From positions 1-41,220 of the forward strand of contig JAHJQG010000036.1 in the NCBI GenBank assembly GCA_018819345.1: a stretch of DNA of 41,220 nucleotides, given 5' to 3'. Numbering within the stretch: position 1 is the first letter of the stretch; the number at the start of each line of letters is the position of its first letter. Below, piece after piece: positions 1-41,220 of the stretch. The translations under genes were made by a program, and so were the position numbers. The notes beneath the pieces were generated by a model that was given only the letters and a program-made list of their open reading frames with translations, made no database searches and was not told the origin of the DNA. Source of the DNA: Nanobdellota archaeon. GTDB taxonomy: Archaea; Nanobdellota; Nanobdellia; Woesearchaeales; CG1-02-33-12.

Positions 1-2
1 CT

Positions 3-482
3 GTAGTTAAAACAAAACCAGAAACTATTCCAGAAGGAACGGATTATGTAAAACATCCTAAAGAAGAAGGTTATATACCTGTTAAAGTTGTAAAAATATA
101 TATAGAAGTTCCAGAGGATGCAGAACTTTGGAAAGAACATAATTTAATTTTTACTGCAACTGGTAGTTGTTTTACAGAGCCAGGTGCAGTCGTGCCTGCA
201 ATAGCAACACAATTAAAATTAAAAGTTAAAACAATTTCTGAAGAATTTACTGAAGTTCCTTTAGAAAAAGCAGCTGAAAAGGAAGAAGAGAAAGAAGAAG
301 TTGAAGTTGTTAAAGAAGAAAAACTAACAGTGCCAATATCTCAAGTTGTAGAGAAAGAAGTAAAGGTTGGTGTATCTACTAGTACATTTGTTGGTGTAGT
401 TATTGTATTATTAATAATTATAGTAGGAATGTTTATATTTTTTGTTAGAGGAAAAAAGAAAAAAGAGGAAAAAATAAAATAA
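3..482 (+). CDS. 5'-truncated membrane-anchored surface protein (beta-rich part, Glu/Lys-rich stalk, C-terminal TM helix, basic tail)
   Basis: Frame of track ORF 192..482 is open back to the window edge (VVKTKPETIPEGTDYV...); ends FVGVVIVLLIIIVGMFIFFVRGKKKK. Confidence 0.75.
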   Translation, partial: VVKTKPETIPEGTDYVKHPKEEGYIPVKVVKIYIEVPEDAELWKEHNLIFTATGSCFTEPGAVVPAIATQLKLKVKTISEEFTEVPLEKAAEKEEEKEEVEVVKEEKLTVPISQVVEKEVKVGVSTSTFVGVVIVLLIIIVGMFIFFVRGKKKKEEKIK

Positions 483-522
483 AAACGATATATTTTTATA
501 TTTTCCTAAGTAAACCATATTC

Positions 523-1326
523 ATGAAAAAAATACTTTTATTTTTCCTTTTAATCATAACTTTTCCAGCATTAGTTAAAGCTCTAATAGAAGTTGAGCAT
601 AGTGTTACAGCAACTGTAACAATAAATGAAGTTGAAGGTAAATTAAAAGTTTTTCCTTCTTTTTTAGAAATAAATGCTCCTCCTTTATCCTTAGTTAAGA
701 AAAATTTAACTTTTTGGCAAGAAAATGGTAATATTGATCTTAATGTTTCTCTTTATTTAGAAGAAAGTGAAATAAATGATTGGCTTTCTTTCTCTGCTGT
801 TGATTTTACAGTAAAACCAAATGAAACAAAAGATATTATTACTTATATTAATATCCCAAATATTACAATAGGAACCTATTCTGGAAATATTCATGCTATA
901 ACTAATAGTCAAGATTTAATCATTCCTGTAAACATAACTATAACTGATAAATACAAGATAGATATAAATATAGACGCTCTTGAAAGAAAAATCAAAGCTG
1001 GAGACTATATTTCTGTTTTTACAGAACTGACAAAAACAAAGACAAGAAATAAAGATCCTGAGGTTGAAGGGAAAATAACTGTTGACCTTGTTTATAATGT
1101 CCTGAAAGGAAAGGACTTAATCACAACTTTATCAACAACAATGGATGTTGTTGATTATAGTGAAAAAAACATTTCTATTCCTATTCCAATAGATGCAACT
1201 AGAGGTGGCTATATTGTAGAAGTAATAGCAACCCATTTGGATAAAACTGCTAAAGACAGAGATAATTTTTTTGTTACAACAAATTTGCTTACAAGATTTT
1301 TTAATCTTTTTAGATGGTTTGGATGA
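523..1326 (+). CDS. Secreted beta-rich (Ig-like) hypothetical protein
   Basis: Signal peptide MKKILLFFLLIITFPALVKA; many N-x-S/T sequons; amphipathic tail LLTRFFNLFRWFG. Confidence 0.7.
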   Translation: MKKILLFFLLIITFPALVKALIEVEHSVTATVTINEVEGKLKVFPSFLEINAPPLSLVKKNLTFWQENGNIDLNVSLYLEESEINDWLSFSAVDFTVKPNETKDIITYINIPNITIGTYSGNIHAITNSQDLIIPVNITITDKYKIDINIDALERKIKAGDYISVFTELTKTKTRNKDPEVEGKITVDLVYNVLKGKDLITTLSTTMDVVDYSEKNISIPIPIDATRGGYIVEVIATHLDKTAKDRDNFFVTTNLLTRFFNLFRWFG

Positions 1327-1745
1327 TGGGGCGGAAATTGAACAAAATATTTTTGATTTTAATAATTGGAATAATTTTTGTTAGTGGATGTACTCAAATT
1401 AAAAAAATGGATTTTGAAACAATATCAAAAGGACATTATTCTGATCATAAAGAGCCAGCTAATTATATTATTAATAGTAATGAAGAATTAGAAAGTCTTG
1501 GAATAAAAATACCAGAAATTGATTTTTCACAATTTAGTGTTATTGCAGTCTTTATGGGCGAATTTAATACAGGGGGATATTCTATAGAAATAATAGAGAT
1601 AATAGAAAAAGAAAATGAAATAATTATTAAAGTTAATAAAACATATCCAAAACCAGGTAGTTTACTAACTCAAGCATTTTCTCAACCCCATCATATTATA
1701 AAAATTAAAAGAACAGATAAACCAATTATCTTTGAAGAAAAATGA
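1314..1745 (+). CDS. Lipoprotein with PrcB C-terminal domain (protease complex subunit PrcB family)
   Basis: Lipobox-like VSGC; IDFSQFSVIAVFMGEFNTGGYSIEI...TQAFSQPHHIIKI matches the PrcB_C pattern; true start probably at about 1323-1326. Confidence 0.75.
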   Translation: MVWMMGRKLNKIFLILIIGIIFVSGCTQIKKMDFETISKGHYSDHKEPANYIINSNEELESLGIKIPEIDFSQFSVIAVFMGEFNTGGYSIEIIEIIEKENEIIIKVNKTYPKPGSLLTQAFSQPHHIIKIKRTDKPIIFEEK

Positions 1746-4015
1746 AAAAATTGTTTATTTTTGTGATTATGGTAATTTTTGTTTTGTCTATTGTTTATTC
1801 TAGTGGAAATAATCTAACAAATACAACAGAGTTTAATTTAACTAGAAACAGTAGTTTAACTAACGAAACTTCACTAAATATTACCAATATAACAGAGTTT
1901 AATTTAACTGAAAATATATTTAATGAAACTGAAAATATTATTACTTCAGAAACAAAAGAAAAAATTTCTAAAATAGATGTTGTTGGAGTTGATAAGCCTT
2001 TTAGTTCAATAAAATTTGATGTATCAGAAATTGGTGCAAAAATTGAATCTAGAATTTATGAAGAGTTAGAGAAAAAAAATAAAACAAGGGTTATTGTAAT
2101 TTTAAAAGAAGACTGGACTTTTGAAGAAAAATTAGATAAAAAAGAGAGATTTAAATTAATAAAAGAAAAAATTAAAGAAAAACAAAATAAAGTTTTGTCT
2201 AATTTAATGGAAGATTTTGAATTAAAAAATAGATATAAAACAATAAATGCTTTTTCTGGTATAGTAACAAAAGTTGGATTAAATAAATTAGAGCATAGTC
2301 CTTTTGTTGAAAGGGTTTATTTAGACAGAAAAGCTTATACTTCTCTTTCAGAAAGTGTTCCTTTAATTGAAGCAGATGATGTTTGGAATTTGGGTTATAC
2401 TGGAACAGGAACTGTTTGTATTACTGATACTGGTGTTGATTATACTCATGCTGATTTAGGAAATCCAAGTTGTAGTATAAGTCAAACTATAAATGGAAAT
2501 ATTGAATCTTATTTACTTGAATCGCCACATCCTTATTCAAACAACTACGATAACACATGGCAGATAACAAAGCCTGGTTATACAAGCATAGCAGTGCATT
2601 TCAGTAAGATCGAGGTTGAAGCTAACTATGATTTTGTATATTTGTATAATGCTCAAGGAAATTTTGTGCAAGTCTTCACCGGGAATTATTATGACATATG
2701 GAGTGTGTCTATTCCAGGCGATACGATCTACGTTCGACTAGTAACAGATTCTAGCGTTACTTCCTGGGGCTTTGCTATAAATCAAGTGTTGAACGGGACT
2801 GTGGATTCTACATGGAGCAATTGTGGTCAAGTCATCGGAGGATATGATTTTGTCAATAATGATAATGATCCCATGGATGATAATGGACATGGAACTCACG
2901 TCTCAGGGATAGTTGCTTCCCAAAACCCAACTTACAAAGGGGTTGCACCTGGAGCAAACATAGTTGCAAATAAAGTCTTGGATAGCAGTGGTAGTGGTTG
3001 GTTTTCTAATGTTGCTGCTGGTGTTGATTGGTGTATTGATAATAAAGACAAATATAATATACATACAATAAGCATGAGCTTAGGAGATGGTGGAGAGTAC
3101 AATAATCCCTCTACGCAATGCGACCCTTATGCTGTTGCAATTGCAATAAATACAGCTTTTGATCAAGGAATTTTTGTTTCTGTGGCTTCTGGAAATGAAG
3201 CTCATTTAAATGGTATTAGTTATCCTGCCTGTGCTTCTAATGCAACTTCTGTTGGTGCTGTTTATGACGCAAATGTTGGTTCACAAAACTGGCAGCCAAC
3301 TTGTAGAGACGGGACAACTTATGCAGACAAGATTGTTTGTTTTACTAATAGAGATGAAATTCTTGACTTACTTGCTCCTGGTTGTAAAATAACATCATTA
3401 AGTCTTGGAGGAGGAACTGCTACTTATTGTGGAACTTCAATGTCAGCTCCAATGGTCGCAGGAGTTGCTTCTCTAATGTTAAATGCTAATAATACTCTAA
3501 CACCTTCTCAAATAAGAAATGTTTTAAAAAATACAGGTAAAGGTATTTATGATAGTAAAACTGGTTTAACTTTTCCGAGGATAAATGCATCTGCTGCTGT
3601 AAACTCTGTAGCTCCTCCTGTAGAATTCATCTCTATAACTCTTTATGGCTATCCAATTGACTTTGGAAGTTTAGATCAAAATACTTTTGATTCACCTGCA
3701 TTAGGAAATGTAAATAATTCTTATATTATCAGAGTTGATAATACAACAACTGTTAATGTTGATACTTATATAAAAGGTGATGATTATACAACTAATAGTT
3801 ATATTTTAGGTATTGGAAATATGAGCTGGAATACACTAAATAATGTTGCAACTTCTGTAAATATGACTAATAATTATCAAGATAAAGTTGCAGAAAATGT
3901 TGCTCCTGAAACAGATATAAATATGTATTATTGGATGGACATTCCTTTACAAAGAGCAGGAGATTATACATCAGCAATTTACATAAAAGCTGTAGAAATA
4001 GGAAACCTACCTTAA
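1742..4015 (+). CDS. Secreted S8 subtilisin-like serine protease with I9-like propeptide, inserted CUB domain and C-terminal beta domain
   Basis: Catalytic motifs DTGVD, HGTHVSG, GTSMSAPMVAG; oxyanion SGN; CUB-like ESPHPYSNNY...FSKIEVEANYDFVYLY...RLVTDSSVTSWGF. Confidence 0.93.
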   Translation: MKKLFIFVIMVIFVLSIVYSSGNNLTNTTEFNLTRNSSLTNETSLNITNITEFNLTENIFNETENIITSETKEKISKIDVVGVDKPFSSIKFDVSEIGAKIESRIYEELEKKNKTRVIVILKEDWTFEEKLDKKERFKLIKEKIKEKQNKVLSNLMEDFELKNRYKTINAFSGIVTKVGLNKLEHSPFVERVYLDRKAYTSLSESVPLIEADDVWNLGYTGTGTVCITDTGVDYTHADLGNPSCSISQTINGNIESYLLESPHPYSNNYDNTWQITKPGYTSIAVHFSKIEVEANYDFVYLYNAQGNFVQVFTGNYYDIWSVSIPGDTIYVRLVTDSSVTSWGFAINQVLNGTVDSTWSNCGQVIGGYDFVNNDNDPMDDNGHGTHVSGIVASQNPTYKGVAPGANIVANKVLDSSGSGWFSNVAAGVDWCIDNKDKYNIHTISMSLGDGGEYNNPSTQCDPYAVAIAINTAFDQGIFVSVASGNEAHLNGISYPACASNATSVGAVYDANVGSQNWQPTCRDGTTYADKIVCFTNRDEILDLLAPGCKITSLSLGGGTATYCGTSMSAPMVAGVASLMLNANNTLTPSQIRNVLKNTGKGIYDSKTGLTFPRINASAAVNSVAPPVEFISITLYGYPIDFGSLDQNTFDSPALGNVNNSYIIRVDNTTTVNVDTYIKGDDYTTNSYILGIGNMSWNTLNNVATSVNMTNNYQDKVAENVAPETDINMYYWMDIPLQRAGDYTSAIYIKAVEIGNLP

Positions 4016-4102
4016 CATATTGGGCTTATAAGGTTTGTAGCAATAGTTCAGCAACTGGATTTGGATTACCAATAGCACCATAATTTTTTCTTTTTCTTTG
4101 CT

Positions 4103-4501
4103 TTATTTATTTGGTATATTAACCTTTCCATTGATTATTTTTTCTTTTATGAGCTTCACATCTGAATCAATAGAATCAATTTTTATCCCCACTTTTCCAA
4201 GTTCTTTATCCATACCATAAACTTTGTCTTTTAACGGATGTAAATAAAATTTCCAAGCACCAAAACCTGAAATAAGTAATGAACCTAGCCATTGAACTTG
4301 AACTGGGATTTCAACGCCCAAAAAAGGCAAGGGGTCATTAGTTAATATTGCTATAAAAACAAAGGACACTAGTATTATAAAGAAAAGAAGCCCATTTTCA
4401 CTCAAGAAATTTTTTAAGCGGCTAATCTTAAAGAAAATTGATATTAAGTAAAGTGCCACAAAGAGGGCAAGTAATAACCAATATAATTTAAGGTATATCA
4501 T
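4103..4501 (-). CDS. Hypothetical membrane protein (about 3 TM helices, short charged C-terminal tail)
   Basis: Hydrophobic segments; GGTGA SD-like motif just upstream of the ATG. Confidence 0.65.
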   Translation of the reverse strand: MIYLKLYWLLLALFVALYLISIFFKISRLKNFLSENGLLFFIILVSFVFIAILTNDPLPFLGVEIPVQVQWLGSLLISGFGAWKFYLHPLKDKVYGMDKELGKVGIKIDSIDSDVKLIKEKIINGKVNIPNK

Positions 4502-4592
4502 TATTTCACCAACAACTCTCTAAACTATACATATTTTATATTTATATTATTTAAAACTTTCTTATTTTTATCTGCAATTTTTCCGAGATAAA

Positions 4593-4733
4593 TTAAATGT
4601 GGTCCTCCTCATCATCTTCATAGAAGTCCTGTTTTAGCTCTTCAAGTTCGCCCTGGAGTTCCTCTACCTGGCCTTCCAGGTCATCAATCTTTTTTTCAAG
4701 CTTTTGTATTATCTCTTTTGTCTCTTCATCCAT
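4593..4733 (-). CDS. 46-aa acidic coiled-coil microprotein (not in ORF track)
   Basis: Hand translation MDEETKEIIQKLEKKIDDLEGQVEELQGELEELKQDFYEDDEEDHI*; heptad pattern; codon usage like core genes. Confidence 0.65.
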   Translation of the reverse strand: MDEETKEIIQKLEKKIDDLEGQVEELQGELEELKQDFYEDDEEDHI

Positions 4734-4748
4734 TTTTTTACTTCTTTT

Positions 4749-4919
4749 TTATTCACTAAATGCAACAGCTAATAATACAAGCCCAATTATCACCAAAACA
4801 GAGGCAATTGCTCCAAAAAAGTATTTTTCTGTAAGAAAAGATGGAATAGCCCAGATAACACCAATAACAGTGAATATAACCCCTAAAAGAGTTGTTAAAT
4901 TTTTCTTTTTCTGGTCCAT
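4749..4919 (-). CDS. 56-aa two-TM membrane microprotein (not in ORF track)
   Basis: Hand translation MDQKKKNLTTLLGVIFTVIGVIWAIPSFLTEKYFFGAIASVLVIIGLVLLAVAFSE*; ends 15 nt before the next ATG. Confidence 0.65.
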   Translation of the reverse strand: MDQKKKNLTTLLGVIFTVIGVIWAIPSFLTEKYFFGAIASVLVIIGLVLLAVAFSE

Positions 4920-4947
4920 TTTTAGTTTTTATATTGCTTTTTATCAA

Positions 4948-5029
4948 AAATTGTCAGAATACTGTAAACTTCAGTTTGCAGATTAATGACAATTTCCTCA
5001 AATACTATGGAATGATATCCATAGTATTT
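4948..5029. promoter_or_regulatory. Two tandem inverted repeats downstream of radA (terminator-like or operator)
   Basis: AAATTGTCA(4948)...TGACAATTT(4995) with inner CTGTAAAC/GTTTGCAG; perfect 12-bp arms AAATACTATGGA-6nt-TCCATAGTATTT (5000-5029) next to a TATA-like TTTAAATA on the minus strand. Confidence 0.5.
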
Positions 5030-5060
5030 ATTTAAATGTTTTTAAAATTAAAATAAAAAA

Positions 5061-6074
5061 TTAAGAAAAGTCCTTGATGCCTTCTTCTATGATGTAAAAG
5101 CCTGCTTCGCCCTCTGGCAGGTTTGGTGAGTCAACAAGCTTTGCAACCCTGCTGCCTTTCTTGCCCTTTCTTAAATAAATCCTGAAAGTGCTTGCATGAG
5201 CAACTATATGTCCGCCAATTGCCTGTGTAGGATCTCCAAAGAACATGTCTGGCCTTGCCATTACCTGGTTTGTAACATAAACACATACATTGTGCATATC
5301 TGCCAGCCTTAACAAGACGTGCATATGCTTATTGAGTTTTTGCTGCCTCTCTGCCAAAGTGCCCCTTCCAATAAATTCTGCCCTGAAGTGAGCTGTTAAT
5401 GAGTCAATAACAATCACCTTGACATTAAATTTTTGTTTTGTTATAAGATCCTCTATTTTCTCTGCAAGAAGCATCTGGTGGTCTGAATTATATGCGCGAG
5501 CAACTTTTATGTTTTTGAGCACTTTCATAGGATCCAGGCCTGCACCTTTTGCAAGCTGCTGGATTCTCTCTGGCCTGAATGTATTTTCTGTATCAATATA
5601 AACTGTTACTGCCCCTGGGTATTGTTTCTGGGAGTTAACTGCTAATATGTGGGCAAGCTGGGTTTTTCCAGAGCCAAACTCTCCAAAACATTCAACTATT
5701 GATGCTGTTTCAAAACCGCCTCCAAGCAGCTCATCAAATGATTTTGAGCCTGTTTTTATCTTCTCAACCTTTGCTCTTTTTTTCAATAAGTCTTCTCCTG
5801 ACTCAAAGCCCATATCAAGCTTGTTTCGGGCAAAATTTATCATCTTTCTTGCACTTGCCTCAGAAACACCTGCTGCATCAACCAACTCGCCAGGGCTTGC
5901 TACTGCAATTCCTAGTATATTGTTATAGCCTGCATCAACAAGTTTTTCAGCTGTTGCAGCTCCAACACCTGGAAGATCCTGAACAGTGAGTTCTTTTTTC
6001 TCTTCTTTTTTCATTTTTTTAACATCAGTTTTTGGTTCTTTTTCTTTTGATTGTTTTTCTTCTTCTAGTTTCAT
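5061..6074 (-). CDS. radA: DNA repair and recombination protein RadA
   Basis: N-terminal Hh[13 protein letters not shown]; Walker [10 protein letters not shown]; [12 protein letters not shown]; Walker B VIVIDSL; [12 protein letters not shown]; DSPNLPEGE. Confidence 0.97.
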
Positions 6075-6151
6075 AATATCAACCCCTTGTTTAAAGTAAT
6101 CCTACTTATTTAAATAGTTTATCAAATTTTTTCTGAAAATATTCCGGGAAA

Positions 6152-6469
6152 TTACTCAACATCCTCAACTTCTACTTCTTCTCCAGTATCTTCTTTAGTC
6201 TGCTCTTTTAGAACAATATGTTCATATGCCTTGTTCAGGACGAGAATTGCCTTTGGAAGGTCATTTATTCTTAAAGAATTCGTTGATTTCCACTCGCCGC
6301 TCTTGTCTGTGTATCTTCTTTGCAAGGATACTGTTCTGAACTCTACTGGGTTTCCATCCTTGCTTATTCCTTTGTTCTTCCAGATTGTGGCGCTTACTAC
6401 GCCTGTACTAAACTTCTTTTCAGGTATATTTTCCTGATTCATTTGCATCGCCTCCATTGCTTTTCGCAT
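6152..6469 (-). CDS. Small conserved-looking protein, putative ssDNA-binding (PC4/SpoVG-like fold) with acidic tail
   Basis: VSATIWKN...VSLQRRYTDKSGEWKSTNSL...DLPKAILVL pattern; acidic C-terminus EEVEVEDVE; directly upstream of radA. Confidence 0.55.
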   Translation of the reverse strand: MRKAMEAMQMNQENIPEKKFSTGVVSATIWKNKGISKDGNPVEFRTVSLQRRYTDKSGEWKSTNSLRINDLPKAILVLNKAYEHIVLKEQTKEDTGEEVEVEDVE

Positions 6470-6660
6470 CTTATTTCATAATCCCCCTAGCCATTGGCTA
6501 ATCAGGGAACCGAAGCAATATGTATTGTATAGTTAGGGTTATTTAAATAGCTTATCCAAAGATGTCCAGTGTCCATTGGTCAAATTAATAAATAAAAGTG
6601 ATGGGGTGTTTTGATTTTGAAATAGTAACATTTATAAAGATAAAATATATTTATCATTAA

Positions 6661-7257
6661 ATGGAAGACACCTTAGTAGAAATAATAGAAAAATTAGAAG
6701 GATTAAAAGAATACTTAAACTTTGAGGGAAAATTAAGCAAATATACAGAAAAAATTTTAAGAAAATTTTACCAAGAAGACCCATTAGCATATAAGGTTGC
6801 AGCAAGTAAGGAATCATACGTTAAATTAATTAAACCAATTGAGGAAAAATATAATAGTTTTTGGAAAAGGATTAGGGTTCCAAGAACTGATAAAACTTTT
6901 GATAATGAAGTTAGAAGAGTTATTGAATCAATGAATAATGTTGGAGTAGAATATATTAATCCAGAAAATTTTACAACAGATAGAAAAAGAAGACATAATA
7001 AAAATATTTTATTAATCTCAGCAGGGACTGGTTTGTTTTTTGCTGCCCTCCCTAAACTTATTGAATGGAGTTATACAGCTAATTATAATGGCCCAGGAAA
7101 TCTTAATATATTTGTTCCTATAACGGCAGCAGGAGTAATGTACTTGGGCAATAAACTTCTTGCATATCCTGATACTAACTTAGCGTATTTACAAAAATTT
7201 GCACAAAAGACTGACGAATTTTTAAGACAGCATTATCTTAAACTCTCTCCTACTTAG
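6661..7257 (+). CDS. Hypothetical protein with two C-terminal hydrophobic segments
   Basis: 198-aa ORF, A/T-ending codons, opposite strand to neighbours. Confidence 0.6.
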   Translation: MEDTLVEIIEKLEGLKEYLNFEGKLSKYTEKILRKFYQEDPLAYKVAASKESYVKLIKPIEEKYNSFWKRIRVPRTDKTFDNEVRRVIESMNNVGVEYINPENFTTDRKRRHNKNILLISAGTGLFFAALPKLIEWSYTANYNGPGNLNIFVPITAAGVMYLGNKLLAYPDTNLAYLQKFAQKTDEFLRQHYLKLSPT

Positions 7258-7283
7258 AACTATTATTTCTACTTTTTACATTC

Positions 7284-7745
7284 TTAATTAACCAATAAAA
7301 ATTGAATATAACATAATATTATAAGAATAAAAAAGAAAATATTTTCCCATAAAGATCCTGTTCTTATGAAGCCTTTAGTTCTCTTCTTGGAAAATGGATA
7401 AAAGAACATAACTCCCTCAGGTGTTAAGGAGTCAAGAACAAGGTGAGATAAATAACCAATAAAAAATGCAGCAGCTATTTCAATTTTTATAATGATAATA
7501 ACCATAGAGATTAATATTAACAGGAAAGGCGAGTGAAATATTCCCCTATGCCTAAAAAATAAGTTTATTAAAAAAGAAATTGGCTTAATCTTTCTTCCAA
7601 CCTTTGATTTATAGGAATCAATGTCTGGAAGTGAAGATGCTATCAGCATGATTATAACAAATATAGTCTTATTTTGGATATTAAAAGAATTAATAATAAG
7701 CAAGCAAATAAAAAAACTAAATATTAGGTGTGTCCTGAACATCAT
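7284..7745 (-). CDS. Membrane-bound metal-dependent hydrolase (YdjM/DUF457 family)
   Basis: Motifs THL, SLPDID, HRGIFHS, SHLVLDSLT. Confidence 0.9.
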   Translation of the reverse strand: MMFRTHLIFSFFICLLIINSFNIQNKTIFVIIMLIASSLPDIDSYKSKVGRKIKPISFLINLFFRHRGIFHSPFLLILISMVIIIIKIEIAAAFFIGYLSHLVLDSLTPEGVMFFYPFSKKRTKGFIRTGSLWENIFFFILIILCYIQFLLVN

Positions 7746-8802
7746 TTTCCTTTGTATCTAAAACCTGCTCTGTCATGCTTTCTTTTTTTGCTTTTGTTTC
7801 TTCAAGCTCTTTGTTTAAAACTTTTATTTCATCATCTGGATCAGGGTTTGGAAAAACAAGCTGGCTTATAAACTCTAAGCGGTCAAACATCTCATTTTTT
7901 GTTGTTCTTCCAACAAATTTTATAATATTGCCTAATAATTCAGTTTTCATTTCTTCAAATTTCTCAGGACTATCCTTGTATTCAAGCATCTGCTCCTGTG
8001 TTTTATCTAATAATTTTAATGCCTGGTTCCTGAAGCATACAACCCTTATGTTATCTGTTCCGTCATCCAAAAAGAGATTTAAAACAAACGAGTAATTTGG
8101 CTGAACCTTGCCATGTGTATCGCAGAAAAAATCATCTTCCCTGAGCCTTGCCCTTCTGTTGCATTCAGGGCAGATTTCAAAAAACCTTGGGTCAAAAACC
8201 TGGACTATTGTTCCAAGAATTTCAACATTAGAATCATTTTCATTAAGCTGATTTATTTTCTTCCTTTTTCCAGAGCTTGTTTCCTTTACCTCACCAATTG
8301 TCTCGCCCTCTGGATTGATTATAAGCTTACCCATATTATTGAGATGCACTTCTTTCCCGTTTTGATTTTCCCTTACATAACCACCAACTACCTTTACTAT
8401 TATGTTTTCCTTAAGTTTTGTTATGTTTTCTGCCTGGTCACCCCACATGACAATCCTTATGGTTCCTGTTTCATCCCCTATTACAAAAGATGCAACCTTT
8501 CCAGAACGGCCTTTGCTGTTAAATTCCCTAAGCTCAAATACTCTTAAAACCTTTCCAACAACCTCAACGCTTCTCATTCCTGTAAGAATATTTTTTATTT
8601 GAAGCTTTCCACCCAAGGCATCAAAGAGCTTAACTCCAAGCTCATTTGCAACTATGTGAGCAGCTCCTTCGTTGCTTATGAGTCCGGATAATTGCTTTAG
8701 TTTGGTGTCAATCTTTTCTTTTATTTCCTGCTCAGTAAGTCCTGATTTCTCCTGTATCTTTTCTAGAATATCATTATATGGCATCTTTATCATTTTAATC
8801 AA
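7717..8802 (-). CDS. rpa: Replication protein A large subunit (OB folds plus zinc finger)
   Basis: GKVASFVIGDETGTIRIVMW; CPEC...CDTH zinc motif; LDDGTDNIRVVCF. Confidence 0.9.
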   Translation of the reverse strand: MIKMIKMPYNDILEKIQEKSGLTEQEIKEKIDTKLKQLSGLISNEGAAHIVANELGVKLFDALGGKLQIKNILTGMRSVEVVGKVLRVFELREFNSKGRSGKVASFVIGDETGTIRIVMWGDQAENITKLKENIIVKVVGGYVRENQNGKEVHLNNMGKLIINPEGETIGEVKETSSGKRKKINQLNENDSNVEILGTIVQVFDPRFFEICPECNRRARLREDDFFCDTHGKVQPNYSFVLNLFLDDGTDNIRVVCFRNQALKLLDKTQEQMLEYKDSPEKFEEMKTELLGNIIKFVGRTTKNEMFDRLEFISQLVFPNPDPDDEIKVLNKELEETKAKKESMTEQVLDTKENDVQDTPNI

Positions 8803-8955
8803 TTATTGAAATCAACAGCTGTTATAAATAGTTTTATGTTTTGCAAAATAATTATTAAGAAATTAATTTAATGAATTCCACTTATCTATCCTATCTTCAT
8901 TTGAAAATTTCTCAGGAACTTCACCTGAACTTTCATCTTCCGGCTTTTCCTCATT

Positions 8956-9525
8956 CTAACTTTCTTGTTTAAAATAAAATGTATACTCTTCAGATAAATC
9001 AAAGCCAATGTCTATGTTGAATGATGGTTTTATTGAATAGTTTATGTTTCTTTTGTTTATTTTCAGGTTTTCTGTTGCAATTCCTATAAGCCTATTATCT
9101 TTGAACAGCAGGTCATAGTTGTCAGAAGGTATTACCAGTTCTTCACCTTCCTTTAGCTCGGTTTCCTTGTATTTTTTTAAATAATCATTTAAATACAAAT
9201 TGAAATCAGCTGAAAATGCATCATAAACCTGCTTTTTTGTTATTTCACAATCTTCTTTATTACACTTAAGGTTTTCAAAGCTTCCCTGTTTTTCCTTTAT
9301 GTCCTTAATTGTTTTGTTTGCTGAATATTTTGCAGATAAGTCAATATATAATAATGCTTTTTCTGCCTGCTGGTATGTTTTCAATATTTCAAGTTCTAAG
9401 TTCCCGGGATTTTTAGCAACAAATTCTCCTTTTGTCCCATAATTGCTATAGAAAAATAATATTGCTATAAGTATGAATATTGATACAAATGTGAGGAATA
9501 TTGTTGCTTTTTTGTTTTTTATCAT
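8956..9525 (-). CDS. Prepilin-like protein (class III signal peptide)
   Basis: KNKKA/TIFLTFVSIFILIAILFF; AEKALLYIDLSAKYS helix. Confidence 0.7.
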   Translation of the reverse strand: MIKNKKATIFLTFVSIFILIAILFFYSNYGTKGEFVAKNPGNLELEILKTYQQAEKALLYIDLSAKYSANKTIKDIKEKQGSFENLKCNKEDCEITKKQVYDAFSADFNLYLNDYLKKYKETELKEGEELVIPSDNYDLLFKDNRLIGIATENLKINKRNINYSIKPSFNIDIGFDLSEEYTFYFKQES

Positions 9526-9529
9526 ATTA

Positions 9530-10096
9530 TCAGCTCTTAAATTTGAAATATATTTCTATATTAAAGCTAAGATCATTTGATGGTATTGTGGCTTTAACTG
9601 TTTCTCCTGGAATAGGCACTCTTCTTTGCTGTTGAGCTCCCTTAGTAATATAACAAAATTCTTCTTCTCCGGATATAAACATCCCAACACGCCAGTTTGC
9701 AACATCTTTGAGTATTTCATTTGCTTCTTTAGTTAATTGGCCGTCTTTAGTGCATCTAGAGTCTCTAATAGTTGTATCCTCGACGCAGCAGAATCCATTG
9801 GATTTCATGCTTCCTTCAAGTTCTTTCTTGGTTAAAGAACCCAAATATTCTGCAATAGATAGTTTACTTTCTTTCATTGGCGTCCTTAAATAATTCAGCA
9901 AAGTGTGGTCTTTCTCAAGGTTCTGGCTCTTTTCCATTGCTGAACTCTCCATGCTTCTGTTTGTGCTGGTAAAAAATATAAAAACAAAAATAAAAATCAT
10001 TGCTGTGAAAACCACTGCAATCAGTATATCTGTAAGGTCGTCATCAAGCCCTTTCTTGTTTCTTGCAAGTTTTCTGAATAAAATTAAATTTTTCAT
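9530..10096 (-). CDS. Prepilin-like protein
   Basis: RNKKG/LDDDLTDILIAVVFTAMIFIFVFIFF; LLNYLRTP motif. Confidence 0.7.
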   Translation of the reverse strand: MKNLILFRKLARNKKGLDDDLTDILIAVVFTAMIFIFVFIFFTSTNRSMESSAMEKSQNLEKDHTLLNYLRTPMKESKLSIAEYLGSLTKKELEGSMKSNGFCCVEDTTIRDSRCTKDGQLTKEANEILKDVANWRVGMFISGEEEFCYITKGAQQQRRVPIPGETVKATIPSNDLSFNIEIYFKFKS

Positions 10097-10584
10097 TTTT
10101 GTATTGAAATTAAAAGTCTTCCAGTGTAAAGATTCCCTTCATCATAAATCAAAACATGCCGGGATATTTTGTTAAATCTTCTGGCTCCCCAGTTTGGTGT
10201 TGAACAAACTTTGCGGTCAATATTTGCGCTTTCCAATTCAAACCTAAAGGAATATGATTTATCCTTGTTTGTAGAATAACATTTACTTATTTTATCATCA
10301 TCAAACTTTTTTATATCGATAATTCCATGATATGCCCTTCCTGTTTCTCCATCTTCATAAGCAAAGCAATCTGGCGAGTTAAGGAAGCGGTTTATCAAAA
10401 CTGTTGTTTCAACATTAGCTGGAATTGCATTTGTTGAAGTAATATTATATGATATGAAAAAACTAAAGAAAAGGAATGCAAATGCCAGGTAAAACAATAC
10501 TGCCAGGAAATACATTGGTTTCTTTCCTAGCAGGTAACCGCTTGCCCTTTTCGAAAAAAATATTTTTTTATTTTCCATAATCAA
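10093..10584 (-). CDS. Prepilin-like protein
   Basis: SKRA followed by a hydrophobic helix; LINRFLNSPDCFAYED...GIIDIKKF. Confidence 0.65.
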   Translation of the reverse strand: MIMENKKIFFSKRASGYLLGKKPMYFLAVLFYLAFAFLFFSFFISYNITSTNAIPANVETTVLINRFLNSPDCFAYEDGETGRAYHGIIDIKKFDDDKISKCYSTNKDKSYSFRFELESANIDRKVCSTPNWGARRFNKISRHVLIYDEGNLYTGRLLISIQK

Positions 10585-11629
10585 TTAAACCTTTTGCAAT
10601 TGAATTGCCAAGTTCTGGTATTTTTTCCAGTAACAATTTTCCCTGTTCACTTTCAGCATTGCCAATTTCCAGCAAAACAAATATTTTGTCAAAATCAGCA
10701 GTTTTAAAATCCTCAACTTTTTCTCCATTTTTTAAAAAAATATCTTTTGGAAAGTTTTCATTGGTTGTTTCCAAATCAACCGGAACAATAGATGTTCCAT
10801 CAATATTAACATCATTCAGTCTTTTATTACCAAGAATTGAGTTTATTATGAAGCAGGCCAAGATTTTGCTTTCCTTTTCTTTCTTTGAGCCAGAAATAAT
10901 GAATGCTTTTATGCTGTTTTTTTTATTGTCATATTTCCCAGCTCTAAGGCTTATTATGGCATTTGCATCAATAGAAGCATCACTCTTTGATATATGGTCA
11001 CAATATAATGATCTGGTTTCTCCCTCATCAAATTTTATTGTAGATAAAATATTTGAAGAATCAAATCCTTCTGTTATCATATTGCTGATTAAGCTATTTC
11101 CTATATTGCAGATTTTCTTGGATTCCCCTATATAGTCTTCTCCATAACCTGGATCAATTAGTATTTTTTTATCTTTTAGTTTTTCTTTTTTTTCGTTTAG
11201 TTTGTCACAACTTAAAATATTGAGATTTGTACGAGCAGAATCACTAATGAATATTTCATCGCCTGCTTTCGCAAGGAATATATTTTTGGGTTTTTCTAGT
11301 GTAATTCCATTTACTTCAATATTTTCAGAAGGAACAAACTTCCTGGTTATTTCGCTATTTTGTTTTAGATCATCATATATGCTCACAGAATTCCCAGTTA
11401 AATCAACAGAATAATCTGTTAAGTTGCCTGTGTAATTCACTATTATATTGCCCGGGCTTGCAAAAATAGAATCAATTGATAATGCAATATCCTTTGCAAG
11501 ATATTCCTTGTATGGCCTTTCCGTACTTGTCCATTGCATTGCATTGCTGATTAGCAAGACAGCGACAAGTGCTGCACCGACTATCTCGCCGACAAGAAAC
11601 AGTGAGCGTGAAATACCTCTTTTATTCAT
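10568..11629 (-). CDS. Prepilin-like protein fused to a degenerate N-acetylmuramoyl-L-alanine amidase (Amidase_3)-like domain
   Basis: MNKRG/ISRSLFLVGEIVGAALVAVLL; YLAKDIALSIDSIFASPG; C-terminal KILIDPGYG...AIISLRAG...VLLEIGN...LGNSIAKGL. Confidence 0.65.
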   Translation of the reverse strand: MNKRGISRSLFLVGEIVGAALVAVLLISNAMQWTSTERPYKEYLAKDIALSIDSIFASPGNIIVNYTGNLTDYSVDLTGNSVSIYDDLKQNSEITRKFVPSENIEVNGITLEKPKNIFLAKAGDEIFISDSARTNLNILSCDKLNEKKEKLKDKKILIDPGYGEDYIGESKKICNIGNSLISNMITEGFDSSNILSTIKFDEGETRSLYCDHISKSDASIDANAIISLRAGKYDNKKNSIKAFIISGSKKEKESKILACFIINSILGNKRLNDVNIDGTSIVPVDLETTNENFPKDIFLKNGEKVEDFKTADFDKIFVLLEIGNAESEQGKLLLEKIPELGNSIAKGLIDYGK

Positions 11630-11689
11630 ACATAACCTTAGAAGTTCATAGTTTAAATTCTTTTTGGTGAATTGCCTTTAATGAGCATA

Positions 11690-12889
11690 TCATTCAGCTT
11701 CTTCAAGATATTTGCATCCAGTAATGTTTATCTCAGGATGTCCAGTTGTTGTTCCTTGTTTTCCTGATTTAAGGTTGTACTTAAAAGTAATTGTGTCTGG
11801 AGATTCTGCATATAATCCAATATGCCCTCTCTCTGATGATCTCAAAAGACAGGTATTTTCATCAGTACCCTTAACAAAAGTTATTTGAATGTCTTCTTTG
11901 TTATTTTTATAATAAAAAGTATAAGCCTCAGGCATAATTTTATATTTCTCACGATGTTCTAAAGTTAGTTCTTCTTCGTCTTTACTAGGAAGGAAATAAG
12001 AATAAGATAAATGCGGTTTATATATGCAGAAATCAGTGTCTGCTTCTACACTACTTAATTCCAGAATTCCATGTTTTAAAGTTATAATTAGTTTATTATT
12101 ATCTGATTTGCTGAACTTAACACTGTATCCTTCAGGTATGTTTTGTGTGAAATCAAATGCACCACAACTGCAGGGCTCTCCTGAAAACTCTTTGTTTTTG
12201 CATGATTCAATAAACTTTGCAAGTTCATTAAGTCCTTCTATTGCTTCACTTTGTTCTTTGTATTCTTCGCTTACACATGAGCCATCAACTGTATTTTCAC
12301 ACACAGCAACAAACTCTTCGTCAGCATTCTTGTATTTCTCAACACAAACCTCCCTAAACTGAGAGGGAGATAAAGGATCTGTAATCTGCAGTACTTTTAA
12401 GTGTCTTGATATAACAAAACTTTCTGTAAAACTAACATCATCAAAACTCTCACAGAAAACAGAATCCTCTTTGCATGTTATTATTCCATCATCTAAATCT
12501 TTATCTTCCAAATCCCTGCATAAGCATATGCATGATTTATCCTTTTCGCATCCTTCAAAATCCAGTTTGATTAACTTCTTATCCTCTTTAAGAGGCATTT
12601 CTCTACCTGGTACTAGGATTGTGCGTAAAAAAGACTCTTCTTCTTTTGCAAAGCCAACTATGAATGTTTCTTTGTCCATGCGGAGAGCTGTTGTCTTTAG
12701 TGTACCTGCTGGTGAATTCCTATTGACATCTTTTATTAAGCTAACAAGTTTGTAGAATGACTGCCTGCTGTCATCGCTAAGTCTAAAAAGGCCACCCACA
12801 ATATTTAATACAGCAATCAGGATTAGTATAGAAAGGACAATTCCAATAGCAAACTCAAGTGTTATCCTTGCTTTTTTGTTTTTTTTCAT
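11690..12889 (-). CDS. Large Cys-rich prepilin-like protein (candidate adhesin)
   Basis: KNKKA/RITLEFAIGIVLSILILIAVL; CICLC and other Cys clusters. Confidence 0.7.
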   Translation of the reverse strand: MKKNKKARITLEFAIGIVLSILILIAVLNIVGGLFRLSDDSRQSFYKLVSLIKDVNRNSPAGTLKTTALRMDKETFIVGFAKEEESFLRTILVPGREMPLKEDKKLIKLDFEGCEKDKSCICLCRDLEDKDLDDGIITCKEDSVFCESFDDVSFTESFVISRHLKVLQITDPLSPSQFREVCVEKYKNADEEFVAVCENTVDGSCVSEEYKEQSEAIEGLNELAKFIESCKNKEFSGEPCSCGAFDFTQNIPEGYSVKFSKSDNNKLIITLKHGILELSSVEADTDFCIYKPHLSYSYFLPSKDEEELTLEHREKYKIMPEAYTFYYKNNKEDIQITFVKGTDENTCLLRSSERGHIGLYAESPDTITFKYNLKSGKQGTTTGHPEINITGCKYLEEAE

Positions 12890-12901
12890 CTTTTAATTAT
12901 T

Positions 12902-13207
12902 TCAGGAGAGGCATGCTCTTGATGTAAGTCTTTCCCTGTTTTCGTCAGTTATCTTTTCCGGGCACCCTTCATATTCAATTTTGGCGTCATCTCTAATGCA
13001 AGGGCATTTGTCCACTATGTCTTTTATGCCATCTCCATCATAGTCTCCTGATGTTGTTTGTATTAAATCTCCTGCATCGCCAACACTATCTCCTATGAGT
13101 CCTGTAAAAACCATTATTGAGACAGTAAGAACAACAAGTGTCATTGCTGCAATCACAATCACATTCAAGCTTAATTCAGCACCTTTTTTATTTTTCATTT
13201 TATTCAC
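12902..13207 (-). CDS. Small prepilin with thrombospondin type 3-like Ca-binding motif
   Basis: KNKKG/AELSLNVIVIAAMTLVVL; DYDGDGIKDIVDKCP. Confidence 0.75.
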   Translation of the reverse strand: MNKMKNKKGAELSLNVIVIAAMTLVVLTVSIMVFTGLIGDSVGDAGDLIQTTSGDYDGDGIKDIVDKCPCIRDDAKIEYEGCPEKITDENRERLTSRACLS

Positions 13208-13850
13208 CTACAAAGCACACATCATCTTCGATTTTTGTTAAACCTTTTAGTTTGTATTTTGTAGTTTCTCCGTTAACTTTAACTTTAAAGTGATCTTTAT
13301 CCACGAAGAGTATTTTATCTACAAAGCTTTTTTCTGAAAATCCTGATTTTTTCCACCACCACATTCCTGTTTCTATTACAGTAACAAAACAAGGAGTATA
13401 TTGTATAGTTTCATAGTTAGGATCTATCTGGTCTGTTACAGCTATGTATGCTATATCAGAGTTTTTATTATCTTTTTTTATTATTGCAAGCATATTCCCT
13501 TCAAATTTTTCAAATTCTGTTTCTTCCATCTTTTTTTCCATTTTATCAGTAAGGTCGAATGTAATCGGACCTATACTTAATTCAACTATTCTATTAGATG
13601 GTTCATAATCCTCAGCTGATAACTCTGATATTTTATTTTTAATAATCTCTACATTCTTCTTCATATTTTCAGTAATCTCAAGGTTTGACTGCTGTTTTTC
13701 CTTTCCAAGGCCAAAGGTTGGAAACTCAATATGGGTTGTCTCTGAAAAAGATTTCAGTGCATCAGGAAATAGCGTGTTGACTATGCCAAATACAACAAAT
13801 ATCACAATCAGTCCCATTGTCAGTTTTATTATTGTGCTGAATCCAAGCAT
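13200..13850 (-). CDS. N-terminally anchored exported protein in pilin operon
   Basis: Hydrophobic N-terminus without an obvious basic leader; coupled to neighbours. Confidence 0.65.
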   Translation of the reverse strand: MLGFSTIIKLTMGLIVIFVVFGIVNTLFPDALKSFSETTHIEFPTFGLGKEKQQSNLEITENMKKNVEIIKNKISELSAEDYEPSNRIVELSIGPITFDLTDKMEKKMEETEFEKFEGNMLAIIKKDNKNSDIAYIAVTDQIDPNYETIQYTPCFVTVIETGMWWWKKSGFSEKSFVDKILFVDKDHFKVKVNGETTKYKLKGLTKIEDDVCFVGE

Positions 13851-13851
13851 T

Positions 13852-14013
13852 TTAACTCATCCTCAAAAATTTAAACAAGTTCTGCAAGTCAGTAACCATT
13901 TTTTCTTTTAGTGAGGTGTTTATAACAAGCAGAATAATTAACACGCCTATGATTATCACCCAAAGTACAACCTCTCTCCACATTACTCCTTTTTTGTTTT
14001 TTTTTATTTTCAT
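13852..14013 (-). CDS. 53-aa micro-prepilin (not in ORF track)
   Basis: Hand translation MKIKKNKKG/VMWREVVLWVIIIGVLIILLVINTSLKEKMVTDLQNLFKFLRMS*; exactly fills the gap between 13850 and 14015. Confidence 0.8.
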   Translation of the reverse strand: MKIKKNKKGVMWREVVLWVIIIGVLIILLVINTSLKEKMVTDLQNLFKFLRMS

Positions 14014-14014
14014 T

Positions 14015-14821
14015 TTATATGCTTTCCAGAACTTTACATTTATCTAATTCCTCTTGCTTTCCTAATTCCTCAATATATATCTTACTCATTGTCATTCCTG
14101 TTGTTTTCCCCTCTTTCTCTATTCCTGATTTCCAGAATTGCATATGACTAAAAATACCTGTTGTAATTTTCGTCCACCAGGTTATGTCTGGGCTCATAAA
14201 ATTAATTGTATAAATATCATATCCTCCACCAGTGATTTTCAATTTATCTTCTTCTTTATCTCCATCCCTCATCATTATAACACCATTACCTTTATATGAC
14301 TGTATGTAATCAAGATATGTAATACCTCCTTTTTCTTCATCTCCAATGTAATAGTGATCATTCATGTAGATTATTATATCATCTGGTGTTATTGGTTTTT
14401 CAAGTTTGCTTTTAACTGTGAATATGTAGCAGGTAAAGCACTTTTTATTGCTCAAGAAGTCAAATTCATCAAACAGGTTTTCATACTCCCCATTAAGGAA
14501 CATCCACCAGCATCTTGCACTCATGTATGATATCTGCTCCATGACAGCATTCCTGTCTCCAGTAAGCTCGATGTTTTCCCGGGTTTTGCATACAACTGGG
14601 AATAATGGTGTTGATTCTAATGTTGCACCATGCCATTTAATTTTAAAAACAGCCTTTGCCCTAGAAAGTATGCTTGCCCTGCATACTTCTTCATTTACTT
14701 CATCTTTTGCATGGCCCATAAATATGTTAATAATAAAAACAATTATTATAAACCCAACTATTGCAAGGATAAAGAAAACTAAATAGTCTCTTGCAATTCC
14801 TTTACGGCTTTGGCAAAACAT
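14015..14821 (-). CDS. Prepilin-like protein
   Basis: SRKG/IARDYLVFFILAIVGFIIIVFII; CRASI, PVVCKT, MSARCWWMFLNGE, CFTCYIF motifs. Confidence 0.75.
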   Translation of the reverse strand: MFCQSRKGIARDYLVFFILAIVGFIIIVFIINIFMGHAKDEVNEEVCRASILSRAKAVFKIKWHGATLESTPLFPVVCKTRENIELTGDRNAVMEQISYMSARCWWMFLNGEYENLFDEFDFLSNKKCFTCYIFTVKSKLEKPITPDDIIIYMNDHYYIGDEEKGGITYLDYIQSYKGNGVIMMRDGDKEEDKLKITGGGYDIYTINFMSPDITWWTKITTGIFSHMQFWKSGIEKEGKTTGMTMSKIYIEELGKQEELDKCKVLESI

Positions 14822-14933
14822 TTCCTGCCCTCCCTATCAAAAAAAAGAATACTATCAGAAAAACAATTACAATCAAGATTATAATCAATTGTTCTGGACT
14901 TATGTTAACGCCTCTTTTTTTTAGTTTATGCAT
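14802..14933 (-). CDS. 43-aa micro-prepilin, first gene of the minus-strand pilin operon (not in ORF track)
   Basis: Hand translation MHKLKKRG/VNISPEQLIIILIVIVFLIVFFFLIGRAGNVLPKP*; BRE/TATA about 23 nt upstream. Confidence 0.75.
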   Translation of the reverse strand: MHKLKKRGVNISPEQLIIILIVIVFLIVFFFLIGRAGNVLPKP

Positions 14934-14955
14934 GAGTAAAGCCCTTGTTTTTATG

Positions 14956-14969
14956 TATATAAGCTTTTC
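14956..14969 (-). promoter_or_regulatory. Archaeal BRE/TATA promoter for the minus-strand pilin operon
   Basis: GAAAAGCTTATATA on the minus strand about 23 nt from the ATG at 14933 (leaderless spacing). Confidence 0.6.
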
Positions 14970-14980
14970 GGTGGTAAAAG

Positions 14981-15850
14981 TTATTTGAAAACAATACTTG
15001 CATAGCCAACAGCATTATTATAATCACCAATGATGTCAGCAGAGGTATAGTATTGCATAAGATTTACTTTCTTGGCCTTGCCCTTCATTAGCTCTATCAA
15101 TATAGCTATTGGAACAGCACCGCAGATAGTTGCTTCCTTGGCCTTAACATAATCTAAAAAACCCTCTGAATCAAGGTTTTTTATAAATTCTATTGCATTA
15201 TTGTCAAGGTTTTGCATATTCTCCTTTACATTTGTTGAAAAAGGAACATAGCCATAGCTAAAGCCATAATGCGTAAAATCAGAGCTTGCAATTATGCAAA
15301 CTTTTTTTCCAGATTCTTCTATGGTCTTTTTAATTCCTGAGGCAAGCTCCTTGATGTTATGGTCAAATCCAATTGTTATAGGAATAAACCTTAAATCCTT
15401 CAGATAATCCTTGCTTACAAACTGCAGGAATGGAAGCTGGACTTCAATAGAGTGCTCATGAAGATGTGCTGTTGCATCCTCAACAATGCAGGAATTACTA
15501 ATTAGTTTTTTTCCAAATTCTTTATCTGCTTTAATAACTCCAAAAGGTGTTTCCCAGTCATCCAAAATAGTTGATGTTCTGCCCATTCCAGAATGGTTTG
15601 GGCCAATAATAACAAACAAATCAGGAAACTCTGATTCTGCAATCTCCTTATAAGACCATGCAGCGCATGGACCTGAAAAAAGATAGCCCGCATGAGGCAT
15701 AACAGCTCCCAAAACACAACCATTTCTTTTGTTTATCGGCAGTGCACCAGGCCCTTTTTCTGATTCAAAACATTCTATTATCTGCTTGTTTAAACTGTCA
15801 AAATCCCCTTCATAGAATTGGCCTGCAACAATAGGCTTTCTTATTCCCAT
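14981..15850 (-). CDS. amrB: MEMO1 family protein (AmmeMemoRadiSam system protein B)
   Basis: RKPIVAGQFY, PHAGYLFSG, GPNH, EHSIEVQLPFLQ, SSDFTHYG, TICG. Confidence 0.93.
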   Translation of the reverse strand: MGIRKPIVAGQFYEGDFDSLNKQIIECFESEKGPGALPINKRNGCVLGAVMPHAGYLFSGPCAAWSYKEIAESEFPDLFVIIGPNHSGMGRTSTILDDWETPFGVIKADKEFGKKLISNSCIVEDATAHLHEHSIEVQLPFLQFVSKDYLKDLRFIPITIGFDHNIKELASGIKKTIEESGKKVCIIASSDFTHYGFSYGYVPFSTNVKENMQNLDNNAIEFIKNLDSEGFLDYVKAKEATICGAVPIAILIELMKGKAKKVNLMQYYTSADIIGDYNNAVGYASIVFK

Positions 15851-15905
15851 AACTAGCTATAATACCTTATGCTATAAAAGATTTGCTTTTTTAACAGCAG
15901 AAAAA

Positions 15906-16733
15906 TTATTTAATATTTGCTACTAAAGTTCCTTCCATTGTATGAGAAAAATGATGACATTCTGAATTATCAACCATTGTATCAGCACAATAAACAATTA
16001 TTATATTGCCTTTTGTCTTGATATCAGATGGTTCTATTGGTTCTACTGGACAGATTAATTTAACAGTTCCCTTTTCCCCATGTGCAAGATGCCAGCCATC
16101 TAAATCCTTATATTGTTTAGGGCCTCCAGGAGAATCAGTTTTAAGGTCAATGTAACAGTCATAGTTACTGTTTATATCTCTAGTTATGTTTATACTCCTA
16201 ATCATTATACCAGAGCCCATTCCATTTTCTAGTGTCAAGCTTATCGAACCTGGATTACCTGATATAATAGAAAATTCATTGCAATCCAAACCCATTGGGA
16301 GCGTACATTTTTCTGGTAAAATCTCACTAGGATGAAAATAAGTACCAAAGAAAGCAACAAAAAGAATAACTATAAGCAAGGGAATTATCATAAAAAGGCT
16401 ACTTATAATTACTCCAGCAATTGCCAATCCTCTTCCTTTAAGTGAGGGGTCTTTCTTTATTTTAGACAATGCAATTATTCCTAATATTAATCCAACTATG
16501 GGAAAAAGAAATGCAAATATTAATGAGAGTATGGGCAATATGCTTGTATCACTAGATTTTTCCCTAGGAAGAGGCATTTTGTTATCTTCAGGATGGTCTT
16601 TTACTGCCCTTATTGCTTCTTCTACTTCTTGCTCTGGCCAACCTGCATCCAGCAATGACTTTTTAATGTGCTCTATAGAAATATTTCCTGAAAGGTTTTC
16701 TTTTATGTAATCAATAAGCTGTTGATTTGCCAT
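15906..16733 (-). CDS. DUF4190-like two-TM protein carrying a pilin-like globular domain
   Basis: N-terminal LIDYIK...IKKSLLDAGW; SLIFAFLFPIVGLILGIIALSKIKK...GRGLAIAGVII; C-terminal LPEKCTLPMGLDCNEF resembles the adjacent pilin. Confidence 0.7.
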   Translation of the reverse strand: MANQQLIDYIKENLSGNISIEHIKKSLLDAGWPEQEVEEAIRAVKDHPEDNKMPLPREKSSDTSILPILSLIFAFLFPIVGLILGIIALSKIKKDPSLKGRGLAIAGVIISSLFMIIPLLIVILFVAFFGTYFHPSEILPEKCTLPMGLDCNEFSIISGNPGSISLTLENGMGSGIMIRSINITRDINSNYDCYIDLKTDSPGGPKQYKDLDGWHLAHGEKGTVKLICPVEPIEPSDIKTKGNIIIVYCADTMVDNSECHHFSHTMEGTLVANIK

Positions 16734-16763
16734 CTTAAATAATTATAAATAAAAATAAAAAAT

Positions 16764-17201
16764 TTACTCAACCTGTGTTGAGATTGAGCCTGCCTTGGTG
16801 TGGGGTAATAAACTTTCTCCGGTGTAGGTCATTATAATATCTTCCTTAAATTTGGAACTTGTGATATCACTACCACAACTAATAACTATTGTCTCTTGTT
16901 CTCCATCAACAAGTCCATCTGTAGCTGATGCTCCACCAACACAATCTCCTGCTATTGAAACACTAAATGGATTTAAATCTTCTCCTATTCCATTCCTGAT
17001 AACCAATGTAACTGTATTTGCAGTTCCATCAACCTTGAAGTCAGTACAACTCAAACCTGTTCCTAATGTACAGCTTGATGGAAGGTATTTTCCTGGGTTC
17101 AATACTCCAAAATATGCCAGAGCTGCTATTGCAAGCAAGACAACAAGAATTGCCCAGCCATAGGTCATTAGAAATTCCATTGCAGCTTGTGCTTTTTTCA
17201 T
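16764..17201 (-). CDS. Probable major type IV pilin
   Basis: MKKA/QAAMEFLMTYGWAILVVLLAIAALAYFGV; SD GAGGTGG upstream; standalone promoter region. Confidence 0.88.
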   Translation of the reverse strand: MKKAQAAMEFLMTYGWAILVVLLAIAALAYFGVLNPGKYLPSSCTLGTGLSCTDFKVDGTANTVTLVIRNGIGEDLNPFSVSIAGDCVGGASATDGLVDGEQETIVISCGSDITSSKFKEDIIMTYTGESLLPHTKAGSISTQVE

Positions 17202-17378
17202 TTTACCACCTCTATTCCTGGATTTTATAGTATATTACTATACTTTTTTATATATTAATACTAACTAATATATAAAACTAACTATTTTTGAGCTAGATTT
17301 TTGGCACATCAATAAAGGTTTAGTAGCATTATTGAATAGTTACATAAATTTAAATATGTGCATATAAACAAATGTTTT

Positions 17379-17789
17379 ATGAGAGAAAAGAATGCTCAGA
17401 TAAGCATGGAATATGTAATTATAATTGGATTTGTTCTGCTTATTACAATCCCCTTAATCATGATTTTCTATGAACACACAAGCAACACCAGCTATCAGGT
17501 AATAACAAGCCAGGTAGATAAGATTGCAAAAAAGATTGTTGATAGTGCAGAATCAGTTTATTACCTAGGTGAGCCATCAAAAACCAGGATAAAGGTTTAC
17601 ATGCCAGAGAATATTGAGCAGGTTATAATATACAACAAAGAAATAGTTTTTAAGGTAAAAACAAGCAGCGGCCTCACAGACATAAGCCAGATAAGCTCTG
17701 TTAATATTAGTGGAGATATTGCAATAACCCCTGGAATCCGCTACATAAACATAGAATCAAAGGGGGATTATGTATGGGTAAGCACATAA
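17379..17789 (+). CDS. Minor pilin (class III signal peptide)
   Basis: EKNA/QISMEYVIIIG; start re-assigned from GTG 17358 to ATG 17379 given TATA-like TTTAAATA at 17349. Confidence 0.82.
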   Translation: MREKNAQISMEYVIIIGFVLLITIPLIMIFYEHTSNTSYQVITSQVDKIAKKIVDSAESVYYLGEPSKTRIKVYMPENIEQVIIYNKEIVFKVKTSSGLTDISQISSVNISGDIAITPGIRYINIESKGDYVWVST

Positions 17790-18163
17790 GGGCACAAATA
17801 GCAATTGAGTTTATATTTCTTGTATGTGTTGCATTTGTAATGCTCTTAATTTTTTTAAAGGTAGTGGGAGACCAGGCAGACGAGCTGAATGAAAAAAAGG
17901 AGTTTATTCTTGTAAAAGACCTTGCCTATAAAATACAGTATGAAATCAACATGGCAACGCAGGTAAAGTCAGGCTATAACAGAACTTTTTTTATACCAGA
18001 AAAGCTTGATAACAAGGATTACACAATAACCAAAACAGAAAATAAAATTACTGTTGGTTTAAAAAACTCAGAGTTCACAATAACTATCCCGGAGATTAAT
18101 GGCAATATAAACAAGAGCAATAACACAATAATAAATATAGGGGGTGTTATTTATCTTAACTAA
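17774..18163 (+). CDS. Minor pilin
   Basis: IRA/QIAIEFIFLV. Confidence 0.82.
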   Translation: MGKHIRAQIAIEFIFLVCVAFVMLLIFLKVVGDQADELNEKKEFILVKDLAYKIQYEINMATQVKSGYNRTFFIPEKLDNKDYTITKTENKITVGLKNSEFTITIPEINGNINKSNNTIINIGGVIYLN

Positions 18164-18659
18164 AGCACAGGTTTTTTCCATTGATTTAATAATAGGGATT
18201 ATTATTTTTGGGTCAGCCATCTTAATCTATTATAAGAGTGCAACAAACCTTTCTGACCAGGATGAGGCATTGCTCGATGACCTTCTTATTGATGCCAAGA
18301 CAATTTCCAGCTCACTAATGAGCCAGGGTTACCCCTATAACTGGAGCAAGGATGATGTGGTGAGAATTGGAATAAGCAATGATAACAGAATTAATGAAAC
18401 AAAGCTTGAAGAGTTTTCAATGATTTCTTACAAGGAAAGCAGAAAGCTTTTTGGAACAATCTATGATTATTATGTTTTTTTCAGGGGAAGAAATAATAAT
18501 ATCATAAGTTTTAATGAATCTCTTGAAGGAGTAGGCAAGCCAGGAGTTAATTCCACAAACATACAGACTGTTGAGAACCCAAAAAAACTTGTTAAGGTAA
18601 CAAGGCTTGTGATTAAGGATCTGGATATTGCGAAAATGGTGATATATTTATGGTATTAA
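18144..18659 (+). CDS. Minor pilin
   Basis: TKA/QVFSIDLIIGIIIF; SQGYPYNW...VVRIGI. Confidence 0.8.
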   Translation: MLFILTKAQVFSIDLIIGIIIFGSAILIYYKSATNLSDQDEALLDDLLIDAKTISSSLMSQGYPYNWSKDDVVRIGISNDNRINETKLEEFSMISYKESRKLFGTIYDYYVFFRGRNNNIISFNESLEGVGKPGVNSTNIQTVENPKKLVKVTRLVIKDLDIAKMVIYLWY

Positions 18660-20479
18660 AAAAAGGTTTTCTTTTCACAATTGACTCAATAATTGGTGCA
18701 AGTATAATAATTATGGGGCTTTTATTAGTTAACTCTTTTTATATAGTTGAGCCATCATATACAAGCCTTGATTATGCATCACATGACCTGATTAGTGCAT
18801 TATCAAGGCTAAAGATTAGCGAGGTTAATAATGCTTATGTTGATGAGCTTATATCAAGCGGGGAGATAACAAATACTGACAATAGTATTTTAGAGCAGAT
18901 AGGTGAGTTCTGGGCACTTGACAAGATTGACAAGGCAGGCAACTTAACAAAAGAATTCACTAATGATTTTGTTGATGAGAATCTTGGTTTTGGGTTTTAT
19001 ATAGAAGGAGAAAAAATTTATTCCAAGGATAAAAGTCATAGTGGAATATCAATAACATCAAAAAAGATGATATCCGGCATACAAAGATACAGGACAAGAG
19101 AGGGCTTTACTGCAAGGGCAATTGCAACAAAAGTAAGCAAAAACACAACAGAGGTTTTTATGATAAATCCCAAAGGGAGCTCACACGGACCAGGCAACAA
19201 AGCGTATCTCACAAAGAAATTTTATCTTAATTCCAGTAATATAATAAATGCTACTTTATTCATATCAGTTCACTGGGGAACAAGCAGCACCCAGTCAAAT
19301 AAATTTTATATAAATAACCATGCAATAAATGTGGGAAATCCATGGCTTTATGAGCAGGAAAAAAACAAAACACACATCGGCTTTGATGTTATTGACATAA
19401 CGAATTATGTTACAAGCGGATGGAACGAGCTGAAAATAGAGCTTATAATCCAATCTGATGACCATACCCATATCCATCCAGGCTCAAAAATAATTGTTGA
19501 ATATGAAAGCAGTGGAAAGTTTGTTCCCTCAAAAATAGTGGAAAAAAGGCTTTATTTTGATAATGTTTTAAGCAAGGGAGGCCAGAATCTAAATAAGGCA
19601 ACTGGTGCATGGTCTGTGCTGCCTGTTTTTGTTCCAAAAGGAGTAATTATAAAAAATGCAACCCTGCATGTTGTTGGAAAAGAGCTTAAGAGTTTTGGAA
19701 TTCCTGAAGAAGTTCCTGAAAAGGGCAATGTGCAGCTTTATTTGAATGATGGGAAAATAGAAATATTAAATATAACTGGAACCCTAAACAAATCATATAA
19801 TATTAAGGATAATCTTAATGAAGGAACTAATGTTATAAGCATTTATCTTAACTGCTACCCAGACTATTTCTTTGGCAAGGATGATACATTACTTTATTCT
19901 GACCCTGAAAATGACCCAGAAGACTCATCCTATGTTGATATAAAATATGAAATTATTGACACTGCAAAACTGAAATATGGAAAGATTGATATTTCTATTG
20001 TTGAAAGATTTAATAAAAGCATGAGCACTAACAAATCATACACAAAGGATTTTGAAGATTATGATGTTATTGAATCATTTATTCAGGTTGCACAGCTTGA
20101 CAGTGGTATAGTTAATGTAAAAGCAAACAGCCAGAATATTTTTACAACACCCAGGCCTCTTGCAACTCCATCTTCCATTTACATAGATTCTGATTATCTT
20201 CTTGAAGGGGAAAATAACTTTAATGTCTTTGATTCATGTGATGACTGCTATATCCTTAATGAAACAACCCTGCAGTACTATATTCTTATACCCTCCTTAG
20301 TTGGATATGGCCAGATATTTGACAGCGAGGAAGAGGCCATTGCAGATGCAGAGGAAAGATTAAATTTGCTATTGGGTGATTATGTGCAGGCAACCCAGAT
20401 GGACAGGGAAGTAAACCCTATTGGAGGTGTTCCTTCCCTATGGGGCCCTATAATAGCAGAGGTGAGGGCATGGCATTAA
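18650..20479 (+). CDS. Large minor pilin / candidate tip adhesin
   Basis: KKG/FLFTIDSIIG; repeated beta domains ending GWNEL/GTNVI/GENNF; C-terminal VPSLWGPIIAEVRAW. Confidence 0.78.
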   Translation: MVLKKGFLFTIDSIIGASIIIMGLLLVNSFYIVEPSYTSLDYASHDLISALSRLKISEVNNAYVDELISSGEITNTDNSILEQIGEFWALDKIDKAGNLTKEFTNDFVDENLGFGFYIEGEKIYSKDKSHSGISITSKKMISGIQRYRTREGFTARAIATKVSKNTTEVFMINPKGSSHGPGNKAYLTKKFYLNSSNIINATLFISVHWGTSSTQSNKFYINNHAINVGNPWLYEQEKNKTHIGFDVIDITNYVTSGWNELKIELIIQSDDHTHIHPGSKIIVEYESSGKFVPSKIVEKRLYFDNVLSKGGQNLNKATGAWSVLPVFVPKGVIIKNATLHVVGKELKSFGIPEEVPEKGNVQLYLNDGKIEILNITGTLNKSYNIKDNLNEGTNVISIYLNCYPDYFFGKDDTLLYSDPENDPEDSSYVDIKYEIIDTAKLKYGKIDISIVERFNKSMSTNKSYTKDFEDYDVIESFIQVAQLDSGIVNVKANSQNIFTTPRPLATPSSIYIDSDYLLEGENNFNVFDSCDDCYILNETTLQYYILIPSLVGYGQIFDSEEEAIADAEERLNLLLGDYVQATQMDREVNPIGGVPSLWGPIIAEVRAWH

Positions 20480-21402
20480 ACAAAAAAAGTATGTTCTTTA
20501 GTATAATTGCAATTGCACTCATATCCCTAATAATATTTTCATTCACAACTTATACTAGCTACAAGCTGAGGGATAAGGTTATGGTTACTGAAACAAGGAT
20601 TTACTCTATGAACAGTTTTATAGATGATATTGAAAAAGATATAGAGAGAGGCCTTTATATCTCAGGATTCAGGTCATTGATGAGCATGGAGCAGTACATA
20701 ACAGATAATGGAATATTTTTGTATGATGTAAACTCCTGCTTTAAAGAAGCTTTTTTGAATGGAACAATTAATAATTCGCAAATGGGCCTTATGAATGAAT
20801 CAACATTTATCAACTGGACTCAAAGAATAAAAGAGCAGGCAATAAAACTGGATATAATAGTTGAGTTTGATGTACATGATGTGACTATCTACCAAAAAAA
20901 CCCATGGGCAGCAAATATTGGCATTAATGTAACACTAAATGTTGAAGATGTTAAGAAAACTGCCTCATGGAAAAGGCCCCTCTACATAACAACAAATATC
21001 AGCATACAGGAATTTGAGGATCCTTTATATGTAATAAACAGCTATGGCAGGGTTACTAACACAATAATAAAAACAAATATTACAGACTTTGTTGTTAATA
21101 ATGACACAACAAACCTTAAAACCCATGTTAATAATTCATATTATATTGAATCAGATACAGCCCCTAGCTTTTTGATGAGGCTGGAAGGAAATCTTTCAAA
21201 CTCATTATATGGCATTGAAAGCCTTGTGAATTTAGAGGAATTCCAGGCACAGGAAGTTCCTATTAGGGATAGAAGCGTTGTTGATTATATATATTTTGGA
21301 GACCAGACAACAACCAACTATAACATTAAGGATATGCCCTCATGGTTTAAGCTGGATGAAGAGCATCTTGAAACATATGAATGCGAGGATTTAACTGAAT
21401 GA
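20470..21402 (+). CDS. Minor pilin-like protein
   Basis: MALNKKS/MFFSIIAIALI; SD GGTGAGG supports ATG 20470; FEDPLY and APSFLMRLEG motifs. Confidence 0.78.
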   Translation: MALNKKSMFFSIIAIALISLIIFSFTTYTSYKLRDKVMVTETRIYSMNSFIDDIEKDIERGLYISGFRSLMSMEQYITDNGIFLYDVNSCFKEAFLNGTINNSQMGLMNESTFINWTQRIKEQAIKLDIIVEFDVHDVTIYQKNPWAANIGINVTLNVEDVKKTASWKRPLYITTNISIQEFEDPLYVINSYGRVTNTIIKTNITDFVVNNDTTNLKTHVNNSYYIESDTAPSFLMRLEGNLSNSLYGIESLVNLEEFQAQEVPIRDRSVVDYIYFGDQTTTNYNIKDMPSWFKLDEEHLETYECEDLTE

Positions 21403-21427
21403 TAGCTTCAGTAAACTTTGATAAAAA

Positions 21428-21895
21428 TTATGTTCTTAGCTTTCTCTTGATTTCTTCCTTTAGTTTTTTAATATAAAGATTAAATTGAAGTTCTACTTCT
21501 TTCCAATCCTCAGAACTTATTGGTGTACCATAATAATTAATTCCATTCCTTTTTGTTCTTACTTTTTCAAAAAAATCCCAGTTGAACTCCAGTTCTGGAT
21601 GTTTTTCACAAAGATATGCAAATAAACATTGGTGCTTATCAATCTTTATATTCTTAAATCTTAAATAAGACTCACTTAACTCATGCAGTGCATCATAATA
21701 TAATTTATAAACGCTATTCCATTGATTACTTTGTTTTGAAAGATTTTTCTTGATAGAATTTGCTGATTCAATATCCCCTTCTGCAATTTTAAGGGTAGCT
21801 TTTATCTTTTCAATATCAGTTTCTTCTATTACAATAAATCTCCCTTCTTTTTTACATTTCAAAAATGCTTCTTTCTGATTTAGGTATTCAGGCAT
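21428..21895 (-). CDS. HEPN-domain putative toxin
   Basis: Helical protein with YYDALHEL and RTKRNGINYYG (R-x4-H-like with Tyr); overlaps the upstream MNT gene. Confidence 0.72.
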   Translation of the reverse strand: MPEYLNQKEAFLKCKKEGRFIVIEETDIEKIKATLKIAEGDIESANSIKKNLSKQSNQWNSVYKLYYDALHELSESYLRFKNIKIDKHQCLFAYLCEKHPELEFNWDFFEKVRTKRNGINYYGTPISSEDWKEVELQFNLYIKKLKEEIKRKLRT

Positions 21896-22436
21896 TTATA
21901 CCCACCCTCACAAAGTCCATATCCCCTTTAATAAGGTTACCCTTAATAATGTTTCTAATTAATCCTTCTCCAAGCTTAGATAAGTCTTTTTTATTTTGAC
22001 AGATAAATAATTGAATATCTCTATGTAGTTTTAATTCGTAATCTACTATTCTAAGTCCTTTAGGATCACCATAAATAAAAATATCGATATCACTGTTCTT
22101 ATACCAATCAGAACGCGAAAAACTTCCAAAAAGAATTATTGTTTTAGCTTTTTCTAAATATCCTAAATGGTTCAAAAGACCACTTTCATATAATTTGGTT
22201 AGTCCAAATATTCTTTTTCTATTTTTATATTTGGGAGAATCATAACTACTTATGTAGTAAGGCATTTTACCTTTTTTCTTTATTCTTTTGATTAATCCTT
22301 CTTTAATAAACTGTTTAAGCCATCTGTCTGCCTTACTTCTAGTAATTTTTGCTCCCTTAACTATTTCTTCAAAATGCCATTCTCTAGTTGGACTTTCAAA
22401 AAATAATTCCACAACTTTTTCTTCTTTACTTTGCAT
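21888..22436 (-). CDS. wHTH-fused minimal nucleotidyltransferase (MNT) antitoxin
   Basis: LFGSFSRSDWYKNSDIDIFI (GS-x10-DxD); N-terminal HTH; start re-assigned to ATG 22436 (MQSKEEK), about 25 nt below the TATA. Confidence 0.85.
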   Translation of the reverse strand: MQSKEEKVVELFFESPTREWHFEEIVKGAKITRSKADRWLKQFIKEGLIKRIKKKGKMPYYISSYDSPKYKNRKRIFGLTKLYESGLLNHLGYLEKAKTIILFGSFSRSDWYKNSDIDIFIYGDPKGLRIVDYELKLHRDIQLFICQNKKDLSKLGEGLIRNIIKGNLIKGDMDFVRVGINA

Positions 22437-22438
22437 AA

Positions 22439-22472
22439 TAGTACCGATAATGGGAACTAATTTATAAACTTT
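22439..22472 (-). promoter_or_regulatory. TA promoter (BRE/TATA) with palindromic operator
   Basis: AAAGTTTATAAA on the minus strand (TATA 22461-22468); imperfect palindrome TAGTACCGATAATGGGAACTA 22439-22459, 16 of 21 positions symmetric. Confidence 0.65.
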
Positions 22473-22648
22473 TCTCTTTTTAACGGAAAACTGCCCTTTG
22501 CTTTTTGTTCTTGATGCATTTCCTTGATTGCTCACTTTGTTCGCTTGATTAGAAAGTTTTGTTTTATATAAATCCTATAAAGCTTACTGCAGAGTAAGAC
22601 CTGATTTTCGATAGATATTTATATTTAAAAGGAATTTTTTAAGATAAG

Positions 22649-23812
22649 ATGGTTCAGGCTCCATTACTAAAAACAGGTGTTGACAGGCTGGTAAGCCTTA
22701 TTAAAGAGAAAAAAAGAATTTCTGTTCCACAGGCAGCAAAAGAGCTTGGTATAAGCCAGGTAGTTGTTGAGGAATGGGCTGACTTTCTTGAGGAGGATGG
22801 CATCATAAGCATTGATTATAAATTTGCAACCCCCTGGCTTATTGAGAGAAAACTGAAAAAAGAGGAGATTGAAAAAAAAATCAAGGAGTTTCATGGGAAA
22901 AAAGATGTTATTGTAAGAAGGTCAGAGTCATTATTAAGCTTTCTGGATAGAGAAGGAGAAAGTATCTCAAAGATTAGAGAAGAATTCAAAAATATAAGAG
23001 AAGATATACACACTGAAGCAGATAATGTAAAAAAAGAACTTAAAGAGCTTGAAAGATATGAGGAACTGAAAAAGAAAGCTGATGATCAGCTAAAAAAACA
23101 AGACCAGGTTTTTGCAGACAAAATCAAGCAAATGGATGGGCAGATTATCAGAGCCCAGAGGAAATACTCAGAACTCCTGAAAGAAATAGGTGCAGAGGAA
23201 AAAATAATAAAAACAGAAAGATTAAAGACAGGCTCAATAAGAAAAACTGAGGAATCATTAAAGCAGAAAATTAAAAAAATTGATGGTAGTATAGATAAAG
23301 TCAAGCAGAAGATTAAGTCAGAAGATATCTATATTGAAGACTTAGAATCCCATATAAAAAGATTAAAAGAGCTGGCAGAGGACACAAGAGAAACAATTAA
23401 TCTGCAAAAAAAGAAAATCATGCCACTAGCCAAAGAAAGCAGGGAGTATGAGAAAAAAGTAATGCAATCGCAAAAAGAGATTTTAAAAAAGGTTTTTGAA
23501 GGGGGCGGGATAATCAAAAAGGATATCAATGAAATTAAAAGACTATCAGACAAATTCAAGGAGTTCTTTGAAAAAAGGATGGAAACAACAAATCTGATTG
23601 AGAAAATCAATGATGACAGAAACAGTCTGAAGAAAGAATTAAATGAGTTTATTGCAAAGGCAAAGGCATTCAGCATATCATCACAGTCAGCAGATATCCA
23701 AAAGCAGATTGATATAATGGAAAAAAAGTTCAAGGAGGTTGACCAAAAAAAGAATATTTTTGAAAAAGAGATTAGGGAATTATGTAGCCTAATCAAAAAA
23801 AAGGGTTTTTAG
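22649..23812 (+). CDS. wHTH plus long coiled-coil protein preceding the pilus ATPase
   Basis: TGVDRLVSLIKEKKRISVPQAAKELG...VEEWADFLEEDGIISIDY, then about 300 aa of K/E-rich heptads. Confidence 0.75.
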   Translation: MVQAPLLKTGVDRLVSLIKEKKRISVPQAAKELGISQVVVEEWADFLEEDGIISIDYKFATPWLIERKLKKEEIEKKIKEFHGKKDVIVRRSESLLSFLDREGESISKIREEFKNIREDIHTEADNVKKELKELERYEELKKKADDQLKKQDQVFADKIKQMDGQIIRAQRKYSELLKEIGAEEKIIKTERLKTGSIRKTEESLKQKIKKIDGSIDKVKQKIKSEDIYIEDLESHIKRLKELAEDTRETINLQKKKIMPLAKESREYEKKVMQSQKEILKKVFEGGGIIKKDINEIKRLSDKFKEFFEKRMETTNLIEKINDDRNSLKKELNEFIAKAKAFSISSQSADIQKQIDIMEKKFKEVDQKKNIFEKEIRELCSLIKKKGF

Positions 23813-23856
23813 GAAATTTAGTTTAAAACTAAAAATCTAAAAAAGAGGTTGATTTT

Positions 23857-25443
23857 ATGGCAGTAAAAGATGAATATAATTTTATTTCTAATGAAATCCC
23901 TATAAAAATAAGGATTTACACAGAAAAAAAAGAGTTTGTGCCAATATATGATGTCTCTATATCCAGCATAAGCAAGAACACAGAGATAATACTTGAGAAG
24001 ATAAGGCAGGAGCTTATCACAGAGGTCAACCTTGGCATAATTGATATAATAGACATAAAGAAGAGCGATCTGATTGAACAGAGATTTAAGGAAACAATTG
24101 ACCTGTTAGTAAAAAAGCATTTCCCCGATGTTAACAAGAGAACAATGAAATTCCTTAAGTCATATCTAATACAAAAAAGCCTTGGCATGGGCAATATAGA
24201 AATCCTTATGAATGATAATAATCTTGAGGAGATAGCCATTAATAATGCAGAAGAGCCGGTCTGGATATATCATAGAAAGCATGGCTGGCTTAAGACAAAT
24301 ATAACCATTGAGAGTGAAGAGCAGATAAAGCACTATGCATCTTTAATAGGCAAGAAAGTAGGAAGGCAGATAACTGTCCTTGAGCCATTAATGGACGCTA
24401 ACCTCAGTACAGGCGATAGGGTAAACTCAACACTCTTGCCAATCTCACTCAAGGGAAACACAATAACCATAAGAAAGTTCGCAGCAAAGCCATGGACAAT
24501 TACAGACTTTATAAAGAACAAGACAATTTCTGCTGAGGCAGCAGCCCTTGTCTGGCTTGGTGTTCAGTATGAGTTATCAATAATAATATCTGGTGGAACT
24601 GCAACTGGAAAAACCTCTATGCTCAATGTTGTCTCAAACTTCTTCCCTCCAAACCAGAGAATAATATCAATTGAGGATACGCATGAGATACAACTGCCTA
24701 AATTTTTACATTGGATCCCCATGATAACAAGGCTGCCTAATCCCGAAGGAAGAGGTGCTATAACAATGCTTGACTTATTGGTTAATTCGCTTAGGATGAG
24801 GCCGGACAGGATTGTTGTTGGAGAGATAAGAAGAAAAAAAGAGGCAGAAGTACTATTTGAGGCAATTCACACAGGCCATTCTGTCTATGCAACTGTTCAT
24901 GCAAACGATACAAATGAAACAATAACAAGACTGACAAATCCCCCTATTGAGGTTCCAAAATCAATGCTCCCAGCTATTTCAATGATCCTAGTCCAGTACA
25001 GGAATAGGAGAACTGGAATAAGAAGAACCTTTCAGATATCAGAAATACTTCCTGACAGCAGCACAAGTGTTTTAATCCAGCTGAATATAAAGAAAGACAA
25101 GCTTGAAAAAGCAAATAATTCTGTTTCTGTTATGAAGACCCTGGAGATGTTCACTGGTATGACAAAGAATGAGATAAATAAAGATATCAAGGAAAAAGAG
25201 CTTGTTCTGAAATATCTTGTTAAACATAACATAGATACTGTTGATGATGTTGGAGGGGTTATGGCTGAGTACTATACAGATAAGGATAACTTCATGAAGA
25301 TTGTAAGATCAAACAAAGCACTTATGTTTGAGAAAAAAGAAACAGCAGAAATTGAAGAAAAGAAGAAATCTGTTAATTTAACTAAGAAAAAGGTGGCTCT
25401 AAAAAAGAAGAAAAGTGCTAGACCAATTAGGAAGAAAAGGTGA
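23857..25443 (+). CDS. Type IV pilus / type II-IV secretion assembly ATPase (CpaF/TadA/VirB11 family)
   Basis: Walker A GGTATGKT, Asp box SIEDTHE, LRMRPDRIVVGE, His box HTGH...TVHA. Confidence 0.95.
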   Translation: MAVKDEYNFISNEIPIKIRIYTEKKEFVPIYDVSISSISKNTEIILEKIRQELITEVNLGIIDIIDIKKSDLIEQRFKETIDLLVKKHFPDVNKRTMKFLKSYLIQKSLGMGNIEILMNDNNLEEIAINNAEEPVWIYHRKHGWLKTNITIESEEQIKHYASLIGKKVGRQITVLEPLMDANLSTGDRVNSTLLPISLKGNTITIRKFAAKPWTITDFIKNKTISAEAAALVWLGVQYELSIIISGGTATGKTSMLNVVSNFFPPNQRIISIEDTHEIQLPKFLHWIPMITRLPNPEGRGAITMLDLLVNSLRMRPDRIVVGEIRRKKEAEVLFEAIHTGHSVYATVHANDTNETITRLTNPPIEVPKSMLPAISMILVQYRNRRTGIRRTFQISEILPDSSTSVLIQLNIKKDKLEKANNSVSVMKTLEMFTGMTKNEINKDIKEKELVLKYLVKHNIDTVDDVGGVMAEYYTDKDNFMKIVRSNKALMFEKKETAEIEEKKKSVNLTKKKVALKKKKSARPIRKKR

Positions 25444-26267
25444 TTTATATCAGTAATGTATTAATCAAAAGGATTGCAAGGACTCTTCCTGGGCTTAACA
25501 CAAAGTTAAAACAAGCAGGCATGTTTGACACACCCGAGGAATTTGTCAAGAAGACACTCTTATCTACATTCTACCTTACAACAGGAATAACTGCCCTGGT
25601 TGTAACAGTACTTACCAAACTGGAGGTATTATCAAGCATAATCTATTTTGCTTTCCCGCTGTTTATGTTCTTCATTATGTTTTTCTACATGCTCAAGGTG
25701 CCTGATGTTAAGATATTAAGAAAGGAAAGAGAGATAAGCAGGGAGATTGTTTTTGCAGGCCGATTTCTTATAATAGAGCTTGAATCAGGGGTTTCTCTGT
25801 ATGATGCAATGGTCAATGTCTCAAAAAACTATAAAGTAATTGGAGAATACTTTAAGGAAATAATAGACAAGGTATCTATGGGAACAACAATGGAGGATGC
25901 AATAAATGAAACAATAGAAACAACGCCTTCATCAAACTTAACAAAAGTTTTGTGGCAGATACTTAACTCGCTTAGGACAGGGGCAGATATCTCAAGCTCG
26001 CTTTCAAGCATACTTGACCAAATTGTTCGTGAGCAAATCATTGAAGTAAAGGAATATGGAAGAAAGCTGAACCCATTGGCAATGTTCTATATGATGGTGG
26101 CAATTATAGTGCCTTCATTGGGCATAACAATGCTTATTGTACTTACAACATTTATCTCAATCAAGATTGATTTGGCTGCTTTGCTAACAATAGCATTATT
26201 TCTTGGATTTATTCAATATATGTTTCTCTCAATTATAAAATCCTCAAGACCTGCGGTGGAAATATGA
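25440..26267 (+). CDS. Type II secretion system F / TadC-like membrane platform protein
   Basis: ELESGVSLYDAM, FKEIIDKVSMG, QILNSLRTGADI; several TM helices. Confidence 0.88.
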   Translation: MIYISNVLIKRIARTLPGLNTKLKQAGMFDTPEEFVKKTLLSTFYLTTGITALVVTVLTKLEVLSSIIYFAFPLFMFFIMFFYMLKVPDVKILRKEREISREIVFAGRFLIIELESGVSLYDAMVNVSKNYKVIGEYFKEIIDKVSMGTTMEDAINETIETTPSSNLTKVLWQILNSLRTGADISSSLSSILDQIVREQIIEVKEYGRKLNPLAMFYMMVAIIVPSLGITMLIVLTTFISIKIDLAALLTIALFLGFIQYMFLSIIKSSRPAVEI

Positions 26268-27376
26268 AGATAAAAGAACTGTTTAAATCATCAAAAAAAA
26301 CAAAGGAGACAAAAGAAAAGAGTCAGGAAAAGAGTATTGAGGAAAGAGTCACGTTATACAGGAAGCTTCAGAAACAGAAAAAAAAGAAGTCGGTGATGGA
26401 GCACAGAAGGAATAGATTAAGGTATTACTTACAGAGAGCAGGTTTTGTTGTAGAATCAAACAAGTTATCAAAAATAATTTTTAACTTATGTGTTTTCCTG
26501 AATTTAATAATCTCATTTTACCTTATTTATCGTTTCTCAACTGACTTGAAATATGGTGTTTTATATGTTGGCCTTGTTATGTTTCTTGTATGGGCATTTT
26601 TATTTATTATGCTCCTGCTAATGCTGTGGTTACTATTTTATTTTATCATTGACCTAAGGATATTTAAGAGAAGGATTGGAATAGAAGATGTACTTGCAGA
26701 CTTTTTACAATTAACATCTGCTAATATAAGGGCAGGCATGCCTATTGACAGGGCATTATGGTATGCTGTAAGGCCGCAATTTGGGGTTTTAGCCAGTGAG
26801 ATAGAGATGGTTGCAAAAGAGACAATGAGTGGTGAAGATCTTGAGGGAGCTCTTAGAAAGTTTGCAGAAAAATATGATTCAATCATGCTAAAACGTTCAA
26901 TAAATCTTCTTGTTGAAGGTATAGCTGCTGGCGGTGAAATAGGTGATTTGCTTAATAAAATAGCAATTGATATACAAGAGTCAAGGATTATGAAGAAAGA
27001 GCTGTCAGCCAATGTCACAACATATGTCATATTCATTACATTTGCAACAATAGTTGCAGCACCATTATTGTTTGCATTGTCGAGCCATCTGCTTTTTATA
27101 GTAAGCAACCTTATGCTAAAGCTTGACGTACCTTCGGGAATAACAAATTTTTCTATCAATCTCTCTGGGGCTGGTATGTCTATTAAGGATTTTAGGATAT
27201 TTGCTATTACATGCCTTGTTATAACATCTTATTTTTCATCTGTGATAATTGCAACAATAAAAAAAGGGGAAATAAAAGCAGGAGTAAAATATATCCCAAT
27301 ATTCATGATCTCAACTATTGTGTTGTTCTTAATATTTTCAGTAGTTATTGGCAAGCTGTTTGGAAGCATTATCTGA
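26264..27376 (+). CDS. Second TadC/GspF-like membrane platform protein
   Basis: LADFLQLTSANIRAGMPIDRAL, FGVLASEI, GGEIGDLLNKIA. Confidence 0.88.
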   Translation: MKIKELFKSSKKTKETKEKSQEKSIEERVTLYRKLQKQKKKKSVMEHRRNRLRYYLQRAGFVVESNKLSKIIFNLCVFLNLIISFYLIYRFSTDLKYGVLYVGLVMFLVWAFLFIMLLLMLWLLFYFIIDLRIFKRRIGIEDVLADFLQLTSANIRAGMPIDRALWYAVRPQFGVLASEIEMVAKETMSGEDLEGALRKFAEKYDSIMLKRSINLLVEGIAAGGEIGDLLNKIAIDIQESRIMKKELSANVTTYVIFITFATIVAAPLLFALSSHLLFIVSNLMLKLDVPSGITNFSINLSGAGMSIKDFRIFAITCLVITSYFSSVIIATIKKGEIKAGVKYIPIFMISTIVLFLIFSVVIGKLFGSII

Positions 27377-27440
27377 TTTCTTTGGTTAGAAGCTATTTAA
27401 AAACATAAAACTTTTATAGAAAACAGCTTTTGATGAATGT

Positions 27441-28685
27441 ATGGAGCTTTTAAAACAGATTATTGATGGGTTAAGGCCAAAAAAAGATGTGGTTGATAAA
27501 TGTACTACTGTTTTAGATAGCATAAACTCTGAAATCAAAAAAAAGAATATCAAAGCAAGGGCTGTTCTTGGCGGCTCTATAGCAAAGGGAACTTTCTTAA
27601 AAGATGATTATGACTGCGATATCTTTGTTAAGTTTAATTTAAATTACAAAAAAAGGGATATATCTGATTTGCTTGAGAAAGTGCTTAAGATTTTTCCAAA
27701 GGTTAACAGGATTCACGGCTCAAGGGATTATTTTAATTTCAGATCAAATGGAATAAGCTTTGAGATTGTTCCTGTTCTGGATATAAAAAAAGCAGAACAA
27801 GCAGTTAATATAACAGACTGCTCACCCTTGCATGTTAAATGGGTAAAGAATAAGCTAAAGAAAAATCTAAAATTAGCAGATGAGATAAGGCTGGCAAAGG
27901 CATTCTGCAAAGCATGCAAGGTCTATGGTGCAGAGTCATATTTAAGGGGATTTTCAGGCCATGTTTTAGATATATTGACAATTTATTACAATGGATTTAT
28001 ACCTTTACTGAAAAATGCTGTTAAATGGAAAGAGCGAGAGGTTATTGATTTCAATGATTACTACAATGGCCGTGCTTTGGAAAGACTGAATAAATCAAAA
28101 CTAGGCCCTCTTGTTGTGATTGACCCTATACAGCCGGAGAGAAATGCTGCTGCTGTTTTAAGCAGGAAAAATTTCCTTTTGTTTAGGAAATCTGCAAAGA
28201 ATTTTTTGAAAAAGCCATCAAAAAAGTTTTTTGAGAAAAAAGAAATTACCATTGATGAGCTTAAAGAGAAATCAAAGGGCAAAAATCTTGTTTTGCTTGA
28301 TGTTAAGGCACTTGATGGAAAAGAGGATGTTGTTGGCTCCAAGCTTTTGAAGGCATTTAACTATATAAATAAAAAACTGGTTTTAAATGGCTTTACTGTT
28401 TATGGCAATGGATGGAAATGGGATAAGAAAAAAAAGGCCTTGTTCTGGTTTATTTTAAAGGATGAGATTTTACCTGAATCATTCAAGCGTGTTGGGCCAC
28501 CAGTCAAAAATAAGGAAAATGTTAAAGCATTTATGAAAAAGCACAAAAAAACATTCATCCAGGGCAGAAGAATCTGCGCAAATGTAAAAAGAGAATTCAG
28601 AAAGCCTGAAAACCTGATTAAAGCCATGAAAAAAGCCAAATACCTTAAACAAAGGGCCAAAAAAATAGAAATATTTATATACTAG
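27441..28685 (+). CDS. cca: Archaeal class I CCA-adding enzyme
   Basis: GGSIAKGTFLKDDYDCDIF, EIVPV, VYGAESYLRGFSG, VIDPIQPERNAAA, GPP. Confidence 0.93.
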   Translation: MELLKQIIDGLRPKKDVVDKCTTVLDSINSEIKKKNIKARAVLGGSIAKGTFLKDDYDCDIFVKFNLNYKKRDISDLLEKVLKIFPKVNRIHGSRDYFNFRSNGISFEIVPVLDIKKAEQAVNITDCSPLHVKWVKNKLKKNLKLADEIRLAKAFCKACKVYGAESYLRGFSGHVLDILTIYYNGFIPLLKNAVKWKEREVIDFNDYYNGRALERLNKSKLGPLVVIDPIQPERNAAAVLSRKNFLLFRKSAKNFLKKPSKKFFEKKEITIDELKEKSKGKNLVLLDVKALDGKEDVVGSKLLKAFNYINKKLVLNGFTVYGNGWKWDKKKKALFWFILKDEILPESFKRVGPPVKNKENVKAFMKKHKKTFIQGRRICANVKREFRKPENLIKAMKKAKYLKQRAKKIEIFIY

Positions 28686-28727
28686 TTTCTTAATAAATTA
28701 TATACTAATATACAAAAAGGTATAAGC

Positions 28728-29219
28728 ATGAAAAAAGCACAAATCCATGGCCAGGTATTTATCTATATTCTAACCTTAATAATAACAGCTGCTATATTGC
28801 TTTATGGCTATAATGCAATAACAAGCATTAGCACTAAAGCAGAACAGGTTGAGTTTGTAAAATTTAAAAATGACCTAAAACAAGATTTTGAAAAAATAAG
28901 CACTGACTATGGCTCTGTAGAGGTAGAAACCTATTCTGTCCCATCAAAAGTAAAGGAAATCTGCTTTTACCAGGAGGGTGAGGATGTTGATTTTCATCCA
29001 CTTCCTGATGATTTAAATCCTTTAATAAAAGATTCAATATCTGATGAAACAGGCAATAATGTTTTTCTTGTTATTGGTGATGCAATAGAACCCATGAACC
29101 TTGGTAGGATAGAGATTAGCAATGAGGGCTACAACATGGTCTGCATAAAGCCAAGTGGAAACCGGCTTAAGCTAAGGTTAGAAGGCCGGGGAGATGGAGT
29201 TTTGGTTGAGAAAGCTTAA
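28728..29219 (+). CDS. Pilin-like protein
   Basis: MKKA/QIHGQVFIYILTLIITAAILLYGY. Confidence 0.8.
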   Translation: MKKAQIHGQVFIYILTLIITAAILLYGYNAITSISTKAEQVEFVKFKNDLKQDFEKISTDYGSVEVETYSVPSKVKEICFYQEGEDVDFHPLPDDLNPLIKDSISDETGNNVFLVIGDAIEPMNLGRIEISNEGYNMVCIKPSGNRLKLRLEGRGDGVLVEKA

Positions 29220-29258
29220 TTATTAAAAAATTAAAAATATCCTGAGGTGTATAAAAAA

Positions 29259-32204
29259 ATGGAAAATAAAATTTTAGGTAAAAAAGTAAGATTTTTTTGT
29301 TTTGCTGTGATATTGTTGATATTTTTATTGTCTATAATAACTTTGCCATTAGTAACAGGTTATGATGATCCTGGTCCTATTACACACAAGGAATGTGTAA
29401 ATGGGGAGTGCAAAGAGGTGTCTGGCTCCGGACGCAATACTTGCAAGTATGATAGTCAATGTACTCACAAGGAATGCGTAAATGGGCGTTGTGAAAGTGT
29501 TATTGGTCAAGGAATTAATAAATGCAATTATCCAAGTGATTGCAAGGATGAAGAAAAATGTTCCTGTATGGCTTGTGTAGGAGGCTGTGATCCTGGCTGC
29601 AAAATGCAGACCTTTTATGGAGATGACTGCCCTTGCGTTGATGACTGCTCCGAATGCGGCGGTGAAGGTCCTGACGAACCACTAGTACCAACACCAAAGT
29701 GTGGAAATAATATAAAAGAATATGGTGAAGAATGTGATGGCACTGATGTCGGTTACTGCACAAATGGTTGTGATACTAATTGTAAATGCAAACCCTCATT
29801 AAGTTCAGTATGCACAGACTCAGATAATGGAAAAGATTATTATAAAAAAGGAACAGGTGAAGGATGGAATACAGATACTGAAAAAGTTTCTTTTTACGAT
29901 ACTTGTTATAAAAGTTATTGGGCAAATTTAGTTGATTCTTGTGAAGGTAATGATTGTTATTTAGCTGAAAAATATTGTGATGGAAAATATGTAAAAACTG
30001 AGTTAAGTATACCTTGCCCTAATGGGTGTAATGATGGAGCATGCATAAAAGGAAAAGAACCTTATTGTAGTGCAATAGGAACAAGAAGTGAGGGTTGGTA
30101 TCAAAATAATAAATTAATTAAATGGGATAACTGTAAGGGATGTCACGCAATTTGTAAAGCTATTGGCACAAAATCAGAGGGTTGGTATAGTTCTTGCACA
30201 AACTCATTAATAAAATATGAGAAATGTGGTGTTACAATAACAAATTGTGTTGGAGAAGGTGAGAAAGGTTCTGTGTTTAATGCTGACCCTAATGATGATG
30301 TTTGTTGTGCAGGATTAGAAAAAATAAAGGATTCAGTTCCAATTTCATATCCAGTAAAAGGATGTGCTTTGAGTAGAAGTGGTTTTGTATGCACTAACTG
30401 TGGAGATGGCAGATGCGGTTTAGGAGAAAACTACTGCAACTGTCCAGAGGATTGTAAAGAAGAGGAAGAAATACCTTGTAACACACAAGAGATTTTTGCA
30501 AAATGTGATTCTCTTAAGGATAGCTATAAATCATTTTCTTGTAAGACAGTAAAACCATGTGGGCGCTATGTTCTGTTTAGTGACATAACAACAAGTTGCC
30601 CTGATATACTTTCAACCCCCTATTGCAGTGCAGGAGATTGCTATGGTGTGAAAAAAGATAGTACTGATGATCCTTCCCCACAACCAGAGTGTATAAAAGA
30701 GGGTGAATTGGGATGGCCTCCTGCTGTTTGCTGTAAGGGCCTTAAAAATGTGGGTAATTCTAAACCAGTTAATGGAGTATGTACAAGTTATAAGAATCCT
30801 AGTTTTGTATGCACAAAGTGTGGAGATGGCAACTGTGGTTTAGGTGAGAATTACTGCAATTGTCCAGAGGATTGTAAAGAAGAAACAATATGCACAGACT
30901 CTGATGGTGGTAAGGATTATTATGTTAAAGGAACAGCAAGTGGTGAAGCTTATTGGAAAGATGAATATGTAACTAAGACAGATGCTTGCTATAATTGCAA
31001 TAATTTAGCTGTTACATTTGATTCTTGTGATACTGGACCTGATTGTTGTGTTTCTGACTGGTATTGTAATATGGATGGTAAAGTATCTTCAGCATCTCTT
31101 AATTGCCCATATGGCTGTGAGGATGGAGCCTGTATTGAGGAAGGAACAGAAAAAATGAAGATTGATGGCAGATATTTAATACTAAATGAAAACTTCCAAG
31201 ATGATGTCTATTCATCACCTATTGCCTTTTACACAGGTGTTCTTCCAATTGGAAAGATAGTGAGAACATTAATTAACTTTGATTTAAGTGGTCTTGAAAA
31301 CAAGGAGATAAAAAAGGCAGGGTTAGTAATAAACAAGATACCAATGCTGCACGGAGAGGAATATGGAAAACAAACAACAGAAGTGCATAAAGTCATGGAA
31401 AAATGGTATTTCCACAGTGCAAGCTGGAACAATCAGCCAAGGTTTGATACAACAATAGTCAGTTCACAAGAGATAAATGAGAATGGAAAATATACATTTG
31501 ATATAACACAAATAATGGATTACTTAATCAAACATGAATCTGGAGTATTGCTCAAAGCAGAGAATGAAGAAGAAACTAACCTGAAGAAATTTGATGAGGC
31601 ATACCTAAACATCTGGTACACTGCAGAGGAAGAAGAAACAAAAAGCTGTAAAGAAATGGGTGGCAACTGCAGATATCTGTTTGGATGCAAGAGTGATGAA
31701 GCAGAATCAGACTATGAATGTCCATTCTGGGGAAAATGCTGCATGCCTTATGAACCTAAATGCATAGATGATGATGAGAACTGCCCAGATGGATGCACTA
31801 TAGAAAACGACAATGACTGTGAACCAGAAATTCCAGAAATATTTGATTGTGGAAATGCTGGTCCTGATAATCCTGATTCAGAAACAGCTGGTCAATGTTT
31901 CATAGAAAAATTTGATGAATGTAGTCCTGCAAATTATTCTGTTTCAATAGACCTTGGACCACTTGGTGGCTTAACAACATATTACTATGAAATAATTGGT
32001 CATGAGAATGAGCTTTGTAAAATGAAAACAAAATATCTTGCAGTTATAAATCCAGAATGGGTTGGAAAAGAAATGATTTGCAATTATAACAATTCCAAAG
32101 AACTTACAGAAGCTAGTCAAGAGGTTTTCGATAGTTTTAATGAAGATGAAGAATTAGGAGACTGTGAAGGTGCATTGTATTATCTTATTAAAAACCCAGA
32201 GTAA
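29259..32204 (+). CDS. Large Cys-rich modular surface protein with a DNRLRE-like domain
   Basis: Signal/TM N-terminus; duplicated modules HKECVNG, CTDSDxGKDYY, AIGTxSEGWY, CGDGxCGLGENYCNCPEDC; RTLINFDLS...SWNNQP...FDIT...GVLLK; ATG 29259 preferred to GTG 29247. Confidence 0.8.
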   Translation: MENKILGKKVRFFCFAVILLIFLLSIITLPLVTGYDDPGPITHKECVNGECKEVSGSGRNTCKYDSQCTHKECVNGRCESVIGQGINKCNYPSDCKDEEKCSCMACVGGCDPGCKMQTFYGDDCPCVDDCSECGGEGPDEPLVPTPKCGNNIKEYGEECDGTDVGYCTNGCDTNCKCKPSLSSVCTDSDNGKDYYKKGTGEGWNTDTEKVSFYDTCYKSYWANLVDSCEGNDCYLAEKYCDGKYVKTELSIPCPNGCNDGACIKGKEPYCSAIGTRSEGWYQNNKLIKWDNCKGCHAICKAIGTKSEGWYSSCTNSLIKYEKCGVTITNCVGEGEKGSVFNADPNDDVCCAGLEKIKDSVPISYPVKGCALSRSGFVCTNCGDGRCGLGENYCNCPEDCKEEEEIPCNTQEIFAKCDSLKDSYKSFSCKTVKPCGRYVLFSDITTSCPDILSTPYCSAGDCYGVKKDSTDDPSPQPECIKEGELGWPPAVCCKGLKNVGNSKPVNGVCTSYKNPSFVCTKCGDGNCGLGENYCNCPEDCKEETICTDSDGGKDYYVKGTASGEAYWKDEYVTKTDACYNCNNLAVTFDSCDTGPDCCVSDWYCNMDGKVSSASLNCPYGCEDGACIEEGTEKMKIDGRYLILNENFQDDVYSSPIAFYTGVLPIGKIVRTLINFDLSGLENKEIKKAGLVINKIPMLHGEEYGKQTTEVHKVMEKWYFHSASWNNQPRFDTTIVSSQEINENGKYTFDITQIMDYLIKHESGVLLKAENEEETNLKKFDEAYLNIWYTAEEEETKSCKEMGGNCRYLFGCKSDEAESDYECPFWGKCCMPYEPKCIDDDENCPDGCTIENDNDCEPEIPEIFDCGNAGPDNPDSETAGQCFIEKFDECSPANYSVSIDLGPLGGLTTYYYEIIGHENELCKMKTKYLAVINPEWVGKEMICNYNNSKELTEASQEVFDSFNEDEELGDCEGALYYLIKNPE
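30382..30883 (+). repeat. Intragenic direct repeat of about 82 bp (30382-30463 and 30802-30883)
   Basis: GTTTTGTATGCAC...TGTGGAGATGGCA...TGTCCAGAGGATTGTAAAGAAGA occurs twice. Confidence 0.85.
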
Positions 32205-32246
32205 CATTGAAAACCTTTATATACATCTTTTATATTTTTTAAATTT

Positions 32247-32708
32247 ATGATTAATAATCTATTGTATTTAATATTCATAACACTATTGCCTTTTCTTGAG
32301 TTAAGGGCAAGCATACCCTACGGCATTAATGTCTTAAGGATGCCCTGGCTTACTGTTTTCATAGTCTGCGTCATAGCCAACATAATCCTTGGAATCATTA
32401 TATATTTCCTGCTTGACAGGTTTGTCCATTTTTTCCTAAGATATAAAATATTCTCCATACCTTATAATAAAATTGTTGTGAGAACACAGAAAAAAATACA
32501 AAAATCTGTTGATAAATATGGTGAGTTTGGAGTTGCATTATTCATAGGCGTTCCCTTGCCTGGCTCGGGTGTTTATTCAGGAGCATTGGGAGCTTATGTG
32601 ATTGGCCTCAAGTTCAAAAAATTCATAATAGCAGACATAATCGGAGTCTTGATAGCAGGCATAATAGTAACAATAATAAGCACAGGTGTTCTACAATTAA
32701 TATCATAA
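32247..32708 (+). CDS. Small multidrug export protein family (COG2426)
   Basis: LPFLELRASIP and FIGVPLPGSGVYSG; TATA-like TTTATATA about 24 nt upstream. Confidence 0.88.
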   Translation: MINNLLYLIFITLLPFLELRASIPYGINVLRMPWLTVFIVCVIANIILGIIIYFLLDRFVHFFLRYKIFSIPYNKIVVRTQKKIQKSVDKYGEFGVALFIGVPLPGSGVYSGALGAYVIGLKFKKFIIADIIGVLIAGIIVTIISTGVLQLIS

Positions 32709-33271
32709 AAAAATATTATTGGGCAATAATAGCATTTGTTCTGTTGGTTAGTTTTTTAATTGATAATACAATATTAAAAATAATCCCTCTAATTAAAAAT
32801 CCTATTTTGAATTATCTTTCTGCATTATTTACAAATTTCAGCTCTGTATTTGTTATTATAATAGTTTTAATATCCTTGTTTCTGCTTAATAAAAAGAAGA
32901 GGAAATTGGCTTTGCCTTTGGGAATAAGCTTTATTTTTTCTTATGTGATAACCTATGTATTAAAGTTCATAATAGCAAGGCCAAGGCCTTTAGGCATTAT
33001 AAAAACCTTGCCATTAATAAACCTAATTGATTACTCTTTTCCAAGCGCTCATGCAGCTGTTGCCTTTGCAGCACTTCCAATCCTTAATAAAACATATCCA
33101 AAGCTGAAATGGCTCTTGATTTCATCTGCATCATTTATAGCATTTAGCAGGATTTATATAGGAGTTCACTATCTAAGTGATGTTTTGGCAGGAGCATTCA
33201 TAGGATATTTCACAAGTATTTTCATAACAAAGCTGAAAGAGAGAAAATGGAAATCAACAGGTTTGAGATAA
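32705..33271 (+). CDS. PAP2-family (polyprenyl-pyrophosphate-type) phosphatase
   Basis: KFIIARPRP, SFPSAHA, SRIYIGVHYLSDV; start uncertain (ATA 32705 or TTG 32744). Confidence 0.88.
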   Translation: MKKYYWAIIAFVLLVSFLIDNTILKIIPLIKNPILNYLSALFTNFSSVFVIIIVLISLFLLNKKKRKLALPLGISFIFSYVITYVLKFIIARPRPLGIIKTLPLINLIDYSFPSAHAAVAFAALPILNKTYPKLKWLLISSASFIAFSRIYIGVHYLSDVLAGAFIGYFTSIFITKLKERKWKSTGLR

Positions 33272-33840
33272 GAAGGCAGGCATTCCACATATGCCTTGGA
33301 CTAACAATTATTATTCTGTTAATTAACAATATATTAAATTCATTAATCCTGTTTATTACACTTATTACTGGGATTCTAATCTCTATTCTTAGCAAGAAAT
33401 TTAAGATTCCAGTAATCTATTCTTTTCTGAAGATATTTGAAAGAAAAGATACATTAAAAACATTTCCAGGAAAAGGAACTATCTCTTTTTTAATAGGCTG
33501 CCTGCTTGTTCTCCAATTATTTGAAAGAGATATTGCACTTGCATCAATAATGATACTGACTTTTGGTGATTCAATCTCCCACTTATTTGGCTGGTATCTT
33601 GGAAGGAAAAAACATCCCCTTAACTGCCTAAAATCAATAGAAGGAAATATTGCTGGCGGTATTACTGGATTTCTTGGAGCAATGCTCTTTGTAAGCCCCT
33701 TATCTGCTTTCCTGGCATCATTTGGGGCAATGACAGCAGAGGCTGTTGAATTAAAGATGAATAACAGGATAGTTGATGACAATATAATTGTCCCCTTAGT
33801 AGCAGGAACTATAATTTATTTAATGAGAATATACTTTTAA
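33247..33840 (+). CDS. Dolichol/phytol kinase-like membrane protein (SEC59/DGK1/VTE5 family)
   Basis: RRQAFHI, FGDSISHLFG, KSIEG, DDNIIVPL. Confidence 0.85.
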   Translation: MEINRFEIRRQAFHICLGLTIIILLINNILNSLILFITLITGILISILSKKFKIPVIYSFLKIFERKDTLKTFPGKGTISFLIGCLLVLQLFERDIALASIMILTFGDSISHLFGWYLGRKKHPLNCLKSIEGNIAGGITGFLGAMLFVSPLSAFLASFGAMTAEAVELKMNNRIVDDNIIVPLVAGTIIYLMRIYF

Positions 33841-33841
33841 A

Positions 33842-34858
33842 CTAATCCACAAGCCAAAGCTTTCCATCTGAAACAACAACTCTTACTTTCTGGTTTACCT
33901 TGAATTTCCTGTTCTTGATATTTTCTGGTTTTACAGACTGGAATGTCTCTGGGTGCAGTATTTCAACATGCGGAAAGACAAGTGAAACTATTGTTTCCTT
34001 AACCTCTTCAGCAGCCCTTATTTTAAGATGTTTTGGCATTATTGATGTTTTCTTTCCTGTTTTTATATTAATAATTGTAATATTTTTATCAATATTTTTT
34101 ACTTTGAAAAGCTCCCCATCTATATTTAGAATATCCCCTTTTCTGAATTTTGACTGCCTAAACAGCACATTTATCCTATAGATATCCCTGCTTCTCAGCT
34201 TGTCCCTTGAGAACAATTTTTTACTGGCTTTTATTTCACCACCAAACTTGTTCAAGAGTTCTCTGGCAAGCTCATGTATATAGCCCCTTTTTGTCAGGTA
34301 AATGTCAAATCCATTCCTGACTTTTAATTTTTTAGTTATAAAGATTCCCCTTTGATTTTGTTTCCTGGCCTCATCAACAGCATAATCTATTACTTCATCA
34401 TCAACATCCCTTAACTGCAGTATGCCCTCAAAATAGCCGCTTTTATGCCTGCTGCACCTTGGGCAAAGGATGAATATTACCTTTACTGAAAGGGCATATT
34501 CCTCTTTAACAGGCCTTTTCTTCCCAGGATAAGTGCCAAAAACAGTAATTTCTGTTTCAATATTTACTTTTACATTTGGCCCCTCCCTGTATTTTGGGAT
34601 TACTGGCCTGATTTTAAACGAATTTATCCTGGCATCATCATTAAACACTAATCTTTTTTGCACAATATCCTTGATTACATCCTCAAGCTTTCTAAATCTT
34701 GTCCATTTCCCCTTAGAGAAGTATTTACGGCAAAAGAAGCATACAAGAATCTTCACAGGCTTAAAAGATATTAATAAAGGATTCTTGTTTAGATAGCATT
34801 TTTTACAAAGGCCATCCAAAAATACTTCCTTTTTCCCGCATTCAGTGCATATTTCCAT
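33842..34858 (-). CDS. nmd3: Nmd3 family ribosome biogenesis protein
   Basis: Four CxxC pairs, YFEGILQLR, eIF5A-like C-terminus ILHPETF. Confidence 0.88.
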   Translation of the reverse strand: MEICTECGKKEVFLDGLCKKCYLNKNPLLISFKPVKILVCFFCRKYFSKGKWTRFRKLEDVIKDIVQKRLVFNDDARINSFKIRPVIPKYREGPNVKVNIETEITVFGTYPGKKRPVKEEYALSVKVIFILCPRCSRHKSGYFEGILQLRDVDDEVIDYAVDEARKQNQRGIFITKKLKVRNGFDIYLTKRGYIHELARELLNKFGGEIKASKKLFSRDKLRSRDIYRINVLFRQSKFRKGDILNIDGELFKVKNIDKNITIINIKTGKKTSIMPKHLKIRAAEEVKETIVSLVFPHVEILHPETFQSVKPENIKNRKFKVNQKVRVVVSDGKLWLVD

Positions 34859-34947
34859 GCTATAATAGAAATAGTAGTTGTATAAATAATTATTTGATTT
34901 ATCAAAACCGATAGTTTTTTATTTCTTTTGCTTAAAACTCTCACTTT

Positions 34948-35586
34948 ATGAAGAAAAAAACCTTAAAAAAAACATGGAAAAAGGTGTGGAACTTTATATG
35001 GGAGGATAACAGCATATGGAGCTGGATTGTGAATATTATACTTGCATTTATCCTTATAAAATTCATAGTTTACCCCGGGCTTGGTCTTGCTTTAGGAACA
35101 TCATATCCAATAGTTGCAGTTGTCAGCAACAGCATGGAGCATAACAACCTTAATTTTGATGACTGGTGGCAAAACAGTGAAGAATATTACTCAGGCATTG
35201 GAATAGTAAAAAGCTCATTTGAAAAATTTCCATTGAAGAATGGATTTAATAAGGGAGATATAATGATTCTCTGGAGAGCAAATCCTAACAACATCAAGAT
35301 AGGGGATGTAATCGTGTTCATAAGTGCCAGAACAAATCCAAAGCCAGATCCAATAATTCACAGGGTGATTATCATAGAAGAAAAGGATGATAACATAATA
35401 TATCAGACAAAAGGGGATAATTATGTCACCAATCGCCGCCAGATTAATGGATGCTTCTATGACGGCTGTATTTATGAGTCAGATATCTGGCAAAACCAGA
35501 TATTAGGCAAGGCATTGTTTAAGGTTCCTTACCTTGGCTACATTAAGATATGGTTTGTTGATTTATTAAATCTTCTTATTAAATAG
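34948..35586 (+). CDS. Signal peptidase I (archaeal Sec11/S26B type)
   Basis: VVSNSME, GDIM, PIIHRV, TKGDN, VPYLGYIK. Confidence 0.9.
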   Translation: MKKKTLKKTWKKVWNFIWEDNSIWSWIVNIILAFILIKFIVYPGLGLALGTSYPIVAVVSNSMEHNNLNFDDWWQNSEEYYSGIGIVKSSFEKFPLKNGFNKGDIMILWRANPNNIKIGDVIVFISARTNPKPDPIIHRVIIIEEKDDNIIYQTKGDNYVTNRRQINGCFYDGCIYESDIWQNQILGKALFKVPYLGYIKIWFVDLLNLLIK

Positions 35587-35595
35587 GAGGTAAAA

Positions 35596-35913
35596 ATGTT
35601 TTGTCCAAAATGTGGCTCATTGTTGCTGCCAAAGAAAATAGACGGCAAAAGAGTAATGGCATGCTCTTCATGCAGTTATGTAAGCAGGGACCTTGACAAA
35701 AGCAAGATTATTGAAAAAATTGTAAAGGAGAAGGAAGTTGATGTTGTTGAGGGTGATGAGTCTAAACATCTTCCTATAACAGAAGCTGAATGCCCTAATT
35801 GCGGCAATAAAAAAGCATACTATTGGCTTGTGCAGACAAGGGCAGGTGATGAGCCAGAAACAAAATTCCTTAAGTGCACTAAGTGCAACAATATCTGGCG
35901 GGATTACAGCTGA
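35596..35913 (+). CDS. tfs: Transcription factor S
   Basis: Two zinc ribbons CPKC..CSSC and CPNC..CTKC; QTRAGDEPET with intact acidic pair; SD GGAGGT. Confidence 0.93.
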   Translation: MFCPKCGSLLLPKKIDGKRVMACSSCSYVSRDLDKSKIIEKIVKEKEVDVVEGDESKHLPITEAECPNCGNKKAYYWLVQTRAGDEPETKFLKCTKCNNIWRDYS

Positions 35914-36155
35914 TGAAAGGAATAAAACAAGGCATAATCAAGGTTATATTAAAACCAAACTCTTCTAAGAATAAAATTAAAGAATTTGATTCTGAAAGAA
36001 ATGCCTACAGGATTGATATAAAAGCCCCTGCGCAGGATAATAAAGCAAATATAGAGCTTGTTAAGTTCCTTTCAAGAGCATTAAAGAAAGATATTAAGAT
36101 AATCAAGGGTTTCAAAAGCAGGGAAAAATTAATTAAGATTTCCCAAAGGGCATAA
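35913..36155 (+). CDS. DUF167/YggU (UPF0235) family protein
   Basis: VILKPNS, IKAPAQDNKANIELVKFLS, IIKGFKSREK; ATG 35913 overlaps the tfs stop. Confidence 0.88.
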   Translation: MKGIKQGIIKVILKPNSSKNKIKEFDSERNAYRIDIKAPAQDNKANIELVKFLSRALKKDIKIIKGFKSREKLIKISQRA

Positions 36156-37304
36156 TCACTTTTTTTCTCTTCTTTCACTCAGAAAAATTATAACTGCCAG
36201 AATAATAATCCCCAGCAGTATATTGTATTTGTAGGAGATTATGAAGCCAATGATTTTAGCCAGAAAATTTGAATAATAGAAAAAAAATATTAATAAGACG
36301 CCAATTAAAACAAACATATACTTAAGGAATTTGTTCCTCTTATCGGTTTTTTTCAGGGCTTTTGGCTTTTTCTTTTTTTTCTTTGGTTTTTCTCTTTTTT
36401 CAAACCATTCCTCTTCAGACTCTTCTTCTGTGAAAAAGTCAATAATTGCATTCCAGATTCTTTTAAGGATTGCCTGTTTCTTTCTTTTTCTGGGCTTCTT
36501 CTTTTTCTTAATTTTTTTAGGCTTTCCCCCTTTAGGTTCCTCTATTTCTTCTGTAAAGAAATCAACTATCCCGTTCCAGGCGCTTTTTAATGCGCCTTTT
36601 TCTTTTCCCTGGATTTTTTCTATCTCACTAATCTTTTTTTTATCCTCTTTTCTTATTTCAGGATGTTTTTTCAGAAAGTCAATTATCCTCCTGAACCTTG
36701 AATCAAGCCTGTTTAGGTTTCTCTTAAAATAATTATTTTCAACTGAATTTTTTCTTACTGACTGGATTTCCTGCCTCAAGTCAGAGAGCTGTTTATTGAA
36801 GTATGATTTATCAATGAATCTTTTTTCCAGCTCATCAAGCTCTTTTTTCATGCTGCTGATGTCCTGCGCTCTTTTTTTAATTCTTGCATCAAACTTGTTT
36901 GCCTGCATCTTAAATTCATTCACATCAACAACAGTATTTTTTAGATCTTCAAATTCTTTTTTGATTCCATTGGCTTTTTCAAAGCTCTTAATCATAGAAT
37001 TAATTGATTTCTTCAGCTTTAATGCTTCTTTCAGCTCTTTTTTTAGCTTCTCTCTTTTTTTTATCTCCCTTAAGACCCAATTATGCTTTTCATTTAAGGA
37101 ATCTATTTCGCTTTGAAAGTCCTGGTTTTTAACAAAATCTTCCCTTATCTTAGAGAGTTTATTGTTTATATCCTGGACAAGATGCTCCTTTTCTTTGGTC
37201 AGGTTAATTATATCCCTTTTTACTGCAGAAAAAGATGATTTCAGGTTTTTATTTAAATTATAAAGCCTTATTTCTATATTTTCCTCTTTACCCCCAGAAA
37301 CCAT
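36156..37304 (-). CDS. Coiled-coil protein with repeated WNxIxDFFTEE motif and two C-terminal TM helices
   Basis: LKSSFSAVKRDI N-terminus; K/E-rich; BRE/TATA AAAAGTTTATATA at 37330-37342. Confidence 0.75.
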   Translation of the reverse strand: MVSGGKEENIEIRLYNLNKNLKSSFSAVKRDIINLTKEKEHLVQDINNKLSKIREDFVKNQDFQSEIDSLNEKHNWVLREIKKREKLKKELKEALKLKKSINSMIKSFEKANGIKKEFEDLKNTVVDVNEFKMQANKFDARIKKRAQDISSMKKELDELEKRFIDKSYFNKQLSDLRQEIQSVRKNSVENNYFKRNLNRLDSRFRRIIDFLKKHPEIRKEDKKKISEIEKIQGKEKGALKSAWNGIVDFFTEEIEEPKGGKPKKIKKKKKPRKRKKQAILKRIWNAIIDFFTEEESEEEWFEKREKPKKKKKKPKALKKTDKRNKFLKYMFVLIGVLLIFFFYYSNFLAKIIGFIISYKYNILLGIIILAVIIFLSERREKK

Positions 37305-37375
37305 TTTTAATTTTAAAGTAATAATTAACTATATAAACTTTTCGATAGTTAAAGGTCAATAGGGCTTTTTATTTT
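37108..37375. repeat. Left copy of split direct repeat (37108-37235 and 37344-37375)
   Basis: Matches 39600-39726 (about 10-11 differences in about 128 nt by eye) and 39727-39758 (31/32 identical). Confidence 0.92.
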
Positions 37376-37479
37376 ATAAAGAACACACCAGTCACCTCTC
37401 CTTTCAGTTGTTATAAAACTAGTTTGATTATGTTATTTTAATTTGTGATTTACTGTTGGCAACATATAGTTCTCTCCTC

Positions 37480-37677
37480 TCAATATAAATAAGATTTTGT
37501 ATAAATAAGATGTTGCCTAGGTTTTATTTTATTATAAAATTGAGACTTATCTTTCCCACAGTGAATTACTTTAAACTTTGAGTTCATTGTTTTGATTATT
37601 ATATCTGCACCTTCCTTATGTTTCTTGATCTCCATAATTTCACCCTCAACTATTCTTTCTATTTGACTTGGATCCAT
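37480..37677 (-). CDS. Small hypothetical protein
   Basis: 65-aa ORF with SD-like GGGAG upstream; no family recognised. Confidence 0.45.
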   Translation of the reverse strand: MDPSQIERIVEGEIMEIKKHKEGADIIIKTMNSKFKVIHCGKDKSQFYNKIKPRQHLIYTKSYLY

Positions 37678-37839
37678 TTTATTCTCCCAGCTGCGTTAGT
37701 AGTGCTGTATTTTCCTGTTGATAAAGGAACTATCATCTATTTAAATATTTTTCTATTTAGTAGTGGTAATTTTTATAATATACGGTTTTTAGTTTGATTA
37801 AATATAAAAACTTAGGAAATATTTTAGTGTTATTGATTC

Positions 37840-39114
37840 TCACGAATAAAAATAAGGAGTTATAGTCATATCTTTACTTGTACATCTCCGTTTTCCTGTT
37901 TTAATATAATGAAGAGGACACCCACCATAACATACTGGTAAATAATAACACTTCCGGCATTTTTCATCCTTGAAAGGATTTGATTTTTGATACCACCTTG
38001 CTATATGCATCGAATTTAGTTGCATATTGCCTGTTTTATCAATATAGCCAATATCCGCTGTTTCTGTCGACTCGTTTATACATTTCCATATTTTTAAATC
38101 AGGGGTAACATAAAAAAAATTAATTCCTCCATCTGATTCACAATATTGCAGATAATAAGCACTTTTAAGTATACTAAATCCATACTTATCTGCTTCATCA
38201 TAAAATTTTTTTAAATCAAAAATTGTATTACTATTAGATACATTGAAATGGCTAGTTGAATAGATTGGCCTAAAATATATATTTATTTTTTTTCTCTCGT
38301 CTTTATCAAACAAATTAAAAATCGACTTAACATCATCAAGACTTTGATTTAATAAATTTACTCGTAGTATAAACTGAATATTTGATTTTATTTTAATAGC
38401 ATATCGTACTGCTGTTGTAAAATTATTGACAATTGTGTCAAAGGTTTCACCATTATTATGTAATACACGAAGTTTATTGTGGGTTTCTTTACGACTGTCT
38501 AATGTAACTTGAATTGAAACACAATTATACTTTAATAATGCACTAACCATATCTTTATCTAATAAGAATCCATTTGTTACAATACTAGTACTTAACTCAT
38601 AACCATATTTTTTACTTTGTATTAATAGGTAATCTAGATAAGAAAAAATTTCATCTTTTTTTAAAAGAGGTTCTCCACCAAATAAACTAATATGTACTCT
38701 TTTTTTATTACAAAAATTTTTATTAGCAAACTTCTTTAAAACATCAAAATAGTTTTTAACTTCATTATTTTCTTTTCCGGGTCCTGCCTCAAAACAATAG
38801 GGACATTTAAAATTACATCGTAATGTTGGTACTAATGCAACAGTAATTTTATCTGTTTGGAAATAATTTGCATTATATAAGTATTCAAGAATTTCAATTT
38901 CATTGATATTATCTGATAAAATAAAACCATTTTTTATCAATATATCTTGGTATTTCTTATTTTTTCCTGTACATGGATCTTTTTTTCTTAATATAGCCTT
39001 TACTTTTCCTAACTCAGCTTTTTTGACCTTAATAGACGCCCTGCTAAATGAATTAAATAAAAAAATAGAATCTTTTTCCAAAAAAAAATTATTATACAGG
39101 CTGGCCTTATACAT
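37840..39114 (-). CDS. Radical SAM/SPASM peptide maturase with N-terminal RRE-like region
   Basis: CNFKCPYC, FGGEP, VTNG, QVTLD; SPASM C...IWKC...CRKCYYLPVCYGGCP...C; N-terminal SLYN..LFNSFS..LIKNGFI. Confidence 0.93.
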   Translation of the reverse strand: MYKASLYNNFFLEKDSIFLFNSFSRASIKVKKAELGKVKAILRKKDPCTGKNKKYQDILIKNGFILSDNINEIEILEYLYNANYFQTDKITVALVPTLRCNFKCPYCFEAGPGKENNEVKNYFDVLKKFANKNFCNKKRVHISLFGGEPLLKKDEIFSYLDYLLIQSKKYGYELSTSIVTNGFLLDKDMVSALLKYNCVSIQVTLDSRKETHNKLRVLHNNGETFDTIVNNFTTAVRYAIKIKSNIQFILRVNLLNQSLDDVKSIFNLFDKDERKKINIYFRPIYSTSHFNVSNSNTIFDLKKFYDEADKYGFSILKSAYYLQYCESDGGINFFYVTPDLKIWKCINESTETADIGYIDKTGNMQLNSMHIARWYQKSNPFKDEKCRKCYYLPVCYGGCPLHYIKTGKRRCTSKDMTITPYFYS

Positions 39115-39154
39115 ACTTCTCTCTCAATAATTTCCTTATATTCTTGATGGCAAA

Positions 39155-39193
39155 GTTGAAGTGAGTGAAAACTCACGCTTCCGCGTACTCAAC
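39155..39193 (-). promoter_or_regulatory. Structured intergenic RNA element between precursor and maturase
   Basis: Minus strand GUUGAG-U-ACGC(GGAA)GCGU-GAGU(UUUC)ACUC-AC-UUCAAC can form a three-way junction with a GNRA loop. Confidence 0.6.
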
Positions 39194-39218
39194 ACTACAT
39201 ACAAAGAGATTAAGAGTT

Positions 39219-39461
39219 TCAGTTACAAGAACCGTTTCCTGTACAGCCACAGGCGTCAAGCCCTAATCTTCGTGTTGGTGTAAGTTCAATTGTATCTGGT
39301 TTAACCACTGCTTCATTAATTACCTTCATAATTTCTTCCGGTTTCGTTTGTTCTGCGTATATTTGATCACCTGTATACACATCTTGTGTCTGGTATGCTC
39401 TGTCTTCTTTTTCCTTTCCTGGAACAGAACTTAACTTTTGTTCTAATGCTTGGCTTACCAT
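39219..39461 (-). CDS. Putative RiPP precursor peptide
   Basis: 80 aa; charged leader and C-terminal core DACGCTGNGSCN; SD GGGGGT; directly upstream of the rSAM/SPASM gene. Confidence 0.78.
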   Translation of the reverse strand: MVSQALEQKLSSVPGKEKEDRAYQTQDVYTGDQIYAEQTKPEEIMKVINEAVVKPDTIELTPTRRLGLDACGCTGNGSCN

Positions 39462-39520
39462 TTTATTTTACCCCCTATTTTTTCAGTTTAGTAATTAATA
39501 TTATACTAATAAACATTGAA

Positions 39521-39533
39521 ATATATAAACTTT
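39521..39533 (-). promoter_or_regulatory. Archaeal BRE/TATA promoter of the precursor-maturase operon
   Basis: AAAGTTTATATAT on the minus strand, same motif as other promoters in the window. Confidence 0.55.
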
Positions 39534-39599
39534 GTGTTGATTTTTCCGGATGATTTCCAAAACAATGATTTCTAATGGTTTTCTCATCCCTTTTCACAA

Positions 39600-39758
39600 T
39601 CGCTTTGAAAGTCCTGTCTTTTAACAGAATCTTCCCTTATTCTAGAGAGTTTATTGTTTATATCCTGAACAAAATGCTCTTTTTTTTGGTCAGGTTAATT
39701 ATATCCTTTTTTACTGCAGAAAAAGAGATAGTTAAATGTCAATAGGGCTTTTTATTTT
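39600..39758. repeat. Right copy of split direct repeat; includes the recombinase 3' end and a decayed fragment of the 36156..37304 gene
   Basis: See 37108-37375; the 108 nt at 37236-37343 are absent from this copy. Confidence 0.92.
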
Positions 39759-40550
39759 TTCCATGGCTGTTTTTGATACATGGGTGTATACCTGGGTTGT
39801 CTCAAGCCTTGAGTGGCCCAAAAGCCTTTGTATATACCTTATGTCAATGCCATGCTCAAGAAGATGTGTTGCAAAGCTGTGCCTCAGGCTGTGAGGTGTT
39901 ACTTTCTTTTTTATGCCTGCTTTTTCAGCTGCTTTTTTGACAATAAGCTCTACTGCCCTTAATGAGTATTTATTGTTCCTGTTTGTCTTGAAGATAATAT
40001 CTTTTTTCTCAATATCTAATGTTTTTAGGTTTTTCTTTAATTTTGGCGAGAGCATTACTATCCTGTCTTTGTTTCCCTTTGCAAGCTTTATATGGATTAT
40101 GTTCCTGTTAAAATCAATATCTTTCCATCTTAAATTAATTATCTCGCTTGCCCTCATCCCAGAAGCATACATCAGCAGCATAATTGTCCTGTGGCCGAAG
40201 TTCTTAGTGCAGATAATCATATTTTCAATTTCTTTTCTTGAAAGGATTACAGGGAGCTTTTTGTCCCTTTTCAGGTTTGGTGTTTTTTCAATAATCCTGT
40301 TTATTGATTTATCCTGTTTTGCCTTAATGGCCAGATAAAACTTGATTGCAAAACCAGCAACCCTTACTGTTTCCTTGCTTTTTCCCTTATCAATAAGATT
40401 CAGCAGGAATTCCCTTGGACCAAGGCCTGATTCAATAAACTTGCCAACATGAAACATGTAAGCGCTTATTGTCTTTTTAGAATAGCCTTTAAGCTTAAGC
40501 TCATCTAGCAATAATTCTTTCCAGTTAGCATCATACAGGGCCCTGTTCAT
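39732..40550 (-). CDS. Tyrosine recombinase (XerA/IntI-related, N-terminal SAM-like domain)
   Basis: YSKKTISAY; YASGMRASE (R), KGNKDR (K), HSLRHSFATHLLE (HxxR), LLGH, TTQVYTHV (Y); C-terminal KSPID; TATA-like AAAAGTTTATAA 40577-40588. Confidence 0.95.
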   Translation of the reverse strand: MNRALYDANWKELLLDELKLKGYSKKTISAYMFHVGKFIESGLGPREFLLNLIDKGKSKETVRVAGFAIKFYLAIKAKQDKSINRIIEKTPNLKRDKKLPVILSRKEIENMIICTKNFGHRTIMLLMYASGMRASEIINLRWKDIDFNRNIIHIKLAKGNKDRIVMLSPKLKKNLKTLDIEKKDIIFKTNRNNKYSLRAVELIVKKAAEKAGIKKKVTPHSLRHSFATHLLEHGIDIRYIQRLLGHSRLETTQVYTHVSKTAMEKIKSPIDI

Positions 40551-40627
40551 CGTAAAGAGGCCCCATCCTTCCTAACTTATAAACTTTTACCTCTTTTTTT
40601 CGGATTATTCCTCCTTAAACCGCAAAA

Positions 40628-41036
40628 TAACCCTGTTTAATAGGTGTTAAAAGAAATTTTTTGCCTCTTTTTGAAATAAAATATAGTCTGCTTCGCAGAG
40701 ATTTTATCAGGCAAAAAAACTCTCGATGAGCCTCTTCACTCCGTGATGAGTCTCTTCGAGCCTGAACAAGTTCAGGTCTCTTAACAAGAATTAAGATGTG
40801 AATTTATTATTTGCTCACGCAAATTTTTGCTTCGCAAAACCATAAATTCCCCCAAATTTCTCCATTTAATGTTCATCCATTGCTACGCAATACCCTAACC
40901 TGAGGGTTGCCTCCACCCATGAACTTAAATTCCAAAACTTCTCTTAATTCTTCAGTTAGTTTCAATAAAATTTGAGTTCTTTTTTTTAAAATGGGGGTCT
41001 GAGGTGCTTCGCACATATAGCCTCGACTTCGTCGAG
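40628..41036. other. ORF-less multi-hairpin region with attI-like site (40628-40654) and attC-like fold-back (40777-40961)
   Basis: Nested inverted repeats and at least six C(TNC)G mini-hairpins seen directly; the recombination-site function is inference. Confidence 0.55.
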
Positions 41037-41220
41037 AGATTTATTTTTTAAGAGGGGCTAATCTCTTTGATGTTTTTTTATTGGGCTGGGCACTTATTTG
41101 TTTTCAAATAATTCCAATTGGGCCTTATTTGGTTCTATATCTAAAACTGAACAATAAATTTTCATTCCTATTTTCTTACCTAATGTATCTATAATTAAAT
41201 CTAATGAACTATTGGTAATA

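Follow-up and report, generated by a model that had tools for sequence, protein, structure and literature searches.

A DPANN archaeon was found to carry a compact two-gene unit made of a small precursor peptide and an rSAM/SPASM maturase, and sequence comparison supports the pair as a real, conserved precursor-maturase unit. It lies in the window, as the whole stretch of 41,220 nucleotides analyzed here is called. Taken as a whole, the unit is probably a RiPP cassette in which the leader of the peptide would dock onto an N-terminal RRE of the maturase and Cys residues of the core would be joined to acceptor residues through thioethers. Neither NCBIfam nor Pfam contains the precursor family, whose core is sharply defined; the family is read as an unnamed new family within the known rSAM/SPASM RiPP kind. 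The DPANN origin proposed in the first-pass annotation agreed with a genome of 895 kb, its archaeal core genes, and a closest named relative labelled Woesearchaeota. To our knowledge, no modified peptide from a DPANN archaeon is known, and the literature searches made yielded only genome-mining predictions for DPANN. In the available sections of one such report, predicted rSAM RiPP clusters in DPANN were described in general terms (PMC12144867).

Precursor Peptide Gene and Its Signals

The features of the peptide gene and of its surroundings are listed below.

39219..39461 (-): precursor peptide ORF, 80 aa plus stop
39222..39260 (-): core LDACGCTGNGSCN, at the C-terminal end of the 80-aa ORF, with the family motif LDAC-x-CTGN plus a third Cys
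39261..39329 (-): family-conserved leader, M45-G67, MKVINEAVVKPDTIELTPTRRLG, with an invariant Asn (alignments A2 and A3)
39330..39461 (-): lineage-specific N-terminal extension, residues 1-44, absent or different in other family members
39522..39533 (-): BRE/TATA-like AAAGTTTATATA, starting 72 nt 5′ of the peptide ATG, a consensus match only
39470..39475 (-): SD-like GGGGGT, 9-14 nt 5′ of the peptide ATG
39115..39218 (-): intergenic spacer with a weak hairpin and a T-run (39174-39187), fold z-score -1.98

Both ORFs described from the sequence at the outset, an 80-aa peptide with a Cys-free leader ending in ACGCTGNGSCN and an rSAM enzyme directly downstream of it, are present, with a gap of 104 nt between them, and the only Cys of the peptide are residues 70, 72 and 78. 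The length of 80 aa is atypical of the peptide family, in which, as the alignments indicate, the conserved unit begins near M45. Residues 1-44 are unconstrained in the comparison with L001, a locus of a second Woesearchaeon, since 26 nucleotide differences were counted over these 44 codons (dN 0.24, dS 0.18, dN/dS ~1.3), together with two in-frame 6-nt indels.

The archaeal BRE/TATA and SD signals claimed for this gene were likewise found 5′ of the ATG, the former as a match to the consensus. The AAAGTTTATATA 12-mer occurs in 12 copies in the genome, one of them 5′ of the neighbouring coiled-coil gene, and SD-like words in the host genome peak 9-13 nt 5′ of long ORFs. The hairpin of the spacer was barely above shuffled sequences and showed no conservation in two further loci carrying the pair (L002 and L003), one terminator-like site was found against 0.8 expected, and an Rfam search of the window gave no match.

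A Peptide Family Paired with the Maturase

When the peptides upstream of maturase homologues were collected, as the first-pass annotation had proposed, a motif-bearing peptide ORF was found 32-104 nt 5′ of the maturase in 4/4 loci (the window, L001, L002 and L003), which span Woesearchaeota and Methanoperedens and whose maturases are 66-95% identical. Moreover, each of the other three genomes contained a single occurrence of a degenerate core pattern, located at the maturase locus. It is highly improbable, on these grounds, that the small ORF is no substrate and that the enzyme has a different target, either a protein or a small molecule, with the adjacency being incidental; the lack of any family match for the ORF in the libraries searched would suit such a reading, but adjacency in all four loci at this divergence, the invariance of the core motif and a predicted leader-maturase complex that passed while its controls scored 0.00 (see below) argue against it.

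A word-index search and a profile search against 1.84 billion representatives returned 22 matches at E<=0.001 and, with the peptides of the loci, the family comprised 28 distinct members. LDAC-x-CTGN plus a third Cys was present in 28/28 peptides, a count that is partly circular since the search profile itself contained the motif. The spacing CxCx5C, for which a test of conservation had been proposed, did not hold as such: the third Cys stands at +1 (CxCx3C) in 10/28 peptides and at +3 (CxCx5C) in 18/28, and what is invariant is LDAC-x-CTGN followed by a third Cys at either position. Two leader types were distinguished, in 17 and 11 peptides, and the unit common to the family has ~33-45 aa. 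The searches gave 527 maturase homologues, a sister clade of ~40%-identical maturases was also observed, and some family peptides were of the MKIxKVN type. A cluster look-up with 10 of the peptides gave neither names nor taxa.

The statement that the family was not one recognized from the sequence was upheld by the searches. The window's peptide matched no family in Pfam and NCBIfam, family peptides gave no NCBIfam match above chance (two of 23 at E 0.09 and 0.22), and neither the window's peptide nor the 23 family peptides produced a real match to the NHLP-leader model TIGR03793. Among viral contigs, no maturase relative and no match to the degenerate core pattern were detected, while 38 plasmid records were related to the maturase, all at <=30.3% identity. 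Among the matches listed in a metagenome scan with an alignment of 24 maturases, only distant rSAM enzymes (<=34% identity) appeared and no close member; an ESM Atlas search with the peptide returned nothing. No paper with the core strings CGCTGNG, DACGCTGN, CTCTGNC or ACGCTGN was found in the literature. In the part of the supplement available from an archaeal RiPP census (PMC12144867), a Methanoperedens contig carrying a family member had no entry, which suggests that standard mining misses this peptide family.

The Maturase and Its Nearest Families

37840..39114 (-): rSAM/SPASM maturase, 424 aa, with a Radical_SAM domain, CX3CX2C and seven SPASM-type Cys
38851..39114 (-): RRE-like N-terminal domain, ~residues 1-88, predicted from AF2 secondary structure, Foldseek to CteB and interface residues
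37882..38142 (-): SPASM-type region, C325 to C411, seven Cys, from the Cys pattern and alignment to CteB 350-419

The maturase belongs to the radical SAM superfamily, scoring 68 bits against a cut-off of 29.5 with Pfam Radical_SAM (PF04055) and carrying the cluster motif C100-x3-C104-x2-C107. A full SPASM Cys set had been attributed to it, and this held: C325, C345, C386, C389, C395, C399 and C411 are invariant or nearly so among 24 relatives, but the Pfam SPASM model gave no match at E<=1, so the assignment is based on the Cys pattern and the alignment to CteB. The RRE-like N-terminus, also part of the initial description, is supported by predicted structure, whereas Pfam PqqD/RRE models had no match. 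The AF2 model (pLDDT 82.4) contains strands and helices in residues 1-84, and Foldseek matched the maturase to CteB over its full length, including the RRE (E 1.1e-16, 446 columns). CteB was the best solved relative by sequence too (E 1.2e-21), and other fold matches included SuiB, anSME, SkfB, ChlB and TigE.

A model of the leader-maturase complex reached an ipSAE of 0.72, against 0.00 for the best of three controls; the mark applied was reached by 116/157 solved complexes and 2/215 mismatched pairs, counts that are only rough, as own alignments were used. The runs shared >=66% of contacts, with a partner pLDDT of >=54, and leader residues 1-12 and 14 contacted maturase residues 18-31 and 55-79. 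The model would thus place the leader on the RRE of the maturase, although this outcome may stem from likeness to solved leader-RRE complexes of the superfamily and not from this particular pair.

At the family level, the three best NCBIfam matches were all maturases of Cys-rich peptides, at scores far below their cut-offs: CefB (Cys-every-fifth, NF038107) with 186.7 bits versus 600, the CrpC family TIGR04463 with 179.9 versus 525, and the Clo7bot maturase CtpM (TIGR04334) with 167.1 versus 600. PapB NF047865 (87 versus 340) and the SCIFF maturase TIGR03974 (70.8 versus 425) were also below. When 107 maturase homologues were scanned, the only NCBIfam matches at E<=1e-60 were four weak ones to TIGR04463, the best of which had an E-value of 8.7e-62. 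Any transfer of function to the maturase therefore spans a long distance.

Several known systems resemble the pair to different extents. CteB/CteA (thermocellin, PDB 5WGG/5WHY) combines a thioether-forming SPASM enzyme with an RRE that binds the leader; however, CteB is 17-19% identical to the maturase, the Gly of its Gx4C SPASM motif is replaced by Leu here, and the core sequences are unrelated. CefB and CtpM match the maturase over residues 5-400 and are predicted maturases of Cys-rich peptides, the plasmid-borne CtpM being 29% identical; the literature gave no paper using 'Cys-every-fifth', so these families too are predictions only. PapB/freyrasin and SCIFF maturases, which form ranthipeptides, share the enzyme architecture and the Cys-donor logic, but their cores contain repeated Cys-acceptor motifs or six Cys. 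In Halobacteriota, 4/6 distant homologues (L099-L101 and L103; 146-225 bits against the A1 profile) lie directly downstream of precursors with Cys-rich cores, GGCVGCDGVGGCGFCEC, and a long NHLP leader (TIGR03793, 65.5 bits), whereas the window's peptide matches no NHLP model. CrpC/CrpA from Methanococcus voltae likewise involves an enzyme from an archaeon that combines RRE, rSAM core and SPASM; it was characterized in 2026 as forming ranthionine links within the motifs CAGM, CAVD, PCAGD and CPLV, as given in the available part of that report (PMC13692751), the only paper with TIGR04463 found. According to the same portion of the source, CrpA is large, repetitive and contains many Cys, in contrast to the 33-84 aa substrate with three Cys and one invariant motif described here.

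Proposed Mechanism and Alternative Chemistry

In the proposed mechanism, one precursor would be processed by one maturase. A conserved (V/I)(V/I)N-E-A stretch of the leader is predicted to dock as a strand onto the N-terminal RRE and to bring the near-invariant core D-A-C-x-C-T-G-N-(x0-2)-C within reach of the radical-SAM active site. By analogy with CrpC and CteB, the maturase would abstract a hydrogen atom from acceptor residues of the core and join the Cys sulfur to them, giving a small bi- or tricyclic peptide. The thioether chemistry is inferred from these nearest families (CrpC/TIGR04463 and CteB), and the acceptors are presumed to be Thr and Asn: each of the two invariant Cys is accompanied by an invariant residue at i+3 (C-G-C-T and C-T-G-N), which makes these the favoured candidates. 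In the accessible text on CrpC, Cys i is linked to residue i+3 via ranthionine bonds (PMC13692751). An i+3 rule cannot cover all three Cys of the present family, as 12/28 peptides have no residue after the third one.

The catalytic-site proximity profile, as far as given in the available part of PMC10288494, compares six residues lining the active site of ranthisynthases and sactisynthases; none of the archaeal names looked for appeared in the portion of its supplement at hand. These residues are F108, F145, V179, T204, I346 and N347 in the maturase, F, F, T, S, H and Q in CteB, and Y, T, I, S, K and L in the sactisynthase StsB. Relative to CteB, two are identical and two similar, and residues 3, 5 and 6 differ, so that the profile does not separate sactionine from ranthionine or other chemistry.

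It was considered, as an unlikely though credible alternative, that the same substrate-enzyme pair performs another chemistry, such as a C-C or C-O cross-link, a rearrangement, or oxidation or removal of a Cys side chain of the anSME kind; the Cys would then have a ligand or recognition role. Enzymes of the rSAM/SPASM type with an RRE also form C-C bonds, C-O bonds and further products, and this functional diversity is mirrored by the fold matches listed above, from SuiB to TigE; in addition, the proximity residues are not diagnostic and the maturase is far below every family cut-off. However, Cys-rich cores accompany all of the three best family matches as well as the more distant homologues, thioethers are formed by the closest characterized family member and by the best structural match, and aromatic residues, which would be needed for cyclophane or streptide-type links, are missing from the core. 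Thioether formation continues to be the preferred reading.

Insertion Site and Horizontal Acquisition

37376..39726: DNA inserted where the relative G165 has an empty site, from comparison with G165
37449..37825 (-): segment B of the cassette, containing a 65-aa ORF (37480..37677), 95.5% identical to L001 3184-3560
37108..37375: left copy of the flanking direct repeat, made of a 5′ portion of the coiled-coil gene, a stretch of 108 nt, and 32 nt left over from the 3′ end of the recombinase
39600..39758: right copy of this repeat, 92% identical over 128 nt and 97% identical over the next 32 nt
39732..40550 (-): tyrosine recombinase, XerA-like, chromosomal, kept in relatives without the cassette

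The pair and the 65-aa ORF form a unit of ~2.1 kb, inserted into this Woesearchaeota chromosome between the coiled-coil gene and the XerA-like recombinase gene. Both junctions of the insert were bridged by independent contigs (runs X4 and X5), and two independent contigs speak against the view that its flanking repeat structure is a product of assembly. The 108 nt of the left repeat copy are missing from the right one, no flanking direct repeats were found at L002 and L003, and the unique end pieces of the insert (73 nt and 54 nt; 227 nt in L001) had no informative match. As noted early on, no protease or transporter lies alongside, none being encoded in the inserted 2.35 kb. The 65-aa ORF had no match in PHROGs or NCBIfam and no paralogue in the genome; a weak OB/TOBE-like structural match in the ESM Atlas is a lead only.

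The recombinase scored below the cut-offs of both models considered, with 204.8 against a cut-off of 220 for XerA and 184.4 against 265 for integron integrase. An integron gene cassette was not supported as an explanation: the insert is located at the recombinase gene's 3′ end, and it is bordered by long direct repeats that derive from host genes and do not resemble attC. An IMEX/dif reading of the insertion was considered as well and found no support.

The same unit occurs in L001 at a Rad50 locus, which is empty in the window's genome, with segments A and B in opposite order, segment B lying on the other side of the peptide-maturase segment. Among 400 sampled genomes of the same phylum, no match was found at E<=1e-30, and a close clade of 17 rows in the FastTree phylogeny (support 98) mixes Woesearchaeota, Methanoperedens and Thermoplasmatota. 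The codon usage singled out in the first-pass annotation is indeed deviant: CGN accounts for 7/14 Arg codons of the maturase versus 668/7428 (9%) in 523 long ORFs (98.6th percentile), and its GC3 is 0.165 versus a mean of 0.285 (3rd percentile). Horizontal acquisition, suggested at that stage from codon usage, is now well supported by the empty site in G165, the other locus in L001, the deviant codons and the 0/400 genomes of the phylum.

The foreign composition, the lack of any encoded export or protease function and the presence of the cassette in only 1/401 genomes of the phylum sample could also mean that it is a silent or decaying passenger, carried with mobile DNA and yielding no modified peptide. 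This is judged very unlikely, since both ORFs are intact and purifying selection acts on the maturase in the comparison of two lineages (dN 0.024, dS 0.109, dN/dS ~0.22 against L001), the arrangement is kept at ~96% identity in contigs from marine and lake samples, and RNA-library contigs from lake water span 39027-39456 and thereby the peptide ORF together with the opening 88 nt of the maturase, although these contigs give no strand and no level and contaminating DNA could be their source.

Conservation of the Core and Possible Role

With one peptide and one enzyme, the cassette is close to the smallest size possible for a RiPP system, which makes it directly testable in E. coli. The core is kept under two unrelated leader types across diverse archaea and metagenomic hosts. 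Stronger conservation of the core than of the leader is not usual in antimicrobial RiPPs, and it hints that the product has a single fixed structure and function. A speculative extension, to which only a low probability is given, is that the near-invariant core is the mark of a small molecule derived from the peptide, fixed in structure and not antimicrobial, and that it spreads as a self-sufficient two-gene unit of ~2 kb entering chromosomes via a circular intermediate without a recombinase of its own; the manner of movement is inferred. If the fixed-structure reading were true, the product could be a thioether-bridged tri-Cys metal-binding or redox peptide, following a logic analogous to that of PQQ or mycofactocin precursors. 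In related Woesearchaeota the cassette occupies different loci, for which empty sites serve as controls, and this offers a concrete case of minimal genomes gaining secondary-metabolite genes.

The peptide and its maturase

The two ORFs of the first-pass annotation were both present on the minus strand, in their proposed positions, with the enzyme starting 104 nt downstream of the peptide stop:

39219..39461, minus strand, peptide ORF of 80 aa, C-terminal end LGLDACGCTGNGSCN
37840..39114, minus strand, enzyme ORF of 424 aa

Cysteines of the peptide were confined to its last 11 residues. The enzyme matched the Pfam families Radical_SAM (68 bits; cut-off 29.5) and Fer4_12, and an alignment of 24 relatives showed that C100/C104/C107 (CX3CX2C), as well as C198, C325, C345, C386, C389, C395, C399 and C411, were invariant or nearly so. 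The full SPASM cysteine set claimed previously was recovered as a seven-Cys pattern in a region that aligned with the SPASM part of CteB, but the Pfam SPASM model gave no match at E<=1. In an AF2 model built on the 24-relative alignment (mean pLDDT 82.4), residues 1-84 formed three to four strands and then three helices, and the top Foldseek matches were CteB (5WGG, E 1.1e-16), TigE, SuiB, anSME, SkfB and ChlB. The match to CteB was full length, since it comprised 446 aligned columns. The proposed RRE-like N-terminus thus appears to be borne out by structure, through the modelled fold and the full-length CteB match, and not by HMM.

A peptide family with a fixed core

Close maturase loci were sought with a pattern scan in which each species was represented by one genome; 117 stretches matched and four were confirmed, corresponding to three loci. 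Like the window, each of the three had a small ORF with the same C-terminal motif on the maturase strand, 32-104 nt upstream, and the expectation that homologues would carry such upstream peptides was upheld at these loci.

Upstream peptides at the three close maturase loci (locus, source, maturase identity to that of the window, peptide)
L001, Woesearchaeota, 95%, 84 aa, ending ...RRLGLDACGCTGNGSCR
L002, Woesearchaeota, 66%, 42 aa, MENELIVEVVNGALVKPEAMDSVPEPLLGLDACGCTGNSNCL
L003, Methanoperedens, 72%, 42 aa, MEDESIIEIINEAVIKTEATELILTQKLILDACTCTGNCPKY

A degenerate DNA pattern of the core occurred once in each of these genomes, at the peptide locus, and its backward control was absent from all three. 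A word-index search with the four-peptide profile returned seven peptides, and HMMER against 1.84 billion cluster representatives returned 22 at E<=0.001, including five at E<=1e-10; database matches and loci together amounted to 28 distinct peptides. LDAC-x-CTGN followed by a third Cys was present in 28/28, a partly circular count, since the query profile already contained the motif. The third Cys came two residues after the motif in 18 peptides, which have the CxCx5C spacing put forward in the annotation, and directly after it in the other 10, which have CxCx3C instead; it was the last residue in 12 of the 28. Leaders were of two types, '(V/I)(V/I)NEA' like that of the window (17 peptides) and Lys/Asn-rich 'MKIxKVN' (11, all metagenomic), with a single Asn invariant in both.

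The contrast between the fixed core and the free leaders is real. Such stronger conservation of the core than of the leader is unlike most antimicrobial RiPPs and leaves room for a family product of a single fixed structure, for instance a metal-binding or redox peptide; we regard this reading as improbable. The window peptide matched no Pfam family, and an NCBIfam scan of it and 23 family peptides gave only two chance-level matches (E 0.09 and 0.22).

The family unit measured 33-45 aa. The 44-48-residue N-terminal extension preceding it was restricted to the lineage of the window (the window, L001 and the database peptide P0122), and two other database peptides (P0127 and P0130) had different, shorter extensions. 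Between the window and L001, 26/132 aligned bases and 20/44 residues of the extension differed (dN 0.24, dS 0.18), and two 6-nt indels left the frame open; values were dN 0.077 and dS 0.082 for the conserved 36 residues, and dN 0.024 and dS 0.109 for the maturase. M1 and M45 are alternative candidate translation starts of the window peptide.

Binding of the leader was modelled from the maturase alignment and a nine-peptide alignment whose first row was the 36-aa form of the window peptide. The complex reached an ipSAE of 0.72 versus 0.00 for the best of three controls; the mark applied is passed by 116/157 solved complexes and 2/215 mismatched pairs, rates only roughly valid here because custom alignments were used. 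Runs shared at least 66% of contacts, and partner pLDDT was at least 54. In the model, leader residues 1-12 and 14 contacted the edge strand (residues 18-31) and helices (residues 55-79) of the maturase, as is usual for RRE binding, and motif residues L24 and D25 extended into the barrel. Because solved structures of leader-RRE complexes exist in this superfamily, the pass may reflect likeness to them. The model supports binding of the leader to the predicted RRE of the maturase.

Relatives of the maturase and predicted chemistry

The maturase scored far under the cut-offs of the NCBIfam models, and it is therefore a relative of Cys-rich-peptide maturases and a member of none of these families.

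NCBIfam matches of the window maturase (bits; cut-off)
CefB ('Cys-every-fifth'), 186.7; 600
TIGR04463, 179.9; 525
Clo7bot maturase, 167.1; 600
Geopeptide maturase, 119.4; 400
PapB, 87; 340
SCIFF maturase, 70.8; 425

A homology search found 527 proteins at E<=0.001, the best 120 of which were considered; 107 remained after removal of 13 short or partial rows. None of these 107 matched an NCBIfam family at E<=1e-60 except for four weak TIGR04463 matches (best 8.7e-62). In a FastTree tree of the 107, midpoint-rooted for drawing only, the window maturase fell in a 17-row clade (support 98) in which Woesearchaeota, Methanoperedens and Thermoplasmatota were intermixed and the two Woesearchaeota sequences were not sisters. 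Beside it stood a large group of ~40%-identical proteins, whose few named members were Clostridia and an unclassified bacterium; Cloacimonadota and Spirochaetales proteins fell in a more distant branch.

CteB, the best structural match, is a thioether former. Among 400 Halobacteriota genomes and the query's own, 7/401 matched the maturase-family profile at E<=1e-40, with only the Methanoperedens genome close (752 bits) and six distant (146-225 bits). Immediately upstream of four of these six homologues (L099, L100, L101 and L103) were NHLP-leader precursors, 108-120 aa long, whose core is GGCVGCDGVGGCGFCEC; a filter for small Cys-containing ORFs gave no obvious precursor for the other two. QVQIKNQ-type C-terminal repeats followed the core in three of the four, and the L103 maturase contained an internal TGA.

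CrpC of Methanococcus voltae, a characterised TIGR04463 member with three [4Fe-4S] clusters and a predicted RRE, installs ranthionine cross-links in CrpA at the motifs CAGM, CAVD, PCAGD and CPLV, from Cys i to about i+3 (PMC13692751). CrpC, CteB and the NHLP-adjacent homologues thus indicate that the whole neighbourhood of the window enzyme acts on Cys-rich cores. Three positions after each of the two invariant core cysteines, the residue is likewise invariant (C-G-C-T and C-T-G-N), in keeping with the i to i+3 arrangement of CrpC, and by analogy Thr and Asn may be the Cys acceptors. Under the catalytic-site proximity profile of rSAM enzymes, as defined in PMC10288494, the window maturase has F108, F145, V179, T204, I346 and N347, and CteB has F, F, T, S, H and Q.

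A RiPP in DPANN is not new in itself, because genome mining has predicted rSAM RiPP clusters across archaea including DPANN, with 221 BGCs in Nanoarchaeota (PMC12144867). Its supplementary table places a thioamitide region on another contig of the L003 Methanoperedens assembly, and the L003 contig was not found among the rows listed. The supplement of the rSAM compendium (PMC10288494), in its available part, held none of the archaeal names looked for, and the literature search found no paper with the peptide core strings or 'Cys-every-fifth'. The annotation had not recognised the family; the pair is assigned to a new precursor/maturase family, as yet unnamed, of the known RRE-rSAM-SPASM type of RiPP because the core strings were not found in the literature searched, and peptides and maturase belong to no NCBIfam family.

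A cassette inserted at two sites

The suggested horizontal acquisition was corroborated by codon usage and GC3, patchy distribution, an empty site in a relative and a second site in L001. Seven of 14 maturase Arg codons were CGN, versus 9% genome-wide, GC3 was 0.165 versus a mean of 0.285, and window GC dropped to 25% at 38-39 kb. No maturase match at E<=1e-30 occurred in 400 other sampled genomes of the phylum, one same-genus and one same-family genome included. In G165, a same-family genome, the 5' end of the coiled-coil gene adjoins the 3' end of the recombinase gene; because this site is empty, window 37376-39726 is an insertion. It is flanked by imperfect direct repeats:

37108-37235 and 39600-39726, 92% identical
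37344-37375 and 39727-39758, 97% identical

An assembly artefact was ruled out as its origin by single contigs bridging both junctions, one of 3733 nt from a marine run (36953-40562, 136 differences) and one of 3521 nt from a lake-water run (36787-40308, 135 differences).

In L001 the same cassette adjoins a Rad50 gene, flanked by a duplicated gene fragment (87%) and a 79-nt piece (95%), and the corresponding Rad50 site on contig C36 of the window's own genome is empty. Segment A (promoter, peptide and maturase; 1.7 kb) was 93.8% identical between window and L001, and segment B, whose 377 nt include a 65-aa ORF, 95.5%; the window has them in the order A-B and L001 in the order B-A, and the junctions are exact in either case. 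This order would fit movement through a circular intermediate of about 2.1 kb; other histories are possible, since native sequence upstream of the Rad50 gene also contains the first ~88 nt of B.

At both sites (window 37108-37375 / 39600-39758; L001 2432-3268 / 5520-5806), the second repeat copy lacks the part in which the adjacent gene has its start and promoter region: the right copy of the window is without 108 nt present in the left (coiled-coil gene), and ~540 nt are missing in L001 (Rad50 gene). At L002, a tRNA-Asp gene (5295-5368) lies on the opposite strand, 20 nt downstream of the maturase stop, and no flanking direct repeats were found there.

The 65-aa ORF (37480-37677, minus strand), which travels with the cassette, matched no family and had no paralogue in the window's genome; its predicted fold suggests a small OB/TOBE-like barrel. 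A 91-aa relative lies nearby in L001 (6114..6389).

The neighbouring recombinase is XerA-like (204.8 bits; cut-off 220), and it is not the cassette's own gene because it is present in relatives without the cassette. In the same-genus genome and in that of L001 (G314 and G401; loci L086, L088, L089 and L091), it is followed by an ArsR-like and a cysteine-desulfurase-like gene and not by the coiled-coil gene. The more distant G165 has the window order, and gene order near the recombinase is therefore variable.

Expression signals and occurrence

The archaeal BRE/TATA and SD assigned previously correspond to matching words upstream of the ATG, and as consensus matches they remain putative. AAAGTTTATATA begins 72 nt upstream of the peptide ATG, and this 12-mer has 12 copies genome-wide, one of which precedes the neighbouring coiled-coil gene. 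The SD-like word, GGGGGT, is located 9-14 nt before the ATG; across the genome, such words most often stand 9-13 nt before long ORFs, and 21% of 679 long ORFs have one.

Part of the stretch occurred in 20 of the 24 public runs listed, from 16 studies of groundwater, lake-water and marine samples, one of which may be the source of the window DNA. One lake-water RNA library gave three contigs on the 5.7 kb compared. Two of them (39027-39285, 1 difference; 39261-39456, 6 differences) jointly covered the peptide ORF with its N-terminal extension, up to within 5 nt of the ATG, as well as the spacer and the opening 88 nt of the maturase gene; the third contig lay within the coiled-coil gene. The first two give a weak hint of a transcript that begins upstream of M1, the first codon of the 80-aa ORF, and continues into the maturase, weak because the contigs carry neither strand nor level and DNA carry-over is possible.

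Host and other loci of the window

The host had been called a probable DPANN archaeon, and this was supported by archaeal core genes in the window (RadA, RPA, TFS, NMD3 and a CCA-adding enzyme of archaeal type) together with class III signal peptides of the pilin type, by an 895-kb genome (72 contigs, completeness estimate 87%) and by the closest named relative, labelled Candidatus Woesearchaeota, which has the same cassette at 95% protein identity with flanks 77-92% identical.

The pilin-like genes clustered at 17358-27376 have class III signal peptides and are accompanied by genes for a T2SSE-type ATPase and two T2SSF-type membrane proteins; the locus resembles one for an archaeal type IV pilus or adhesion filament. 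At 1314-4015, a gene for a PrcB_C-domain protein precedes one for an S8 subtilase of 757 aa that contains a CUB-like insert, and a 985-aa ORF at 29247-32204, whose sole family match was a CBM96-type carbohydrate-binding module, may encode a surface protein.

Follow-up and report, generated by a model that had tools for sequence, protein, structure and literature searches.

The stretch of DNA analysed here (the window, 41,220 nucleotides) is the complete 41.2-kb contig C26 of a metagenome-assembled genome (G000) that comprises 895 kb in 72 contigs and is 87% complete. The host is a small groundwater archaeon with a genome of ~0.9 Mb; archaeal markers such as TFS and NMD3 are present in the assembly, and close relatives, also metagenome-assembled, carry the labels Woesearchaeota or Nanoarchaeota. 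On the minus strand, positions 39732–40550 encode a XerA-like tyrosine recombinase of 272 amino acids (Pfam Phage_integrase, 1.8e-44), which is the presumed recombinase of the cassettes described below.

This recombinase scored 204.8 bits against the NCBIfam model XerA_Arch, under the cut-off of 220, and 184.4 bits against the integron integrase model TIGR02249 (cut-off 265), the latter match falling into two stretches. Its best relative in both structure and sequence was P. abyssi XerA (PDB 4a8e), to which it aligned in a single continuous match (E 1.6e-45). The match to IntI4 (PDB 2a3v) was broken into residues 18–177 and 198–270, with 20 residues of the recombinase opposite 65 of IntI4, indicating that the IntI-specific domain is absent; the lack of this insertion, already claimed in an earlier sequence-only reading of the window, thus held. 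Only two tyrosine recombinase genes were found in the genome, the second (C58:50021–50824) being 43% identical to the first and passing the XerA_Arch model with 261.1 bits against the cut-off of 220, which marks it as a bona fide XerA; a serine recombinase was looked for in the genome and none was found. Judged by these scores (204.8 versus 261.1 bits), the gene in the window is a paralogue of housekeeping XerA and not XerA itself, so that an enzyme grouping with housekeeping XerA, which the sequence-only reading had named as grounds for refutation, was not what we found. Matches to the recombinase with 56–86% identity occurred in 17 of 60 relatives, spread across several families, and at least 8 of these 17 also carry a second, XerA-like gene (41–45%). 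From profile scores, identities and this co-occurrence, without a phylogeny having been built, we infer that the recombinase belongs to a separate paralogous clade beside XerA.

Upstream of this divergent gene, on the plus strand, lies an attI-like docking site (40628–40649), TAACCCT-GTTTAAT-AGGTGTTA, the parts of which occupy 40628–40634, 40635–40641 and 40642–40649. Crossover is inferred in or next to the GTT at 40646–40648. From the G of this G|TT it is 96 nt to the start codon of the recombinase (40550), and the locus thus agrees with integrons in having an attI immediately 5' of the integrase gene and insertion at G|TT. DNA homology between the window and its orthologues spans the recombinase gene and the region upstream of it, with alignments ending at 40649–40665; in all orthologous loci with sufficient upstream sequence, the homology breaks at ...TTAATAnnn|GTT (40646) and unlike content follows. 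Junctions of the form ...GTTTAATAGGT|GTT, followed by differing sequence, are seen in the window and in G001, G009, G003, G012, L068, L069 and L073, and at least eight different continuations of attI|GTT were counted among the compared loci. In other families, the motif G/C-Y-TTAAT-N(3-5)-GTT (G/C-Y-TTAAT-N-GTTA-nnnn-CAAT) is found upstream of the orthologues, 118–199 nt from the recombinase start (G028, G024, G029, G020, G014, G017 and G010). Two locus types that seemed to be without the motif have it 0.7–1.3 kb away, with one or two genes in between. One or two genes (199 aa, 173 aa) stand between the recombinase start codon and an intact docking site in L071, L020 and L019/L159.

Breaks in assembly fall on the same trinucleotide. 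Four contigs from independent assemblies (L017, L070, L072 and L020) stop exactly at the GTT(A) of the docking site, as would be expected because assemblers break where a population holds several continuations. Among the Logan contigs of run X2, which belongs to a study other than that of the best-matching run, pieces begin or end at 40646, 40955 and 40958, and one record (X2 record 13) consists of exactly 40646–40958, preceded by 26 unlike letters. Assembly graphs of independent groundwater runs showed branch points at 40646 and at 40955–40958.

Immediately beyond the docking site lies a 309-nt unit (40647–40955, plus strand) in which the window's ORF list holds no ORF of 40 or more amino acids. 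Compared with loci that lack it, the unit is inserted with exact borders: in L073, G009 and L019, the docking site runs straight into B-type sequence (GTTAAATACAATAAAATTT...), which in the window comes after the 309-nt unit (40955). Homologous ORF-less units hold the first position in G001 and G012, the latter with two in tandem followed by GTTAGCCGAAATTTTC..., and L068 joins its docking site directly to GTTAGCCGAAATTTTC.... Within the 309-nt unit, the longest head/tail inverted repeat, private to this cassette, measures 10 nt (TTTTTTGCCT at 40657–40666, AGGCAAAAAA at 40709–40718). A small hairpin, CCTGAAC-AA-GTTCAGG (40761–40776), similar to one preceding most sites of the family, lies directly 5' of the R'' box TCTCTTAAC (40777–40785), and this box pairs at 8 of 9 positions with the start of its own cassette, GTTAAAAGA (40646–40654). 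Words resembling C/D boxes also occur in the unit (GATGAG at 40727, GTGATGA at 40745, CTGA at 40763), without a D' box or an Rfam match. ARAGORN detected no tRNA in the window, Rfam gave 0 matches in the window at gathering score, and an Rfam search of 39400–41220 at E values up to 10 returned chance-level matches only, the best being Phe_leader (E 0.38).

The unit ends in a long attC-like fold-back of 177 nt (40782–40958, plus strand), consisting of TAAC, an L'' arm, a structured interior of ~145 nt, an L' arm, a bulge CA and GTTA. The L'' arm AAGAATTAAGA (40786–40796) pairs with the L' arm TCTTAATTCTT (40942–40952), after which come CA and GTTA (40955–40958). Folded as DNA, a 185-nt stretch reached −25.2 kcal/mol on the plus strand (z −5.1) and −31.3 kcal/mol on the minus strand (z −7.0), and 0 of 200 shuffles were as good on either strand. 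The bare geometry of AAC, a stem of at least 10 and GTT was present 49 times in the genome versus 38 times in a shuffled genome, which is chance level in this AT-rich genome; the argument is accordingly based on the family of related sequences and on comparative evidence, and the generic AAC-stem-GTT scan was replaced by family-specific patterns after this result. A strict long-site pattern matched two places in the genome and none in the control. In a sample of 200 further genomes of the order, which included few relatives of the genus, it matched none, and the sequence details are therefore lineage-specific.

Among the long sites, structure is kept as sequence varies. Eleven different compensating pairs of L-box arms were found among them, for example AGCGATTAAGAG/CTCTTAATCGC, AGGGCTTAAAAG/CTTTTAAGCCC and AGGCATTAAACG/CGTTTAATGCC. 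An RNAalifold consensus of six long sites comprised a 17-pair terminal helix with double changes in 6 of its 17 pairs, and overall 26 of 49 pairs, interior helices included, carried double (compensatory) changes. Only the termini of the window's fold-back are common to the long site on contig C20, and its interior is without a second copy in the genome. The interior (40797–40941) is itself conserved across L149, L156, L157 and L069 (GCTATTTTGCCAAGCAAAATT, CCAAATTT, TGCCTCAG), and it looks nested at a short-site dyad (GGAATT|...|AATTCC); it could help the site to fold, carry a promoter or be a small element nested there.

Past the second G|TT, the next cassette begins with GTTAGTTTCAAT... and a 'B' element (40955–41093, plus strand) that holds hairpins at 41004–41014 and 41022–41036 as well as T-runs. 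The 'B' element (40955–41077; TTC-loop hairpins, T-runs) is 73–78% conserved in genomes of other families, where the neighbouring genes are unrelated; it may be a 3'-end module that mobile cassettes have in common. The cargo of this second cassette is the 3' end of a Y-family-polymerase-like gene on the minus strand (41094–41220), inside which the contig ends. The last 127 nt of the contig are 98% identical to C20:12030–12156, where the gene has a Pfam IMS match (2.4e-23), and the start of the second cassette, GTTAGTTTC, is complementary to the R'' box GAAACTAAC of the long site on C20. Taken together, this complementarity and this identity imply that C26 probably runs on into the array on C20.

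Fold-back units are also present near homologous recombinases elsewhere, both in G012, G003 and L069 and in other families (G028, G029, G014 and G020). In G003, the docking site is followed instead by a small ORF of ~68 codons with two CxxC pairs (read by eye) and then by a shorter fold-back, TATAAC-AGCGATTAAGAGA...TCTCTTAATCCT-ATAA-GTTATA. L069, a metagenome contig, carries two cassettes 3' of its docking site, each terminated by a long fold-back: the first, of 0.7 kb, holds a 144-aa gene, and the second, of 5.6 kb, holds Vsr, Dcm, restriction-enzyme-like and TIR-like genes. At the G052 locus, which has a B-type start, no clear 5' arm of a fold-back was found.

A fold-back with 11 + 4 bp inverted repeats beside a tyrosine recombinase gene could also be read as a fim-like inverton, a MITE, or a hairpin element moved by an IS200/605 Y1 transposase. 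In favour of such readings, the recombinase has weak NCBIfam matches to tyrosine-type DNA invertases (65 bits versus a cut-off of 221), and one Y1 transposase gene exists in the genome (C40:168–527). Against an inverton, however, no contig or joint in inverted orientation was seen in the contigs of four runs, which drop rare variants, and relatives vary in presence or absence and in tandem copies, not in orientation. A MITE is contradicted by the lack of a second copy of the interior in the genome and of a target duplication, and the Y1 gene is single and unlinked. We thus consider all three readings of the 177-bp segment highly improbable and retain that of a site terminating a cassette.

In the window's genome, the long fold-back is a minority form, and most sites are ~26–30 bp and dif-like. 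The site family follows the pattern nnnnnTAAC-AG-palindrome-GAT-GTTAnnnn(C)AAT, with short palindromes such as GAATTCC, CAATTGC and CGATCGC and usually with a small hairpin before it. An nhmmer profile built from the short sites gave 29 matches at E<0.01 in the genome. A loosely written regular expression gave too much noise (361 matches versus 226 in the control) and was tightened. The short-site pattern exceeded its control in the window's genome (23 versus 1) as well as in G008 (14 versus 1), G009 (9 versus 2) and G001 (7 versus 2). Clear single or paired short sites also occur in other families.

The sites form arrays in direct orientation, with nine sites on contig C18, six on C20 (five short and one long), four on C16, three on C66 and two on C67, and the cassettes between them measure 0.47–2.7 kb. 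The eight cassettes of C18 mostly have one ORF each, of 100–206 aa, with products that include two GNAT acetyltransferases, a MazE-like antitoxin, a HAD hydrolase, MazG and a JAB protein; the cargo of C20 comprises the Y-family-polymerase-like gene, a group II intron reverse transcriptase and a SET-domain protein, among others. In seven of the eight C18 cassettes, the ORFs run antisense to the TAAC-to-GTTA direction, that is, towards the recombinase side, and the same holds in L069 and in the window's second cassette. In the assembly, the recombinase is physically linked to the ORF-less unit only, and the larger arrays are found on separate contigs. Sequence from the start of C66 (minus strand) recurs at the right end of C18, C18 cassette 3 has a similar counterpart at one end of C20, and C26 matches C20 over its final 127 nt; the arrays on C18, C66, C20 and C26 are probably one region that was broken by the assembler at shared sites and cassettes. 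The reverse transcriptase/maturase gene on C20 (C20:7804–9123, L149; RVT_1 4.9e-37, GIIM 4.8e-20) stands beside the long site at C20:9686–9867, recalling the group IIC-attC introns of bacteria, which target attC hairpins.

We then compared the two ends of each cassette by matching the five bases after its start GTTA with the five bases before the TAAC of its own end. The mean for 19 cassettes was 3.26 paired bases out of 5, compared to 1.93 for other pairs (n=765) and 2.39 within a site, and the observed sum was reached in 0 of 20,000 permutations. Pairing with the own end was complete (5/5) in six cassettes, and only 0–2 of the 5 bases paired in 5 of the 19. A nine-base end match was also seen in other families (G029 9/9, G014 9/9, G020 8/9 and G028 9/9) and twice in L069 (9/9 each, versus 5 for adjacent sequence). 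Private head/tail inverted repeats of 9–17 nt occurred in 14 of 20 cassettes, compared to 20 of 380 non-self pairs (at least 9 nt). Cassette 2 of C18 (570 bp, GNAT) corresponds to the cassette of L069 nearest to its docking site, at 94.9% identity over 567 nt; the match stops at the sites, and the flanks are unrelated.

These comparisons bear on the possibility that the repeats are static intergenic elements (a terminator, an insulator or a REP-like repeat) or an ncRNA gene, with the variation reflecting ordinary intergenic divergence. In support of this alternative, the interior of the long site is conserved and structured, hairpins with TTC/GAA loops together with T-runs look like 3'-end signals, and C/D-box-like words lie at 40745 and 40763. 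However, Rfam gave no match at gathering score (best local E 0.38), entire units are present or absent with their borders at GTT, one cassette is 95% identical from border to border in another context, and neither end complementarity nor private inverted repeats would serve a terminator. A static element is therefore a very unlikely explanation, and we prefer mobile cassettes.

By comparison, the modules are shown to start at G|TTAnnnn(C)AAT and to end in nnnnnTAAC-AG-[palindrome, 7 to ~170 nt]-GAT-GTT; they are present, absent or reordered among close relatives with borders exactly at GTT, and the first module always abuts a conserved site ~100–190 nt upstream of a XerA-like recombinase gene. 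The 309-nt unit is in all likelihood one such cassette, without a gene. We conclude that this part of the window is probably where an integron-like platform of gene cassettes begins next to its recombinase gene, in a Woesearchaeales-type (DPANN) archaeon, recombination itself being inferred. No excision or recombination product was observed directly, and movement is inferred from comparison: in the Logan contigs of four runs, which drop rare variants, we found no joints, circle junction, empty-site contig or inverted joint.

Most of what the sequence-only reading had proposed was thereby supported. Its coordinates for the inverted repeat, for the G|TT at 40646 and for the fold-back were all correct to the base, the complementarity it claimed between GTTAAAAGA and TCTCTTAAC with one mismatch held (8/9), and both the similar fold-backs near homologous recombinases (G012, G003 and L069; G028, G029, G014 and G020) and the variable content exactly at G|TT 40646 in relatives, which it had suggested looking for, were found, synteny not being invariant. 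Its overall proposal of a non-canonical archaeal gene-capture platform with an ORF-less first cassette of ~309 bp stands with three corrections. The long fold-back on which it was built is the minority here, most sites being ~26–30 bp and dif-like. The integron rule it cited, that cassettes point away from intI, does not carry over, as the genes here mostly face the recombinase. The 'attI' has the look of being the first member of the same site family and not a separate kind of site.

We propose that the XerA-paralogue recombinase would bind the TAAC and GTTA boxes and cleave in or beside the GTT. Docking junctions always read GGT|GTTA and internal junctions GAT|GTTA, which would place the exchange 3' of that T. 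Recombination between two successive sites would free a cassette as a circle, which in turn would explain why the start of a cassette is complementary to its own end, and such circles would be re-inserted either at the docking site or elsewhere, at another site. The covarying half-sites of a long site are 70–170 nt apart and can be joined only by intrastrand pairing, so it is probably as a folded single strand or a cruciform that a long site reacts, like attC; recombination of a folded bottom strand is inferred from this covariation and by analogy to attC. Short sites may instead react as ordinary dif-like duplexes. Their centres vary between sites, however, which should block a classical Xer exchange of two strands. 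That this enzyme acts on these sites is inferred only from their adjacency and co-occurrence.

It is conceivable, given that the sites are dif-like, that the cassettes are real and are moved by the housekeeping XerA (C58:50021–50824), the paralogue having another role. There are precedents in IMEX elements and in the pdif modules of Acinetobacter, which exploit XerC/D. A short site can be parsed into two inverted arms of 11 bp with a centre of 6–8 bp between them, such as GAAACTAACAG and ATGTTAGTTTC, and the genome does encode a bona fide XerA (261 bits, above 220). Against this, the docking site adjoins the paralogue and not XerA in every orthologous locus that extends far enough upstream, and this holds in several families; the crossover is placed at a GTT within an 'arm' and not at the border of arm and spacer; the centres differ from site to site, which classical Xer exchange does not tolerate; and the sites are in direct orientation, unlike the alternating pdif modules. 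Movement by housekeeping XerA thus appears unlikely, and we favour the paralogue as the enzyme.

The system shares several features with integrons: a tyrosine recombinase gene with a docking site just upstream and borders at G|TT; direct-orientation arrays of small cassettes, mostly single-gene or geneless; cassette starts that pair with the ...AAC box of their own terminal imperfect palindrome, the structure of which is kept as its sequence varies; and a cargo of the kind usual in chromosomal integrons, with GNAT, toxin-antitoxin, MazG, HAD, JAB, SET and restriction-modification genes. It differs in its recombinase, which lacks the IntI-specific domain and is nearest to XerA, and in its sites. 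Canonical attC sites measure 57–141 nt and have the form R''(RYYYAAC)-L''...L'-R'(GTTRRRY), with an unpaired central spacer and extrahelical bases. The long sites here have the AAC and GTT boxes, the L-box stems and the covariation of that form, whereas site lengths are ~26–30 bp or 83–177 nt, the spacer is paired and the bulge has 2–4 nt. Furthermore, cassette genes here mostly face the recombinase, whereas integron ORFs point away from it, so that a common Pc promoter is absent, and some cassettes are multi-gene, reaching 5.6 kb (L069).

XerA/dif systems (PDB 4a8e, 5hxy) provide the nearest relative of the enzyme, XerA, and the short sites resemble dif in having 11-bp inverted arms around a short centre. 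In Thermococcales, a single dif of 11-6-11 was described that does not lie beside xerA (Cortez et al. 2010, PMC2958812), whereas ~30 sites per genome bound accessory gene modules here and a separate true XerA is present. IMEX and pdif modules likewise place discrete gene modules between dif-like sites and are presumably moved by Xer-type enzymes. They use the host's housekeeping XerC/D, and their sites alternate in orientation; here, by contrast, a dedicated paralogue has a site adjacent to it, and within an array every site points the same way.

HattCI and IntegronFinder have been used to find integrons in archaea, with IntI-specific domains and canonical attC sites (Ghaly et al. 2022, PMC9668308); integrons receive no more than a brief mention in a review of archaeal tyrosine recombinases from 2021 (PMC8371274). 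In the literature searched, we found only canonical integrons and XerA/dif and no XerA-type cassette system, although CALINs of Nanoarchaeota in the supplements of PMC9668308 might include long sites. We therefore regard integron-like cassette capture by a XerA-type recombinase, built from parts unlike those of the bacterial integron, as the likely nature of the system. A bolder reading, towards which we lean with reservation, is that DPANN archaea of this order hold a second, independently evolved kind of integron, in which the recombinase derives from XerA, has no IntI domain, and both captures and shuffles cassettes at TAAC...GTTA sites that form hairpins; cassettes with conserved 'B' and long-site modules would be exchanged between families, and the structured interior of the long sites (~150 nt) would be a functional module for single-strand folding or a separate small element nested at the short-site dyad.

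Integrons, the textbook case of rapid gene capture, were thought to depend on a specialised IntI and on its attC hairpins. The system described here follows that logic but relies on an ordinary XerA-type recombinase and much simpler sites, through a docking site, self-complementary ends and arrays of accessory and defence genes. If this is true, cassette capture arose more than once or predates IntI, and DPANN archaea have a concrete route for a large flux of accessory genes. The breaks of metagenome assemblies at these loci would be explained, and the system would be expected to escape standard integron finders, although none was run. It would also offer a minimal pair of recombinase and site with which the origin of single-strand hairpin recombination from Xer/dif becomes testable.

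Beside the recombinase gene, the region 37108–39758 holds a 2.4-kb insertion (37376–39599) with two minus-strand genes, one resembling a radical SAM/SPASM RiPP maturase (37840–39114; best NCBIfam match CefB-like, 186.7 bits, under the cut-off) and one for an 80-aa peptide with a Cys-rich tail (39219–39461). The insertion is flanked by direct repeats, 37108–37235/39600–39726 (90–96%) and 37344–37375/39727–39758 (97%), which duplicate the 5' part of a gene for a 382-aa coiled-coil protein and, of the recombinase gene, the 3' end. No sequence separates these two genes in G012, where they abut directly.
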